In this document: positions 1 to 51,395 of the stretch, piece by piece
How positions within the stretch are numbered: position 1 is the stretch's first letter
Layout of the letters: each line of letters begins with the position of its first letter
DNA from: Candidatus Moraniibacteriota bacterium
GTDB lineage: Bacteria; Patescibacteriota; Minisyncoccia; Moranbacterales; DUUL01
DNA length: 51,395 bases
Reading direction: 5' to 3'
NCBI GenBank assembly: GCA_012841575.1
Contig: DUUL01000004.1
Coordinates: 1 to 51,395 of the forward strand
Translations under genes and position numbers: made by a program
Notes under the pieces: generated by a model
Seen by the model: the letters and a program-made list of their open reading frames with translations, nothing else
Database searches by the model: none
What the model was told of the DNA's origin: nothing

Positions 1-807
1 GCAGTAGTTTTGGGTTTACAAGATGAGGATGAGCCAATGGCTTTTGTGCCGTCGGATCACTATATTGGACGAAAGGAAAAGTTTATTAAATCTTTGCATG
101 AGGCGGAAAAAGTGATTAAAGAAACGGGGAAGCTAGTTGATATTTCTATTTATCCAACTGATCCAAACACTGCTCTGGGCTATACCAAAGTGGGAGAATT
201 AAAAAAAGAACAAGGAGGTGTTAAGTTTTTTGAGTTTCTGGGTCACACAGAGAAGCCTGATTTTAAAACAGCACAACGATATTTGGAGGAGGGCGGCTAT
301 CTCTGGCACGCTAATTATTATATGTGGACGCCTAAGTTGTTTCTAGAGGCTTATGCTAAATATTCACCAGAGCATTATCAAAAATTAATGGAAATTAAAG
401 AGGAGCTAGAGGGAAATGCTGATTCGACCAAGATTGCTAATCTTTACAGTGAAATGGAAAAAATTTCTATTGATTATGCAATTATGGAAAAAATGGACTC
501 GGAGAATGTTTTAATCATCCAAGGTGATTTTGATTGGAAAGATATCGGAGCGTGGGACACTTTGCATGAAAATTTAATGAATAAGGCAGATGAAAGGCGG
601 AATTTAGTACGAGGAGAGAGGGTTAATATTGATACTTCTGGATCAATTATCTATGGCCAAGAGGGGAAAGTTATTGCTACGATCGGAATAGATGATATGG
701 TGATTGTTGACACTGAGGATGCCTTGTTAGTTTGTCCTAAATCAAGGGCACAGGAAGTAAAGAAGGTGATTGAAGAGTTAAAAGAGCGAGGGAATAAGTT
801 TATTTAG
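1..807 (+). CDS. Mannose-1-phosphate guanylyltransferase (GDP-mannose pyrophosphorylase), C-terminal part; 5' end cut by the window edge
   Basis: The reading frame is open from base 1 (AVVLGLQDEDEP...), so the TTG at 10 is not the true start. FVPSDHYI, FDWKDIGAWDTL and the C-terminal IDTSGS...VIVDTEDALLVCPKSRAQEVKKV segment match the ManC/CpsB nucleotidyltransferase layout. No cupin/PMI domain follows. Confidence 0.7.
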   Translation, partial: AVVLGLQDEDEPMAFVPSDHYIGRKEKFIKSLHEAEKVIKETGKLVDISIYPTDPNTALGYTKVGELKKEQGGVKFFEFLGHTEKPDFKTAQRYLEEGGYLWHANYYMWTPKLFLEAYAKYSPEHYQKLMEIKEELEGNADSTKIANLYSEMEKISIDYAIMEKMDSENVLIIQGDFDWKDIGAWDTLHENLMNKADERRNLVRGERVNIDTSGSIIYGQEGKVIATIGIDDMVIVDTEDALLVCPKSRAQEVKKVIEELKERGNKFI

Positions 808-863
808 GTTGCTTGGAAGTTGGATTTTTTGAGAAGTTTGATTTTTACTTTTAAGAAAGTGAC

Positions 864-1898
864 TTGGAAAAATTTTTAGCAAAAAATACTTTGGATGGCG
901 GATTTTTGCAATCTGATTTTTGGGCTGACTTTCATCGACAATTGAAAAATCCGGTCTTTGAGTTTGGCGACAACAAGGAATTCAGAGCTCTAATTGTCGA
1001 ACATCAATTGCCAGTGGTGGGTAGGTACTGGTTTGTGCCTCGAGGACCAGTTTTTTCTCAGAATAAAGAAGCAGCAGAGGAATATTTGATAAAAATTTTA
1101 CAAGCGGCAAAAAAAAGACGTGTGCATTGGATCAGGGTTGAGCCACAAAAAGAACAGGATTTAAAAAGTATCAAGAAATTAATAGCAAGAAATCGAAGAG
1201 GCAAGAATAAACTTTTTTTGGTCAAAGCGACTAAAGATCATCAGCCGAAACAGACTTTAATGTTAGATTTAACTAATAAGGAGGAGGATTTGTTGGCAGA
1301 AATGAAATCCAAGACTAGATACAACATTCGCTTGGCAAAGCGTCGAGGTGTGGAAATTGCAGAAAATAAGGATGACAAAGCAATGCAAAAATTTTTAGAA
1401 TTATTGAGAATAACTGCTGAACGGGATGGAATTATAAACCATCCGAAAAATCATTATTTGACATTGGCAAAAAATCAAAAAACAAGGTTATTTTTAGCAC
1501 GCTATCAGGGTAAATTTCTTGCGGGCGCAATGGTGACTTTTTATGGCGATGTTGCTACTTACCTGCACGGTGCTTCTAGTAGTCAAATGCGCAATGCAAT
1601 GGCACCATTTTTATTGCAATGGGAGATTATTCGGCAAGCCAAGCAGAGCGGCATGAAAAAGTATGATTGGGGTGGAACAAAACTTGAAATAGTGAAAGGC
1701 AGAAAGGGAGAGGTTAAAGAAATTGTTCCAGAGAAGGGAGGCTGGCAAGGGATTAGTCGATTTAAAATTGGCTTTGCGCCAAAGAATTTACCAACTGAAT
1801 TTCCAGGTTGTTGGGACATTATATTAAGCCCATTTCACTATAGAGCTTATCTTTTTTTACAAAAAATCAAAGCAATGATAAAAAGATGGAAGTTTTAA
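864..1898 (+). CDS. FemAB-family peptidyltransferase (aminoacyl-tRNA-dependent peptidoglycan interpeptide-bridge formation)
   Basis: 344 aa. SKTRYNIRLAKRRGV and YLHGASS...RNAMAPFLLQWEIIRQAKQSGMKKYDWGG resemble the FemX/FemAB duplicated-GNAT fold. TTG start. Confidence 0.6.
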   Translation: MEKFLAKNTLDGGFLQSDFWADFHRQLKNPVFEFGDNKEFRALIVEHQLPVVGRYWFVPRGPVFSQNKEAAEEYLIKILQAAKKRRVHWIRVEPQKEQDLKSIKKLIARNRRGKNKLFLVKATKDHQPKQTLMLDLTNKEEDLLAEMKSKTRYNIRLAKRRGVEIAENKDDKAMQKFLELLRITAERDGIINHPKNHYLTLAKNQKTRLFLARYQGKFLAGAMVTFYGDVATYLHGASSSQMRNAMAPFLLQWEIIRQAKQSGMKKYDWGGTKLEIVKGRKGEVKEIVPEKGGWQGISRFKIGFAPKNLPTEFPGCWDIILSPFHYRAYLFLQKIKAMIKRWKF

Positions 1899-1899
1899 T

Positions 1900-1927
1900 T
1901 TGAAAAAAATGTATTTTTTGTTATCAT
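1900..1927 (+). promoter_or_regulatory. Putative sigma70-type promoter (TTGAAA - 16 nt - TGtTATCAT) for the 1949 gene
   Basis: -35 TTGAAA at 1900-1905. Extended -10 TGt TATCAT at 1919-1927. Lies 22 nt upstream of the ATG at 1949. Confidence 0.4.
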
Positions 1928-1948
1928 TAGAATAATTAATTAGCAAAA

Positions 1949-2470
1949 ATGGAAACTATTCAGTGGATGGAGGAAATAAACAGTGTATTGGGGGACTCAG
2001 CCCTTTTTTTGACTTTTCGTTTTCTCCTGGCTTTCTATCTAATTATTATTCTTATTACGACTGTTTTGTTGTTGATTCAACTTTTTCGCTTAGGTTATTT
2101 AACCGAGTTGTTGGTGGGAGCAGGCCGACCTAATTTTAAAGCTCAAAAGAGTCGAGCGCAAAAAAGGTGGCAAAAAATTGTTGATCGACTAAAATCTGAT
2201 CAGAGTAATGAATATAAAGCGGCAGTTTTAGAAGCAGCTAACTTCCTTAATGAGACTTTGGAGGCTGCAGGTTATGCTGGAGAAACTTTGGGAGAAAAGT
2301 TAAATCAGATGAGTGAGGGTCAATTTGAAAACATTGAACAACTCAAAGAAGCCAACTTGATTAAGAATAAAATTGTTCAAGAAGATAGTTTTACAATTGG
2401 GCAAGATGAGGCTAGACAGACGATTGAAATTTTTGCGGAGGGTCTTAGACTTTTGGAGGTGATCGATTAA
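1949..2470 (+). CDS. Hypothetical N-terminally membrane-anchored protein
   Basis: 173 aa. One long hydrophobic segment (FLTFRFLLAFYLIIILITTVLLLIQLF) followed by a charged helical domain. No motif recognised. Confidence 0.4.
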   Translation: METIQWMEEINSVLGDSALFLTFRFLLAFYLIIILITTVLLLIQLFRLGYLTELLVGAGRPNFKAQKSRAQKRWQKIVDRLKSDQSNEYKAAVLEAANFLNETLEAAGYAGETLGEKLNQMSEGQFENIEQLKEANLIKNKIVQEDSFTIGQDEARQTIEIFAEGLRLLEVID

Positions 2471-2483
2471 AATTGTTTAAAAT

Positions 2484-3731
2484 ATGAAAAAAATAAAAAA
2501 TAAAAAAAAGATAAAGAAGGGAGCAAAGATAAATAGAAAAAATATTCTTACTTTCCCCAAGGATTTTTGGTGGGGGGCGGCTTATGCCTCTCATCAAGTA
2601 GAGGGCAATAATACTAATAATAATTGGTGGCGTTGGGAGCAGCAAGGTGGCTCAGAGGACTCTTCGGGCAGGGCTTGTGATAGCTGGAATCTTTTCCGTC
2701 GAGATCATGATTTGGTAGAAGAGTTAGGATTAAAATCTTTTCGCTTAAGTTTAGAGTGGTCACGAATTGAACCAAGTGAAGGAAAGTTTGATAAAGAGTC
2801 AATCGAGCATTATCGCACGGTTTTACGTGATTTAAAGAAGCGAGGAGTGAAAACAACAGTAACCTTATGGCACTGGACATTGCCACTTTGGCTGGTTGAT
2901 AAGTATGGTGGTTGGCATAATAAAAAAAGTATTAAGTTTTTTGTTCGTTATTGTAAAAAAGTGGTTGAAGAGTTGGGTGAAGAGATTGATTTATTTTTAA
3001 TTTTAAATGAGCCCAATATACCTTTAAATAAGGGCTACCTAAATGCAGAGCATCCACCAGGGAAACGCAATCCGTGGCTTTTTTGGCAGGCGACAAAAAA
3101 CATGATCCAGGCCTATAAAGACTGTTATGATATAACTAAGAAAATTAACCCAGACTTACCTGTTGGCTTCACCCAGCATGCCAGTGAATTTGTCACACCT
3201 CATCAGTTTTGGGGAGCTCAGTGGTTAATCAAAAAAATTGAAAGTTTTTCTAATTGGCATTTCTACTTTAAAATTGAGGGCAAGTTTGATTTTGTGGGGA
3301 TTAATTACTATACAGGACACGAATTACAATTAAAAAAACCTTTTCGTAAACCAAGATCAGAAAGTATAATTTTTTCTGATATGGGTTGGGGATTTTCTCC
3401 CAGAGGAATTTATGAAGTGATTATGGATGCAAAAGAAAGGTTCCCTCAAAAACCGATTTATATTCTTGAAAATGGGGCGGCAGATGCAGAAGATAAAATT
3501 AGAGAAGAGTATATCCGCGGACATTTAAAATGGATTCATCAAGCAATTGAGGATGGCGCAGATGTTCGAGGATATTTTCATTGGTCGTTGCTAGACAATT
3601 TTGAGTGGCAGGCTGGTTTTTGGCCTCGATTTGGGCTTTGTGAAATGGATTATCAAACGATGGAGCGTAAACCTCGCAAAAGTTTTTATTATTATCAAAA
3701 GGTGATTCGAGAAAACAAGATTGAGGTTTGA
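2484..3731 (+). CDS. Glycoside hydrolase family 1 (beta-glucosidase/beta-galactosidase type)
   Basis: FPKDFWWGAAYASHQVEG N-terminal signature, acid/base LILNEPNI, nucleophile YILENGAAD, and HWSLLDNFEW. An unusual Lys-rich 24-aa N-terminal extension (MKKIKNKKKIKKGAKINRKN). Confidence 0.8.
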   Translation: MKKIKNKKKIKKGAKINRKNILTFPKDFWWGAAYASHQVEGNNTNNNWWRWEQQGGSEDSSGRACDSWNLFRRDHDLVEELGLKSFRLSLEWSRIEPSEGKFDKESIEHYRTVLRDLKKRGVKTTVTLWHWTLPLWLVDKYGGWHNKKSIKFFVRYCKKVVEELGEEIDLFLILNEPNIPLNKGYLNAEHPPGKRNPWLFWQATKNMIQAYKDCYDITKKINPDLPVGFTQHASEFVTPHQFWGAQWLIKKIESFSNWHFYFKIEGKFDFVGINYYTGHELQLKKPFRKPRSESIIFSDMGWGFSPRGIYEVIMDAKERFPQKPIYILENGAADAEDKIREEYIRGHLKWIHQAIEDGADVRGYFHWSLLDNFEWQAGFWPRFGLCEMDYQTMERKPRKSFYYYQKVIRENKIEV

Positions 3732-3779
3732 TCTTATAAAAAGAAAGATTAATTAAGGAAAAATTAAAATCATTTTTAT

Positions 3780-4697
3780 ATGAATTGGATAGTTATTTCG
3801 CTGATTGCGTATTTTGTTTTGGCGGCTGAGTCAGTTGCTAATAAGTTTTTGATATCGGGGAAGGTGAGGTCTTGGCAAACCTATCTTTTCTATGTTGGGC
3901 TACTTTCAGCATTCAGCTTTTTTCTTTTTCCTTTGGGTCTAGAATGGTTTGGTTGGAAGTTCTTTTTGGTTTTAGTAGTAGCGGGAGTTTTTTTTGCTGC
4001 TTATTTAACAATGCTTTTTTGGGCACTGGATGATTCAGCAGCATCACGTTCATTTGTTTTGGTTGGGGCAGTTTTCACTTTAGTTACTTTCTTTTTAGCT
4101 TTTTTATTTTTGGAGGAGGAGTTTACCTTTTTAAGTGTTAGTGGAATCTTGCTATTGTTGGCGGGCGGTTTTCTGGTTTCTTATCAGCCGAAAGAGGGAG
4201 AGTTTTTTGGAGCTTGGTGGAAATTAGTTTTGGCTGGGATTGCTTTTGCTATTTTTTCTGTTTTATTTAACTATGCTTTCACGGATCTTCCTGATGAAAG
4301 AAGTGTCTTTATTAGTGGCTATATTTATAGTCGAGTTGGCATTGTTGGTGCAATTTTAATTATGTTTTTATTCAGACGATATCGACAACCTGTTTTAAGT
4401 TCATTGAGGGGAACAGGTGTAGGAAAAGGCACAACAAATTTTGGTTGGACATTTTTAGTTAAAACTTTTTCTGGCATTGCTAGTTTCATGTTAAATTATG
4501 CGATGTCAATTGGGGAAATTGCTAAGATTAATGCTCTTTCTGCAGTTCAATATTTGTTTGTTTTTTTAATGTCAGTTGCTTTAGGTTTTAAATTTAAGAA
4601 AGTTTTCGGAGAAGATTTCGAGCGAAGAAATTTGATTTATAAAACAATCGGTTCAGTGTTTGTTGTAGTTGGAATATTTTTTATTATGTATTACTAA
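3780..4697 (+). CDS. DMT-superfamily (EamA-like) polytopic membrane transporter
   Basis: 305 aa with about 10 hydrophobic helices in two halves, as in EamA-repeat permeases. No diagnostic motif, so the call is by architecture only. Confidence 0.45.
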   Translation: MNWIVISLIAYFVLAAESVANKFLISGKVRSWQTYLFYVGLLSAFSFFLFPLGLEWFGWKFFLVLVVAGVFFAAYLTMLFWALDDSAASRSFVLVGAVFTLVTFFLAFLFLEEEFTFLSVSGILLLLAGGFLVSYQPKEGEFFGAWWKLVLAGIAFAIFSVLFNYAFTDLPDERSVFISGYIYSRVGIVGAILIMFLFRRYRQPVLSSLRGTGVGKGTTNFGWTFLVKTFSGIASFMLNYAMSIGEIAKINALSAVQYLFVFLMSVALGFKFKKVFGEDFERRNLIYKTIGSVFVVVGIFFIMYY

Positions 4698-4716
4698 ATT
4701 ATTAATTTAAAAAAAG

Positions 4717-5733
4717 ATGGCTAGGTTTTTATTAAAGTTTACGGGGAGAATCTTATTAGTTTTAGTCGTAATAGCTGGATTACTCTGGATAGCTTTTAAT
4801 TGGCCTGTTCGAGGCAAGAACGAGCAAATGCCTTTTCACATTTCTTTTTCTCAGCTTTATGCTAATTCTTTGGGTTTGGACTGGAAAGAGGTGTATCAGG
4901 AAATACTTACTGACTTAAGACCTCAAAAAATACGAATTGCCGCCTATTGGACAGAGATTGAAAAAGAAAGAGGAGGCTATAATTGGGATGATTTAGATTG
5001 GATGATTGAGCAAGCGGGAGAAAGTGGCACTGAGGTCACGTTGGCTTTTGGCATTAAAGTGCCGCGTTGGCCAGAGTGCTTTATTCCTGAGTTTTATTTA
5101 GACGATAAGGAAATGCGTGAGGAGGCATTGTTAAAATATGAAAAGTTATTATTAGAGCGCTATAAAGACAACCCAGCTATTACAATGTGGCAGGTTGAAA
5201 ACGAGCCATTTTTACCTTTTGGGAACTGTGTTAAAGGTGCTATAGATGCTGCCTTGGTAGACAGAGAGATTGCGCAAGTAAAATCAATTGACTCCAGTCG
5301 CCCAGTGATGGTAACGGATAGTGGTGAGTTATCAGTTTGGGTGCAGGCAGCTAAACGAGCAGATATTTTTGGCACTACCCTGTATCGTATTATTTATAAG
5401 GAGCCATTTGGCTATGTTTACTATCCACTAGGACCAAGTTTTTTCAAAATAAAAGCATTAATTATTAAAGTTTTTGCTAATCAGGGAAGGATTGTTGTTT
5501 CCGAATTACAGGCAGAGCCTTGGTCGAAGGGTTGGATTCTAAACAACTCAATTGAGGAGCAATATCGTTCAATGAATCCTGAAAAATTTGTGGAAATTAT
5601 TGAATATACCAAAAAGACTAAGTTTGAAGAGGCGTATTTGTGGGGAGTTGAGTGGTGGTATTGGCTAAAGGAAGAAAAAGCAAAACCAGAAATGTGGGAT
5701 GAGGCCAGAAGAGTAATTCAGACAGGGAATTAA
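4717..5733 (+). CDS. Membrane-anchored clan GH-A glycoside hydrolase (GH5/GH42-like TIM barrel)
   Basis: N-terminal TM (ILLVLVVIAGLLWIAF). WQVENEPF (NEP acid/base at the end of strand 4) and VVSELQAEPW (candidate nucleophile Glu) about 100 residues apart, as in 4/7-superfamily hydrolases. Confidence 0.5.
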   Translation: MARFLLKFTGRILLVLVVIAGLLWIAFNWPVRGKNEQMPFHISFSQLYANSLGLDWKEVYQEILTDLRPQKIRIAAYWTEIEKERGGYNWDDLDWMIEQAGESGTEVTLAFGIKVPRWPECFIPEFYLDDKEMREEALLKYEKLLLERYKDNPAITMWQVENEPFLPFGNCVKGAIDAALVDREIAQVKSIDSSRPVMVTDSGELSVWVQAAKRADIFGTTLYRIIYKEPFGYVYYPLGPSFFKIKALIIKVFANQGRIVVSELQAEPWSKGWILNNSIEEQYRSMNPEKFVEIIEYTKKTKFEEAYLWGVEWWYWLKEEKAKPEMWDEARRVIQTGN

Positions 5734-5820
5734 GTGATTGAGATAGCTACTATTTACTCAGAGCAACAAAAATAAATAGGCTAATTAGATTAAAAGGTGT
5801 CGAAGTTGATTTGACACTTT

Positions 5821-5849
5821 TTAAATATCATGTTATGGTTTAACTTAGT
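5821..5849 (+). promoter_or_regulatory. Putative strong sigma70-type promoter (TTGACA - 17 nt incl. TGt - TATGGT)
   Basis: Consensus -35 TTGACA at 5821-5826. Extended -10 TG at 5841-5842 and TATGGT at 5844-5849. Upstream of the sigma4/HARE-HTH gene. Confidence 0.45.
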
Positions 5850-5872
5850 AAAATTATTTAGCGGGAAAGGCT

Positions 5873-5910
5873 CTGACTAGTTTATCGAGGATTTAGTCAG
5901 GCAATTTTTT
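5873..5910 (+). promoter_or_regulatory. Terminator-like hairpin plus T6 tract inside the 5' leader of the 5932 gene (possible attenuator or short leader RNA)
   Basis: CTGACTA (5873-5879) pairs with TAGTCAG (5894-5900) around a 14-nt loop, followed by gcaaTTTTTT (5905-5910). Sits between the predicted promoter and the ATG at 5932. Confidence 0.3.
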
Positions 5911-5931
5911 AATGTCAATTAAACAAGAAAA

Positions 5932-7035
5932 ATGAGCAGAAAGAAGTTAGCTAGCCCTAAAATTGACCTAAGGCTTGGCGCGAGATCTTGCGCAAAGCTT
6001 AATTTGAGTCAAATTGTTGACGAACTACTTAGCAATATTAAAGAAAGACAGCGTAAAATACTAATTAAGAGATTTGGCTTGAATGGAAGAAATCCTTTAG
6101 TGCTAGAAAAAATTGGCAGGGAATTTGGTGTGACTCGCGAGCGAATTAGGCAGATTGAAGTGGATAGCTTTCGTCGCTTAGCTTTTGTTGAAAAAAGTGA
6201 TGACTTCAAGAGGATTATCGAGCGAGCCAAAAAAGAAATTATTAAGGCTGGGGATTTTTACGAAAAAGATAAGTTGAAAGAGGTTTTGTGTCCGCAAGCC
6301 TCTAACTTAGAGAAAAATCAGTTAATGTTTATTTTGAACAGTGCTCCAGAGTTAAGTCTTAGGAAAGGAACTCTAAAGGTTGGTGGGTTTTGGTTTCTAA
6401 AAGAAAAAAATGTGCAAAAATCAGTTTTGGCAGCGCATCAATTAATCGTGAAGTTTATTAAAGAAAACAAGCGTCCTGTACGAATTGGTAAAATTGTTGA
6501 TTTTCTACAAACGACTGAACAAAAAGATTTTTTCCCAGCAGAGAAAGCTCGGAGTCGAGCAAAAATGATTTGTTTGATTAGTCGACAAATTGATAGTAAT
6601 ATTATGAATGAGTGGGGCTTGAATAATTGGCGAATTATTTCACAAAGAGGATCTGGTGAAAAGGCCTACTTAGTTTTACGGCAACAAAAAAAGCCGCTTC
6701 ATTTTAGAAAGATTGCTCAACTAATTAGCTTGAATTGGTCTGATGGAGCAGCTCTTCCACAAACGGTTCATAATGAATTAATTAAAGACAAGAAGCGTTT
6801 TGTTTTAGTGGGAAGAGGAACTTATGGCTTGAGTAGCTGGGGATTGGTTTCCGGAACAGTAAAAGAGATTATTTTAAATTATATGACCGAGGTAAATAAG
6901 CCATTAGGGAAAGAGTCTATTGTAGAGTATGTTTTAAGTCGGAGACAAGTTAAGGCAGCGACTGTTATCGTTACTTTGTCAGATCGACGTTTTTTTGCTA
7001 AAACTAAAGATGGGCTTTTTCAGCCTAGGAAATAG
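5932..7035 (+). CDS. Sigma-70 region-4-only HTH protein fused to HARE-HTH-like winged-helix domain(s); not a canonical sigma factor
   Basis: RQRKILIKRFGLNGRNPLVLEKIGREFGVTRERIRQIEVDSFRRL is a textbook sigma70 region 4.2 HTH. No region 2 is present. The C-terminal LHFRKIAQLI...KRFVLVGRGTYGLSSWG matches the HARE-HTH pattern of the RNAP delta N-domain. Confidence 0.6.
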   Translation: MSRKKLASPKIDLRLGARSCAKLNLSQIVDELLSNIKERQRKILIKRFGLNGRNPLVLEKIGREFGVTRERIRQIEVDSFRRLAFVEKSDDFKRIIERAKKEIIKAGDFYEKDKLKEVLCPQASNLEKNQLMFILNSAPELSLRKGTLKVGGFWFLKEKNVQKSVLAAHQLIVKFIKENKRPVRIGKIVDFLQTTEQKDFFPAEKARSRAKMICLISRQIDSNIMNEWGLNNWRIISQRGSGEKAYLVLRQQKKPLHFRKIAQLISLNWSDGAALPQTVHNELIKDKKRFVLVGRGTYGLSSWGLVSGTVKEIILNYMTEVNKPLGKESIVEYVLSRRQVKAATVIVTLSDRRFFAKTKDGLFQPRK

Positions 7036-7069
7036 GGAGTGTCAACTTATAATTGAAAATTAAAGAAAA

Positions 7070-8449
7070 ATGGCATCAAGAAACGAAGAAAGGCAGCTTG
7101 GGGTCTTTTGGGCGACAATTTCTGTTGTGGCAATTCTTTTACCAGTTGTCACTTTTTTGGCTTTAAGGGATTTATATTTTTTGAAGTTGGTTTTTGGTAT
7201 TCTGGTTAATTTTTGGTGGATAATCTTACCTTTTCCTGCTTGGTTCATCTTTAAGGGAGTCTGGGGAGAGTATACTGACATGAAGTTTGCTGTTGCGCAA
7301 AAGTACGTTCTTTTAGAAGTGATTGTTCCCTCTGATATTGAAAGAAGCCCCAAGGTAATGGAGCAGGTTTTTTACGGTTGTCATCAAAGCTCAAGAATTA
7401 ATAAGTTCGAAGAGCATTGTGGTTGGCGACCTATGCAAGTTAAGTTTACCTTTGAAATAGTTTCCACTGAAGGCAAGGTGCGTTTTTTGTTGCATTGCAC
7501 GGAAGCAGATCGCAATACACTGGAGTCCCATATTTACTCTTTTTACCCAACGGCAGAAATTTTTGAAGTAGAAGATTACACCAAAGAAGTGCCTTTAGTT
7601 TTGCCGAATCGAGATTGGGATGTTTGGGGTTCAACTTTTGCTTTAGTTAATGAGGATGCTTTACCAATAAGAACTTATTCTTATTTTAAAGAGGATGTAA
7701 CTGGAAAGATGATTGATCCGTTAGCATCTCTTTTGGAAGTAATGGGTTCTATCGGCAAGGGTCAGCATCTTTGGTATCAAATCATATTTACAGCACTAGA
7801 GGCTCATGATTGGAAACCAGATGCTGAGGCCTACATTGCAAAGTTAACCAAGCGAGCTAAGGTAAAAAAATCTGGTTGGTTTAGTAATTTAATGGGGGAA
7901 TTAGGGGTTTTGCCGAGTAATTTATTTAAAGGTTACTTTAGTCAGGAACTTGAGGGGGTTTCTTCAGAAGGCTCTTCTGATAAATTCAATATTAACGAAC
8001 TAACTCCCGGTGAACAGGAACAGCTACAAGCAATTTCAGATAATGTTTCTCGAATGGCTTTTGCGACTTCAATTCGACTGGTCTATTTAGGCAAAAGAGA
8101 TGTTTTTAGTAAGTCAGTTGGAGTGGGTGGACCAATGGGAGCGTTGAAATTATTTGCAGACGTAAACTTGAATGGCTTGAAACCTGATAATAAAACCAAG
8201 ACTTACGCAGATTATTATTTCACTCAAGCCAGAAATGCTTATCGTCAAAGAAAAATTGTGCACAACTATCGCAACCGTTCTTTTTCTGGAGCCAGCTTTG
8301 TTTTTCACACGGATGAACTGGCAACAGTCTTTCACTTTCCTGACATGTCAGTTAAAGTGGCGAATGTTTCAAGAATTGAAGCACAAAAAAGTGATGCACC
8401 TACTAATTTACCAGTGGAGGACGGAGTGGTTTTTGAGTCAAGTCGTTAA
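7070..8449 (+). CDS. Hypothetical membrane protein (two N-terminal TM helices plus a roughly 390-aa soluble domain), partner of the downstream ATPase
   Basis: 459 aa. TM helices VFWATISVVAILLPVVTFLAL and VFGILVNFWWIILPFPAWFIF. No catalytic motif recognised. 68-nt gap to the next gene on the same strand. Confidence 0.5.
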   Translation: MASRNEERQLGVFWATISVVAILLPVVTFLALRDLYFLKLVFGILVNFWWIILPFPAWFIFKGVWGEYTDMKFAVAQKYVLLEVIVPSDIERSPKVMEQVFYGCHQSSRINKFEEHCGWRPMQVKFTFEIVSTEGKVRFLLHCTEADRNTLESHIYSFYPTAEIFEVEDYTKEVPLVLPNRDWDVWGSTFALVNEDALPIRTYSYFKEDVTGKMIDPLASLLEVMGSIGKGQHLWYQIIFTALEAHDWKPDAEAYIAKLTKRAKVKKSGWFSNLMGELGVLPSNLFKGYFSQELEGVSSEGSSDKFNINELTPGEQEQLQAISDNVSRMAFATSIRLVYLGKRDVFSKSVGVGGPMGALKLFADVNLNGLKPDNKTKTYADYYFTQARNAYRQRKIVHNYRNRSFSGASFVFHTDELATVFHFPDMSVKVANVSRIEAQKSDAPTNLPVEDGVVFESSR

Positions 8450-8532
8450 TTTTAATTTGGGTAAATAAACCAAAATTAAAAATTGATTAAGTTAAATAAT
8501 TTTAAAATAAAAGTGTTGTGGAGGAAAGGGGA

Positions 8533-10206
8533 ATGATTAATTTCTTTGCTAAAACCAACTTTCAAGGAAGGGAGACAGTTTTTGGAATTAAAGAAAGAGA
8601 TCGAAAGAAACACATGCATTTTATTGGGAAAACTGATTCAGGAAAAACTGAATTGCTTTTGAATATGGCAGCTCAAGATATGCGAAATGGCAAGGGAGTT
8701 TTAATCGTTGATTCAGAGGGAGATTTAGCTCAAAAATGTTTACTAGCAGTTCCCCGTGAAAGAGCGGAGGAGGTTGTTTATTTTAATTTAGCCGACAGTG
8801 GTTTTCCTGTGGCTTTTAATTTTCTTGAAAAAATTAATCCAGATAGTCGTTTAATGGCGGCTGAACAGTTAGTAGAAATTTTTAAAAAGCTAATGGGAGA
8901 AAAATGGAATCATCGAACACATTATCTTCTAAAAAATATTTTTTTGTCACTGATGGAATATCCATCCGCGACGCTTTTGGGTGTGGAAAAGTTCCTAGCG
9001 GATGACAGCTATCGTCAAAAGGTAGTTAGTACTGTTCGCAATCAAGAAGTGCGGCAGTTTTGGACGGAAGAATTTAGCCGATATTATTCTCAAATTTTTG
9101 ACCAAGCAATTATTCCTTTGCAAAAAACAATAAGACCAATTTTAAATCATGCGACATTAAGAAATATTATTGGACAGTCAACTTCTCAATTGAAACTAGA
9201 GAATGCTTTAGCTAATCGACAAATTGTCATTTTAGATCTTTCTTCTGGTCGTAATGGAGAAAAAATTGGTTATTTACTGGGAAGTCTTTTTTTAGCTAAA
9301 CTACAACTAGCATCTTTGGAAGGTAGTGAAAAAAAGAACGATTTTCATGTTTATATTGACGAGCTACAATCTTTTATTAACAATAGTTTTTCTAATTTTT
9401 TACGAGATTTGAGTCGACAGGAGATTGGGGTTGTTTCCACTAATCAATTTGTTTTTCAGATTGAAACTGGGCTTTGGCAAGATATTTTTAAAAATGTCAG
9501 TACTATTGGCTTTTTCCAGCTTAGTAAAAATGATGTTAATTTTTTTGAAAAGGAGGGTGGTTTTATTTTTCCTGAGCAATACCTTAATCAAGCCAAGCCT
9601 TTTCATTTATTTTTAAGATTAGCCATTGATGGCAGATCTTCCAATCCTTTCATGGCTGAAACACTTGCTCCAATGAGCTTTTCAGCTGGAGATTTACAGC
9701 GAGTGGATGAGTTGGTTAGTCTTTCCCGGAAGAAGTTTGGTCAGATCAAGGAGGAAGTCGAAGTAAAAATTAACCAGTGGCTTGGTAGCAGGGAGGAGCT
9801 TTTTAAAAAAATAAGAGAAATTGCGGAAAAACAGGCTAAGATTAAAAAGAAAACTAAGAAAAAGCCAATTCGGTTTTTTGATTTTGAAGATGATTCACAA
9901 GAGCAATTTTTTGAGATTGATTGTTGGGGGTGTGGGGTCAAATCAGAAATTCCTTTTAGACCAGACGGGGAAAGTCCAGTTTTTTGCAAAAACTGCTTAA
10001 GAGAATATCGTAAGGCTCAGTCTCAAATAGAACAGCAAAAGCAGAAAAAAACAAAAACCCTGAGCAAGGAGGATAAGCAGCTTATAAGAAAAATCAAAAA
10101 ATCTAATTCGCGTTATAGCAAAAGCAAATTACCGGTGCGAGTTAAAAAAGAAATTGATCATGTTGGACTTAGGAAAATGATCGAGGCTGCAATGGAGAAA
10201 AATTAA
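8533..10206 (+). CDS. TM-less VirD4/TraD-like (type IV coupling protein-type) P-loop NTPase with a Lys-rich tail and a CxxC-x17-CxxC zinc ribbon
   Basis: Walker A HFIGKTDSGKTELLLNM and Walker B DFHVYIDELQSF are separated by an all-helical insert, as in T4CPs. C-terminal CWGCGVKSEIPFRPDGESPVFCKNC at 9922-9996. The ATG at 8533 is preferred (GGAGG 8 nt upstream) over the in-frame GTG at 8518. Confidence 0.6.
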   Translation: MINFFAKTNFQGRETVFGIKERDRKKHMHFIGKTDSGKTELLLNMAAQDMRNGKGVLIVDSEGDLAQKCLLAVPRERAEEVVYFNLADSGFPVAFNFLEKINPDSRLMAAEQLVEIFKKLMGEKWNHRTHYLLKNIFLSLMEYPSATLLGVEKFLADDSYRQKVVSTVRNQEVRQFWTEEFSRYYSQIFDQAIIPLQKTIRPILNHATLRNIIGQSTSQLKLENALANRQIVILDLSSGRNGEKIGYLLGSLFLAKLQLASLEGSEKKNDFHVYIDELQSFINNSFSNFLRDLSRQEIGVVSTNQFVFQIETGLWQDIFKNVSTIGFFQLSKNDVNFFEKEGGFIFPEQYLNQAKPFHLFLRLAIDGRSSNPFMAETLAPMSFSAGDLQRVDELVSLSRKKFGQIKEEVEVKINQWLGSREELFKKIREIAEKQAKIKKKTKKKPIRFFDFEDDSQEQFFEIDCWGCGVKSEIPFRPDGESPVFCKNCLREYRKAQSQIEQQKQKKTKTLSKEDKQLIRKIKKSNSRYSKSKLPVRVKKEIDHVGLRKMIEAAMEKN

Positions 10207-10270
10207 GCTATTTTTTTATTTTTAATTTAAGTCGAAGTGTGTTAGACTGCGAATAGTTAAATTTTTTAAA

Positions 10271-11449
10271 ATGGATTTATTGGGTAAAAAAATAAAAAAG
10301 GCGGAAAAGAAACTTAAAAGAGCACTTATTATCCACGGAACAATTTTTTATCTTCTTTTAATCGGTTTGGTGATGGCAGTTTTTTCTGCTTGGTTTGTTT
10401 ATGCTAAAGATAAGCAAACCACCATTCAGTTTGTGGAAAAAAATAATTATCTTTCGAAAGGGAAAGTTTTTTCACTGGTTTTTGACAATAAGATGTTGAG
10501 GGAGACGGTGGAATCAGGCTTGACTATTGAGCCAAAAATAGAGATTGAAAAGAGGTGGTTGAGTAAAAATGAGCTTGAGGTAGAAATTATGGAACGTACT
10601 CTTCCCGACACAACTTATCAAGTTAAAATTAAGGGAATAAAAACGGCCTGGTTTATTCCTGTGGAAGATAAGCAGTTTAGTTTTAACTCACCGCAAACTC
10701 CGATGCTGAAGAATGTTGAGCCTAAAGATGGCGCGAATGAAATAGAGTACAACACTAAAATTATTTTTGATTTTGATAAACCAGTGCATCCCGATTTCTT
10801 TTTGGAGGTAATGATTGATCCTTTAACTGGATTTGATTATAGCTTTAATTCAGAAAGAGACAGATTGGAGGTAAGTCCGCAAGAGCCGATGCCAAAAGCG
10901 ACAAAATATGAATTGTCACTTAAAATGACTCACAAGGAACATAGTGATTTTGCCAAAGAGCTTTATCGAGGTAGCTTTGTTACGAAAGTTCCACCGCAAA
11001 TAGTTTATGCATATCATAAGGATGGCACGCCAACCAAAATTGAAGAAAGAGCAGAGCATATCGATCCGGTTATTAAAAAGGGACGCTATGTGCACATTGA
11101 CCTTTCTTCTCAAAGTCTCACGATCTTTCAAGACGGAGTGGATAAAGGCACCTATAAGGTTTCTACTGGCAAGCGAGGGATGGATACGCCAATTGGCACG
11201 CATAAAGTTTTAATTAAAGCAAAGAGACCTTGGTCTAACAAGTATAAGCTATTTATGCCATGGTTTATTGGATTTACAAATCAAAGTCATGGTATTCATG
11301 AATTACCAGAGTGGCCGGGTGGAATTAAGGAGGGCGCAAATCATTTGGGAATTCCAGTTTCACACGGCTGTGTGCGTTTGGGAGTTGGACCTGCCAAAAA
11401 GGTTTATGATTTTGTAGAAATTGGTACTCCGGTTGTGATTAGTCAGTAG
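10271..11449 (+). CDS. L,D-transpeptidase (YkuD domain) with an N-terminal TM anchor and beta-rich spacer domains
   Basis: C-terminal HGIHELPEWPG...GIPVSHGCVRLG contains the catalytic His/Cys (SHGCVR) motif of YkuD-fold L,D-transpeptidases. Confidence 0.8.
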   Translation: MDLLGKKIKKAEKKLKRALIIHGTIFYLLLIGLVMAVFSAWFVYAKDKQTTIQFVEKNNYLSKGKVFSLVFDNKMLRETVESGLTIEPKIEIEKRWLSKNELEVEIMERTLPDTTYQVKIKGIKTAWFIPVEDKQFSFNSPQTPMLKNVEPKDGANEIEYNTKIIFDFDKPVHPDFFLEVMIDPLTGFDYSFNSERDRLEVSPQEPMPKATKYELSLKMTHKEHSDFAKELYRGSFVTKVPPQIVYAYHKDGTPTKIEERAEHIDPVIKKGRYVHIDLSSQSLTIFQDGVDKGTYKVSTGKRGMDTPIGTHKVLIKAKRPWSNKYKLFMPWFIGFTNQSHGIHELPEWPGGIKEGANHLGIPVSHGCVRLGVGPAKKVYDFVEIGTPVVISQ

Positions 11450-11593
11450 AATTTACTTTCATAAAATTTTTTAATAATAGGAAAGTTTTTGCAATTAGTT
11501 GATTGTAGCAATTATTAACTTCTCTTGAGTCAGGTATTTAATTTAAAAGAACTGGCAGTCACAAGATGATTGTTTTTGTTTTGCTTTAAACAC

Positions 11594-11621
11594 TTGAATT
11601 TTATTGAGAAAAGGCTAAGAT
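11594..11621 (+). promoter_or_regulatory. Putative promoter for alaS (TTGAAT - 16 nt - TAAGAT)
   Basis: -35 at 11594-11599 and -10 at 11616-11621, about 30 nt upstream of the alaS ATG. Confidence 0.3.
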
Positions 11622-11653
11622 AACAGTGTTAGTTATAAATAAATAGATTGAAA

Positions 11654-13429
11654 ATGACAGGAGAAGAACTTCGGAGAAAATATCTTGAGTTTTTTAAATC
11701 CAAGGGACACGCAGTGCTGCCTTCTTTTTCAGTGGTGCCAGAAAATGATCCAACTGGTCTTTTTATTAATTCTGGAATGCATCCTTTAGTACCATATTTG
11801 ATAGGGGAAAAGCATCCCAAGGGAAAGCGTTTAACAAGCGCTCAAAAGTGCATTCGAACCATTGACATTGAAGAGGTAGGTGATGCCACGCACCATACTT
11901 TTTTTGAGATGTTGGGCAATTGGTCGTTGGGCGACTATTTTAAAAAAGAAGCAATTATGTGGAGTTGGGAATTCCTAACAGATGAAAAGTGGTTAGGAAT
12001 AGATAAGAATCGTTTGGCGGTGTCGGTTTTCGAAGGTGATGAGAATGCACCTTTTGACCAAGAGGCGTATGATATTTGGAGAGAAATTTTTGAAAAGAAT
12101 AATTTACCAGTAGAGCGGATTGCAAAGTTGCCAAAAGAAAATAATTGGTGGGGACCAGCGGGAGAGACCGGACCTTGCGGACCAGATACGGAAATGTTTT
12201 ATTGGGTGGGTAACTCTGATGAAGTGCCAAATAGTTTTAATGACGACAATGATCTTTGGGTGGAAATTTGGAATGATGTGTTTATGGAGTTTAATAAAAA
12301 AGCAGATGGAACCTTTGAAAAGTTAGCAGCACAGAATGTTGATACGGGAATGGGTTTGGTGCGAGTTTTAGTAGCTCTGAATGGATTAGACGATAATTAT
12401 AAAACGGATATTTTTTGGCCGATTATTGAAAAGATTGAAAATCTTTGTGGAAAAAAGTATGACGAAAGTGATGAATTGAAGAGAGCGTTTCGGATTATAG
12501 CTGATCATATTAAAGCGGCAGTGATGATTATGAGTGATGGAGTGGAGCCTTCGAATACTGAGCGAGGCTATATTTTACGCCGATTAATTCGGCGTGCAAT
12601 TCGGCAGGGTAAATTTTTGGGCATTGAAGATAATTTTACAGTAGAAGTAGCTAAGGTAGTGGTAGAAATATACAAGGAGATTTATCCAGAGGTAAGTAAT
12701 GAAAGAATTCTAGAGCTACTTAAAGCAGAAGAGGAGAAATTCAATAAAACAATGGAAAAGGGTGAGCGAGAAATTGAGAAATTGGCTGGCAAGGAAATTA
12801 CTGGAGAAATTGCTTTTAATCTCTTTCAAACTTATGGTTACCCAGTGGAAATGATAATGGAGGTGGCCAGAGAAAAAGGCTTGTCAATTGCGGAAGATGT
12901 TGAGCGGGATTTTAAAGTTGCTTTAGAAAAACATCAAGCACTTTCTCGCACAGCCAGTGCCGGAATGTTTAAAGGTGGCTTAGCAGATACTAAAGAGGAG
13001 ACGACGCAGCTTCACACTGTGGCACACCTAATGCTAGCAGGGTTGAGAAAGGTTTTGGGTGAGCACGTGCATCAAAAAGGTTCTAATATCAATGGAGAGC
13101 GCTTGCGATTTGATTTTTCTCATGGTGAGAAAATGACTGATGAGCAGAAGGGGCAAGTGGAAAGCTATGTCAATGAAGCAATAAAAGCTAAAGTTCCAGT
13201 GGAGGTAAATGAGATGAGTTTGGCTGAGGCTAAGGAGAAATGCGCAGAAGGAGCTTTTGAAAATAAGTATGGTGACACGGTGAAAGTTTATTCAATCGAG
13301 GGATTTTCTAATGAAATTTGTGGTGGTCCACACGTGCAAAATACTGGCGATATTAAAGGTATTTTTAGGATTAAAAAAGAACAATCTTCCAGTGCTGGAG
13401 TGCGGAGGATTAAGGCGGTGTTGGAGTAA
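11654..13429 (+). CDS. alaS: Alanine--tRNA ligase, compact form (catalytic + tRNA-recognition + minimal editing core; no C-Ala domain)
   Basis: MTGEELRRKYLEFFKSKGH, FFEMLGNWSLGDYFK, editing-site HTVAHLM and CGGPHV. The protein ends 30 aa after CGGPHV (..GVRRIKAVLE). The ATG at 11654 is preferred over the TTG at 11648. Confidence 0.85.
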   Translation: MTGEELRRKYLEFFKSKGHAVLPSFSVVPENDPTGLFINSGMHPLVPYLIGEKHPKGKRLTSAQKCIRTIDIEEVGDATHHTFFEMLGNWSLGDYFKKEAIMWSWEFLTDEKWLGIDKNRLAVSVFEGDENAPFDQEAYDIWREIFEKNNLPVERIAKLPKENNWWGPAGETGPCGPDTEMFYWVGNSDEVPNSFNDDNDLWVEIWNDVFMEFNKKADGTFEKLAAQNVDTGMGLVRVLVALNGLDDNYKTDIFWPIIEKIENLCGKKYDESDELKRAFRIIADHIKAAVMIMSDGVEPSNTERGYILRRLIRRAIRQGKFLGIEDNFTVEVAKVVVEIYKEIYPEVSNERILELLKAEEEKFNKTMEKGEREIEKLAGKEITGEIAFNLFQTYGYPVEMIMEVAREKGLSIAEDVERDFKVALEKHQALSRTASAGMFKGGLADTKEETTQLHTVAHLMLAGLRKVLGEHVHQKGSNINGERLRFDFSHGEKMTDEQKGQVESYVNEAIKAKVPVEVNEMSLAEAKEKCAEGAFENKYGDTVKVYSIEGFSNEICGGPHVQNTGDIKGIFRIKKEQSSSAGVRRIKAVLE

Positions 13430-13477
13430 ATGAGCCAAAAGACATGTTTTAGATAAAATAGTTTTAATTTAAATTTT

Positions 13478-14692
13478 ATGTCAAAAATTATTACTGATGA
13501 AAAACAAATCGATGAGATTTTAGAACGAGGAGTAATTGTTGAAATTCTGCCAACCAAAAAAGAATTTAAACAAAAGTTGATGTCGGGGGAGAGATTGCGT
13601 TTTTACATCGGAGCTGATCCAACAGCCAAGTCATTGCATCTAGGGCATGCACAGAATTTAATAATCTTAGAAAGCTTTCGTCGTTTGGGACACGAAGTAA
13701 TTTTTTTGATTGGCGATTTTACGGGAATGATTGGTGATCCTAGTGAGAAAAGCTCAACTCGGGTAAAACAAACTAGACAGGAAGTGGAGGAGAATTTTAA
13801 AAACTGGAAAGATCAAGTGAAAAATATTCTAAATTTCAATGACAAAGAAAATCCAGTTAAGATTGAATATAATTCAAAGTGGCTTAGCAAGTTAAACTTT
13901 TCTGAAGTATTAGAGCTAGCAAGTAATTTTACAGTGCAACAGATGTTGGAGCGGGATATGTTTGAAAAAAGATTGCAAGAAGGAAAGCCGATTTATTTGC
14001 ATGAGTTTCTCTATCCTTTGATGCAGGGCTATGACAGTGTAGTAATGAATGTGGATGTTGAAATGTGTGGAACCGATCAGACTTTTAATGCACTAGCTGG
14101 GAGAACTTTGATGCAGAAAATTAAAAACAAGGATAAATTTGTTGTTGTTAATGGATTGATTGCTGACGAGAAAACGGGACTATTAATGTCAAAATCTAAT
14201 GGCACGGGAGTTTTTCTTAATCTTTCCGCCAAAGATCTTTTTGGAGCGATTATGGCTCAGTCAGACGGAATGATGCGACCTTTAATGTTGGGTTGTACTA
14301 GATTTCCATTGAAAGAAATAGAAAGGTTAATGCAATTAGAAAATCCTAAAGATGCAAAAATGGCACTAGCATTTGAAATTACTAAGAATTTTCACGGTGA
14401 AAAGTTAGCGGTGCAAGCAAGAGAAGATTTTGAAAACAAGTTTTCCAAAAAAGAAACTCCGATTGATGCGCCAGAAATGATTGTGGCAGAAGGAGACAAT
14501 TTAATCAATAAAATAATAAAAGAGGCTTTAGCGGAGAGTAAGGGTAATGCTAAGCGAAAGATTAAGCAAGGTGGAGTGAGCTTGAATGGCGAGAAGATTT
14601 TAGCAGTTGACTATAAATTCACTAAAATTGACGATGGAAAGATTTTGAAAGTTGGAAAAAAAGATTTTCGTAAGGTAAAAATAGAGAAGTAA
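13478..14692 (+). CDS. tyrS: Tyrosine--tRNA ligase with a C-terminal S4-like domain
   Basis: HIGH-type motif SLHLGHA, KMSKS-type motif LLMSKSNG, C-terminal KRKIKQGGVSLNGEKI (S4 fold). Confidence 0.9.
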   Translation: MSKIITDEKQIDEILERGVIVEILPTKKEFKQKLMSGERLRFYIGADPTAKSLHLGHAQNLIILESFRRLGHEVIFLIGDFTGMIGDPSEKSSTRVKQTRQEVEENFKNWKDQVKNILNFNDKENPVKIEYNSKWLSKLNFSEVLELASNFTVQQMLERDMFEKRLQEGKPIYLHEFLYPLMQGYDSVVMNVDVEMCGTDQTFNALAGRTLMQKIKNKDKFVVVNGLIADEKTGLLMSKSNGTGVFLNLSAKDLFGAIMAQSDGMMRPLMLGCTRFPLKEIERLMQLENPKDAKMALAFEITKNFHGEKLAVQAREDFENKFSKKETPIDAPEMIVAEGDNLINKIIKEALAESKGNAKRKIKQGGVSLNGEKILAVDYKFTKIDDGKILKVGKKDFRKVKIEK

Positions 14693-14706
14693 TTTAACTT
14701 AAAAAA

Positions 14707-15765
14707 ATGACTAATATTTCAGGCAAAATTAAGGAATTGGTAAAAACTGCTAAAAAAGAAGTTGCGGTTGGTGATTTGGAACGGTTAGAAAAATTAAGGG
14801 TGAAATTTCTGGGGCGCAAGAGTGAACTGACAAAAATTTTAAAAAGCTTGAAAGACTTGTCAGTGGAAGAAAAAAAGAAAATTGGACCAGTGGCAAATGA
14901 AGCACGGATTAAGATTAATGAGCTAATCGAAACTAAAAAAGAAGAGTTGTTAGCAGAAATAGATCGACAAAAAAACTGGATTGATGTAACAGCGCCAGGT
15001 AAGAAGAAATATTTGGGGAAATTAAATTTGATTTCTCAGGTGCAACGAGAGATTGAAGAAATTTTTACGAAGATGGGCTTTGAAATTGCGGATGGTCCAG
15101 AAATTGAAGATGAATGGCATAATTTTTCTGCTTTGAATGTACCCAAAGATCACCCAGCACGGGATATGCAAGATACTTTTTGGTTAGAGTCAGGGAATTC
15201 TCAAGATGAAGCAGAACATAATGAACGGAAGACTTTTTTGCCACGAACGCATACCTCCAATGCACAAATTCGCTATATGGAAACGCATCAGCCACCTTTT
15301 AAGATTATCGTTCCCGGGCGATGCTTTAGAAATGAAGCCTCAGATTCAACCCATGAACATACTTTTCACCAGTTTGAAGCGTTGGTAGTTGGAGACGATA
15401 TTTCAGTGGCAAATTTTAAAGATATTGCCCAGAAATTTTTTGCTAAATTTTTTGGAATTGAAGATTTGAAAGTGCGCTTGCGTCCGAGTTATTTCCCTTT
15501 TACCGAGCCAAGTTTTGAGTTTGATATTTCTTGCACGGTTTGTGGGGGTGATGGTTGCAAAGCTTGTAAGGGCGGAGGTTGGTTGGAAATTGGTGGAGCA
15601 GGGATGGTTAATCAGCGGGTTTTTGAGGCATCTGGCTACTCGAAAGATAAATATCAAGGCTTTGCTTGGGGCTTTGGTTTAGAGCGTTTAGCAATGATGA
15701 AGTATCAGGTGGATGACATTCGACTTTTTGCCGACGGAGACTTACGTTTTGTGCGACAGTTTTAG
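14707..15765 (+). CDS. pheS: Phenylalanine--tRNA ligase alpha subunit
   Basis: FPFTEPSFEFD, the Cys-rich CTVCGGDGCKACKGGGWLEIGGAGM insert, and GFAWGFGLERLAMM (class II motif 3). Confidence 0.9.
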   Translation: MTNISGKIKELVKTAKKEVAVGDLERLEKLRVKFLGRKSELTKILKSLKDLSVEEKKKIGPVANEARIKINELIETKKEELLAEIDRQKNWIDVTAPGKKKYLGKLNLISQVQREIEEIFTKMGFEIADGPEIEDEWHNFSALNVPKDHPARDMQDTFWLESGNSQDEAEHNERKTFLPRTHTSNAQIRYMETHQPPFKIIVPGRCFRNEASDSTHEHTFHQFEALVVGDDISVANFKDIAQKFFAKFFGIEDLKVRLRPSYFPFTEPSFEFDISCTVCGGDGCKACKGGGWLEIGGAGMVNQRVFEASGYSKDKYQGFAWGFGLERLAMMKYQVDDIRLFADGDLRFVRQF

Positions 15766-15788
15766 AGGTTGAGAATAATTTAAAGAAA

Positions 15789-16355
15789 TTGGAAACCAAA
15801 AATACTCTCCTGAAGAGAAATTTATCTGAGGAAAATTATCCGCAGTTTTTGGATTGGATGCAGGATGTAAGTGTTACGGGGTTTTTATATTCTGCGAAAA
15901 GAATGTCTAAATTTAAAACAGTGGCTGAGGTGAAGGATTTTCTTGAAGAAGAGAAAGATGAAATATTTTGGGAGATATATGATCGAAGAAGAGAAGAATT
16001 GATTGGCTATACTTCTTTATGCAGCTTAAATAAAGATGAAAGAAGTGTAGAGTTTAGTGTTTTTATTTTCAACAAAAAATATTGGGGCAAGGGCTATGGA
16101 AAAGAGGTTGGTTACAAAATGGTTGATTATGTTTTCAAGGAATTAAGATTAGATGAAATTAGGTTGGAAACTTGTGATTTACATAAAAATGCAATTTTAC
16201 TTTATGAAAAGTTAGGCTTTAAAAAAACTAAATTAATTCCTAAAGATAGAATAGTCTTTGTAAGTGGGGAGTGGATTAAAGCGGGAAGTCTGCAGATGGT
16301 GTTAAAAAAAGAAGTAATCGTTGTACAAGATACAGTTTGTTGTGATGGAAATTAA
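15789..16355 (+). CDS. GNAT-family N-acetyltransferase (RimJ/RimL-like)
   Basis: FNKKYWGKGYGKEV (acetyl-CoA pyrophosphate-binding Q/RxxGxG/A motif) and NAILLYEKLGFKK. TTG start, so the start is uncertain. Confidence 0.65.
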   Translation: METKNTLLKRNLSEENYPQFLDWMQDVSVTGFLYSAKRMSKFKTVAEVKDFLEEEKDEIFWEIYDRRREELIGYTSLCSLNKDERSVEFSVFIFNKKYWGKGYGKEVGYKMVDYVFKELRLDEIRLETCDLHKNAILLYEKLGFKKTKLIPKDRIVFVSGEWIKAGSLQMVLKKEVIVVQDTVCCDGN

Positions 16356-16487
16356 ATCACTAATTTACTTTTACAAATGTTTAGTTTGTGCTAAAATAAA
16401 AAGGCTTTCTTTGAGAGAAGGCAATTAAATAAGTAAACTTGCTTGCATGAGGATAAATTTTATGCTTATGTATTGCAAAAATAAAAA

Positions 16488-17042
16488 ATGAAAAGTAAAA
16501 AATGGTGGTTAGTTAGTTTGCCGGCAGTAGCAATTCCTCTAGTTTTAAGTGGTTGTAACAAAAAGGAGGAGATGGCACTAGTCGAGGAAGATGTGTTGCC
16601 AAGCATTGCGGAGGAAATCGAACTGGATCCAATTGGGGATGATGGAGTAGAAGAAATAGAAGTTACAGCTGATTTAGATGGCAATGCAGCTAGAGATGTA
16701 ATTGATTGGGCGGGTGTTTATAAGGGGACGCTTCCTTGTGCTTCATGTGAAGGGATAGAAACTGAAATTACTTTAAATGAAGATGGAACCTATACACAAA
16801 AGGAAAGTTATATCACGACTAAGCCGGGAGGAGGAGAAGTTGATATTGAAAAAGGGACCTTTGCCTGGGACATCACTGGAACAAAAATTACTTTAGTTGA
16901 AGATGATGACAAAAATGAAACAGATAATGATGATCAGAAAATCTATCTAGTAACCGAAGGACAGATTCAGGCCCTGGATTATGAGGGGAAGATAATAACA
17001 GGAGAGCTGGCAAACGACTACATTCTTAAAAAACAACAATAG
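16488..17042 (+). CDS. Lipoprotein with an NlpE-N-like (CutF-type) CxxC domain
   Basis: Signal peptide with lipobox LVLSGC. GVYKGTLPCASCEGIETEITLNEDGTY matches the NlpE N-terminal domain signature (LPCAxCxGI...L..DGTY). Confidence 0.6.
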   Translation: MKSKKWWLVSLPAVAIPLVLSGCNKKEEMALVEEDVLPSIAEEIELDPIGDDGVEEIEVTADLDGNAARDVIDWAGVYKGTLPCASCEGIETEITLNEDGTYTQKESYITTKPGGGEVDIEKGTFAWDITGTKITLVEDDDKNETDNDDQKIYLVTEGQIQALDYEGKIITGELANDYILKKQQ

Positions 17043-17055
17043 ATTTGTGTCTAAT

Positions 17056-17082
17056 AAAGCGGGATCAAAAGTCCCGCTTTTT
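17056..17082 (+). terminator. Rho-independent terminator
   Basis: AAAGCGGGA (17056-17064) pairs with TCCCGCTTT (17072-17080) around a 7-nt loop, with the T-run continuing. Lies 14 nt after the stop at 17042. Confidence 0.7.
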
Positions 17083-17107
17083 AAATTACTGAGATTAATT
17101 AAACTGG

Positions 17108-17824
17108 ATGATAAATAAAATTAAAATTGGCTTAGCGTTATTTTTTATATTAATATTTATAATTACTTGGCAATTATTTTCAAACTACCAAAAGAATTGG
17201 CTGAGTAATGAAAACAATTCTTTGTTGGTTAATGAGTCAGTGGATCCGCTTGAAAATGATTCATTAATCAGGTCATCATTGGAGGTTCAAGAAAGAAAAG
17301 AGGAGGGTGATTTTTTAGACAAGACCAATCTACCTTTGGAGCGAGCAAGCGAGAGGGTGACCAAAAAGCCATTTGGAATTTTAATTAATCCAGACACTTC
17401 ACCGGTTCAACCAGAGCGCTTTCGGGGATATCATACGGGCACTGACTTTGAGGTGTTTCCTGAAGAAACTAAAGAGAAGGTTATGGTGTTTGCAATTTGC
17501 ACGGGAGAGATTCTTGCTAAACAAAAGGTAGTTGGTTATGGCGGAGTGGTGGTTCAAAAATGTCAACTAAAAGAAGAAGATGTCACAGTTTTGTATGGAC
17601 ACATCGCATTAGATGATACACTGAAGAAAGTTGGGGATCAGCTAATTATTGGAGAGAAATTTGCTGTGTTAGGGGCAGGAGAAAGTAGTGACACTGATGG
17701 TGAGCGTAAACATTTGCATCTAGGAATACATCGAGGAGCTGAAATTGTTTTAGCTGGCTATGTTGAGCGAAAAGAGTTATTACGAGCTTGGATTGATTGG
17801 GAGCTTTGGCAAGAATTAATATAA
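17108..17824 (+). CDS. M23-family (LytM-type) metallopeptidase, N-terminally membrane-anchored
   Basis: HxxxD motif in GYHTGTDFEV and HxH motif in KHLHLGIH. N-terminal TM IGLALFFILIFIITW. Confidence 0.7.
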   Translation: MINKIKIGLALFFILIFIITWQLFSNYQKNWLSNENNSLLVNESVDPLENDSLIRSSLEVQERKEEGDFLDKTNLPLERASERVTKKPFGILINPDTSPVQPERFRGYHTGTDFEVFPEETKEKVMVFAICTGEILAKQKVVGYGGVVVQKCQLKEEDVTVLYGHIALDDTLKKVGDQLIIGEKFAVLGAGESSDTDGERKHLHLGIHRGAEIVLAGYVERKELLRAWIDWELWQELI

Positions 17825-17890
17825 ATTGCAAATAATTATTTTTCATGTAAAATATATTTAACAAATGTTTAACTTAATAATAAAAACAAA

Positions 17891-19762
17891 ATGAAAAAGC
17901 AGGCTGAGCAAAGAGCAATTGACTATTTGAGACAGTATAAAGATCAGTTTGATCAAGAGGAATTAAAAGGTCAACTTCTTAAAGCTGGCTATGAGGAGGA
18001 TGTGGTTGGGCAAGCGTTGAAGGTTGCTTATGAAGAAACTAAACTAGAAGAACCCCCAGTTGTGCCGCCTTCTGTTTCAGAGGAAAAAGAACCAGATAAA
18101 AATCAATCGAGAGTGGTGGCAATTGTTTTAACAATAGGTGCGCTTTTCATAGGACTTGGCTTCTTTTCTTTTTTAGCAACAAATTGGGAGAAAATAGGTG
18201 ATGCATTAAAGTTAATCCTATTTCTTGGCTCTATGATTGGTGCTTATGCGCTAGGCTGGTACTTAAAGGAGGTAAAGAATTATGCTCGCACTGGAGTTTC
18301 TTTATTTTTCTTAGGGACGTTATTGTATGGTGCTAATTTATTTCTAATCGGTCAGATTTTTCACATTCCAGTTTACTGGATGGACGGTTTTTTGCTTTGG
18401 ATGCTGGGTGTCCTAGCTATTTCATTTATTTTTGAAAGTAGAATTTTTTACTACCTAGCTCTTTTATTAGGATTTGTTTCACTTCCTGGCTATTTTTATT
18501 ATTTTATATTAGGAATTGTTTCTTCAGATCTCTCGCCTTCCAGTGCCCCCTTGGTTAATGATTCATATATAGCTATTTCGGTTATCTTAAGTATTATTTC
18601 AGCGGCTTCAGTTTTTTGGATTGGCCTGGTTTTGAGAAAAAAGGTTTCTAGTGGAGCAGAAGATTTAGTTGGGGAGGGAAAGTCTGAAGTATCGAGTAGT
18701 GGTGACTGGACTGGTTTTGGTTGGATTGTTTTTGCTAGTGTTCTCATCCCAATTTTTGGTTGGCTTTACCTATTGTTCAATTTTATTTCTAGGAAAAAGA
18801 TTTCACCGAAGGAAAAGGAATTTTATTTTATGAGTGAACTCTTTTTCATGTTAACAATTGCTTTTGTGGGAGTTTTTATCTTACTTTCTGGTTATGTATT
18901 AGGGATTGGATATATTGGAGGAGGCGCTTTGTTTATTGCTATGTTAATCGGTTTTTTAATCGCCTATTACTTCGATTCAATAACAACCCTTTTTATGGCA
19001 ATGTTTCTAGTTATGAGTTGGTGGATGTTTAAGGCTTCATTTTGGTTGGATGAAGCAGGTGTTCATGAGTTTGCAAAGTTTATTGGGCTTTGGCTGATAG
19101 GTTCCCTGGGCTATATTTTTGCTAGATTGGTTATGCGCAAGAAAGAGTTTTTTTCCAAGGCTTTATTTATTTTCTCTGTTCCAATAATCATTTTTTATAT
19201 TCTTGTTTTGTCAACTGAGAGTGGAGTTATGGCTATTGAATCTTTAATGGAGGGTGATTCAATATTTAATTCTTGGAAGTTAATGATTGTTTTAACAGGA
19301 CTCTTATTTGCTGTAGTTGGCTTGTCAGTCTACTCTTTATCTAAAAAGCTAATTGTCTTAGTAGAGGTTGCATTGTTAATAGTTTTTTCTTTTCTGCTTT
19401 TTTTCTTAGGTCTGTTGCCCGAGCTCGAATTCTTCAAAAGCAACTATGATTCTGTAACTGCCTCCTATAAAGCAGGTCTTTCCTTATCAGCAGCGGGGAT
19501 AGCTTTTCTAGTTTTAACAAACATCATTTTATTTTCTATCTTTTTGGGAGCTGTATTTATTGGCTATAAGCAAAAGAATCAAACACTTGTGAATATTGGA
19601 CTTTCGTTAATTTTTGTTTTTGCCGTGATTAAATACTTTAACTTCTTTTTTAGCTTCTTGGATAAGAGCATATTTTTTACTACAGCTGGAATATTATTTA
19701 TGGTGTTTGGTTGGGCAATGGAGGTTGGGCGTAGAAAAATTTTAAATGAAATTAAACAGTAA
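17891..19762 (+). CDS. Large polytopic membrane protein, DUF2157/DUF4401-like
   Basis: 623 aa. A soluble roughly 75-aa N-terminal helical domain followed by well over ten hydrophobic helices. The call rests on architecture and on the GDYXXLXY gene immediately downstream, a known conserved pairing. Confidence 0.45.
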   Translation: MKKQAEQRAIDYLRQYKDQFDQEELKGQLLKAGYEEDVVGQALKVAYEETKLEEPPVVPPSVSEEKEPDKNQSRVVAIVLTIGALFIGLGFFSFLATNWEKIGDALKLILFLGSMIGAYALGWYLKEVKNYARTGVSLFFLGTLLYGANLFLIGQIFHIPVYWMDGFLLWMLGVLAISFIFESRIFYYLALLLGFVSLPGYFYYFILGIVSSDLSPSSAPLVNDSYIAISVILSIISAASVFWIGLVLRKKVSSGAEDLVGEGKSEVSSSGDWTGFGWIVFASVLIPIFGWLYLLFNFISRKKISPKEKEFYFMSELFFMLTIAFVGVFILLSGYVLGIGYIGGGALFIAMLIGFLIAYYFDSITTLFMAMFLVMSWWMFKASFWLDEAGVHEFAKFIGLWLIGSLGYIFARLVMRKKEFFSKALFIFSVPIIIFYILVLSTESGVMAIESLMEGDSIFNSWKLMIVLTGLLFAVVGLSVYSLSKKLIVLVEVALLIVFSFLLFFLGLLPELEFFKSNYDSVTASYKAGLSLSAAGIAFLVLTNIILFSIFLGAVFIGYKQKNQTLVNIGLSLIFVFAVIKYFNFFFSFLDKSIFFTTAGILFMVFGWAMEVGRRKILNEIKQ

Positions 19763-19773
19763 TTTCTCAATTT

Positions 19774-20340
19774 ATGAAAAAAATTGATAAGAATAGTGCG
19801 TTAAAGTTGTTGGCGGTGGTTTTGGTGCAACTCTTTATTGTCTTTAGTTTAGGGGCTTATTACTTTTCAATTCATCAAGGTGGAGAAATAATCAGGCTTG
19901 AAATTGAGCCAGTAGATCCGACTGACCTAATTAGAGGAGACTATGTTGTTTTTAGTTATAGAGGTATTTCTAGAATTTATTTATCTGAACATGGATACTC
20001 CGAAGAATCCTTTCGGTTAGGAGATAATATCTACGTTTCTTTAGTTGAGAGAAGCGATGGCGTTTCGCAATTAGGAGAGGTTAGCAAGGAAAAGCCAGAA
20101 TCGGGAGTTTTTTTAACGGGGAGAGTAAAAAAAATAAGGCAAGATACTGCAACAGTTATTTATGGAATTGAAGAGTATTTTATTCCAGAGAGAACTGGAA
20201 GAATGGTTGAATTTCGGGGTAAAAAGGTTGAGGCAGAGGTGGCTGTTTCTAAAACAGGAAAAGCAGTTTTGCGGGAAATATATTTAAACGGTGAGGTTTG
20301 GCCAGGATCAAAATCAGAAGATCGTAATTGGGTAGAGTAA
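19774..20340 (+). CDS. GDYXXLXY-domain protein, N-terminally anchored
   Basis: IEPVDPTDLIRGDYVVFSY carries the family-defining GDYxx(L/F)xY motif. N-terminal TM LLAVVLVQLFIVFSLGAYYF. 11-nt gap after the preceding gene. Confidence 0.6.
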   Translation: MKKIDKNSALKLLAVVLVQLFIVFSLGAYYFSIHQGGEIIRLEIEPVDPTDLIRGDYVVFSYRGISRIYLSEHGYSEESFRLGDNIYVSLVERSDGVSQLGEVSKEKPESGVFLTGRVKKIRQDTATVIYGIEEYFIPERTGRMVEFRGKKVEAEVAVSKTGKAVLREIYLNGEVWPGSKSEDRNWVE

Positions 20341-20344
20341 ATAA

Positions 20345-21400
20345 ATGAATATAAAAACTAAAGTTTTGTTAGTTGGCTTATTGGTTTTTCTTTGGGTGGC
20401 TTTTTTTGTTTGGTGGAAAACAGAAAGGGAGGCATTTAATAGTGTGGCGAGCAACTCTAATATTATAGTTGATTTTGAGGCAAGAGAAGGTGATGGTTCG
20501 ACTGAGGTTGGTGAGGAGCTACAAAAGGCAGGCCTGATTAAACATCGTTGGTATTTTTACTACTATGTTTGGAAAACTAAGACTGACAGCAAGCTACAAG
20601 CGGGGACCTATGAACTATCACCCAATATGAAGATTGAGGAAATAGTCAATAAAATGACTAGGGGTGAGGTTAAGTTAAAGACAGTTAAATTGGTAGTGCC
20701 CGAAGGCTTTAATAACCAAAAAATTATTAAGCTTTTGAAAGAGAAGAAGCCAGAACTAGCAGAGCGGTTTCAAGAGTTAGCTATGTGTCAGTGTTTAAAT
20801 CAACCTGACTGTGAGTGTGATTCATTCAGTCAAAAGTTTGATTTTATCAAGCAACTTCCCAAAGGGGTAAACTTGGAGGGCTATCTTTTCCCAGATACCT
20901 ATTTTATTGAAGAGAGTGACACAGCCGAGTCTTTAATGGCTAAATTTTTGACCAATTTTGAACGTAAAATAAATCAAGACTTACTTTCTTTGATAAAAAA
21001 ACAAAAAAAGGACTTACATGAAGTTTTGACGATGGCTTCCATTGTAGAAAGAGAGGCCAATAATGAAATTGATCGTAAGTTGGTAGCAGGAATTTTGTGG
21101 CGTCGCATTCAGGAAGACATGCCGTTGCAGGTAGATGCTACCTTGTCTTACATATTAGGGGAAGATCGGGTAAAATACTATAATAAAGACATAAAGGCCG
21201 ACTCTCTTTACAATACCTATACACATAAAGGCTTGCCACCAGGACCAATTGCTAACCCTGGAATGGAAGCAATTTTAGATACACTTAATCCTGAAAAGTC
21301 AGATTATCTATTTTTTCTTTCTGATGCTCAAACTGGAGAAATGGTTTATGCAGCGACTATTCAAGAGCAAGAGCAAAACAAGAAAAAACATGGCTTGTAG
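20345..21400 (+). CDS. mltG: Endolytic murein transglycosylase MltG (YceG-like)
   Basis: N-terminal TM, LTMASIVEREA (catalytic Glu region) and YNTYTHKGLPPGPIANPG. Confidence 0.85.
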   Translation: MNIKTKVLLVGLLVFLWVAFFVWWKTEREAFNSVASNSNIIVDFEAREGDGSTEVGEELQKAGLIKHRWYFYYYVWKTKTDSKLQAGTYELSPNMKIEEIVNKMTRGEVKLKTVKLVVPEGFNNQKIIKLLKEKKPELAERFQELAMCQCLNQPDCECDSFSQKFDFIKQLPKGVNLEGYLFPDTYFIEESDTAESLMAKFLTNFERKINQDLLSLIKKQKKDLHEVLTMASIVEREANNEIDRKLVAGILWRRIQEDMPLQVDATLSYILGEDRVKYYNKDIKADSLYNTYTHKGLPPGPIANPGMEAILDTLNPEKSDYLFFLSDAQTGEMVYAATIQEQEQNKKKHGL

Positions 21401-21426
21401 GAGGCTACTTTACAAAAATAGTTGGA

Positions 21427-22539
21427 ATGAAGAAATATTTTTTTCAGTTAAAAGAACTTGATTTTATAGCCCTTTTGCCAATCGTGGTTCTCTTGGGTTT
21501 TAGTTTAATGACTATATATGCTTTATCACAGGGATTAGCAACTGGAGATTTTTCTAATTTTGAGAAGCAAGTCTTGTTTATTTTCCTAGGAGCTCTAGTT
21601 TTCCTAGGTTTTTTTTTGATTGACTATCGAATTTGGTTGGGCTACAGTGGCATACTTTATTTATTGGGGGTTCTTCTAATGCTGGCAGTCCTTTTTTGGG
21701 GGGTAACCATTCGTAATACTTCTGGTTGGTTTGTGGTCGGTCCTTTTAGCTTGCAACCTGCAGAAGCAATGAAGTTTTTTTTAATAATTTCTTTGGCAAG
21801 CTATTTTCACAAGCAAGCAACCAGTGGAGTTACTTGGAAAGAAATTATTATCTCTTTTGTTTATGTTTCAGTTCCTTCTTTTTTGGCAATACAACAGCCA
21901 GATATGGGTTCTGTTTTGGTGATGGTAGCTATTTGGGGAGTAATGATTTTTGTGGCAGGTCTAAATTGGAAACAGATAGCAACTCTTTTTTTGGTGGGAG
22001 TGGGTATATTATTTTTGAGCTGGACCTTTCTTTTGCATGATTATCAAAAAAAGCGCCTAGAAAGTTTTTTAGAGCCTCAGCGTGATCCGCAGGGGAGCGG
22101 CTATAATGTCATTCAATCAATGGTGGCGGTTGGAGCGGGTGGAGCGCGAGGGCAGGGCTTGGGAGCAGGCTCTCAAAGTCAGTTGAATTTTTTGCCGGAA
22201 AAACACAACGATTTTATTTTTGCATCAATTGCTGAGCAAAGTGGCTTTCTAGGAACTAGTTTAATTTTTTTAATGTTAGGATTATTATTCTGGAGAATTA
22301 AAAGAGCAGTTGACTTTGCTGCGAACAACTTTGGAAAGCTTTTAGCTACAGGCGTTTTGACTTTTTTATTTTTCCAAACTTTTATAAACATAGGAATGAA
22401 TATTGGAGTTGTTCCTGTGGCGGGAATTTCTTTACCGTTAGTGAGTTATGGCGGGAGTTTTCTTTTAATAACTTTGGCTAGCTTAGGTTTGGTTCAAAGT
22501 GTACGGCGAATTTCCAGTCAACACAAAAGTCATTTCTGA
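21427..22539 (+). CDS. SEDS-family peptidoglycan glycosyltransferase (RodA/FtsW)
   Basis: QPDMGS, LPEKHNDFIFASIAEQ and GISLPLVSYGGS are the conserved SEDS motifs. 370 aa with about 10 TM helices. Confidence 0.85.
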   Translation: MKKYFFQLKELDFIALLPIVVLLGFSLMTIYALSQGLATGDFSNFEKQVLFIFLGALVFLGFFLIDYRIWLGYSGILYLLGVLLMLAVLFWGVTIRNTSGWFVVGPFSLQPAEAMKFFLIISLASYFHKQATSGVTWKEIIISFVYVSVPSFLAIQQPDMGSVLVMVAIWGVMIFVAGLNWKQIATLFLVGVGILFLSWTFLLHDYQKKRLESFLEPQRDPQGSGYNVIQSMVAVGAGGARGQGLGAGSQSQLNFLPEKHNDFIFASIAEQSGFLGTSLIFLMLGLLFWRIKRAVDFAANNFGKLLATGVLTFLFFQTFINIGMNIGVVPVAGISLPLVSYGGSFLLITLASLGLVQSVRRISSQHKSHF

Positions 22540-22628
22540 TTATATTTAACTTGATTCTTTTCACATTATTAATGAAAGACAGTTTTTGTCATAGAGTGGT
22601 TACTCTTAAGATTTTTAGTTAGAGGGAT

Positions 22629-22657
22629 TTGACTTTTTACCAGTTAGTGACGATAAT
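22629..22657 (+). promoter_or_regulatory. Putative promoter (TTGACT - 17 nt - GATAAT) about 170 nt upstream of dxr
   Basis: -35 at 22629-22634 and -10 at 22652-22657. The -10 overlaps a perfect 15-bp palindrome (22655-22669). Confidence 0.4.
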
Positions 22658-22826
22658 CTTAGTAAGATTGAATTAAAAATATTTAGTTTTTAATTTTTGA
22701 CTTACAGACTTGGATTTACAGTGCCAATAGATTGGTTTTTGTTGGGGCGAGACAATTAATTGAAAGTAATTAAAAGAAATAGTTTTTATTTAATTTTACA
22801 AAAGCTAATCACTGTTTTTAAAGTCT

Positions 22827-23975
22827 ATGAAAAAGAAAAAAGTTGCTATTTTTGGTAGTACCGGTAATGTCGGTAAGCAAATTTTGGAAGTGGTAGATAA
22901 ATATCCAGATAAATTTAAGGCTATTGCTTTAACTGCTGGGAGTAATGCTGATGAGTTAAAAAGACAAATTAAAAAGTATCGCCCGCGTATAGCCGCACTA
23001 GCTGACCCACAAAAAGCAGCTGCTTTGGGTCGTAGTGTAAAAATACCAATTCTTTCTGGTCAAAATATTAATGAGGAAATTGCAAGAAGAAAAGACTATG
23101 ATGTATTTGTTAATTCTTTGGTTGGGTTAGTAGGGATTAAAGCAACTTTAGTGGCAATTCGCGAGAGAAAAAAAATTGCCTTGGCCAATAAGGAAACCTT
23201 GGTTGCGGCGGGAGAAATTATTATGCGGGAAGCATTTAAGTATAAAACTAATATTATGCCGATTGACTCAGAGCACTCGGCTCTTTTTCAATGCTTAAAC
23301 GGAGAAAAGCGCGAGGACATCTATCAACTCATTATTACTTGTTCGGGCGGAGCTTTACGTGATAAGACAAAAGAAGAACTAAAATCAGTTACGATAGAAG
23401 AAGCTTTAGGGCATAAGACTTGGGCAATGGGGCAGAAAATTACCATTGATTCAGCGACTCTAATGAATAAAGGGTTTGAAGTTATTGAAGCAATGTGGCT
23501 TTACGACATACCAGTAGAAAAAATTAAAGTAGTAATTCATCCAGAGAGTTTGATTCACTCTATGATAGAGTTTTCTGATGCTAGTGTAATGGCACAAATT
23601 GCTGAGCCAGATATGAAGTTGCCAATTCAATACGCATTGTCTTATCCAGAAAGATGGGAGGCGCCAATTAAGCGTTGGGATTTTAGACGAGCTTTAACTT
23701 TTCAAAAGCCAGATTTAGTGCGCTTTCCCTGTCTTGGGTTAGCGTTAAAAGCAGCAAGAGAGAAAGGTACCTTGCCAGCAGCAATGAACGCAGCTAATGA
23801 TTACATGGTAGCACAATTTTTACAGGGGAAGTGTAAATATCTTGATATTCCTAGAGTGATTCGTCGAGTGATGCGAGAACACAAAAATATCAAAAAACCA
23901 ACTCTAGAATCAATTGACCGAGCTATTATTGAAGCAACAAATAAAGCAGAGAAAATTTTATATAATAAAAAATAA
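22827..23975 (+). CDS. dxr: 1-deoxy-D-xylulose 5-phosphate reductoisomerase
   Basis: IFGSTGNVGKQ (NADPH site), LANKETLV, MPIDSEHSA, NKGFEVIEA. Confidence 0.9.
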   Translation: MKKKKVAIFGSTGNVGKQILEVVDKYPDKFKAIALTAGSNADELKRQIKKYRPRIAALADPQKAAALGRSVKIPILSGQNINEEIARRKDYDVFVNSLVGLVGIKATLVAIRERKKIALANKETLVAAGEIIMREAFKYKTNIMPIDSEHSALFQCLNGEKREDIYQLIITCSGGALRDKTKEELKSVTIEEALGHKTWAMGQKITIDSATLMNKGFEVIEAMWLYDIPVEKIKVVIHPESLIHSMIEFSDASVMAQIAEPDMKLPIQYALSYPERWEAPIKRWDFRRALTFQKPDLVRFPCLGLALKAAREKGTLPAAMNAANDYMVAQFLQGKCKYLDIPRVIRRVMREHKNIKKPTLESIDRAIIEATNKAEKILYNKK

Positions 23976-24679
23976 TGAACATTGTAATTATTCTAGCCTC
24001 TGGATTGGGAAGGCGAATGAAGAGGGATAAAAATAAGGTCTTCTTAACGATTAATCGTAAACCGATTATTTGGTATGCCGTGGAAGCTTTTGAGCGGTCC
24101 AAAAAAATTGATTCAATTATTATTACCTCTAAGCAAGGTGACTTAAAGTCAATGCAGGAGTTAGTTAAAAAGTATAAGTGGAAAAAGGTGAGAGGAATAA
24201 TTAAGGGTGGTCGAGAGCGACAAGACTCAGCTTATGCTGGTCTAAAATTTGCATTTCAAAAAAAATCTTTGAAAAAAGATGATGTCTTAATTTTTCATAA
24301 TGGTGCTAATCCATTTGTAACTTCTGCAGAAATTAATGCTGTGATTGAAGCGGCTAAAAATTATGGCGCAGCAGCAGTTGCGCATCCAACAAAGGACACC
24401 ATTAAGGAGGTAAATGAGAAAATGGAGGTAAAACAAACATTAGATCGGTCAAAATTATGGAATATGCAAACACCGCAGGCGATTATAGCATCATTGGCCT
24501 TAAGAGCCTTTGAGTGGGCAGAAAAAGAAAAATTTATTGGTACTGACGACATCTCTTTGGTGGAAAAAATTGGTAAAAAAACAGTAGTAGTTTTAGCTTC
24601 GGAGAATAATTTTAAGATTACTAATCCATTAGATTTGGCGCTAGCAAAAATTATTATTAAAAAACAGAAAGATGTTTAA
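23975..24679 (+). CDS. ispD: 2-C-methyl-D-erythritol 4-phosphate cytidylyltransferase
   Basis: IILASGLGRRM P-loop-like motif, GGRERQDS. The start overlaps the dxr stop by 1 nt (TAATG). Confidence 0.85.
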   Translation: MNIVIILASGLGRRMKRDKNKVFLTINRKPIIWYAVEAFERSKKIDSIIITSKQGDLKSMQELVKKYKWKKVRGIIKGGRERQDSAYAGLKFAFQKKSLKKDDVLIFHNGANPFVTSAEINAVIEAAKNYGAAAVAHPTKDTIKEVNEKMEVKQTLDRSKLWNMQTPQAIIASLALRAFEWAEKEKFIGTDDISLVEKIGKKTVVVLASENNFKITNPLDLALAKIIIKKQKDV

Positions 24680-25154
24680 TGTTGGTTTAGGGAAAGATAG
24701 CCATCGTTTTATTGCTAATTGCAAAAAGCCCTTGATGCTAGGTGGAGTTGTAGTGGATAGGGCAATGGGGGTTGAAGCTAATTCAGACGGTGATTTAATT
24801 TTGCACGCACTTTGTGATGCTCTAGAGCAAGCGTCTGGAGGAAATTCTTTTGATGTTTATGCAAGTAGAATGTGTGAAGAGGGTATCACAGATAGTCGAG
24901 AGTATTTAAAGGTAGCTTTAGCTAATATTAAAGAAAGGGACTACTGTATTCACAACATTGGAGTAAATATTGAAGGGAAGAGACCTAAGATCATGCCGTT
25001 GGCTGATGAAATACGTGGATCGTTAAGTCAATTAACGGAGGTAAATGGGAAATATATTGGGATTAATGCCACCACCGGTGAGGGTCTAACTGCTTTCGGT
25101 CGAGGGGAGGGGATGGAGGTTATAGTTATTGTAACACTTAAAGCATTAAATTAG
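24672..25154 (+). CDS. ispF: 2-C-methyl-D-erythritol 2,4-cyclodiphosphate synthase
   Basis: GLGKDSHRF and NSDGDLILHALCDAL (zinc ligands D, H, H). 8-nt overlap with ispD. Confidence 0.9.
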   Translation: MFNVGLGKDSHRFIANCKKPLMLGGVVVDRAMGVEANSDGDLILHALCDALEQASGGNSFDVYASRMCEEGITDSREYLKVALANIKERDYCIHNIGVNIEGKRPKIMPLADEIRGSLSQLTEVNGKYIGINATTGEGLTAFGRGEGMEVIVIVTLKALN

Positions 25155-25159
25155 ATTTA

Positions 25160-26032
25160 ATGAAAATTATTCGCAGATCTCCCGCTAAAATTAACTTGGT
25201 TCTAGAGGTTACGAATAAAAGAGTCGATGGATATCACTCCTTAAGAACGGTGATTTTGAAGTTAGAAAATATTTTTGATGAAGTGGTAGTTGAAATTAAT
25301 CCTGATGGCACTGGAATAAAAGTTGACTCTGACTCTGAGGCTATTCCCAAGGATGGAAATAATACTTGTTATAAGACAGCTCAAAATTTTTTAAGAGTGA
25401 TTAACCAGAAAGTTGGTCTTAATATTTATATCAAGAAAAGAATTCCTGTGGCAGCAGGATTAGGTGGAGGGAGTTCTAATGCAGCGACGTTGTTAATGAT
25501 TTTAAATGATTATTTTAAGCAGCCACTTTCTCAATCTGAATTAGCTAAGTTAGCAGTTAAAATTGGAGCGGATGTGCCACTATTTTTAATTTCAAAAAAC
25601 ATAACCTATCTTAAGGGGGTAGGCAACAGAGTTGTTTTCAAGAAAGACTGGAAAAAGAGAGGATATTTTCTTTTAATTAATCCAAATTTAGAAATATCTA
25701 CTCATTGGGCCTATGAAAATTTGGCAAGTACGGTTTGGTTTATGAAAAAGAAGAGAATGAATATCTCAGAAAAACTAATACAAAAAATTAATCAATCTAA
25801 TACTTTATCTTGGAATAGCTTGCTTTATAATGATTTTGAATTATTGATTGAAAAAGAATATCCAGTTGTGCGAGAATTAAAACAAGCACTAAAAGCATTT
25901 GGGGCTAATGGGGCACTAATGAGTGGTGCTGGTCCGACTGTTTTTGGTGTTTTTGATTCATTAGTAAAAGCAAAAAAAGCAGAGAGAGTGATTAAAAAGC
26001 AGTATCCTAGTTTTTGTTATTTAATAAACTAA
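25160..26032 (+). CDS. ispE: 4-diphosphocytidyl-2-C-methyl-D-erythritol kinase
   Basis: SPAKINLVL, GHMP-kinase motif PVAAGLGGGSSNAA, and MSGAGPTVFG. Confidence 0.85.
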   Translation: MKIIRRSPAKINLVLEVTNKRVDGYHSLRTVILKLENIFDEVVVEINPDGTGIKVDSDSEAIPKDGNNTCYKTAQNFLRVINQKVGLNIYIKKRIPVAAGLGGGSSNAATLLMILNDYFKQPLSQSELAKLAVKIGADVPLFLISKNITYLKGVGNRVVFKKDWKKRGYFLLINPNLEISTHWAYENLASTVWFMKKKRMNISEKLIQKINQSNTLSWNSLLYNDFELLIEKEYPVVRELKQALKAFGANGALMSGAGPTVFGVFDSLVKAKKAERVIKKQYPSFCYLIN

Positions 26033-26078
26033 GGATTAATTGATTCGGGCAAGTTATTAACTTTTTAATTTTAGATTA

Positions 26079-27137
26079 ATGATCAAACGTAAAAAAACTA
26101 GAAAAATTATAGTTGGAGGAGTTGGTATTGGTGGTGATGAGCCAGTGCGAGTGCAATCAATGTGTAATACTGATACGCGAGATGTGAAAAAAACTGTTGC
26201 TCAGATTAGGAAACTAGAAAAAGTTGGCTGTGAATTAGTGCGAATAGCGGTGCCTGATATGGTGGCAGCGAAGAAAATTGCGGAAATAAAAAAGAGAATC
26301 AAGATCCCCCTAATAGCCGATATTCATTTTTCAGCTGATTTAGCGCTAGAAGCAATTAATCAAGGAATTGATAAGTTAAGAATTAACCCAGGCAATGTTC
26401 AGCCAATGAGCAAGATGGGAGAGATAGCTCGTCTATGCAAGCAGAAAAAAATTCCAATTCGGATTGGTGTTAATGGTGGTTCCTTAGAAAAGGATATTTT
26501 AAAAAAGTACAAAAATAAGGCAACTGCTAGAGGAATGGTAGAATCGGGGTTGAGGCACATTAGGATTTTGGAGAAGTTCAATTTTAAAGACATTGCTATT
26601 TCTCTTAAAGCTTCTGACATTGAGCGGACGGTGGAGGCCTACACTTTGATGTCGCAAAAAGTAAAATATCCTTTGCATGTAGGAGTAACGGAGGCGGGGA
26701 CTAAGTTTCGAGGAACAATAGTTAGTTCGATTGGAATTGGTACTCTTTTATATAATGGGATTGGTGATACTATTAGAGTTTCTTTAACTAGTGATCCTGT
26801 GGAAGAAATTCCAGTGGCTTATGAAATTTTAAATGCGCTAGAAATTAGAAAAACTAAACCTTCTGTCACAAGCTGCCCTACTTGTGGTAGAACGGAAATT
26901 AATATTGAAAAATTAACTAATGAAGTAGAAAAGATTACTCGAGAATTTTCCAAGCCAATTAAAATTGCAGTGATGGGTTGCGTAGTGAATGGCCCTGGAG
27001 AAGCACGTGAAGCCGATATCGCAGTAGTGGGAGGAAGAGGGGTGGGTTTAATTTGTCGAAAGGGAAAGATAATTAAGAAAGTGGCGGAGAAAGATTTGCT
27101 AAAACATTTTAAGCGAGAGCTAGAGAAAGAGCTGTAG
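26079..27137 (+). CDS. ispG: 4-hydroxy-3-methylbut-2-en-1-yl diphosphate synthase
   Basis: VQSMCNT, TSCPTCGRT and VMGCVVNGPGEA (4Fe-4S ligands). Confidence 0.9.
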   Translation: MIKRKKTRKIIVGGVGIGGDEPVRVQSMCNTDTRDVKKTVAQIRKLEKVGCELVRIAVPDMVAAKKIAEIKKRIKIPLIADIHFSADLALEAINQGIDKLRINPGNVQPMSKMGEIARLCKQKKIPIRIGVNGGSLEKDILKKYKNKATARGMVESGLRHIRILEKFNFKDIAISLKASDIERTVEAYTLMSQKVKYPLHVGVTEAGTKFRGTIVSSIGIGTLLYNGIGDTIRVSLTSDPVEEIPVAYEILNALEIRKTKPSVTSCPTCGRTEINIEKLTNEVEKITREFSKPIKIAVMGCVVNGPGEAREADIAVVGGRGVGLICRKGKIIKKVAEKDLLKHFKRELEKEL

Positions 27138-27163
27138 AGTTAATTAGTTAATTAACGATTATT

Positions 27164-28009
27164 ATGTCTAAACAAAAGATTATCGTTGCCAAGAATGCTG
27201 GATTTTGTTTTGGAGTTAATCGAGCGGTAAAAATGGCGGAAAAAGAATTAAAAAGAAAAAAACTAGTTTATTGTCTAGGAGCTTTAATTCATAACCCGCA
27301 AGTGGTGCAGGATTTGGAGCAAAAAGGATTTAAGGTAGTTAAAAAAGCGACGGAGGTACCAGAGGGACAAAAAGTTTTAATAAGAAGTCATGGTGTAACT
27401 AAGGAGATTATAGAAGAGTTAAGAAAGAGAGAGGCTAAGATTATTGATGCAACTTGTCCCTTTGTTAAGCGAGCTCAGTTGGTGGCAGAAAAATTTGCCA
27501 AGGAAGGTTTGCAGGTAATTATATTTGGCGACCCAGAGCATGCTGAGGTGGTTGGGATTAAATCCTATGCTGGCAAAAATGCTTTAGTGGTTCGTGATGA
27601 AAGAGATTTAAAAGGAATGGGAGCTTTCTCTAAAATTGGATTGTTAAGTCAAACTACACATAAGAAAGAGAATTTCCAAAAGTTAGCTTCAGCATTGTTG
27701 GCGCATACGGATGATCTGCACATTATTAATACAATTTGTTCTGATACGGCAATTAAGCAGGCGGAAGCTAAGGAGCTAGCGAAGAAAGTTGATTTGATGT
27801 TAGTAATTGGCGGGAAAGAATCTAGTAATACGAAAAAACTTTTTCAATTAAGTAAAAAGGGTTGTGAAAAAGCATATCACATTGAAGTTGCTGATGAAAT
27901 CAAGCCACAGTGGTTAGAGGGTGTGGAAGAAGTTGGAATCGCAGCGGGGGCATCTACGCCGGAAAAGTCAATTCGGGCAGTGGTAAAAAAAATAAAAGAA
28001 TCAATATGA
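27164..28009 (+). CDS. ispH: 4-hydroxy-3-methylbut-2-enyl diphosphate reductase
   Basis: AGFCFGVNRAV, DATCPFVKR and NTICSDT give the three cluster cysteines. GGKESSNTKKL. Confidence 0.9.
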   Translation: MSKQKIIVAKNAGFCFGVNRAVKMAEKELKRKKLVYCLGALIHNPQVVQDLEQKGFKVVKKATEVPEGQKVLIRSHGVTKEIIEELRKREAKIIDATCPFVKRAQLVAEKFAKEGLQVIIFGDPEHAEVVGIKSYAGKNALVVRDERDLKGMGAFSKIGLLSQTTHKKENFQKLASALLAHTDDLHIINTICSDTAIKQAEAKELAKKVDLMLVIGGKESSNTKKLFQLSKKGCEKAYHIEVADEIKPQWLEGVEEVGIAAGASTPEKSIRAVVKKIKESI

Positions 28010-28032
28010 GATAGCTTTAGAGTGATCACTCG

Positions 28033-28061
28033 TTGACTTTCTTGAAAAAACTTGTTAATCT
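28033..28061 (+). promoter_or_regulatory. Putative promoter for rplY (TTGACT - 17 nt - TAATCT)
   Basis: -35 at 28033-28038 and a weak -10 at 28056-28061. A 12-bp perfect palindrome sits immediately upstream. Confidence 0.3.
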
Positions 28062-28151
28062 CTAAGAAAGAGGCAAATAAGACTTTGCTAAATCCGTTTG
28101 CGGTTTTTAGGTATGTCTTTTTTGATTTAATTATAAGCATTTAAAAATCAT

Positions 28152-28835
28152 ATGGCAGAGTTAAAATTAGTAGCTAATCTCAGAAATAAAGGGGAAAAAA
28201 GGGATGGAATGATTCCAGCGATTTTGTATGGCAGAGGAATTGAAAACAAGGTTCTATGGATAGATGAAAATAGTTTTATTAAATTAGAACGTGAGGCGGG
28301 AAGGAGTGTTTTGGTTGATTTGGAGGTTGAGGGAGAGAAGAATAGAGTGTTAATCCATGACTTTCAGAAAGACCCACTTACCGATAATTTTATTCATGTT
28401 GACTTTTATCAAGTAAGGATGGATGAAGAAATTGAAGCAAACGTAGAGGTCATTTTTGAGGGTGAGTCTCCAGCGGTGAAAGAGTTGGGTGGAGTGTTGT
28501 TGAAAACAGTTGACGAAGTTTTAGTTCGTTGTTTACCAGCTGATTTGCCGAAGGAAATCAAGGTTGATTTATCAGGACTTAAGACATTTGATGATAGGGT
28601 TTTTGTTAAGGATTTAAATATTTCTGATAAAGTTAAGATTGATCTAGATGGAGAAACCGTTGTTGCTTCTGTAGCAGCTCCTCGCTCAGAGGAAGAGTTG
28701 AGCAAATTAGACGAAGAGGTAGAGGGCGATATATCACAAATTGAGGGCATGGAGGACAAGTCAACTGAGGAAGTAGAGGCTGGTGGTGAAAAAGATGAGA
28801 AATCTGGTGATAAGGGCGACGATAAAAAGGAGTAA
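28152..28835 (+). CDS. rplY: 50S ribosomal protein bL25, long Ctc form with an acidic C-terminal tail
   Basis: IPAILYGRG and HVDFYQV motifs. 227 aa with a Glu/Asp/Lys-rich tail. Confidence 0.8.
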   Translation: MAELKLVANLRNKGEKRDGMIPAILYGRGIENKVLWIDENSFIKLEREAGRSVLVDLEVEGEKNRVLIHDFQKDPLTDNFIHVDFYQVRMDEEIEANVEVIFEGESPAVKELGGVLLKTVDEVLVRCLPADLPKEIKVDLSGLKTFDDRVFVKDLNISDKVKIDLDGETVVASVAAPRSEEELSKLDEEVEGDISQIEGMEDKSTEEVEAGGEKDEKSGDKGDDKKE

Positions 28836-28857
28836 TTTAAATTACTTTTATCAAAAC

Positions 28858-28894
28858 AAAAGAGTCGTTTTTAGAAGTTTAAACCAACTCTTTT
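28858..28894 (+). terminator. Weak hairpin after rplY (possible terminator)
   Basis: AAAAGAGT (28858-28865) pairs with ACTCTTTT (28887-28894), but the loop is 21 nt and the T-run is part of the stem. Confidence 0.25.
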
Positions 28895-28917
28895 ATCAGG
28901 TTGCTTAAGAAACAAAT

Positions 28918-30228
28918 ATGAAAATCAAAGAGCTAAAAATTGTTTTTTCTATTTTTTTTAAAAAAACGGCAATCTTTTTGTTTGCTCAAATTTTCTTGTT
29001 TAGTTCACTTTTAACAGTTTTTGCAAAGGAAGACAAGGAAAAGGAGGGAGGCGCAACTTCAAATGAGAATGCCAAAGAGGAAACTGCTGAGGAGGCTGCT
29101 AGAAAACAAAGAAGAGAAGCGGAAATCAAAGATAAAGCAGATGAAATTCGAGATGAAATTAAAGACATTGAAAAAGATAAGGCTAAAGACGAGCGGGTAA
29201 AATGGAAAATTTCTTCTGAAATTGGCTCGATTAACAGCAATATTTCCGAAATTGAAAAAGATCTAAGAGAAACTGCCAGTGAATTAGAACGTGTAGAACT
29301 AGAAATTCAAAGAAACGAATTAATGATCAGGGAAAAGAAGTTATTGATGGCAGAAGCGCTTAGGAAATTGGATCGAATGCGCCTAGAAACAAATCTGATT
29401 TTTCTGGGAGAGTCGGATGATTTGAAAAAATACTTTTTTGCTTCCGATGGGTTGGGTAAGTTAGAGGAGGAAATTTTAGTGATGGTAGAAGAGCTTAAGC
29501 AAAAGAAAGAAGAGAGAGAAGATTCTAAAAAAGAATATTCAGAAGTGCTTGAAGTTCAAGCTGATCAAAAAAGCACACTTGAAGGAGAGAAGAGAAAAAA
29601 AGGTTATCTATTAAACCAGACCCAAAGAGAAATTGAGAAGAAAGATGCGGATATCGCTAATTTGCAAGCAAAGCTTTCTAAGCTACAATCAGAGTTGTCA
29701 TCTTTATTGGGAAGGAGCTATAATTTCAGTGAAATTGAAAAGGCAGTTGAGTTTGCTTCAAAAAAAACTGGAGTGCGTAAGAATTTTTTAATGGGCATGT
29801 TGGTGGTGGAGTCAGATTTGGGAAGATTCACTGGGGGATGTAACTACAAAGAAAGTAAGATGAATGAGACAAGACAAAAATTGTTTAAAAAGATTTGTGA
29901 TGAATTAGGTTATGACTATAAGAAGAAAAAAGTTTCCTGTCCACCCAAAAATTATATGGGAACTGGGGGAGCGATGGGTGTTCAGCAGTTTATGAGTGAT
30001 ACATGGATGGCATATCGTAGTAGTATTTCTGCTCACACTGGTAATAATCCACCAGATCCTTGGAGTCTAACTGATGGAGTAATGGCAATGGCACTTAAGC
30101 TGGCAAGAGATGGGGGCACTTCTAGAAGTGGAGAGTGTCAGGCTTCAAAGAGATATCTGGGTGGATCACATCAGTGGTATTGCGATAAGGTGCAGTACTG
30201 GGCGAATCATTATGAGAAAAAACTTTAG
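28918..30228 (+). CDS. Secreted or anchored coiled-coil protein with a C-terminal SLT/MltB-like lytic transglycosylase domain
   Basis: N-terminal hydrophobic segment, then about 230 aa of heptad-like charged sequence. The C-terminal part has MLVVESDLG (candidate catalytic Glu) and GGAMGVQQFMSDTW (the AMG.QFM.STW motif of SLT domains). Confidence 0.55.
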   Translation: MKIKELKIVFSIFFKKTAIFLFAQIFLFSSLLTVFAKEDKEKEGGATSNENAKEETAEEAARKQRREAEIKDKADEIRDEIKDIEKDKAKDERVKWKISSEIGSINSNISEIEKDLRETASELERVELEIQRNELMIREKKLLMAEALRKLDRMRLETNLIFLGESDDLKKYFFASDGLGKLEEEILVMVEELKQKKEEREDSKKEYSEVLEVQADQKSTLEGEKRKKGYLLNQTQREIEKKDADIANLQAKLSKLQSELSSLLGRSYNFSEIEKAVEFASKKTGVRKNFLMGMLVVESDLGRFTGGCNYKESKMNETRQKLFKKICDELGYDYKKKKVSCPPKNYMGTGGAMGVQQFMSDTWMAYRSSISAHTGNNPPDPWSLTDGVMAMALKLARDGGTSRSGECQASKRYLGGSHQWYCDKVQYWANHYEKKL

Positions 30229-30246
30229 TTTATTTTTTATAAAAGA

Positions 30247-30456
30247 ATGAAGAAAAAAAAGATTGAAATTTCCTTGGAAAGCAATATTATGGAGATAATT
30301 GAAAATTACCCTGAAGCAATAGAGGTTTTTGTTGAATATAATTTGCCTTGCGTTGGTTGTTCGGCTGCTCGCTATGAAAGCATTAAGGATATTGTGGCGG
30401 AGTTTGGAATTGATGGTGATGAGTTAATTGGGAAGATCAAAGAAGGAATTAATTAA
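30247..30456 (+). CDS. DUF1858-type small redox-disulfide (CxxC) protein
   Basis: 69 aa. NIMEIIENYPEAIEVFVEYNLPCVGCSAARYESIKD resembles the hybrid-cluster-protein-associated redox disulfide domain. Confidence 0.5.
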   Translation: MKKKKIEISLESNIMEIIENYPEAIEVFVEYNLPCVGCSAARYESIKDIVAEFGIDGDELIGKIKEGIN

Positions 30457-30486
30457 ATTAGGGGCTGAGGATGTTATTTCTGATTG

Positions 30487-30525
30487 GACACCCAATGTTT
30501 TGTTTTTGCTGGGTGTCTTTTATTT
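30487..30525 (+). terminator. Rho-independent terminator
   Basis: GACACCCA (30487-30494) pairs with TGGGTGTC (30510-30517), followed by TTTTATTT. Confidence 0.7.
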
Positions 30526-30552
30526 CAAAGGATAAAATAAGTTTTTAGTGGA

Positions 30553-32256
30553 ATGATAAAAAGAATTGCTAGAAAATTTTTAATAAGAGAAAGAGTTTCT
30601 GAGTCGATTACTAGAAACGCTGTTTTGATAGCAACCATGGGGATTGCTAGCCGAATTTTAGGCTTAGTTAGAGACCGAGCCTTAGCTTCTAAATTTGGAG
30701 CGGGGGAAGTGCTGGATGCTTATTATGCAGCTTTTAAGATACCAGATTTTATTTATAGCTTTTTAATCTTAGGCACGGTGAGTGCTGCCTTTGTTCCAAT
30801 TTTTACTGAATTGATTTGTCGAAAGAAGGACAGTGAAGCTTGGCAGTTAGTCAATGCTTTGTTGACAGTTATTATTTTTGCCTTGAGCTTATTAGCACTA
30901 ATTTTGTTTTTCTTTACTCCTTCTTTAATCGAATGGTTAACAGTGGGCTTTGATCAGGAAAGAAAAGAGTTGGTTACAATGATGACCAGAATAATGTTAT
31001 TGAGCCCAATTATTTTAGGTGTTTCTAGTGTTATGGGTGGAATACTTAATTCTTTTAAGAAGTTTTTTTATTACTCCTTAGCGCCAATTTTTTATAATTT
31101 AGGAATTATTATCGGAGTAGTTTTTTTGAGTGAATATTTTGGTCCGATTGGTTTAGCTTGGGGGGTGATTTTAGGGGCGTTAATGCATCTTTCGGTTCAG
31201 ATTCCAGAAACTCTTAATAGCGGCTTAAATTTTTCTTTTCAACTTGACTTTAAAAATAAAAATTTACGTCGGATTATTATATTAATGATTCCTAGAGCTT
31301 TAGGCACTGCAGTTTCTCAAATTAATCTTTTAGTGGTGACAGTAATTGCTTCTACTTTAGCAGCAGGATCTTTGGCGATTTTTACCTTTGCGGACAATAT
31401 TCAATCTGTTTCTTTAGGAGTTTTTGGTATTTCTTTTGCTACAGCAGCTTTCCCAATTTTGTCTATTCTTTGGGCGGAGGGGAGAAAGGATGAGTTTACT
31501 GAAAGGTTTATTAAAACTTTGAGAAAGATTTTGTTTTTAATTATTCCTATTTCTGCATTGACTTTTGTTTTGAGAGCTCAGATTGTGCGGGTGATTTTGG
31601 GGACAGGGCGATTTGACTGGGAAGATACAATGCTAACATTAGAGTGCTTGGGTATTTTCACCATTTCCCTATGGGCGCAGGGAATGATCCCCTTACTGTC
31701 CAGAGCCTTTTACGCGATTCAAAACACTTTAATCCCTTTTGTTGTGGGAATTTTTTCAACCGCGCTTAACATTACGATTGCAGTTTATTTAATTAAGAAC
31801 AGTCAATTATTAGTCATTTTTTGGAAATGGCTTGGGTATAATCCGGAGGTTGCTGGTAACTTTGAAGTTATTGGCCTGGTTTTAGCATTTAGTATCTCTT
31901 CAATTGTCAATGCTTTGCTTTTGCTTTTCATCTTAAGATCCAGGATTGGTTCTTTTGGAAAACAGGGACTTTTCAAGATGTTAGGCAAAGTTTTGTTAGC
32001 AACTCTGATTATGGTTTTTGTTGCACAGATAGTCAAAAGTTTTGTGGGGGCAGAATCTTTAGGTACTAGGTCGACTTTCTTGGGTGTCTTTATTCAGTTA
32101 TTTTTAGCCGCAGGCAGTGGACTTGCAGTCTACATTTTCTTGGCCTACTCCTTTTCTATTTCAGAAGTTAGATATTTTATTGCTATAGTAAAAAAACACA
32201 TTTTAAAAATGAAAAAAGTATTTAATTTCTTTAGCTTTTTACGAAGAATTAGTTAA
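30553..32256 (+). CDS. murJ: Lipid II flippase MurJ (MviN)
   Basis: LGLVRDRALASKFGAG, AFKIPDFIY, and a 567-aa MOP-superfamily topology with about 14 or more TM helices. Confidence 0.85.
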   Translation: MIKRIARKFLIRERVSESITRNAVLIATMGIASRILGLVRDRALASKFGAGEVLDAYYAAFKIPDFIYSFLILGTVSAAFVPIFTELICRKKDSEAWQLVNALLTVIIFALSLLALILFFFTPSLIEWLTVGFDQERKELVTMMTRIMLLSPIILGVSSVMGGILNSFKKFFYYSLAPIFYNLGIIIGVVFLSEYFGPIGLAWGVILGALMHLSVQIPETLNSGLNFSFQLDFKNKNLRRIIILMIPRALGTAVSQINLLVVTVIASTLAAGSLAIFTFADNIQSVSLGVFGISFATAAFPILSILWAEGRKDEFTERFIKTLRKILFLIIPISALTFVLRAQIVRVILGTGRFDWEDTMLTLECLGIFTISLWAQGMIPLLSRAFYAIQNTLIPFVVGIFSTALNITIAVYLIKNSQLLVIFWKWLGYNPEVAGNFEVIGLVLAFSISSIVNALLLLFILRSRIGSFGKQGLFKMLGKVLLATLIMVFVAQIVKSFVGAESLGTRSTFLGVFIQLFLAAGSGLAVYIFLAYSFSISEVRYFIAIVKKHILKMKKVFNFFSFLRRIS

Positions 32257-32300
32257 CTAGCTTAGTAGGAATTTTTTGAATCAAATTAAAATTAGCTGTT

Positions 32301-32975
32301 ATGTTTTATCCTAATTTTAAAAAAGAACGTGAGCTTAAAAAACAAAATAATGAAATAATCACGATTGGAATTGATGAGGCTGGTCGAGGTCCATTAGCGG
32401 GTCCTGTTGTAGCGGCGGCAACTTTTTTTAGTTCTGATTTTTACGAAAATATATTTGATGAACAAGATTTAATTCGAGACAGTAAAACCTTGAGTGAAAA
32501 ACAGAGAAAGGAAATGTTTCGGTTGTTTTCTAATAACGAGCATTGTTTTTTTTCAGTAGCAGAGGTTTCGGAAAAGATAATTGATCGAGTTAATATTCGT
32601 CAAGCAACTTTACTAGCGATGCGCTTTGCAGTGGAAGAGCTTTTAGAAAAGATTAGTCAAGAGCTGTCTTTTCAAGAAGAAAATGTACTACTTCTTGTAG
32701 ATGGAAATACAGCGATTCCCAAATTAAAATATCAGCAACTTAATTTTATAAAAGGAGACCAGGCGATTTCCTCAATTGCTGCGGCTTCCATTTGTGCTAA
32801 AGTGACAAGAGATCGAATGATGGAAAGCTATCATCAGAAATTTTCTCAATATGGTTTCGATAAACATAAGGGGTATGGAACTAAGCAACATCTAGATAAT
32901 TTAGCTAAATTTGGACCCTGCTCTTTGCACAGAAAAACATTTGCTCCAGTGAAGAAGCTAGTGAGTAAAGTCTAA
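32301..32975 (+). CDS. rnhB: Ribonuclease HII
   Basis: IGIDEAGRGPLAGPVV (DEAGRG active-site motif), LVDGN, ASICAKVTRD. Confidence 0.9.
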   Translation: MFYPNFKKERELKKQNNEIITIGIDEAGRGPLAGPVVAAATFFSSDFYENIFDEQDLIRDSKTLSEKQRKEMFRLFSNNEHCFFSVAEVSEKIIDRVNIRQATLLAMRFAVEELLEKISQELSFQEENVLLLVDGNTAIPKLKYQQLNFIKGDQAISSIAAASICAKVTRDRMMESYHQKFSQYGFDKHKGYGTKQHLDNLAKFGPCSLHRKTFAPVKKLVSKV

Positions 32976-33010
32976 AAATAAAATTATTTTTTAAGTAAGC
33001 CAAAAGTTAT

Positions 33011-33037
33011 TTGCAAAAGTTTTTTTTAGTGTATAAT
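33011..33037 (+). promoter_or_regulatory. Putative promoter (TTGCAA - 15 nt - TATAAT) of the Lys-rich gene
   Basis: Consensus -10 TATAAT at 33032-33037 and -35-like TTGCAA at 33011-33016. The spacer is short. Confidence 0.45.
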
Positions 33038-33101
33038 TAAATTGGATAAAAAAGAAGAACGGCTGGTCGACGTTCTTCTCATCATCAAAAGAAAAAATAA
33101 A

Positions 33102-33335
33102 ATGAAAAAAACTACTAAAAAAGCCACTAAGAAAAAAGCAGCAAAAAAACCGGCGAAGAAAGTTGCCAAGAAGAAAGTTGCTAAAAAGAAGGTGACTAGA
33201 AGATGTGGAGCAAAAAAGCCAGTTAAAAAAACAGCTAAGAGAAAAGTTACCAAAAAGAAAGCTGCTAAGAAAAAAGTGGTAAAAAAAAGAGTGGCTAAAA
33301 AAACTGCAAGAAAAACCACAAAGAAGAGAAAGTAA
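33102..33335 (+). CDS. Lys/Ala-rich histone-H1-like basic protein (probable nucleoid or nucleic-acid-binding protein)
   Basis: 77-aa product MKKTTKKATKKKAAKKPAKKVAKKKVAKKKV... made of KK(A/V)AKK repeats. The ATG at 33102 is preferred because the TTG at 33042 lies at or upstream of the predicted transcription start. Confidence 0.55.
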   Translation: MKKTTKKATKKKAAKKPAKKVAKKKVAKKKVTRRCGAKKPVKKTAKRKVTKKKAAKKKVVKKRVAKKTARKTTKKRK

Positions 33336-33354
33336 CCTTGCTTTTTGAAGTTAA

Positions 33355-33388
33355 GAGGGCGCTCTTTGGAGGGGCGCTTTTCTTTTTT
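33355..33388 (+). terminator. Probable rho-independent terminator
   Basis: A GC-cored hairpin with G-U pairs (GAGGGCGCTCTT / AGGGGCGCTTTT) followed by CTTTTTT. Confidence 0.45.
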
Positions 33389-33425
33389 ATTTTATACATC
33401 AGAATTATTTAGATTTACAGAAATC

Positions 33426-33453
33426 TTGACATTTAGCTAAGATTGGCTAGACT
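33426..33453 (+). promoter_or_regulatory. Putative atp operon promoter (TTGACA - 16 nt - TAGACT)
   Basis: Consensus -35 at 33426-33431 and -10-like TAGACT at 33448-33453. Confidence 0.3.
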
Positions 33454-33463
33454 AAAGGAGAAG

Positions 33464-33751
33464 ATGTTTTTTGAAATGAGAGAAAGATATACTAAAAATA
33501 AAGAACAAGATTGGTGGAAGCCGAGTCTTGTTTTATTTATCAGGCTGTCTGGCTGGGTGGCTTTTCCTGTTATTTTGGCTCTGTTCATTGGAAGTCACTT
33601 GGATAATAAGTTTGACATAAAGCCCTGGGGGTTGTTGTTTTGCGTTGGATTAGCTTTTTTATTAACCTCTATCGGTATTGTGATTGAGGCAGGCAAGGCA
33701 ATAAAGCAGATTAATAATGACAACAAAGACGAGAGTATTTCGAGTAAATAG
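33464..33751 (+). CDS. AtpZ/AtpI-like small two-TM protein preceding the F-ATPase genes
   Basis: Two hydrophobic helices (GWVAFPVILALFIG, GLLFCVGLAFLLTSIGIVI) and a position directly upstream of atpB. The start is uncertain: ATG at 33464 after AAGGAG, ATG at 33476, or the ORF-track TTG at 33443. Confidence 0.5.
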   Translation: MFFEMRERYTKNKEQDWWKPSLVLFIRLSGWVAFPVILALFIGSHLDNKFDIKPWGLLFCVGLAFLLTSIGIVIEAGKAIKQINNDNKDESISSK

Positions 33752-33782
33752 TTTTCTTTTTAGATAAATTTTCAAAAAGGCG

Positions 33783-34601
33783 ATGGATAATCATGTGACC
33801 ATTCATCACGAGGCTACGTTATTTGCGGAACCGATTTTTAATTGGGGAAGTTTTTTTGTGACTAATTCACTTTTGAACAGTTTTGTTGCAACAATATTCC
33901 TGGTTTTTTTCTTTTGGTTGGTGGCACGTAAAGCAAAGAGTGTTCCCAGGGGGCTACAGAGTTTTTTTGAAATAGTTTTGGAGGGAGTTTTGTCATTTTT
34001 TGACTCTATTACCAATAGTCGTAAAAAGTCCGAGCGATTTCTTCCCTTAGTGCTTGGGCTTTTTTTGTTTATTTTAGTGAATAATTATTTGGGCTTAATT
34101 CCAGGGGTTGGTACGGTTGGTTTTATTGAGAATCATAATGGTGAATCGATATTTGTTCCTTTGATGCGTGGAGCAACCGCTGACTTAAACACCACTCTTG
34201 CGCTAGGCCTGGTTTCTATTATTATCGTTCATGTGGTTGGAGTTTGGTCAGTTGGTTGGTGGGCGCATTTAAATAAGTTTATTAATTTTAAGACCATTTT
34301 AGAGATTCCGCGAAAATTTACTAAAGAACCCAGTATTTTGCTGGTTAATCCAATCAAATTTTTTGTTGGAATTATTGAAATAGTAAGTGAGTTAGCAAAA
34401 GTCGCTTCGCTATCTTTTCGTTTATTCGGTAATATTTTTGCAGGTGAGGTTTTGCTGGCTTCTATGATGGCGATGATGGCATTTTTCTTGCCGATTCCTT
34501 TTATTTTTCTAGAAGTTTTGGTTGGCGTTATTCAAGCGCTAGTTTTTGCTATTTTGATTTTAGTTTTTTTAACTATGTCTACAACGGCAGAGGAACATTA
34601 A
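33783..34601 (+). CDS. atpB: F-type ATP synthase Fo subunit a
   Basis: LSFRLFGNIFAGE contains the essential Arg motif. Confidence 0.9.
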   Translation: MDNHVTIHHEATLFAEPIFNWGSFFVTNSLLNSFVATIFLVFFFWLVARKAKSVPRGLQSFFEIVLEGVLSFFDSITNSRKKSERFLPLVLGLFLFILVNNYLGLIPGVGTVGFIENHNGESIFVPLMRGATADLNTTLALGLVSIIIVHVVGVWSVGWWAHLNKFINFKTILEIPRKFTKEPSILLVNPIKFFVGIIEIVSELAKVASLSFRLFGNIFAGEVLLASMMAMMAFFLPIPFIFLEVLVGVIQALVFAILILVFLTMSTTAEEH

Positions 34602-34678
34602 GTTTTAATTTAGGGTGAAGTTTGTTATTAAATAGTTTATTATTAATTAATTAAATTTTATCGAAAAGCAGCAATTAA

Positions 34679-34951
<273 letters not shown>

Positions 34952-35093
34952 TATTTCTCCACGGTTTCTTTCCTTAGGGCGGACGGAGATCGTGATGGAA
35001 ATATTATCAATTAATATTTGGGTTTCATATAGTCTGTTGAATTTTGAGTGGTAAAATTTAATTTGATTTTTAAACTATAATCTTTGCATAAAC

Positions 35094-35591
35094 ATGGAAG
35101 AAATTATTAAAACTTTTCATATCGACTGGAAGCTTTTGATAGCCCAAGCTGTTAATTTTGCTATCGTGGTTTTTGCATTATACAAATTTGCCTACAAGCC
35201 ACTTTTGAAAACTATGAATGAGCGAACAGCAAAGATTGAGCAAGGTTTAAAGGACGCGGAGCTCTCTCAAGAGAAATTAGCTGAGGCCGAAACAAGAAAG
35301 AAAGAAGAGATTATCAAGGCAAAAAAAGAGGCCAAAAAAATTATTGAAGAAGCAATGGAGCAGGCTAATGAAAATCAGGAAAAAATTGTTGCTAATGCTA
35401 AGGAGCGTGCGGAGAAAGTGACTGTAGAGGCAAAGGAACAAATTCAACAAGAGAAGGAGAAGATGCTCTTGGAAGTGAGACAGGAGATTGGTGAATTAGT
35501 CTTATTGACAACCGAAAAGATTATTGACGAAAAGATAAAAAAAGACGGCGATCAAGAAATTATCGCCAATTCAATTAAAGCGCTATCTTAA
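35094..35591 (+). CDS. atpF: F-type ATP synthase Fo subunit b
   Basis: One N-terminal TM (LLIAQAVNFAIVVFALY) plus a long charged helix. Operon position. Confidence 0.75.
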   Translation: MEEIIKTFHIDWKLLIAQAVNFAIVVFALYKFAYKPLLKTMNERTAKIEQGLKDAELSQEKLAEAETRKKEEIIKAKKEAKKIIEEAMEQANENQEKIVANAKERAEKVTVEAKEQIQQEKEKMLLEVRQEIGELVLLTTEKIIDEKIKKDGDQEIIANSIKALS

Positions 35592-35595
35592 TTTT

Positions 35596-36003
35596 ATGAG
35601 AATTAGTCCAAAGCAATATGCACGTTTGATTTTTGAGATGGCAGATGATTTGTCAGAGCCAGCTTTTTTGGTTGCTTTTAAAAAGGTGGCAAAGGTTATT
35701 TTTAAAAATAGAGACGAGCGAAAAATTGAAAAAATAGCTGATGAGCTAGTGAGTTTAATTAAGAAGAAAAAGGGACTAGCAGAGGTGAAAATTACAACAG
35801 CTGAGCCTTTGGAAGAAGAAAGCTTAAGTGCACTTAGGAATATTTTGGCACAAAGAAATAATTTGAATCTTGAAAATCTAAAGCTAGAAACAATAGTAGA
35901 CAAGAAGATTAAAAGTGGATTGATTATCCAAGTGAATAATGAGATTTGGGATAATAGCCTAAGAAGTAAATTACAGAGAATGAAGGCTAGCTTGGCTAGC
36001 TAA
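35596..36003 (+). CDS. atpH: F-type ATP synthase subunit delta (OSCP), short 135-aa form
   Basis: C-terminal SGLIIQVNNEIWDNSLRSKLQRM matches the delta/OSCP C-terminal signature. Operon position between b and alpha. Confidence 0.65.
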   Translation: MRISPKQYARLIFEMADDLSEPAFLVAFKKVAKVIFKNRDERKIEKIADELVSLIKKKKGLAEVKITTAEPLEEESLSALRNILAQRNNLNLENLKLETIVDKKIKSGLIIQVNNEIWDNSLRSKLQRMKASLAS

Positions 36004-36056
36004 TTAAATTAAGTCAGCTAATTATTTTAAATAAACAATTTAATTAAGATAAACTT

Positions 36057-37586
36057 ATGGATAAAGATTTTATTATTGAGCAACTTAAAAGACAAATCAA
36101 TCAGACTGGAGTTGATCCAGAGGTGAAGAAGATTGGACGAGTTGTCGAGGTGGGTGATGGGATTGCGCGTGTAGTGGGGTTAGATGATGTGATGATGTCA
36201 GAGATGATTAGATTTTCAAATGATAAAAAGACTGCAAAAGAAGATTTGTACGGGGTGGCTTTAAACTTGGAAGATGGTCAGGTTGGAGTTGTGATTATTG
36301 GTGAGGTTGACCAAGTGAAGGAAGGTGATCAAGTTGAGGCGACTGGGCAGATTTTATCTGTGCCAGTGGGAGAGCAGATGATTGGAAGGGTAATTAATCC
36401 AGTTGGAAGAGCAGTTGATGGTGGTGAAGAAATTAAAACTGGAAATTTTTATCCTTTAGAAAAAAAGGCGGCTGGTGTAATGGCGCGTAAGGGAGTTTCT
36501 CAGCCAGTACAGACTGGAATTAAAGCAATTGATGCGATGATTCCAATTGGTCGTGGACAAAGAGAATTAATTATTGGTGATCGTCAGACTGGAAAGACCG
36601 CTTTGGCAATTGATGCGATCATTAATCAAAAGGGGCAGGATATGATTTGTGTTTATGTGGCAATTGGGCAAAAGAAATCCAAGGTAGCACAAATTGTAAC
36701 AGAACTAAAGAAAAAGGGAGCGATGGATTATACAGTGGTAGTAGTTGCTGGTGCTTCGGATCCAGCGGCTTTTTCTCTGTATGCTCCATATGCTGGTTGT
36801 GCGATTGGAGAATATTTCATGGATCAAGGTAAAGATGTTTTAGTGGTTTACGATGACTTAAGTAAACATGCTTGGGCGTATCGACAAATTTCTCTGCTTT
36901 TACGTCGTCCGCCAGGACGGGAAGCTTATCCGGGAGATGTTTTTTATCTTCACTCACGTTTACTAGAGCGAGCAGCTCGTTTGAATGAGGAAAATGGAGG
37001 AGGTTCACTAACAGCTTTACCAATTATTGAGACGCAAGCGGGGGATATCTCTGCTTATATCCCAACTAATGTAATTTCTATTACTGATGGACAGATTTTC
37101 TTGGAAACAGATTTATTTCACCAGGGGATTCGACCAGCAATTTCCGTGGGACTTTCTGTGTCGCGTGTCGGTTCTTCTGCTCAGACTAAAGCGATGAAAA
37201 AGGTAGCTGGAAAGGTAAAATTAGAGTTAGCGCAGTTTCGAGAGCTAGAGGCCTTTACTAAGTTTGGTTCTGATTTGGATGAAAAAACTAAACAACGCAT
37301 TGAGAGAGGCTATCGCACAATTGAGGTTTTAAAGCAGAAGCAATATGATCCAATGACAATGGAAGAGCAGGTTTTAGTGATGTGGGCGTTGACTAATGGT
37401 TATTTTGATGCAGTGGCGGTTGAGAAAGTGAAGGAATTTGAGGAGGGCTTAGTTAAGTATGCTAAAGAAGTAAGGAGTGAAATTTTGAGTGGGATCACAG
37501 AGAAGCAAGAAATAACGGAGGAGTTAGAGAAGGAAATGAAGAGTTTAGTGGAGGACTATGTTAGCATGGAAGGAGAGGGGGAATAA
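36057..37586 (+). CDS. atpA: F-type ATP synthase subunit alpha
   Basis: Walker [51 protein letters not shown]. Confidence 0.95.
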
Positions 37587-37625
37587 AGTTAAAATAATGT
37601 TCTAAATTAGTAATTTTAGTTAAAG

Positions 37626-38597
37626 ATGGCAAAGGGCGGAAAGGAAGTACAAAGAAGAATTAAATCTATCAGCAATACGCGTAAAATTACGCGAGCGATG
37701 GAAATGGTAGCAGCAGCAAAAATGCGCAAGGAGGTTGAAAAAGTGCTGGCTGTTCGATCATACGCCACTTCTGCTTGGGGGATTTTAACTAATCTATCAA
37801 GAGCTTTTGGAAAGCATAAGCATGGACTGCTGGAAGTGCGAGAGGTGCGTCGGATTTTGGTGGTTTTGGTAACTTCTAATCGCGGTTTATGCGGAGCGTA
37901 CAATAGTCAGGTGGTAAAGAAAATAATGGAGCAAATAAAAAACCCTAAGTTGCTTAAGATAAATCGAGTTGGTGAGAAAAAGCTGGTTTCTTCAGTTTCT
38001 GATAAAGATTTGAAAGTCGATTTTATTGCAGTAGGAAAGAAGGGTTTTGAACAATTAAGATTAAGAGAACAAAATGTGATCGCTGAGTTTGGAGAATTAA
38101 ATTATCTACCTTCAGCTGATGCTGTTCGTCCATTGGCACACATTATCATTAATGATTATCAAGCAGAAAAATATGACAAGGTTGTAATTGCCTATACTGA
38201 TTATAAAAATACATTAGTGCAAGAGCCAAAGCTGAGACAGCTTTTACCTATCTCCAAAACGGATATCGAAAAGCAGATTGAACAGATGAGTCTTGAAGAG
38301 AAAGGAGAAAAAATTACTTCTGCGGAAGAGAAGATTATTGACTATAAAATAGAGCCAGAACCACAAGAGGTTTTAGAGCACTTACTGCCAAGGTTGGTTG
38401 AAATGCAAATCTATCATGCGATCTTAGAGTCGAATGCATCAGAGGAGTCGGCAAGAATGATGGCAATGAAAAATGCGACGGAAGCGGCGGGAGAGATGAT
38501 GGAGGAGTTGCATTATACATACAATCAAATTCGCCAGATGAGCATTACTCAGGAAATTGCAGAAATTACTTCAGGAAGAGTTGCCTTAGAGGATTAA
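37626..38597 (+). CDS. atpG: F-type ATP synthase subunit gamma
   Basis: IKSISNTRKITRAMEMVAAAKMRK at the N-terminus and ITQEIAEITSG at the C-terminus. Confidence 0.9.
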   Translation: MAKGGKEVQRRIKSISNTRKITRAMEMVAAAKMRKEVEKVLAVRSYATSAWGILTNLSRAFGKHKHGLLEVREVRRILVVLVTSNRGLCGAYNSQVVKKIMEQIKNPKLLKINRVGEKKLVSSVSDKDLKVDFIAVGKKGFEQLRLREQNVIAEFGELNYLPSADAVRPLAHIIINDYQAEKYDKVVIAYTDYKNTLVQEPKLRQLLPISKTDIEKQIEQMSLEEKGEKITSAEEKIIDYKIEPEPQEVLEHLLPRLVEMQIYHAILESNASEESARMMAMKNATEAAGEMMEELHYTYNQIRQMSITQEIAEITSGRVALED

Positions 38598-38730
38598 AAT
38601 TTATGGAAAGATTTTCAAAAGAGGATGGCGTGACGAGAGAAAAAAGTGAAGAACGTAAAATTGTCACGACTGTTATTTTAAAACCATTTTTCAGAACTTG
38701 ATTCATTTGAGTTTTGATTGTAGTTTTTAA

Positions 38731-40146
<1,416 letters not shown>

Positions 40147-40208
40147 GCAAGTTTATTTTTAAAAGTTAAAACTCTTAAGGCGCATTTGAGTCAAAGTTAA
40201 TTAATGTG

Positions 40209-40655
40209 ATGAAAAAAAAGATTAATTTGAAAATTGTAACACCAGAGCGGGTAATTTTGGAAAGTGAGGCAACTCAAATCACTTTACCGACTAAAGGATT
40301 GGGAGAAATAACCATCTTGCCAGACCACATTCCCTATTTGTCAATATTGGCACCTGGGTTAGTGGAGGTTAAAAATGGTGAAGAAGAAAGTGTTCCAATG
40401 GCAATTTCAGGGGGAGTTTTAGAGTTTCATGAAAATGAACTGACTTTATTGGCTGATACAGCTGAGCGAGCAGAAGAGATTGATTTAGAGCGAGCAGAAG
40501 AAGCTCGGAAAAGAGCAGAAAAAATGATGGCGGAAGAAAAGCGTAACTTAAGCTCAGAACAATATGCTGCAGTTGTTGGACAGCTAGAAAAGCAAATGGC
40601 TAGAATCAGAGTTGTGAAAAAATATCGCCCTCAGGTAATGAAAAAACACACCTAA
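40209..40655 (+). CDS. atpC: F-type ATP synthase subunit epsilon
   Basis: LKIVTPERVILESEA beta-sandwich start plus C-terminal helices. The ATG at 40209 is preferred over the GTG at 40206. Confidence 0.85.
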   Translation: MKKKINLKIVTPERVILESEATQITLPTKGLGEITILPDHIPYLSILAPGLVEVKNGEEESVPMAISGGVLEFHENELTLLADTAERAEEIDLERAEEARKRAEKMMAEEKRNLSSEQYAAVVGQLEKQMARIRVVKKYRPQVMKKHT

Positions 40656-40726
40656 GAATATTTAATTAGCTATTGAACTTACAAAGACCCAAAAAATAAG
40701 TTAAAACAAAAAAGATCTGCAAATAA

Positions 40727-41884
40727 ATGGGTAAAAATAAAAAAAAAGAACAATTGGCAGAAATTGATAAGAAGAGAAAAAATAGTCAGTCAGTCGGCAA
40801 AGGATTTTGGGGAGGCAAAAAGGCAAAAATAATCGTAGCGATAATTATTTTTGTTTTAACAGTCACCATTGGAGTAGGTGGCTCTTTTTGGTTAGTTTGG
40901 GAAGGTAAGATTACTAATGATAAAGTGGTTAGTTTGAGTAAAGATATTTTAGATAAATTTTATCCACAAGAGGAGCTAACAATCGGTTGGGTGACTGATG
41001 CTAAGTGCTATGGGAAACAAGATGATAAAACTGGAGAGAGGGAGTTAAATTGGCGCTGCATTGAGCCACTAGAGTCAATGGTTTGGAAGATGAATAATGA
41101 AACTAGTCCAGATTTAGTGGTTCAAGGAGGGAGTTTAATAAAAAATAAAGGCTTGCCATCAGAGGAGCTTTTTATGGCTGCCAGTGGAATTTTAAAGAAA
41201 ATTAAAGCGCCCATTTATCCTATAATTGGAGAAGAGGAGGTTCGTGGTTTTTCTAAAGAGCAGTGGCGTAATCTTTCTGGTCAAAGTAGTAATTATTACT
41301 ATGTTGATGAAGGGCGATATCGCTTAGTTTTTCTAGATACTAATAATTATCGATTGTCGGAGAGCGGTGAGATTGTTGATAGCGTACCAGGTCAATTTAG
41401 TAATGTGGGGCTAATTGATGAAAAGCAACTTAAATGGTTGGAGGCTACTCTGAAAAGTTCGCAACTGAGAAAGGTTTTAGTTTTTATGCATCACCCGCCA
41501 ATTTATACTGATTTAGAGACAGAAGAAAGCTCTTTCAGTCAGGATAGTGGAAACATAAGGACTTTATTTGCCAATTACAATGTTAAAGCGGTTTTTTCGG
41601 GCTATTTGGATCGAATGTGTCGACAGACATATCAGGGCGTTGAGTATTTTGTTTTGCAGGGGATTTGGGAAAGTAATGATAAGCTAAAGGAAGATTTTAG
41701 GTTTAAAAACGGAGGAATTTTTGGTGAAATCTATGTTTCTGAGGAGGCGACCAAGGTAATAGTAAACTATCACCGTAATCGAGGAGGCGGTTATTACGAC
41801 TTAGAGATTACTCCTGGAGGCTACTCCTGTCTAGACGGCTATACTCTAAGAGAGAGATATCAAGATAAAATTCAGTTAGACTAA
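40727..41884 (+). CDS. Membrane-anchored calcineurin-like metallophosphoesterase paralog with degenerate metal-binding motifs (probable pseudo-enzyme)
   Basis: Aligns along its length with the 47864-48949 product (RYRLVFLDTN vs DYRLIILDAN; LFANYNVKAVFSG vs LFENYEVSGVFNG). However, DxH becomes TDAK, GD becomes GGS, GNHE becomes GEEE and GH becomes GY. Only FMHHPP keeps its His. Confidence 0.6.
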   Translation: MGKNKKKEQLAEIDKKRKNSQSVGKGFWGGKKAKIIVAIIIFVLTVTIGVGGSFWLVWEGKITNDKVVSLSKDILDKFYPQEELTIGWVTDAKCYGKQDDKTGERELNWRCIEPLESMVWKMNNETSPDLVVQGGSLIKNKGLPSEELFMAASGILKKIKAPIYPIIGEEEVRGFSKEQWRNLSGQSSNYYYVDEGRYRLVFLDTNNYRLSESGEIVDSVPGQFSNVGLIDEKQLKWLEATLKSSQLRKVLVFMHHPPIYTDLETEESSFSQDSGNIRTLFANYNVKAVFSGYLDRMCRQTYQGVEYFVLQGIWESNDKLKEDFRFKNGGIFGEIYVSEEATKVIVNYHRNRGGGYYDLEITPGGYSCLDGYTLRERYQDKIQLD

Positions 41885-41894
41885 TTTAATTCCT

Positions 41895-41934
41895 AAATAA
41901 TTCTTTAATTTTATTTTTTTACAAAGAATTATTT
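41895..41934. terminator. Bidirectional terminator between convergent genes
   Basis: A perfect 12-bp inverted repeat, AAATAATTCTTT (41895-41906) with AAAGAATTATTT (41923-41934), around a T-rich loop. The right arm overlaps the stop of the minus-strand gene. Confidence 0.55.
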
Positions 41935-43518
41935 TCTAAAAACCAAAAGAGCAAATCTACCAGTTTCAAATTCAGCCACTAAGCGGGTGGATTTTTTATA
42001 ATGGTCGATGTTTTTCTTTTTTCTGTCCTTGTTGACAATAACGAAAAAAGTTTCCTCTTGAGAAAGTTTACTTTCAGAAACAAAAGATATTCTGAGTGAT
42101 TCTTTTTCTTGACAAATGTATTCCAGGGATCTTCCATATTCAAATTTTTTAATTCGAGCCTCATTTTCTCCAGAGATTTTCTTGATTGAATCACAGAGGC
42201 TATTTAGCTCTTTTTGACTAATGCCGCCATAAACACTGAGGGGTAGTTGATAGTTTTCTAGAGCATAGGCCTTGTTGTAGATAAAAAAGTTGTTTCCTAG
42301 GAGCAGTGCAAAACAAAAAATGGCTACAATTTGTTTTGGCGTGCTGTTTCTTTTTAAAAATTGTTGAACAATCAAGCCTAGTAAAAAAAATGGAATGGGA
42401 ATTAAAATAATGAAAAAGCGTATATTTAATTCTCCTCCGATTACCACAAAAAGGAAAAATGAGAGCAGGGAAAACGTTAATAGTAAGAAAGAGGAAAAGT
42501 TTTTACTAAGTAAATCTTTTTTGTTTTTTAGAAATTTTTTCCAAAAAGCAAAAAATCCTAGAGCGATAAAAACCAAAGACAAGCACAGTTGAGTTAATTC
42601 TTGGAAGTTACGCAGAGATATCATCTTAGAAAGGTTAAGCCAATTACTTTTTGGTGCTTGGCCGGTTAAAGTATAAAAAGTTCCTTGCAGAAAAAATGTA
42701 GCAGTGTTGCCTAGATTTTCAAAAAAACTTAATTCATTGTCGGTTTTTTTCTGAGCTCCGCTAAAAAAAGCACGTAAATTTTCTCCCTGATTTTCTAAAC
42801 TGCCGTAGACAAAAGGAATATTGAGGGTAAAAATGACTATTAGCAATAGAGTGATTTTGGTCCAGGGGAAATCAGACTTTATTTTATAGAAAAGCATCAA
42901 CCCCAGAGTCAATAAGAGCATTGCTGGCATTAAGATTAATAAGGTTGTGTGCAGTTGAACGCCAATCCCAGTAACAACTCCCAGTAGAAGACAGTCTAGC
43001 CAACTAAGTTTCTCTTTATTGTAAATTTGACTGAGCAATAAGAAAAAGGCTAAGAGGAAAAAGGGAATCGCATTGGGGTTCCAAGCAAAACGAGAATATT
43101 TAATAACAAAAAAAGAGCTTGCATAAAGTAAGGAAAGTCCTAGTGCTAGAGGGAGAGAAAATATTTTTCGGAAAAATAGGTAAAAAAGATAGATAGAGGC
43201 AATAGACAGCAATGGAATGAAAAAAGCAATTCCTGTTGGTGAGAATCCAAAAAATAGGCCAGATAAAAATTCTAAATAATAGAAAGCTGGTCCTAAATTG
43301 AAGGTAGTTCCGCCAGCTTTTGGTCCGAGCAAGGGCCAGTTGCCAGATTGCATTTCTTGTACAACTTTAATGTCTCGAGCTTGGTCATTGTTGAAACGAA
43401 GGTAATCGCCAAAATAACTAAGACGTAGCCAGGCGCCAAGCAATAAAACAAGAACAATTAGGATTTTTGCTGGATGCTTTTTTATTTTTTTGTAAACAGA
43501 ATTCAAATAATTAATCAT
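41929..43518 (-). CDS. GT-C-fold polytopic membrane glycosyltransferase, 'DQARD' subtype (ArnT/PMT-related)
   Basis: 529 aa. The first-loop acidic motif RFNNDQARD is followed by GNWPLLGPKAGGTTFNLGPAFYY. About 12 TM helices plus a C-terminal soluble domain. Paralog of the partial CDS at 50668. Confidence 0.6.
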   Translation of the reverse strand: MINYLNSVYKKIKKHPAKILIVLVLLLGAWLRLSYFGDYLRFNNDQARDIKVVQEMQSGNWPLLGPKAGGTTFNLGPAFYYLEFLSGLFFGFSPTGIAFFIPLLSIASIYLFYLFFRKIFSLPLALGLSLLYASSFFVIKYSRFAWNPNAIPFFLLAFFLLLSQIYNKEKLSWLDCLLLGVVTGIGVQLHTTLLILMPAMLLLTLGLMLFYKIKSDFPWTKITLLLIVIFTLNIPFVYGSLENQGENLRAFFSGAQKKTDNELSFFENLGNTATFFLQGTFYTLTGQAPKSNWLNLSKMISLRNFQELTQLCLSLVFIALGFFAFWKKFLKNKKDLLSKNFSSFLLLTFSLLSFFLFVVIGGELNIRFFIILIPIPFFLLGLIVQQFLKRNSTPKQIVAIFCFALLLGNNFFIYNKAYALENYQLPLSVYGGISQKELNSLCDSIKKISGENEARIKKFEYGRSLEYICQEKESLRISFVSESKLSQEETFFVIVNKDRKKKNIDHYKKSTRLVAEFETGRFALLVFRK

Positions 43519-43536
43519 TAACTTTTTTGTTTCCAG

Positions 43537-45435
43537 CTATTTTTCAAATTCAATTATGCGAACAAAATTAGCTGGACGATTATTAATATTAAGTTCCCAG
43601 GTTGGATTTATCTCACCTTTTTTAAAATAGTAAAAAGTGTCTTTTTCTTCATCAGGATTATTCTCAAAAATGAAATGATTTTTTTCTTTCAGAATCGCTC
43701 GAGTGGAAACAATCAAATAGTCTGGTTGAATTTGCGCAAGATCAATTTTTCGACTACGCAAACATTTACCCTTGAAGAAAAGACAGAATGAGTTGCTATT
43801 GGAGTAGACAACCATGTTTTCTACGCCCTCAAGGGAATTTAGATGTTGTGCTGCTTCATAAAATCCATGTCCCCAAGTGTCGTGAATGCTATATTTCTTT
43901 GGCAATAGAAAACTTTCATAGCTAAAGTAGAAGGGTTTGATTTGCCAGAGAGATAAGACGCTAAGAGTTAGAATGGTAAATAAAATAGCTATAATTTTTT
44001 TCTTAGAAGTCCAGCCGATAGATTTCATGATCTCATTTAGAGCAATGGCGCAGAAGATAGCAAAGAGCGGGTAGAGGATAATTGAGTAGCGTACGTTGGT
44101 GACAATTTTCGCAACAAAGGTAGCAAAAAAATAAAGAGGAATAAATAAAGCAATGGTGAAAAGGATTAAGTTATTGGGGTAAGTTATTTTTTGGCGATAG
44201 GACTTGAGGGTAATGAGCAAGACTAATAAAACAAAAAAAGGCGAGACGGAGAAAATAAAGGGATAAGTCTCCATTAACAATAATTTAAAATTATCATACA
44301 AGGTTGCATTTTTTCGATCCAAAAGAGGTTTGAAATTAAAGTTTTTCGGTTCATTTGCGTAGGCTAGGTCACTCAACTCATTAACTGGAGCTAGACTTTG
44401 ATTTGTCCAAAGATTGAAAATTGAAATGATGAAAACTAGACTTAGTAGAGTTAATGAACTAGCCAAGAGAAACTTTTGCCATTTTGACAGAAAAGCAGAA
44501 ATTTGAGCGGTTAGGTCTTTTTTCCAAAAAACTAAAGCTAAAAAAATTATTAAAGTTATTGTGCCCAAATAAATTAACTTTGAGTTTAAAAATTGTGCAA
44601 TTCCTTCAAAAAATACTTGTGGTTTGACAAAAGTAGCGGGTAGAAAAATAGCAAAAATAATTGCTGAAATTAGAAAAATAACAAGCCAAGAGCCAATTAA
44701 TCTAGGGAGAAAAGTTGCATCAAGAGGTTTTGATTCAGAACTTTTTTCTTTCGGTGGAAAAATTAATTTAGCTAGTCCAGCTATAATAAAAATAGCGTAT
44801 AAAATAAAAGAAGTATATTTAGATAGAAGTGCAAAGCCCATTAAAATTGAACAAATAATCAAAAATTTCTTTTGGTTAGTATTGAGATAGGCTAAATAAG
44901 CAACAGTTGTGAGTCCTCCAAAAATCCAGAAAAAGCTATCGGGGTTAATAATTTGTGAAATTCCAATCAGAATTGGACTTAGCCCGATAAACATTGTTGT
45001 CATTAAAGCAAGTCGAGTTGAGCCCAGAGCCGGTTTTAGCAAGAAGAAAAAAGCTAAAATAGAAAGAGTGGAGAAAATTAAAATTGGCAAACGAAAATAG
45101 AAATTAAGCTGCTCAGTTTTCTGAGGATCATATTTTTTAAATAATTTGGCATCTTCAGTGGCACTAAGAGAGCTTGATAACTTGGGATCGGGTTCTGCAA
45201 GCAAGCCGAAGCCAGAGATTAACGCCACAGTAATTCCAGGCTTATCATTGATGGATGTTTTTACCCAGTCTCTATCTTGCAACGCCTGCCAATATTGTCC
45301 AATGCGACCATATTTCCAAAGGTGCTCATCAGCAGTTTCAAACTTACTTAAGTGGTAAAAACCAAAACTGAAAAAAACAACAATAGTCATTGCTAAGAAA
45401 AGATAAGTAGAGTTTTTTTGCAAGAACTTTTTCAT
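43537..45435 (-). CDS. GT39/PMT_2-like (ArnT-type) polyprenyl-phosphate-sugar-dependent membrane glycosyltransferase
   Basis: 632 aa. First periplasmic-loop motif TADEHLWKYGR...INDKPGITV. Polytopic, with a C-terminal soluble domain. Confidence 0.65.
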   Translation of the reverse strand: MKKFLQKNSTYLFLAMTIVVFFSFGFYHLSKFETADEHLWKYGRIGQYWQALQDRDWVKTSINDKPGITVALISGFGLLAEPDPKLSSSLSATEDAKLFKKYDPQKTEQLNFYFRLPILIFSTLSILAFFFLLKPALGSTRLALMTTMFIGLSPILIGISQIINPDSFFWIFGGLTTVAYLAYLNTNQKKFLIICSILMGFALLSKYTSFILYAIFIIAGLAKLIFPPKEKSSESKPLDATFLPRLIGSWLVIFLISAIIFAIFLPATFVKPQVFFEGIAQFLNSKLIYLGTITLIIFLALVFWKKDLTAQISAFLSKWQKFLLASSLTLLSLVFIISIFNLWTNQSLAPVNELSDLAYANEPKNFNFKPLLDRKNATLYDNFKLLLMETYPFIFSVSPFFVLLVLLITLKSYRQKITYPNNLILFTIALFIPLYFFATFVAKIVTNVRYSIILYPLFAIFCAIALNEIMKSIGWTSKKKIIAILFTILTLSVLSLWQIKPFYFSYESFLLPKKYSIHDTWGHGFYEAAQHLNSLEGVENMVVYSNSNSFCLFFKGKCLRSRKIDLAQIQPDYLIVSTRAILKEKNHFIFENNPDEEKDTFYYFKKGEINPTWELNINNRPANFVRIIEFEK

Positions 45436-45499
45436 TTTGAGGGCAATTTAATGTTTATTGGGTAAACTTAGTTTAAGTAAGTCAAGTTAAATGCTTGTT

Positions 45500-47836
45500 T
45501 TATTTATCAATACAAACATCTTCGGCTTTAATTACTTTAATGTATTGAGCTTGAGGACGTTGTGCAGGAGAGAAAAGAAAGACAGGCTGTAAGTTCGGGT
45601 CATAGAGACGATCAACTCGAGGTATGTATGTAGGCACTTTAGCTAAGCGTTGATTAATAAGGTTGACAAAATAATTTTCACGACTAGAGGAAATTACATA
45701 AAAGTCATAAGTGGGTATTTCTGGTATAATTTTTTCTATTCTTCTAGTATCGTTACAGTTTCCAACAAAAAACTTACAGATCCCGGTTCGATCTGACCAC
45801 AATGAAAGCTCTGAGGCATTAGGTTGTTGATTTAGCCACATAGCTACTTCATAATTGCCTTCTCCCATGTCTTTAGGATTGATTACCATGCTTGAGGGGA
45901 GAAGAGGATTGTTAAAAGAAAAATAATAAGGCTTTTGCAACCAAAGCATCGAAGTGCTTTCGACAGCAATCAAAAAAAGAAAGATTAAAATAAAAACCTT
46001 GCCTGTCTTATTTGATCTGTAGACAATAATTTTTTCCAAAACTGGTTTCCAGCCTAGAGCAGCGATGATCAATATAATAGGGAGTAGAGCGATTTGGTAG
46101 CGGAGACTAGGAACAACAGAGGCGCTTAATGAGGCTAGATAGTAACCGTGAATAAAGAGCCAACTAAAAAGCAAGATTCTTTTTTCTGAATCAGAGTAGT
46201 TTTTTTTCCAAGGTGAATTAAAGAAGAAGGAAAAAATAACACCAAGAAAGGAAAAGAGATTCAGGCCGAAAACCAAGGGAAGGAAAGAAGCTAAATACAT
46301 TCCCGCAAAACTAAATTCTCGATAGGATGATTTGGGGGAGATTAAAATTGAGTTGAAGTTAACAGAAGGCAAAGCAAAATAAACGCTGCTTAGTAAAAGT
46401 AGAAAGGCAGCTCCAGACCACAGCCAGACAAAAGTGCTGAAATGATTTTTTAGTGGTTTGAGAAATTTAAATAAAAGAAAGGAGATTCGATTTCGGAGCA
46501 GGAATGTTTCTAGAAGAAACAAGACAAGCACGCCAGTAAAAATCCAACCAAAATTACCAAAAGCTTGACTTTTAATAGTGCCGATTAGCAATCGATCATG
46601 TTTTAGCCAAACGCCGGGATAAAGTAAGGTGAATATAGAAAGTGCGATAACCAGCCAACTTAAATAATTTAGCCAACTTTTTTTTAAGAAAGAATGAAGT
46701 GTTTGCAGATTATTCGTTTTGAAAAGTGCTTGATAAAGAATAACCAAGAAGATGAAAACAATCAGGAAATTGGCAATGTATTTTGTCAACAAGGCAAGCC
46801 CCAGCAAGATCCCACTGTAAATTAAGAACTTGTTTTTATTCCGAGAAGAAAGCAGGAAGGCTAGGTAAGCAAAAAAGGACAAAGGGAGAAAAATCCATAG
46901 CAAGGCGTCCGGGTTGACCAAGCGAGATATTCCTAGAAGTAAGGGAGAAAGTCCGATAAAGATTGTTGCAAGTAGAGCAGGAATTTTTCCTATTAGAGGA
47001 TTTAATAAAAAGAAAAAAGCTAGAATCGCTAAAGTTGAAAAGACAACAATTGGCGCTCTCATTCGAGTAAAAAATCTTGGTAATTCCTCGGTGTTTTTCT
47101 GTCCCTTGTCAAAGTAGTTAGGATCTTCCCATGGTAATCCAGCACCAGAGATGATTGAGACAGTGATACCTGGTTTGTCACTAGGGCGAGTGTTAAGCCA
47201 ATCTTTTTCAGCTAAATTGTTCCAGTATTTTTCAATCCGATTAAAAAACCATAAGTCTTCATCAGAATAATAGTCTTGGCCTAGCTTATAGAAACCAAAA
47301 AATAAATGAAGAGCAAGAATAAGTACTAATAAAATTGCTTTTGAATAGAAAGGTTTTTTAAGTCTAGGTTTAGTTGGGCTTTTAATTAAAAAAGAGATTT
47401 TTGGGAAAACCAAGTTTAGTTTTAAGTAATAAAAAACTAAAAAGTTAAGAAAAAGTAGAAATAGAAAAATGGAGGAGATGGGAATAATGGGATTAAAGGA
47501 GTTAGGGGTATTCGAAGTAAAAAGTAAAATTAAGTTGGCTGGAGTTACTAGCCAAAAAAAGTTAAAAAAGAAAGTGGTCCAGTTATTTTTTTTCTTAATT
47601 AAATCGTTAATTAGGGGTAGAAAGGAAATTACAAAAACAATTAAAATTAGAAAAGTTGGCGGAGCAAAAGGAGGGAGAATATTTTTTATGCCATAAAACT
47701 GCTCCAGGTTGTTAATTGAGTACAATAAAACTAAAATTCCAAGTGACAAAGAACCACTTAATAAAAAAATATTTTCACGAAAAATTTTTTTAACTTGATT
47801 TAAAACAGCCATCTTGTATACTAGGTAATTAATCAC
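45500..47836 (-). CDS. GT39/PMT_2-like membrane glycosyltransferase, tandem paralog with a roughly 165-aa extra N-terminal multi-TM extension
   Basis: 778 aa. YSDEDLWFFNR...PSDKPGITV and FSTLAILAFFFLLNP align with the upstream-neighbour paralog. The start is either the GTG at 47836 or the ATG 24 nt inside. Confidence 0.65.
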   Translation of the reverse strand: MINYLVYKMAVLNQVKKIFRENIFLLSGSLSLGILVLLYSINNLEQFYGIKNILPPFAPPTFLILIVFVISFLPLINDLIKKKNNWTTFFFNFFWLVTPANLILLFTSNTPNSFNPIIPISSIFLFLLFLNFLVFYYLKLNLVFPKISFLIKSPTKPRLKKPFYSKAILLVLILALHLFFGFYKLGQDYYSDEDLWFFNRIEKYWNNLAEKDWLNTRPSDKPGITVSIISGAGLPWEDPNYFDKGQKNTEELPRFFTRMRAPIVVFSTLAILAFFFLLNPLIGKIPALLATIFIGLSPLLLGISRLVNPDALLWIFLPLSFFAYLAFLLSSRNKNKFLIYSGILLGLALLTKYIANFLIVFIFLVILYQALFKTNNLQTLHSFLKKSWLNYLSWLVIALSIFTLLYPGVWLKHDRLLIGTIKSQAFGNFGWIFTGVLVLFLLETFLLRNRISFLLFKFLKPLKNHFSTFVWLWSGAAFLLLLSSVYFALPSVNFNSILISPKSSYREFSFAGMYLASFLPLVFGLNLFSFLGVIFSFFFNSPWKKNYSDSEKRILLFSWLFIHGYYLASLSASVVPSLRYQIALLPIILIIAALGWKPVLEKIIVYRSNKTGKVFILIFLFLIAVESTSMLWLQKPYYFSFNNPLLPSSMVINPKDMGEGNYEVAMWLNQQPNASELSLWSDRTGICKFFVGNCNDTRRIEKIIPEIPTYDFYVISSSRENYFVNLINQRLAKVPTYIPRVDRLYDPNLQPVFLFSPAQRPQAQYIKVIKAEDVCIDK

Positions 47837-47863
47837 GGTGACTTTAATTTTAGCATAAAATAA

Positions 47864-48949
47864 TTGATAAACAAGGACAATCTAAACAGTAACAAAAAGA
47901 AATTTAGATTTAATAAGTGGTTTTTTGGCGCAGTAATTTTGAGTGTTTTTTTATTTTTCTTTTTTCGAGCAGTTTCACTTGGTCTATTGAGTGGTGAAAT
48001 TGATTCTCGTTTTGAAATTCAAAAAGTTTTCTTTCTTCCCGCAGTTAATAAGGAGGTTCAAACTGAATCTAAGCCTCTTAAAATTGGAATAATTACTGAT
48101 ACGCATGTTCGACCTAGTCGAATGGGGCAATATAGCAATGAGTTGCATATGGTTGAACGCAGGCTGACACCTAGCCAGTTAGCGCCCATCAATGCCTTTG
48201 TAATGGAGATGGAAAAATTTCAACCAGACTTAATTATTCATTTAGGAGATGTGATTGAGGGGTCTGGTGATACGGAGGAAATCGGCAGGTTGGGTTTGAA
48301 ATTAGTTAAGGAAGAATTAGAAAAAGTTGGGGTGCCCATTTTGTGGGTTTTGGGAAATCACGAATTGAGAGCTGTTACTAAGGAGCAATTCAAAGATTCT
48401 CTGGGAATTAACTATCTGGACGAGTATTTTGACTGGGGAGACTATCGGTTAATTATTTTAGATGCTAATCACAGTAAAAAAGTTAGTAAAGAGGAAAGTG
48501 AGAATTCCTTGAATCTAAAATTAAGCTCTGGGTTTTTGCCGGAAGAAACTCTGGATTGGTTAGAAGATGCACTAGATACACCTAAGGCCACTTTTGTTTT
48601 TTGTCATTATGCCATCTTTGATCAAGTTTTTTTTGGAGAAAAGGGTCGACCAAGACTTTCTCTTAAGCCAGCCGCAAGAGTGAGGGATCTTTTTGAGAAT
48701 TATGAGGTTTCTGGGGTTTTTAATGGACATATTGAGTATCGTCGTTTTGAAGAAACTAACGGAGTGAAATATTTTTCTTTACCTGGAACAGTTAAAAGCA
48801 AAACATATCCTGGCTCTTTTTATACCCTAACTATTGATAAAGGTGAGCCGAAACTAAAAATGTTTTATCAGGCAGGAGGGCGACACGGAGAATACGTTGA
48901 TGTTTCTTTTGAGGATGAAGAGAGTTTTTTAGAACTAAATAACGATTAA
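47864..48949 (+). CDS. Membrane-anchored calcineurin-like metallophosphoesterase with intact motifs
   Basis: N-terminal TM WFFGAVILSVFLFFFF. Motifs GIITDTHV (DxH), HLGDVIEG (GD), VLGNHEL (GNHE), FVFCHYA (H) and FNGHIEY (GH). TTG start. Confidence 0.7.
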   Translation: MINKDNLNSNKKKFRFNKWFFGAVILSVFLFFFFRAVSLGLLSGEIDSRFEIQKVFFLPAVNKEVQTESKPLKIGIITDTHVRPSRMGQYSNELHMVERRLTPSQLAPINAFVMEMEKFQPDLIIHLGDVIEGSGDTEEIGRLGLKLVKEELEKVGVPILWVLGNHELRAVTKEQFKDSLGINYLDEYFDWGDYRLIILDANHSKKVSKEESENSLNLKLSSGFLPEETLDWLEDALDTPKATFVFCHYAIFDQVFFGEKGRPRLSLKPAARVRDLFENYEVSGVFNGHIEYRRFEETNGVKYFSLPGTVKSKTYPGSFYTLTIDKGEPKLKMFYQAGGRHGEYVDVSFEDEESFLELNND

Positions 48950-49005
48950 ATTCAATTGCTTTCTTTTTCTATTGTTGATAAAATAAATTAGCCTTTAAAA
49001 AGCTG

Positions 49006-50619
49006 ATGTTTTTTGTGCTAAAAAATCAGGTTAAAATTATGATAAAATTAAACAAAAAGATCGGTTTAGTTTTACTGGGAGCAGTTCTTTTAATTGCTGT
49101 TTTTTTGCGTTTTTACAATTTAGGGGAAAAGTCTTTTGTAGCAGATGAGTTTTTAGGAGTAAATGCTAGCTATGGTTATTTGCAAACTGGTGATTGGAAG
49201 CGGTGGGATTTCAATTTAGAAAAACCAATGCAAGACAAACCTTTTGTGAAAAACTGGTTTGATTGGGACGTTTTCAAAGGTGGCCCAGAGACTTATACTC
49301 GTGCTTGGATTTATCATTGGCAGATTGCACAAGCCTTGAAACTTCTACCTGATGCGAAAGAATGGTCATATCGAGTGGTGAGTGCTTTATGGGGCGTGCT
49401 GTCAGTGTTAATTGTTTATCTTCTTGCTTGGAAATTTACTGGCAAAAGATGGATTGGCTTAATTGCGGCAACTCTTTTAGTCTTGAGTCCTGATGCAATT
49501 GATTTTTCGCGTAAAGTGCGAATGTATGCAATGTTTATGCCAATATTTTTCTTATTAAGTTACTGGTTTTTTAAGTTTCTAGAATCGAAAGAAGAGTATC
49601 AAAATAAGCTGTTGACTGGATTTAAAGCTAAAACAGGATTGGACCTGGTTTACTTGCCGGGTGTTATTCTGCTTGGACTTTTAGCGATGCATTTACATGC
49701 ACTGACTGCCAATATTGCCATTCTAGCGCTAGTTTATATTTTAGTAATGACAATTCGTGAGTGGAGGAAAAGTAAAAGTTGGAAGAATCGCTATAGTGCT
49801 TATTTGTTAATTGCGTTTTTGGGAATAATTGGTTTGAAAATATTTTTTAAAGATGTTGTAATTTGGGGAGTTTATTTTGATAATGAGCAACATTTTTCCT
49901 ATTTTAGTAAAATTCTAACTGATTACAGTAGCTTGTTTTTACCAATTGGCTTGTTTTTAGCGGGCGGGTGGTGGCTGATTAAAGAAGATAGAAAGAGTGG
50001 TTGGTTTTTATTGACTTCCTTTATGACAATTTTGATTTTAGCAGTTTTCTTTTGGAATCGTAGCGCTGGTGAGCAATATATTTTTTTCTTGAAGCCATTT
50101 CAGGTTACAATTTTAGCGACAGGCATTTATGCAGTGGCAAAATACTTGAAGGATAATTTTCGGTCAAACAATAATAAGATTTTTTACAGTTCCATAGTCA
50201 TTTTGATTTTAGTGCTTAATAATTGGAGTTATTATTATTCAGTTGATGGTCCATATAAACAGAAAGCTAATTCTGATAGTCCTAATTATCGCAAAATTTT
50301 CAGTTATGTAGTAAAAGAGAAAAAGCAGGAAGAGGTTTTGATAACGCGCAATTTTCGTAACTTTTATTGGCAAGGAAGTCAATCGAAGGTTTATAGTTTG
50401 GGTGGAGAGCGAGCAGAGGCTTCCGAGAAAAAAATTGATTTAATTTCGATGAAAAAAATTATTGCAGATAATCCAGCAGGTGGCTGGATTGTGCTTTCGG
50501 AAAATGATCGACAATTTATTTCTAAAGAAGTAGAAGAGTATTTAAGGAAAAATCTAGATTTGGTTAGCAATTCATTTTTAAGAGGTCCAGTAACAGTCTA
50601 TCATTGGGAGACCAACTAG
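49006..50619 (+). CDS. GT39/ArnT-like membrane glycosyltransferase
   Basis: 537 aa. RFYNLGEKSFVADEFLGVNASYGY (first-loop DE motif), SPDAIDFSRKVRMY, polytopic with a C-terminal soluble domain. An alternative ATG lies at 49039. Confidence 0.65.
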   Translation: MFFVLKNQVKIMIKLNKKIGLVLLGAVLLIAVFLRFYNLGEKSFVADEFLGVNASYGYLQTGDWKRWDFNLEKPMQDKPFVKNWFDWDVFKGGPETYTRAWIYHWQIAQALKLLPDAKEWSYRVVSALWGVLSVLIVYLLAWKFTGKRWIGLIAATLLVLSPDAIDFSRKVRMYAMFMPIFFLLSYWFFKFLESKEEYQNKLLTGFKAKTGLDLVYLPGVILLGLLAMHLHALTANIAILALVYILVMTIREWRKSKSWKNRYSAYLLIAFLGIIGLKIFFKDVVIWGVYFDNEQHFSYFSKILTDYSSLFLPIGLFLAGGWWLIKEDRKSGWFLLTSFMTILILAVFFWNRSAGEQYIFFLKPFQVTILATGIYAVAKYLKDNFRSNNNKIFYSSIVILILVLNNWSYYYSVDGPYKQKANSDSPNYRKIFSYVVKEKKQEEVLITRNFRNFYWQGSQSKVYSLGGERAEASEKKIDLISMKKIIADNPAGGWIVLSENDRQFISKEVEEYLRKNLDLVSNSFLRGPVTVYHWETN

Positions 50620-50667
50620 TGCGTGATAGCTAAGCTTATCATTTTAAATTTAATTATTTATGAAAAA

Positions 50668-51395
50668 ATGAAGATTAATTTTAAAAGATTTTTTCGTTCT
50701 AAGGTTTTTTATTCTCTTTTAATTATTTTTGCGGTTGGAGTTTTTTTGCGAGCCTATAATTTTGGGCCGTGGCTTCATTTTGAACTAGATCAAGCACGAG
50801 ATGCCACTTTAGTGGACGAGTCAGTTCAAGATGCTGGCAATTTACCGCTTTTAGGTCCAAGAGCAGCGGGGACTTTTGCACGCTTGGGTCCTTGGTTTTA
50901 CTACACTGAATATTTTTTCGCCTTAATTTTTGGTAATCCACCAGTTGGAGGCGCTGTGGCAATTTTATTTTTTGCTTGCTTGTCATTGCCAGTCTTTTAT
51001 CTATTTTTTAGAAGATATTTTTCTAAAGAAAAAACTTTAGCGTTAACTGCTCTATATGCAGTTTCGCTTTATTTTATTACTTATGCTCGTTTTGGTTGGA
51101 ACCCGAATTTAATGCCTTTTTTCATTTTAGTTTTGATGTATGGACTTTTACGTGCTTTTGATAAAGATGAAGAGAATGAGGGATGGTGGTTGATTGTTTC
51201 AGCAACAGCTTTTGCGCTATTGTCGCAATTTCACTTTTTAGCATTAATTATATTTGGCTTGACTGGGCTAGGATTTTTGATTTATTGTCGCCCTCGCATT
51301 AATTGGAAGTTTTGGGCAAGCTCTATTTTGATTGTCCTATTCTTCTATTGCCCAGTTATTGTTAATGACTGGAAGACAGGAGGAGCTAACTATAA
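50668..51395 (+). CDS. GT-C-fold membrane glycosyltransferase, 'DQARD' subtype, 3' end beyond the window
   Basis: Not in the ORF track because no stop is reached. My own translation from the ATG at 50668 is open to base 51395: MKINFKRFFRSKVFYSLLIIFAVGVFLRAYNFGPWLHFELDQARDATLV...GNLPLLGPRAAGTFARLGPWFYY, clearly paralogous to the 41929-43518 product. Confidence 0.55.
   Translation, partial: MKINFKRFFRSKVFYSLLIIFAVGVFLRAYNFGPWLHFELDQARDATLVDESVQDAGNLPLLGPRAAGTFARLGPWFYYTEYFFALIFGNPPVGGAVAILFFACLSLPVFYLFFRRYFSKEKTLALTALYAVSLYFITYARFGWNPNLMPFFILVLMYGLLRAFDKDEENEGWWLIVSATAFALLSQFHFLALIIFGLTGLGFLIYCRPRINWKFWASSILIVLFFYCPVIVNDWKTGGANY

Follow-up and report, generated by a model that had tools for sequence, protein, structure and literature searches.

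The locus studied here raises the question of what an ATPase resembling type IV coupling proteins (T4CPs) does when its gene lies, beside that of a membrane protein, among housekeeping genes. The locus belongs to a 51,395-nt stretch of DNA from a Candidatus Moraniibacteriota bacterium (hereafter the window; GCA_012841575.1, contig DUUL01000004.1, positions 1 to 51,395 of the forward strand), in which the features given below with coordinates are on the + strand. An earlier note, made from the sequence alone, had described the two genes as an orphan two-component module. Orphan VirD4-type genes of Patescibacteria have already been published: homologues are present in 2,918 of 3,035 genomes (96%), and only 148 are near virB4 (PMC12102498). 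Their operon context appears to be undescribed.

A three-gene operon conserved in Patescibacteria

The membrane protein is encoded by gene 1 (7070-8449; 459 aa) and the ATPase by gene 2 (8518-10206 when read from a GTG; 562 aa). Neither is a chance ORF, since databases hold more than 900 homologues of gene 1 and more than 1,500 of gene 2. The 27 surrounding ORFs that we scanned are housekeeping genes (encoding glycosidases, FemAB, YkuD, the Ala-, Tyr- and Phe-tRNA synthetases, M23, MltG, FtsW, Dxr, MurJ and PMT), and GC content is uniform. In agreement with the earlier note, there is no T4SS, relaxase or pilus gene among these 27 ORFs.

Comparison with relatives showed that the pair is kept together, with gene 1 directly upstream of gene 2 in 82 of the 83 loci of a first set. 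However, the module is not limited to two components: the earlier description had missed an equally conserved gene immediately upstream, here called gene 0. This gene directly precedes the gene 1 homologue in 80 of the 83 loci and in all four distant loci. Of 88 loci, gene 0 is present in collinear order on the same strand in 85, gene 1 in 88 and gene 2 in 85, whereas the flanks vary and the next commonest neighbour, MnmA, is found in only 35. In four more distant lineages the trio stands amid unrelated flanks, with 3-16 nt between genes 1 and 2. One close relative (L004) has kept genes 0 and 1 and cleanly lost gene 2. None of the 88 neighbourhoods contains a T4SS gene. The module always occupies a core-genome position in these loci, with one copy per locus, and the domain that defines gene 1 (DUF8128) occurs in more than 547 species-representative genomes; a search of 2.9 million viral contigs returned a single, fragmentary match. 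The locus is thus a chromosomal operon of three genes that has been conserved among the tiny-celled Patescibacteria, and represents a widespread core-genome family rather than a rare orphan.

Gene 0 (5932-7035; 367 aa), conserved as the first of the three genes, was recognized from Pfam matches, its family profile and synteny, and encodes a cytoplasmic protein with several helix-turn-helix (HTH) modules. Pfam places a sigma-70 region 4 domain at aa 33-83 (nt 6028-6180) and an RNAP-delta-like HARE-HTH at aa 244-303 (nt 6661-6840); a further winged helix follows at aa 311-345. The family profile matches region 4 of SigA/RpoD structures in the PDB with an E-value of 1e-18, and this domain also matches MzaA of the MZA system. 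In relatives, the C-terminal domain reaches 45.9 bits against the NCBIfam model TIGR04567 for RNAP delta (cut-off 42), and the JGI label for the family is 'RNA polymerase delta subunit'. A role of HARE-HTH domains in reading modified bases has also been put forward (PMC10853773). Upstream of gene 0, a gap of 199 nt contains a promoter-like site (TTGACA-17-TATGGT with TG; 5811-5839) that matches at 10 of 12 positions and is the best promoter match of the region. The number of such sites does not exceed that expected from shuffled sequence, and the assignment of this site as a candidate operon promoter is only suggestive.

One ATPase encoded in two genes

The two N-terminal TM helices that had been noticed in gene 1 were recovered by a hydropathy scan at aa 12-32 and 40-61 (nt 7103-7165 and 7187-7252). 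The remainder of the protein had been described as lacking a recognizable catalytic motif, and our own searches of the Pfam, NCBIfam, PADLOC and PDB sequence libraries returned no match for gene 1, although the Pfam set used may lack PF26449. The precomputed Pfam annotation does assign PF26449 (DUF8128) to the gene 1 protein of the window itself and to nearly all its homologues. In the predicted structure (pLDDT 80), the hairpin is followed by an alpha/beta domain (aa ~77-424), predicted to be cytoplasmic, and all 13 PDB matches of the model at E<1e-3 are TrwK/VirB4 chains. Against BFVD, the model matched gp156 of Bacillus phage G (E 3e-17) and the VirB4-like gp155 (E 5e-7). The likeness to the VirB4 N-terminal domain (NTD) has a TM-score of ~0.33 at ~10% sequence identity; profile comparisons with TrwK, TrsD and TrsE (hhalign and HMM) gave no significant signal, and the CagE_TrbE_VirB and AAA_10 profiles of Pfam and NCBIfam found no match at the locus. 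On the predicted structure, then, the soluble domain of gene 1 folds like the VirB4 NTD, and the likeness is at fold level only. The domain ends in the linker motif TDELATVFHFP (aa 414-424, nt 8309-8341), behind which a disordered tail carries an invariant AP.NLP peptide (nt 8396-8413).

Gene 2 had been given a start 68-83 nt downstream of gene 1. The distal start, ATG 8533 (557 aa, 83-nt gap), is more likely because a GGAGG Shine-Dalgarno sequence lies at 8520-8524 and the family N-terminus reads M..I.FFAKTNF. The core features reported for this protein are all borne out: Walker A (GKTDSGKT, aa 37-44, nt 8626-8649) and Walker B (VYIDELQ, aa 278-284, nt 9349-9369) are separated by an all-alpha domain (about aa 108-232 in the AF2 model), and the hydropathy scan found no TM segment. 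The expectation that the closest structures would be TraD, VirD4 or TrwB also held, as the top PDB matches of the model (pLDDT 83) in Foldseek are TrwB (E about 1e-11, TM-score 0.64-0.67) and DotL, with DndH-C and TdpAB also among the top fold matches and HerA, Cag-beta and VirB4 matched as well. The family carries the Pfam domains TrwB_AAD_bind and TraG-D_C, the former with 4.3e-5 in the gene 2 of the window and 4e-18 in a typical member (P0124), and its HMM scores TrwB (32.6 bits) above the VirB4 of pGO1. No FtsK_SpoIIIE Pfam match was obtained in gene 2; in PADLOC the best match of the family is mad8 (9e-12 to 1e-18), with HerA and DndH weaker. Gene 2 is therefore a TrwB/VirD4-type ATPase.

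The C-terminus of gene 2 carries the CxxC-x17-CxxC element noted before, a treble-clef zinc ribbon (9904-10005) with cysteines C469-x2-C472-x17-C490-x2-C493 (9922-9996). It is matched by Pfam zf_Tbcl_2 (PF23477; 36.2 bits, cut-off 27; 4.9e-9) and by TIGR04272 (36.8 bits, cut-off 36; 2.3e-9). The ribbon follows a disordered linker and is modelled at a pLDDT of about 80-87, with flanks below 50, in a Lys/Arg-rich tail (27% Lys+Arg in the last 121 residues). Zinc binding has been demonstrated for archaeal CxxC-x17-CxxC members, and ribbons of this kind are known in RNAP subunits and TFIIB-type factors (PMC12704099).

The gene 2 of the window is a derived, unusually fast-evolving and atypical copy that deviates from its family at 78 of the 165 positions that are otherwise near-invariant, while keeping Walker A and Walker B. 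DSEG stands in place of the family motif DPHG (8707-8724), and DLSRQE, within the stretch RDLSRQE (9403-9423), replaces EARKYR. The conserved Arg of the latter motif, which we infer to be an arginine finger, is thereby changed to Ser, with an Arg one position later. Purifying selection persists in this gene. The DPHG motif and the conserved Arg are thus both lost; this clade may do without the motor or have put it to another use.

The fused forms that the earlier note had thought worth seeking do exist. In the PHROG 5156 profile, positions 59-290 match gene 1 (E 2.4e-12) and positions 411-809 match gene 2 (E 3.8e-39), and both parts are found in one chain of 800-906 aa, with a conserved junction motif, in gp156 of Bacillus phage G, gp27.4 of SPO1 and a protein of C. 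botulinum pCLK (CLK_RS19280, 800 aa). The break between the Patescibacterial genes falls in the linker just 3' of the ELAT.FHFP motif, and the suggestion in the earlier note that TDELATVFHFP resembles linkers preceding NTPase cores proved apt, as the motif has precisely this position in the fusions. The existence of these single-chain proteins shows that genes 1 and 2 are one ATPase split in the linker. Since gene 1 is a DUF8128 protein with a predicted VirB4-NTD-like fold, the pair would be a split ATPase of VirB4 architecture and not a T4CP with a borrowed, unrelated anchor. In SPO1, a Replic_Relax nickase gene comes after the fused homologue; in pCLK, a VirB2 pilin gene directly precedes it; and in phage G, it is paired with the VirB4-like ATPase gp155. 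The hydropathy scan found no N-terminal TM hairpin in SPO1 gp27.4.

Possible functions of the operon

With moderate confidence, we propose that the three genes encode a motor of the VirB4/VirD4 superfamily, split into two polypeptides and accompanied by a DNA-binding partner, for membrane-bound DNA handling. Gene 2 would form a hexameric ring that gene 1 would anchor at the cytoplasmic membrane, probably by way of the AP.NLP peptide and the linker, while gene 0 and the zinc-ribbon tail would pick out and retain DNA or a nucleoprotein complex. Driven by ATP hydrolysis, the motor would then move this substrate at the membrane, either alone or by feeding a Patescibacterial T4SS whose genes lie elsewhere in the genome. 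A link to DNA is suggested by the ribbon and basic tail, by the HTH modules of gene 0, three in number, and by the nickase and VirB2 genes that adjoin the SPO1 and pCLK relatives.

Alternatively, the Patescibacterial T4SS might use the product of this operon, encoded in trans, as its dedicated coupling protein. DUF8128 would in this case dock the TM-less motor on the VirB3/VirB4/VirB6 inner-membrane complex, and gene 0 would be either a substrate-recruiting factor substituting for a relaxase or a secreted substrate. Such an arrangement is consistent with the position of T4CP genes, which are often away from virB4, and with the monoderm-type T4SS without relaxases of most Patescibacteria (PMC12102498), as well as with the pilin gene before the pCLK fusion, the VirB4-like partner of the phage G fusion and the predicted VirB4 NTD fold of gene 1. 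We nevertheless consider it unlikely, given that T4CP homologues are present in more Patescibacteria genomes than VirB4 (2,918 versus 2,417), that the 88 neighbourhoods are free of T4SS genes, and that the T4CP homologue of Ca. Southlakia is dispensable for epibiotic growth whereas other T4SS genes are essential (PMC12102498).

Sigma region 4 and HARE-HTH both bind RNA polymerase in known contexts, which makes a transcription complex, instead of free DNA, a conceivable substrate. Gene 0 would bind RNAP through these two domains, and the ATPase with its TFIIB-like ribbon would remodel or release the polymerase, or tether transcribed DNA to the membrane. The nearly canonical group-1 character of the sigma region 4, the RNAP-delta score of the C-terminal domain and the occurrence of similar ribbons in RNAP subunits and TFIIB-type factors all point in this direction. 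Against it, gene 2 has its structural relatives among DNA translocases and secretion ATPases, and sigma region 4 and HARE-HTH also serve as plain DNA-binding modules. To our knowledge, no RNAP remodeler is built on a T4CP-type motor or anchored in the membrane, and we regard an action on transcription complexes as improbable.

A stand-alone DNA pump, working either in Ced-like import or as a chromosome translocase like FtsK, SpoIIIE or TraB, seems more doubtful still. In such a pump, the pore would be built or gated by the TM hairpins of gene 1, with gene 0 as the counterpart of the FtsK gamma domain, by analogy with the anchor, motor and sequence-reading winged helix of FtsK and TraB. The organisms depend on external nucleotides, which would give an importer a use, and one relative (L001) has a ComEC gene a few genes upstream. 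This linkage is not conserved across the 88 loci, however, and one or two TM helices per subunit are thin for a pore. The matches to CedB and CedD cover the P-loop only, and Saccharibacteria such as TM7x have ftsK, so a replacement for FtsK is not needed. A role in anti-phage defence or DNA surveillance akin to that of MADS mad8, DndH and TdpAB, with the HARE-HTH as modified-DNA sensor, is very improbable: the PADLOC match of the gene 2 family to mad8, the DndH-C and TdpAB fold matches, the MzaA match of gene 0 and the base-reading role proposed for HARE-HTH speak for it, but defence systems are usually patchy and island-borne while this module is widespread and core-placed, DUF8128 has no PADLOC match, and neither the scanned ORFs of the window nor the 88 loci show a linked methyltransferase, nuclease or other effector gene.

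Comparison with known systems

The split, membrane-bound motor that we favor combines features of several known machines. T4CPs (TrwB of R388, VirD4, TraD and DotL) are the best fold and sequence matches of gene 2, sharing its RecA-type nucleotide-binding domain, Walker motifs and inserted all-alpha domain. They carry an N-terminal TM domain in the same chain, whereas gene 2 has none and the hairpin resides on gene 1. Gene 2 also differs from T4CPs in being preceded by a separate, VirB4-NTD-like membrane protein, in its zinc ribbon on a disordered basic linker, in its chromosomal location with no relaxase or T4SS gene nearby (scanned window ORFs and recurrent neighbours in 88 loci), and in sharing an operon with a sigma4/HARE-HTH protein.

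With VirB4 (TrwK of R388), the locus shares a two-part plan, with an N-terminal alpha/beta domain at the membrane and a motor domain after it. The motor of the locus resembles TrwB more than VirB4, however, and the locus has no profile-level sequence likeness to TrwK, TrsD or TrsE. VirB3 is a separate protein in VirB4 systems, while the TM hairpin of gene 1 is fused to the NTD-like domain; conversely, VirB4 has its NTD and motor in one chain, which are here divided between two genes with no VirB2, VirB6 or VirB8 nearby. A precedent for this division is found in TrsC/TrsD/TrsE of pGO1, where the N-terminal part of VirB4 (TrsD) is naturally a separate gene beside the motor (PMC12102498). The PHROG 5156 proteins are direct homologues, with a DUF8128-like domain, a T4CP-like motor and the same junction motif, but are fused and found in mobile-element contexts, adjoining a Replic_Relax nickase, a VirB4-like ATPase or a VirB2 pilin.

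More distant systems share the general logic. FtsK, SpoIIIE and Streptomyces TraB belong to the same FtsK-HerA superfamily and likewise unite an anchor, a hexameric motor and a sequence-reading winged helix, whereas here the modules are on three proteins, there is no gamma domain, and the motor is of the T4CP branch. The archaeal Ced system, to which the earlier note had likened the pair, resembles it in combining a membrane protein with a DNA-handling ATPase of the VirB4/HerA superfamily. At the sequence level this likeness is negligible, as only the P-loop aligns (CedB 19.2 bits versus a cut-off of 700; CedD 15.8 versus 600), and the locus has no counterpart of the polytopic CedA: its membrane protein, gene 1, contains a pair of TM helices and a VirB4-NTD-like domain. 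Finally, motors of the MADS, DndFGH and TdpAB kind would be expected beside modification or effector genes in patchy islands, while the locus described here is without such partner genes among the scanned ORFs and in the 88 loci, and holds a conserved core position.

A conserved three-gene operon

The earlier note, made from the sequence without database searches, had described genes 1 (7070-8449, plus strand, 459 aa) and 2 (8518-10206, plus strand) as a two-gene module. The pair is real, but the unit has three genes, with gene 0 (5932-7035) conserved upstream. Gene 0 encodes a 367-aa protein with a sigma-70 region 4 (profile E 1e-18 to SigA/RpoD region 4 structures), a HARE-HTH domain of the RNA-polymerase delta-subunit type (relatives score up to 45.9 bits on TIGR04567, cut-off 42) and a further winged helix. 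We examined synteny in 80 species-representative genomes with a relative of gene 1, a DUF8128 protein, together with three earlier loci (n = 83). The motor gene lay directly downstream of the DUF8128 gene in 82 of the 83 loci and the sigma4/HARE-HTH gene directly upstream in 80, with the trio on one strand. When all neighbours were clustered across 88 loci, the three families were present in 88, 85 and 85 of them, and the next commonest neighbour, MnmA, in 35. The same trio occurs in four more distant lineages, including Falkowbacteria, amid unrelated flanks (SecDF, DnaK/DnaJ, PGK, RuBisCO) and with genes 1 and 2 spaced by 3-16 nt. No terminator-like site lies between the trio genes of the window, the sole plus-strand match within the trio falling inside the gene 1 coding sequence, and the best promoter-like match is upstream of gene 0. 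The trio is an operon.

The operon sits in ordinary chromosomal DNA: GC content is even (0.34-0.40), and the flanking genes encode glycosidases, FemAB, YkuD, Ala-, Tyr- and Phe-tRNA synthetases, M23, MltG, FtsW, Dxr, MurJ and PMT-family transferases. As the earlier note had it, relaxase, VirB4 and pilus genes were absent from the 27 neighbouring ORFs scanned; the window also gave no tRNA or Rfam matches. Between 1 and 41900 all ORFs of at least 110 aa are on the plus strand, bar one short ORF nested inside a plus-strand gene, and GC skew stays strongly positive over the whole interval (0.19-0.38), consistent with a single replichore arm whose genes are extremely biased towards the leading strand. 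The one large block on the minus strand (41929-47836) consists of three consecutive PMT/PMT_2-family (dolichyl-phosphate-mannose-type) glycosyltransferase paralogues of 529, 632 and 778 aa. Canonical alanyl-tRNA synthetase is longer than the one encoded at 11648-13429, which has only 593 aa, terminates at the tRNA_SAD domain and appears to miss the usual C-terminal domain; a short enzyme (591-597 aa) is also encoded downstream of the trio in the sister contig L094 and in locus L090. At 17891-20340, a DUF2157 membrane protein (623 aa) and a GDYXXLXY protein (188 aa) form an adjacent pair of uncharacterised families.

A motor protein split in two

Gene 2 encodes 562 aa when read from GTG, but ATG 8533 (557 aa) is the more likely start, as judged from a GGAGG at 8520-8524 and the N-terminus of the family. 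The main features read from its sequence in the earlier note all held: no TM segment was found, Walker A (GKTDSGKT, aa 37-44) and Walker B (VYIDELQ, aa 278-284) are separated by a helical block (about aa 108-232 in the AF2 model), and the zinc ribbon C469-x2-C472-x17-C490-x2-C493 (9922-9996, plus strand) exceeds the curated thresholds of both Pfam zf_Tbcl_2 and TIGR04272. Lys and Arg make up 27% of the last 121 residues. The note's expectation of TraD/VirD4/TrwB as top matches was also correct. The AF2 model (pLDDT 83) matched TrwB (E ~1e-11, TM 0.64-0.67, TrwB-normalised) and DotL, then DndH-C, HerA, Cag-beta, TdpAB and VirB4. By sequence, gene 2 of the window matched only TrwB_AAD_bind (4e-5) and DotL (5e-3); typical family members carry TrwB_AAD_bind (4e-18), DUF87, TraG-D_C and a zinc finger, and the family HMM scored TrwB at 32.6 bits versus 14 bits for pGO1 VirB4. 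Gene 2 is a TrwB/VirD4-type motor.

At the C-termini of gene 2 homologues (columns ~1000-1014 of their alignment), some members terminate in a conserved peptide, (L/I)KPGE.IKF, and others carry SL.QM..I.PK.F followed by (V/I)(N/D)L..(V/L)R.LI, the latter kept in the window as HVGLRKMI. These peptides look like short putative docking motifs.

Gene 1 has two N-terminal hydrophobic helices (aa 12-32 and 40-61), in line with the two TM helices of the earlier note. The protein had no match in local Pfam, NCBIfam, PADLOC or PDB-sequence libraries; PF26449 (DUF8128), a model that the local Pfam copy may lack, is precomputed on it and on all close homologues. Its AF2 model (pLDDT 80, pTM 0.73) consists of a TM hairpin, a repeated beta-alpha-beta domain and a disordered tail. 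Against the PDB, the only matches with E<1e-3 were 13 TrwK/VirB4 chains of the R388 T4SS (probability 0.99-1.0, TM ~0.33); among viral models it matched phage G gp156 (3e-17, TM 0.50), the VirB4-like gp155 (5e-7) and a 'type IV transporter component' (1e-4). The structure search tool gives no residue ranges, and the matched part of VirB4 is therefore deduced: because gene 1 has no P-loop and Walker A of gp155 is at residue 347, the match is presumably to the N-terminal domain. Phmmer and profile searches of gene 1 against PDB sequences returned nothing, hhalign of the DUF8128 alignment against TrwK, pGO1 TrsD and TrsE gave probabilities <1%, and an HMM search of the TrwK/TrsD/TrsE references (R388 sequence, NC_028464) gave at best a 5.7-bit TM-helix match to VirB3. 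Since none of these sequence tests was significant, the VirB4 link is one of fold comparison only, and gene 1 is a DUF8128 protein with a VirB4-N-terminal-domain-like fold, a statement at the level of the fold. Charge around the TM segments suggests that the soluble domain is cytoplasmic in two-TM and one-TM variants alike.

An AP.NLP peptide at the end of the disordered DUF8128 tail is invariant and looks like a putative docking motif. The Falkowbacteria protein (L087:4281-5984) has a charged C-terminal extension of ~110 aa with the peptide repeated at its very end (EAPSNLPFME), a duplication that suggests a functional tail motif.

The pair of genes 1 and 2 is one protein split in two. Along the 824-position profile of PHROG 5156, gene 1 aligned to positions 59-290 (2.4e-12) and gene 2 to positions 411-809 (3.8e-39; typical family member 7e-66). 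Bacillus phage G gp156 (825 aa) matched the DUF8128 HMM at aa 48-320 (3.7e-15) and the motor HMM at aa 381-801 (5e-58), and further single-chain fusions were SPO1 gp27.4 (906 aa) and an 800-aa protein of the Clostridium botulinum plasmid pCLK. Fused versions, which the earlier note had proposed to look for, thus exist. They surfaced only through PHROGs and through phage and plasmid searches; none was found among the best 150 of 3,240 representative DUF8128 clusters. When the fusions were aligned with concatenated genes 1 and 2, EELAT.FHFP paired with QEMSQFIHLP, KELAQLMQLP and LELSKIINVP, which sit 35-75 residues ahead of Walker A, so that the Patescibacterial break falls in the interdomain linker. 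The earlier note's idea that TDELATVFHFP of gene 1 resembles a linker ahead of an NTPase core was thereby borne out. A regex search of canonical VirB4 and T4CP proteins found no ELAT..FHFP-type motif, which is specific to the DUF8128/gene 2 family and its fused relatives.

The fused forms stand in conjugation-like contexts: a Replic_Relax nickase gene comes next after that of SPO1 gp27.4, a VirB4-like TraG-P-loop ATPase gene precedes that of phage G gp156, and a TrbC/VirB2 pilin gene precedes the pCLK fusion. In SPO1 (gp27.4 and gp27.3, L092:3747-7284) the fusion gene overlaps the Replic_Relax gene ('replication initiation by nicking'), with a partition protein near; by analogy, fused ATPase and nickase resemble a conjugation-style T4CP/relaxase pair inside a lytic phage. 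On pCLK (L093:8567-11367), a botulinum-toxin plasmid typed 'non-mobilizable' by MOB-suite, the VirB2-like pilin gene overlaps the start of the fused ATPase, which had no Pfam match in the local library.

Divergence and apparent loss of the motor gene

Family-wide, conservation among the trio proteins is highest in the ATPase core, with a median pairwise identity of 68%, and within the clade of the window identity is 75-84%. The window core shares only 37-40% identity with those same relatives, whereas genes 0 and 1 are at normal distances. Among columns that the other 81 loci conserve to at least 95%, the window differs at 78 of 165 in gene 2, 4 of 54 in gene 1 and 1 of 39 in gene 0. Among the gene 2 changes, DSEG stands in place of DPHG and Ser in place of the conserved R of EARKYR; the window retains the Lys of Walker A and the Asp-Glu of Walker B. 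The changes are common to the window and its sister, and are therefore old and maintained. Between these two, dN of gene 2 is 0.21 versus 0.10-0.14 in neighbouring genes and dN/dS is ~0.16 (dS saturated), indicating a derived yet constrained gene. The window ATPase is a fast-evolving outlier of its family. We rejected pseudogene status, given the intact ORF in window and sister and the low dN/dS.

In a close relative (L004:1732-4062, CAZKWX010000007.1) gene 0 and the DUF8128 gene are intact and the motor gene is absent. A TrmB-like regulator and MnmA directly follow DUF8128 there, the same two that come after the motor in another relative, L001. Gene 2 seems to have been cleanly deleted here, which suggests relaxed dependence on the motor in the window's clade.

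Distribution and possible function

At E<=1e-3, DUF8128 comprised 3,240 representative clusters. It occurs in at least 547 GTDB species genomes, the named groups being Moraniibacteriota, Parcubacteria, Paceibacteria, Minisyncoccota and Falkowbacteria. It is essentially absent from IMG/VR contigs; the viral-contig scan gave one fragmentary match, and a phage origin of the window copy was rejected on this ground. No mention of DUF8128, PF26449 or this operon came up in our literature searches, and the MADS preprint had nothing useful on mad8. Among 3,035 Patescibacteria genomes, a 2025 survey counted 5,713 VirD4-type homologues spread over 2,918 (about two per genome in 96%), only 148 of them near virB4; it recorded VirB4 itself in 2,417 genomes and found TrsD, a VirB4 N-terminal-like protein, to be common (PMC12102498). 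We infer that the gene 2 family is among these homologues.

The domain identities, the split and fused forms and the operon are established, and with moderate confidence we favour an overall picture of the trio as a motor that stems from conjugation machinery, is tethered to the membrane and engages DNA. DUF8128 would anchor the motor, as a ring, on the inner face of the membrane, and DNA or nucleoprotein would be held both by the HTH modules of gene 0 and by the zinc ribbon with its flexible basic linker. More tentatively, the trio may be a self-sufficient three-part pump, present across Patescibacteria and independent of the T4SS, that moves selected DNA or nucleoprotein at the membrane; its parts would be a VirB4-NTD-like membrane subunit, a T4CP-type motor and a sigma4/HARE-HTH 'address reader'. 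Such a pump could serve for exchange with the host cell to which these epibionts attach, for uptake from that cell, or for chromosome handling, and would represent a new kind of minimal translocase with its origin in conjugation machinery.

A coupling protein acting in trans for the Patescibacterial T4SS is rather unlikely. Less probable again is a remodeler directed at RNA polymerase. A stand-alone pump like FtsK or like the archaeal Ced importer, the earlier note's analogy, seems improbable; replacement of FtsK was marked down because ftsK is mentioned in TM7x papers. A defence system is very improbable.

Returning to the tethered motor, the observation in the earlier note is confirmed and its interpretation supported in part. 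The survey authors wrote that exaptation of VirD4-type genes 'cannot be ruled out' (PMC12102498). At least one such family now has the defined context that the survey left open: two obligate partners, one a membrane protein with a VirB4-like N-terminal fold and the other a DNA- or RNAP-binding protein, as well as relatives in single-chain form on Bacillus phages and Clostridium plasmids. An unexplained gene count thus becomes a testable three-protein machine in organisms that survive by traffic with a host cell. The motor belongs to the VirB4/VirD4 superfamily but is split in architecture and accompanied by a sigma4/HARE-HTH partner not remarked on before. DUF8128 gains a fold and a partner, and the findings hint at the relationship between VirB4-type and VirD4-type ATPases.

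Follow-up and report, generated by a model that had tools for sequence, protein, structure and literature searches.

The Arn pathway of lipid A modification combines Ugd, ArnA, the GT2 ArnC, ArnE/F and ArnT, a GT-C enzyme of family GT83. GT-C mannosyltransferases add the mannoses of GPI anchors, whose maturation in yeast involves Ted1/Cdc1, the counterparts of the metallophosphoesterase (MPE) PGAP5/MPPE1. PGAP5/MPPE1 is a non-cytoplasmic, membrane-bound enzyme that strips ethanolamine-phosphate from GPI Man2 (PMC8222316). Gram-positive multi-component transmembrane glycosylation relies on a GT2 (CsbB/GtrB), a small flippase (GtcA) and a GT-C (YfhO, YkcB, YkoS) (PMC8035078; PMC11898649). In Bacillus subtilis the membrane-anchored MPE UpsH (YpbG) frees undecaprenyl-phosphate from UndPP-linked teichoic/teichuronic acid precursors, and its catalytic domain was shown by experiment to face the cytoplasm (PMC11898649). 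UpsH offers a direct precedent for MPE action on substrates linked to the carrier lipid. A literature search found no paper describing a GT-C/MPE pairing, in agreement with the preliminary description of this DNA, which knew of no characterised system joining a GT-C to an anchored MPE.

Seven genes occupy the final 10.7 kb of the window (the whole stretch of 51,395 nt that was analysed, which comes from an uncultivated Moranbacteria-like bacterium), five of them encoding membrane GT-C enzymes and two encoding membrane-anchored phosphoesterases. With a probability of roughly 0.6, we read them as part of a conserved outer-face glycan-assembly cluster with a dedicated extracytoplasmic MPE partner of the A-type GT-C, the type represented by GTC_A. 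Our gene calls reproduced the order and strands reported previously for the seven genes:

40727-41884, plus strand: MPE1, 385 aa, Pfam Metallophos (E 7.5e-6)
41895-41934: hairpin with an all-A/U 12-bp stem, between the convergent MPE1 and GTC_A
41929-43518, minus strand: GTC_A, 529 aa, 'DQARD'-type GT-C, Pfam PMT_2 (3.9e-9)
43537-45435, minus strand: GTC_B, 632 aa, Pfam PMT (7.8e-9) and PMT_2 (2e-8)
45500-47812, minus strand: GTC_C, called from a GTG at 47836 with the ATG at 47812 as likelier start, Pfam PMT (7.5e-12)
47813-47863: divergent GTC_C/MPE2 spacer, presumed shared promoter region, from comparison of the window with the L001 sequence
47864-48949, plus strand: MPE2, 361 aa, TTG start, Pfam Metallophos (8.7e-17)
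49006-50619, plus strand: GTC_D, 537 aa, Pfam PMT_2 (1.2e-7) and PMT (2.8e-5)
50668-51395, plus strand: GTC_E, partial (242 aa, cut by the window end), Pfam PMT_2 (1.2e-8)

All five GT-C proteins scored above the Pfam gathering threshold of PMT_2, PMT or both, and both MPEs above that of Metallophos, MPE1 weakly. Among window ORFs of at least 100 aa, genes on the minus strand are confined to GTC_A, GTC_B and GTC_C, as had been stated; the only other minus-strand ORFs, at 28409-28759 and 35583-35903, are each nested within a longer plus-strand ORF, which in the first case is the Pfam-confirmed L25 gene. No tRNA gene was found on either strand of the window. Immediately upstream of the island come the ATP synthase genes, and the GDP-mannose synthesis gene is ManC (10-807), both as described before. 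The MEP operon, at 22827-28009, holds dxr, ispD, ispF, ispE, ispG and ispH and lacks dxs, which is absent from the window, so that, contrary to the earlier statement, it is not complete here.

The GT-C fold attributed to the five glycosyltransferases is borne out by Pfam for each of them and, for GTC_A, by an AF2 model (pLDDT 92.3, pTM 0.92) whose top 35 Foldseek matches in the PDB are all GT-C enzymes, including AglB, ArnT, STT3 and PglB. The model has 11 TM helices, a K-rich N-terminus and a small C-terminal alpha/beta domain, and residues D45, Q46, R48 and D49 are invariant across 44 homologues. The loop-1 motif reads 'DE' in GTC_B, whose family invariants are D-E, DKPG, NPD and two C-terminal Cys, and 'ADE' in GTC_D; GTC_C carries about 170 extra N-terminal residues with several TM helices. 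Paralogue identities are 36% for GTC_A and GTC_E, 33% for GTC_B and GTC_C and 30% for MPE1 and MPE2, and no paralogue of GTC_D was detectable among the island proteins. The A/E and B/C pairs and the lone D therefore make up three GT-C subfamilies. Judged by its sequence, GTC_E is also a GT-C of the 'DQARD' type, being an old paralogue of GTC_A; its L001 orthologue (L001:12871-14595) is 81% identical, with a full length of 574 aa, and an E-type gene in L056 is 50% identical. GTC_D is 79% identical to its L001 orthologue and 38% identical to a relative in L056, a fusion locus.

Synteny with the window is complete in L001 and L002. The minus-strand block is a conserved C-B-A triad operon, kept in L001, L056, L057, L058, L059 and L060. 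GTC_C orthologues of 737-774 aa head the triad in all six, and GTC_B orthologues with 51-56% identity hold the same position in L056-L058. An MPE beside the triad was absent in three triad genomes examined; the MPE partner is therefore either locally dispensable or encoded elsewhere in these three. The relatives' clusters go on with a GT4, an MprF-flippase-like LPG_synthase_TM protein and a UDP-sugar 6-dehydrogenase, and also hold a GT2 of ~312 aa, a Wzx flippase and a NosD-type beta-helix protein. The search for a GT2 beyond the window, as suggested in the preliminary description, was successful for L056, L059 and L060, which carry the ~312-aa enzyme, and not for the L001 flank. The window and the L001 flank showed neither a GT2 nor Ugd, and the 30 window ORFs scanned included no GT2.

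These clusters share with the Gram-positive systems a PMT_2-type GT-C on the outer face, to which L056, L059 and L060 add the GT2 and a flippase-like membrane protein. However, five GT-C paralogues take the place of one, the candidate flippase is LPG_synthase_TM/MprF-like rather than GtcA, and the window itself has neither GT2 nor flippase. Moreover, the Gram-positive systems as described have no metallophosphoesterase partner, whereas here it is fused or adjacent. Similarity to the Arn pathway comprises the rank of ArnT among the best structural matches of GTC_A (TM-scores 0.51-0.54) and the combination of UDP-sugar 6-dehydrogenase, NAD-dependent epimerase/dehydratase, GT2 and GT-C in L056, L059 and L060. 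As differences, the Arn pathway has no MPE, the GT-Cs here have no NCBIfam ArnT match, and no aminotransferase or deformylase was seen.

The pairing of GT-C and MPE proved real for the A-type enzyme. Within the 120 best homologue clusters of GTC_A, on which the count is based, 27 are single proteins of 790-879 aa with a PMT_2 domain followed by a Metallophos domain, and the MPE motifs D-H, GD, NH, H and H-x-E are intact in every one of them. At the 50% identity level the fusions comprise at least 9 full-length representatives, and they occur in the loci L056 and L060. Since the sources are independent, the fusion ORFs are unlikely to be artefacts of assembly or gene calling. In a fusion model (pLDDT 88) some 5 residues, and no TM helix, separate the final strand of the GT-C C-terminal domain from the start of the MPE; the pTM of only 0.70 gives no confident prediction of how the two domains are arranged relative to each other. 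L061 presents the same pair in split form: an A-type GT-C is followed, after a gap of 1 nt, by an anchored stand-alone MPE and then by LPG_synthase_TM, which holds the same position in the fusion loci. The L061 MPE has its own N-terminal anchor and shares a C-terminal tail with the fused MPEs. Seven stand-alone representatives of this kind matched the MPE portion of the fusion profile with 315-360 bits. The fusion of the A-type GT-C to a phosphoesterase in relatives implies that both enzyme types probably work together outside the cell.

A single TM segment follows 12 K/R residues in MPE1 (residues 35-53) and a K/R-rich N-flank in MPE2 (residues 16-34). On the basis of the positive-inside rule and the canonical GT-C architecture, and in line with the fusion model, the MPE domains and the GT-C enzymes are predicted to share the outer face, as previously proposed. 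The MPE would lie beside the GT-C C-terminal domain in both fused and split forms. UpsH is by description likewise a single-TM-anchored MPE tied to polyprenyl-linked envelope glycopolymer intermediates, but it faces the cytoplasm, belongs to COG1408, is under SigM stress control and is neither fused to nor clustered with a GT-C. Its orientation counts against assuming that anchored MPEs face outwards. PGAP5 is alike in logic only, as a non-cytoplasmic MPE removing a phosphodiester-linked glycolipid substituent; it is eukaryotic, involves no gene fusion and shows homology at the level of the MPE superfamily.

The two MPEs of the island differ in their motifs. MPE2 retains D-x-H, GD, GNHE, H and GH-x-E, a set identical in all 54 homologues, whereas alignments show degenerate motifs in MPE1 (D-K, G-S, E-E, H, Y-D), with five of the eight metal or catalytic residues gone. 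This degeneracy is common to three orthologues, and MPE1 is a probable pseudoenzyme as judged from these alignments. Identity between the window and L001 is 72% for MPE1 and 56% for MPE2, so MPE1 is the better conserved despite its motif loss. On the fused-MPE profile MPE1 scored 166 bits, compared with 132 bits on that of the MPE2 family, and it is placed outside the MPE2 family in trees. By profile comparison, the closest solved relatives of the MPE2 family are phosphodiesterases or pyrophosphatases, namely the ADPRibase-Mn-like 2nxf and the GpdQ/Rv0805/CpdA class III phosphodiesterases, with PDB matches to 2nxf, GpdQ and Rv0805 at E 1.7e-11 to 1e-7. The last motif is GH-x-H in the class III enzymes and GH-x-E in the MPE2 family, and the N-terminal anchor, predicted outward orientation and GT-C fusion are specific to the family described here. 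The best NCBIfam matches of the MPEs, SpdA and CpdA, reach 22-41 bits against cut-offs of 225-400.

Taken as the left-hand portion of a surface-glycan gene cluster conserved among Moranbacteria (Patescibacteria), the region would encode GT-Cs that each extend an acceptor on the outer side of the membrane by a sugar taken from a polyprenyl-phosphate-linked donor, resembling the serial GT-C steps of mycobacterial arabinan and lumenal N-glycan assembly. A GpdQ/Rv0805-like MPE with the family-specific GH-x-E would serve as dedicated extracytoplasmic partner of the A-type GT-C and take three forms: fused, encoded downstream with its own signal anchor (L061), or present as two anchored paralogues (window lineage). 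In the last form MPE1, beside GTC_A and with its metal site lost, is probably a non-catalytic binding or scaffold subunit, and the intact MPE2 is encoded at the presumed divergent promoter. That the esterase trims or recycles phospho-linked intermediates, as first suggested, cannot be assumed for the degenerate MPE1; for intact MPEs we only infer a cleavage, of a phosphodiester or a pyrophosphate, that is coupled to the reaction of the A-type enzyme. Our first choice would be that the MPE turns polyprenyl-diphosphate after its release, or a stalled polyprenyl-(P)P-sugar, into polyprenyl-phosphate on the outer side of the membrane, which would make it the outside counterpart of B. subtilis UpsH. 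ArnT/PMT-like GT-Cs release polyprenyl-monophosphate and need no phosphatase, which counts against a carrier-lipid role for the MPE. As second choice, the MPE might remove a phospho-substituent from the glycan, be it acceptor or product, much as PGAP5 acts on GPI anchors.

A rival explanation is remodelling of a glycan or teichoic-like polymer, with the MPE targeting the polymer and not the carrier lipid. It would cleave diester-linked glycerol-phosphate, ethanolamine-phosphate or sugar-phosphate substituents or repeat units, exposing an acceptor site for the A-type GT-C or editing its product, as PGAP5 does on GPI and GlpQ/PhoD on teichoic acids. The glycerophosphodiesterase GpdQ and the cell-wall-associated Rv0805 among the closest solved relatives fit this reading, as does the PGAP5 precedent. 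In the fusion model the GT-C part to which the MPE is joined is the C-terminal extracytoplasmic domain, known from solved GT-C structures to bind the acceptor, and a small CTP_transf_like gene near MPE2-family genes in about 10 loci could be TagD-like. Nevertheless, the window and the related loci examined showed none of the teichoic-acid synthesis genes LtaS, TagF and TagB, and NCBIfam scores for named phosphodiesterases fall well short of the cut-offs; we regard this explanation as rather unlikely.

A chance association is still less probable: an ordinary expansion of PMT_2-type GT-Cs, common in small-genome Patescibacteria, would here have general extracytoplasmic phosphodiesterases or nucleotidases, scavenging phosphate or nucleotides, as accidental neighbours. 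Adjacency to GT-C genes is indeed conserved only in part. In ~50 loci MPE2-family genes mostly neighbour Obg, CTP_transf_like, Band_7 or SerRS or lie between UvrA and UvrC, with CTP_transf-Obg-MPE-Band_7 and UvrA-MPE-UvrC as recurrent orders, and on the 1.5 Mb L003/L059 contig the family member is ~80 kb from the GT-C cluster. Given these usual housekeeping contexts, the adjacency of MPE2 to GT-C genes is lineage-specific. JGI names some MPE2 homologues 'alkaline phosphatase', which would also suit coincidence. However, the A-type GT-C carries the same MPE family as a fused domain in 27 independent clusters, and this, the operonic split pair of L061, the full synteny of L001 and the better fit of MPE1 to the fused-domain profile argue against coincidence.

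Scarcely credible is a recent segmental duplication with inversion that left an 'MPE + DQARD GT-C' module on each flank, as the symmetric gene order and a 79-nt inverted match of 75% (43050-43128 versus 51052-51130) might suggest: this match is conserved coding sequence of the RFAWNPN region of two old paralogues, no DNA-level repeat marks a duplication in the island, the paralogues share no more than 30-36% identity, L056 and L001 each have separate A-type and E-type genes, GTC_D stands between MPE2 and GTC_E, and MPE1 falls outside the MPE2 family. Divergence, missing repeats and separate A/E genes thus contradict the duplicated, partly inverted module of the preliminary description.

The hairpin at 41895-41934, previously taken as a 12-bp-stem bidirectional terminator, exists and consists of 12 consecutive A-U pairs with a loop of 14-16 nt; its fold energy is -6.7 kcal/mol on the plus and -11.2 on the minus strand (z -2.9 and -3.6 versus shuffles). 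A terminator role is plausible but unproven, because the stem has no G-C pair and the hairpin overlaps the GTC_A stop codon; a consensus, G+C-dependent terminator scan did not report it. At the divergent junction, the GTC_C orthologue of L001 begins MTLLNQVKKIF, which corresponds to MAVLNQVKKIF, read in the window from an internal ATG at 47812. This comparison indicates that GTC_C probably starts there and not at the GTG at 47836, and that the spacer is therefore probably 51 nt (47813-47863) rather than the 27 nt (47837-47863) given before. A promoter scan of the spacer performed no better than on shuffles. The spacer sequence is conserved between the window and L001, and we presume that it forms a shared promoter region for GTC_C and MPE2.

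An ORF listing reproduced the seven-gene order and the strands proposed in the preliminary description. The genes, two for N-terminally anchored metallophosphoesterase (MPE)-fold proteins and five for candidate GT-C glycosyltransferases, are as follows:

40727-41884, plus strand: MPE1, Pfam Metallophos
41929-43518, minus strand: GTC_A ('DQARD' type), Pfam PMT_2 and/or PMT
43537-45435, minus strand: GTC_B ('DE' type), Pfam PMT_2 and/or PMT
45500-47836, minus strand: GTC_C ('DE' type), Pfam PMT_2 and/or PMT
47864-48949, plus strand: MPE2, Pfam Metallophos
49006-50619, plus strand: GTC_D ('ADE' type), Pfam PMT_2 and/or PMT
50668 to window end (partial), plus strand: GTC_E ('DQARD' type), Pfam PMT_2 and/or PMT

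As claimed, the window contains no credible minus-strand genes other than GTC_A, GTC_B and GTC_C. The GC skew is strongly positive throughout (0.12-0.38 in 2-kb windows), including the minus-strand GT-C block. Since all other genes lie on the plus strand, the window looks like a single leading-strand stretch, and this C-B-A triad looks like its only lagging-strand genes. The hairpin reported between MPE1 and GTC_A exists and has a 12-bp stem (z about -3), but the stem is formed solely by A-U pairs; a scan of 40500-51395 for consensus promoters and terminators gave counts equal to those of shuffled sequences and missed this A/U hairpin. The divergent GTC_C/MPE2 junction, previously given as 27 nt, is more likely 51 nt long, because the GTC_C orthologue of the related contig L001 starts where the window has an internal ATG (47812). 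In sequence, the spacer is conserved between L001 and the window.

In the remainder of the window, dxr, ispD, ispF, ispE, ispG and ispH form a single run (22827-28009). The window ORFs scanned did not include a dxs, so that the MEP operon, which had been described as complete, is incomplete within the window. A 623-aa polytopic DUF2157 membrane protein directly followed by a GDYXXLXY-family protein is encoded at 17891-20340. For three window ORFs (1949-2470, 3780-4697 and 7070-8449; 173, 305 and 459 aa), Pfam gave no match at E <= 1e-5; about nine TM helices are predicted in the 305-aa product.

GT-C enzymes are outer-face glycosyltransferases present in every domain of life. All five candidates scored above the Pfam gathering thresholds for PMT_2 and/or PMT. 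Because single-sequence and profile searches of the PDB with GTC_A, GTC_C, GTC_D and the A/E alignment returned nothing meaningful, we turned to fold comparison. An AlphaFold2 model of GTC_A built with 44 homologues (pLDDT 92.3, pTM 0.92) retrieved GT-C enzymes at all of Foldseek ranks 1-35 against the PDB, including AglB, ArnT, STT3, PglB, PMT, AftA, DPY19, EmbA/B, ALG9, AftD and ALG3, with TM-scores of 0.51-0.54 to ArnT. The GT-C fold is thus supported by the predicted structure for GTC_A, the one GT-C protein modelled, and by Pfam PMT/PMT_2 assignment for GTC_B, GTC_C, GTC_D and GTC_E. In the GTC_A model the N-terminus is K-rich, there are 11 hydrophobic helices, and residues 427-528 form a C-terminal alpha/beta domain. 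Helix counts were taken from the model since crude hydropathy was inconsistent, yielding 7-16 helices, with 10 for a fusion protein (see below) versus 11 for GTC_A.

Acidic residues in the first extracytoplasmic loop, directly after TM1, are conserved in every GT-C subfamily. In the A/E type, D45, Q46, R48 and D49 (DQxRD) are invariant among the 44 homologues and likewise in nine locus sequences; the D-E pair of the B/C type is invariant in eight of eight sequences, and the GTC_D translation contains 'VADEF', the ADE motif of the D type. All-against-all BLASTP grouped GTC_A with GTC_E (36% identity) and GTC_B with GTC_C (33%) and left GTC_D alone, which gives three GT-C subfamilies. Relative to GTC_B, GTC_C and its orthologues carry about 170 extra N-terminal residues with four or five hydrophobic helices, which precede the GT-C module and place the DE motif at residue 192.

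Read as a statement of orthology, the earlier designation 'GT39/ArnT/PMT-like' does not hold. Orthology to the protein O-mannosyltransferases (PMT, CAZy GT39) was rejected, as a Pfam scan (E <= 0.1) found no MIR domains in the five proteins, only matches to the PMT/PMT_2 membrane module, and neither phmmer nor profile searches found any PMT sequence in the PDB. Identity with ArnT (GT83) was likewise rejected: the NCBIfam ArnT model did not match, the only NCBIfam matches being sub-threshold ones to Agl23 TIGR03663 (18-36 bits versus a cut-off of 126), and the likeness is one of fold. 'GT39' in database names reflects the PMT_2 model rather than orthology, and annotations as protein O-mannosyltransferase orthologues should be corrected accordingly. 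The five proteins are GT-C enzymes whose specificity is as yet uncharacterised.

A 74-kb Logan contig (L001/L002) shows full synteny with the window, running from the ATP synthase genes (gamma, beta, epsilon) through MPE1, the minus-strand genes A, B and C, MPE2 and D to E (574 aa), and continues past E with GT4, LPG_synthase_TM, Wzx, Tmk and RtcB. Identity between the window and L001 is 88-92% for the ATP synthase subunits, 62% for GTC_A, 75% for GTC_B, 67% for GTC_C, 79% for GTC_D and 81% for GTC_E. In the loci fetched via GTC_A homologues (L056-L060), the three genes keep the order C (737-768 aa), B (615-633 aa), A on a single strand throughout, which identifies the 'inverted block' as a conserved C-B-A operon. 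In L056, L059 and L060, a divergent PMT_2 gene (584-593 aa) and a gene of 511-527 aa lie upstream, confirmed in L056 as E-like and D-like, respectively; downstream are convergent genes for LPG_synthase_TM, GT4, a UDP-glucose/GDP-mannose 6-dehydrogenase and a GT2 of about 312 aa. A NosD-type beta-helix protein is encoded nearby in L056 and L060, a Wzx flippase in L056 and L058, and an NAD-dependent epimerase/dehydratase in L059 and L060. This common core implies that what lies in the window is the left part of a conserved cluster. A three-component transmembrane glycosylation system would combine a GT-C with a polyprenyl-phosphate sugar synthase (GT2) and a flippase. A GT2 is present beside the triad in L056, L059 and L060, along with the dehydrogenase and LPG_synthase_TM; neither a GT2 nor a flippase was found among the 30 window ORFs scanned, and L001, which has GT4, LPG_synthase_TM and Wzx downstream, has no GT2 within 10 kb. 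A recent duplication and partial inversion, the origin first proposed for the island, was rejected given the low identities of GTC_A to GTC_E and of MPE1 to MPE2 (30% by BLASTP) and the conservation of the triad operon.

Both esterases scored above the Pfam Metallophos threshold, MPE2 with 8.7e-17 and MPE1 with 7.5e-6. Five motifs (D-x-H, G-D, G-N-H-[DE], H and G-H-x-H) form the two-metal site of the calcineurin-like metallophosphoesterase superfamily, to which MPE2 and the fused domains described below belong by their motifs. The MPE2 family keeps D-x-H, GD, GNH[DE] and H, represented in MPE2 by D79/H81, G128/D129, N165/H166 and H248. Its final motif, which contains H289 in MPE2, is GH-x-E instead of GH-x-H in all family members (residues 288-291 of MPE2, window 48725-48736), in 27 of 27 MPE domains fused to GT-C proteins, and in the partial relative P0058, where GHIE is still present; outgroup MPEs from L051, L054 and L055 retain GH-x-H. 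GH-x-E works as a family signature and may indicate a different metal preference. The closest solved relatives of the MPE2-family profile are 2nxf, the glycerophosphodiesterase GpdQ and Rv0805. None of the seven proteins exceeded a curated NCBIfam cut-off, the nearest models for the esterases being SpdA (34-41 bits versus 400) and CpdA (22-24 versus 225). Membership in the CpdA/SpdA/Rv0805 or GpdQ families was rejected on these scores; they are the nearest characterised relatives only. Homologues of MPE2 form 54 clusters, one member being labelled a Patescibacteria-group protein by one source, and relatives in GTDB species genomes come nearly all from Candidatus Moranbacteria/Moraniibacteriota MAGs. 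Several MAGs (L009, L014, L015, L017, L018, L023, L027, L036, L042, L046, L047 and L050) are labelled 'uncultured Bdellovibrionales', 'Pseudobdellovibrionaceae' or 'Micavibrio', although their loci share this MPE family, in GT-C or Obg surroundings, with those of the Moranbacteria MAGs; these labels may be wrong or the bins mixed.

The corresponding motifs of MPE1 read D-K, G-S, E-E, H and Y-D, with five of the eight key residues replaced. These residues are identical in the MPE1 relative P0056, similar losses occur in another, P0057, and MPE1 is 72% identical between the window and L001, versus 56% for MPE2. From its residues, MPE1 is best described as a putative conserved pseudoenzyme, a family homologue that should not be called an active member, and the annotation of MPE1-type proteins as cyclic-nucleotide phosphodiesterases should be amended. 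It scores 166 bits with the fused-domain profile versus 132 bits with the MPE2-family profile, which fits an origin from the GT-C-associated MPE lineage; the position of its long branch in our unbootstrapped neighbour-joining trees is uncertain. MPE1 starts 8 nt past atpC in L001 (L001:2390-4020) and 71 nt past it in the window, suggesting that this dead esterase may be the last-transcribed gene of the ATP synthase operon.

Both enzyme classes are joined in fusion proteins. Among the best 120 homologue clusters of GTC_A, 27 represent proteins of 790-879 aa in which PMT_2 is followed by Metallophos; public databases already contain them under generic names such as 'metallophosphoesterase', 'glycosyltransferase family 39' and 'hypothetical'. 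In all 27 cases the fused MPE domain carries the full motif set, and in the MPE tree these domains cluster with one another. Within the GT-C tree, which like the others is neighbour-joining and unbootstrapped, fusion proteins fall into six or seven groups interspersed with unfused forms, and the clade of the window's GTC_A adjoins a fused clade; the simplest reading is an old fusion followed by repeated loss or fission. A fusion profile searched against 1.84 billion representatives retrieved at least nine full-length fusions, together with seven stand-alone proteins of 318-333 aa that match the MPE part only (315-360 bits), each of which has an N-terminal hydrophobic anchor. The gene for one of these, P0212 of L061, lies 1 nt 3' of an A-type GT-C gene and upstream of a convergent LPG_synthase_TM gene, the position occupied by the fused domain in L056 and L060. 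In a structural model of the fusion (pLDDT 88.4, pTM 0.70), about five residues separate the start of the MPE domain from the final strand of the GT-C's C-terminal domain, and no TM helix intervenes.

Other observations speak against a universal link between MPE and GT-C genes. In about 50 loci, the usual contexts of the MPE2 family are CTP_transf_like-Obg-(NosD beta-helix)-MPE-(MFS)-Band_7-SerRS, the interval between UvrA and UvrC, and the vicinity of GT4 genes. Flanking GT-C genes are confined to the window clade (window, L001, L009) and a few other loci (L007/L018, L038). No MPE gene lies next to the triad in L057, L058 or L059, and BLAST ruled out the convergent 389/394-aa genes next to GTC_A in L057/L058 as MPE1 orthologues. 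The B/C-type GT-C gene upstream of the MPE in L007 (8129-10086) is split into ORFs of 227 and 421 aa, likely through a frameshift or sequencing error, and is intact (652 aa) in L018.

A single N-terminal TM helix anchors MPE1 and MPE2 alike and comes after a segment rich in K/R (12 of 34 residues in MPE1), and by the positive-inside rule their domains are predicted to face outward. With the canonical cytoplasmic N-terminus, the C-terminal domain of GTC_A is placed outside. The fusion tethers the MPE to this extracytoplasmic domain and the split form has a signal anchor, which also argues for an outer-face location. The proposal that both enzyme classes share the outer face agrees, as a prediction, with the positive-inside rule and the GTC_A model.

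From what is established for GT-C enzymes, the five paralogues would glycosylate serially at the outer face, with polyprenyl-phosphate sugars as donors; the GT2, dehydrogenase and flippase-like genes of the related clusters L056, L059 and L060 support this donor only indirectly. One possible reading, with a probability of roughly one in four, is that A-type GT-C and MPE constitute an unrecognised bifunctional extracytoplasmic enzyme that couples glycosyl transfer from a polyprenyl carrier to phosphoester cleavage, with MPE1 as a pseudoenzyme control. Either fused or as a two-subunit complex, it might build or edit a phosphodiester-containing surface polymer, or perform an oligosaccharyl-transfer step with built-in carrier dephosphorylation. 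Beside GTC_A, in the lineage of this window, the catalytic partner would have been replaced by the conserved dead paralogue MPE1 as a substrate-binding or regulatory subunit.

Two chemistries are conceivable for the MPE. It might act on the carrier lipid, converting polyprenyl-diphosphate or stalled polyprenyl-(P)P-sugars to polyprenyl-phosphate, or it might strip the acceptor or product of a substituent held by a phosphodiester. The data fit both options equally well in kind, and we rank the former slightly higher because Wzx and GT4 in the cluster and a Bac_transf gene near the MPE2-family gene of L004 imply that an intermediate is linked to Und-PP, which its transfer would set free outside. 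For the latter, the nearest relatives of the family include the glycerophosphodiesterase GpdQ. Precedents exist for both: UpsH demonstrates that an MPE can act on the carrier lipid, on the cytoplasmic face (PMC11898649), and PGAP5 removes a phosphodiester-linked substituent on GPI (PMC8222316). However, the catalytic domain of UpsH (YpbG, COG1408) is cytoplasmic by experiment, opposite to the orientation predicted here.

Patescibacteria are attached to host cells, and to our knowledge their surface chemistry is almost unknown. The GT-C island probably belongs to the known kind of multi-component transmembrane glycosylation systems (PMC8035078). It is new relative to known systems in having a phosphoesterase partner of its own, a layout with five paralogues and a dead paralogue that is conserved. 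In full-text literature searches, neither the pairing or fusion of GT-C and MPE nor a GT-C enzyme with a built-in phosphoesterase was described, and searches for Patescibacteria or Moranbacteria with GT-C, ArnT, GT39 or metallophosphoesterase found nothing on the pairing. The series of fusion, fission and pseudoenzyme forms offers testable proteins, e.g. the fusion P0086 or the L061 pair, and a defined hypothesis, outer-face carrier-lipid recycling or phosphoglycan editing, that complements the recent discovery of the cytoplasmic carrier-releasing UshA and UpsH.

Further neighbours of these genes were observed. A 768-aa secreted beta-helix protein with a C-terminal PGA_cap domain, of the metallophosphoesterase-like CapA family, adjoins the GT-C cluster of L060 (L060:1615-3921, minus strand); no similarity of this domain to MPE1 or MPE2 was detectable. 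The interval between uvrA and uvrC is occupied by an MPE2-family gene in five or six loci (L006, L019, L023, L029, L048; MPE at ~10001), a recurrent and odd insertion point that has no evident connection with glycan genes. The MPE2 family has a second recurrent partner in Moranbacteria loci, a NosD/Beta_helix (CASH-type) gene, which lies directly upstream of the MPE gene in L003 (9229-9954), L004 (1706-2659) and L006 (8966-9937), as well as in L043 and L033; in L056 and L060 it lies within the GT-C cluster or next to it.
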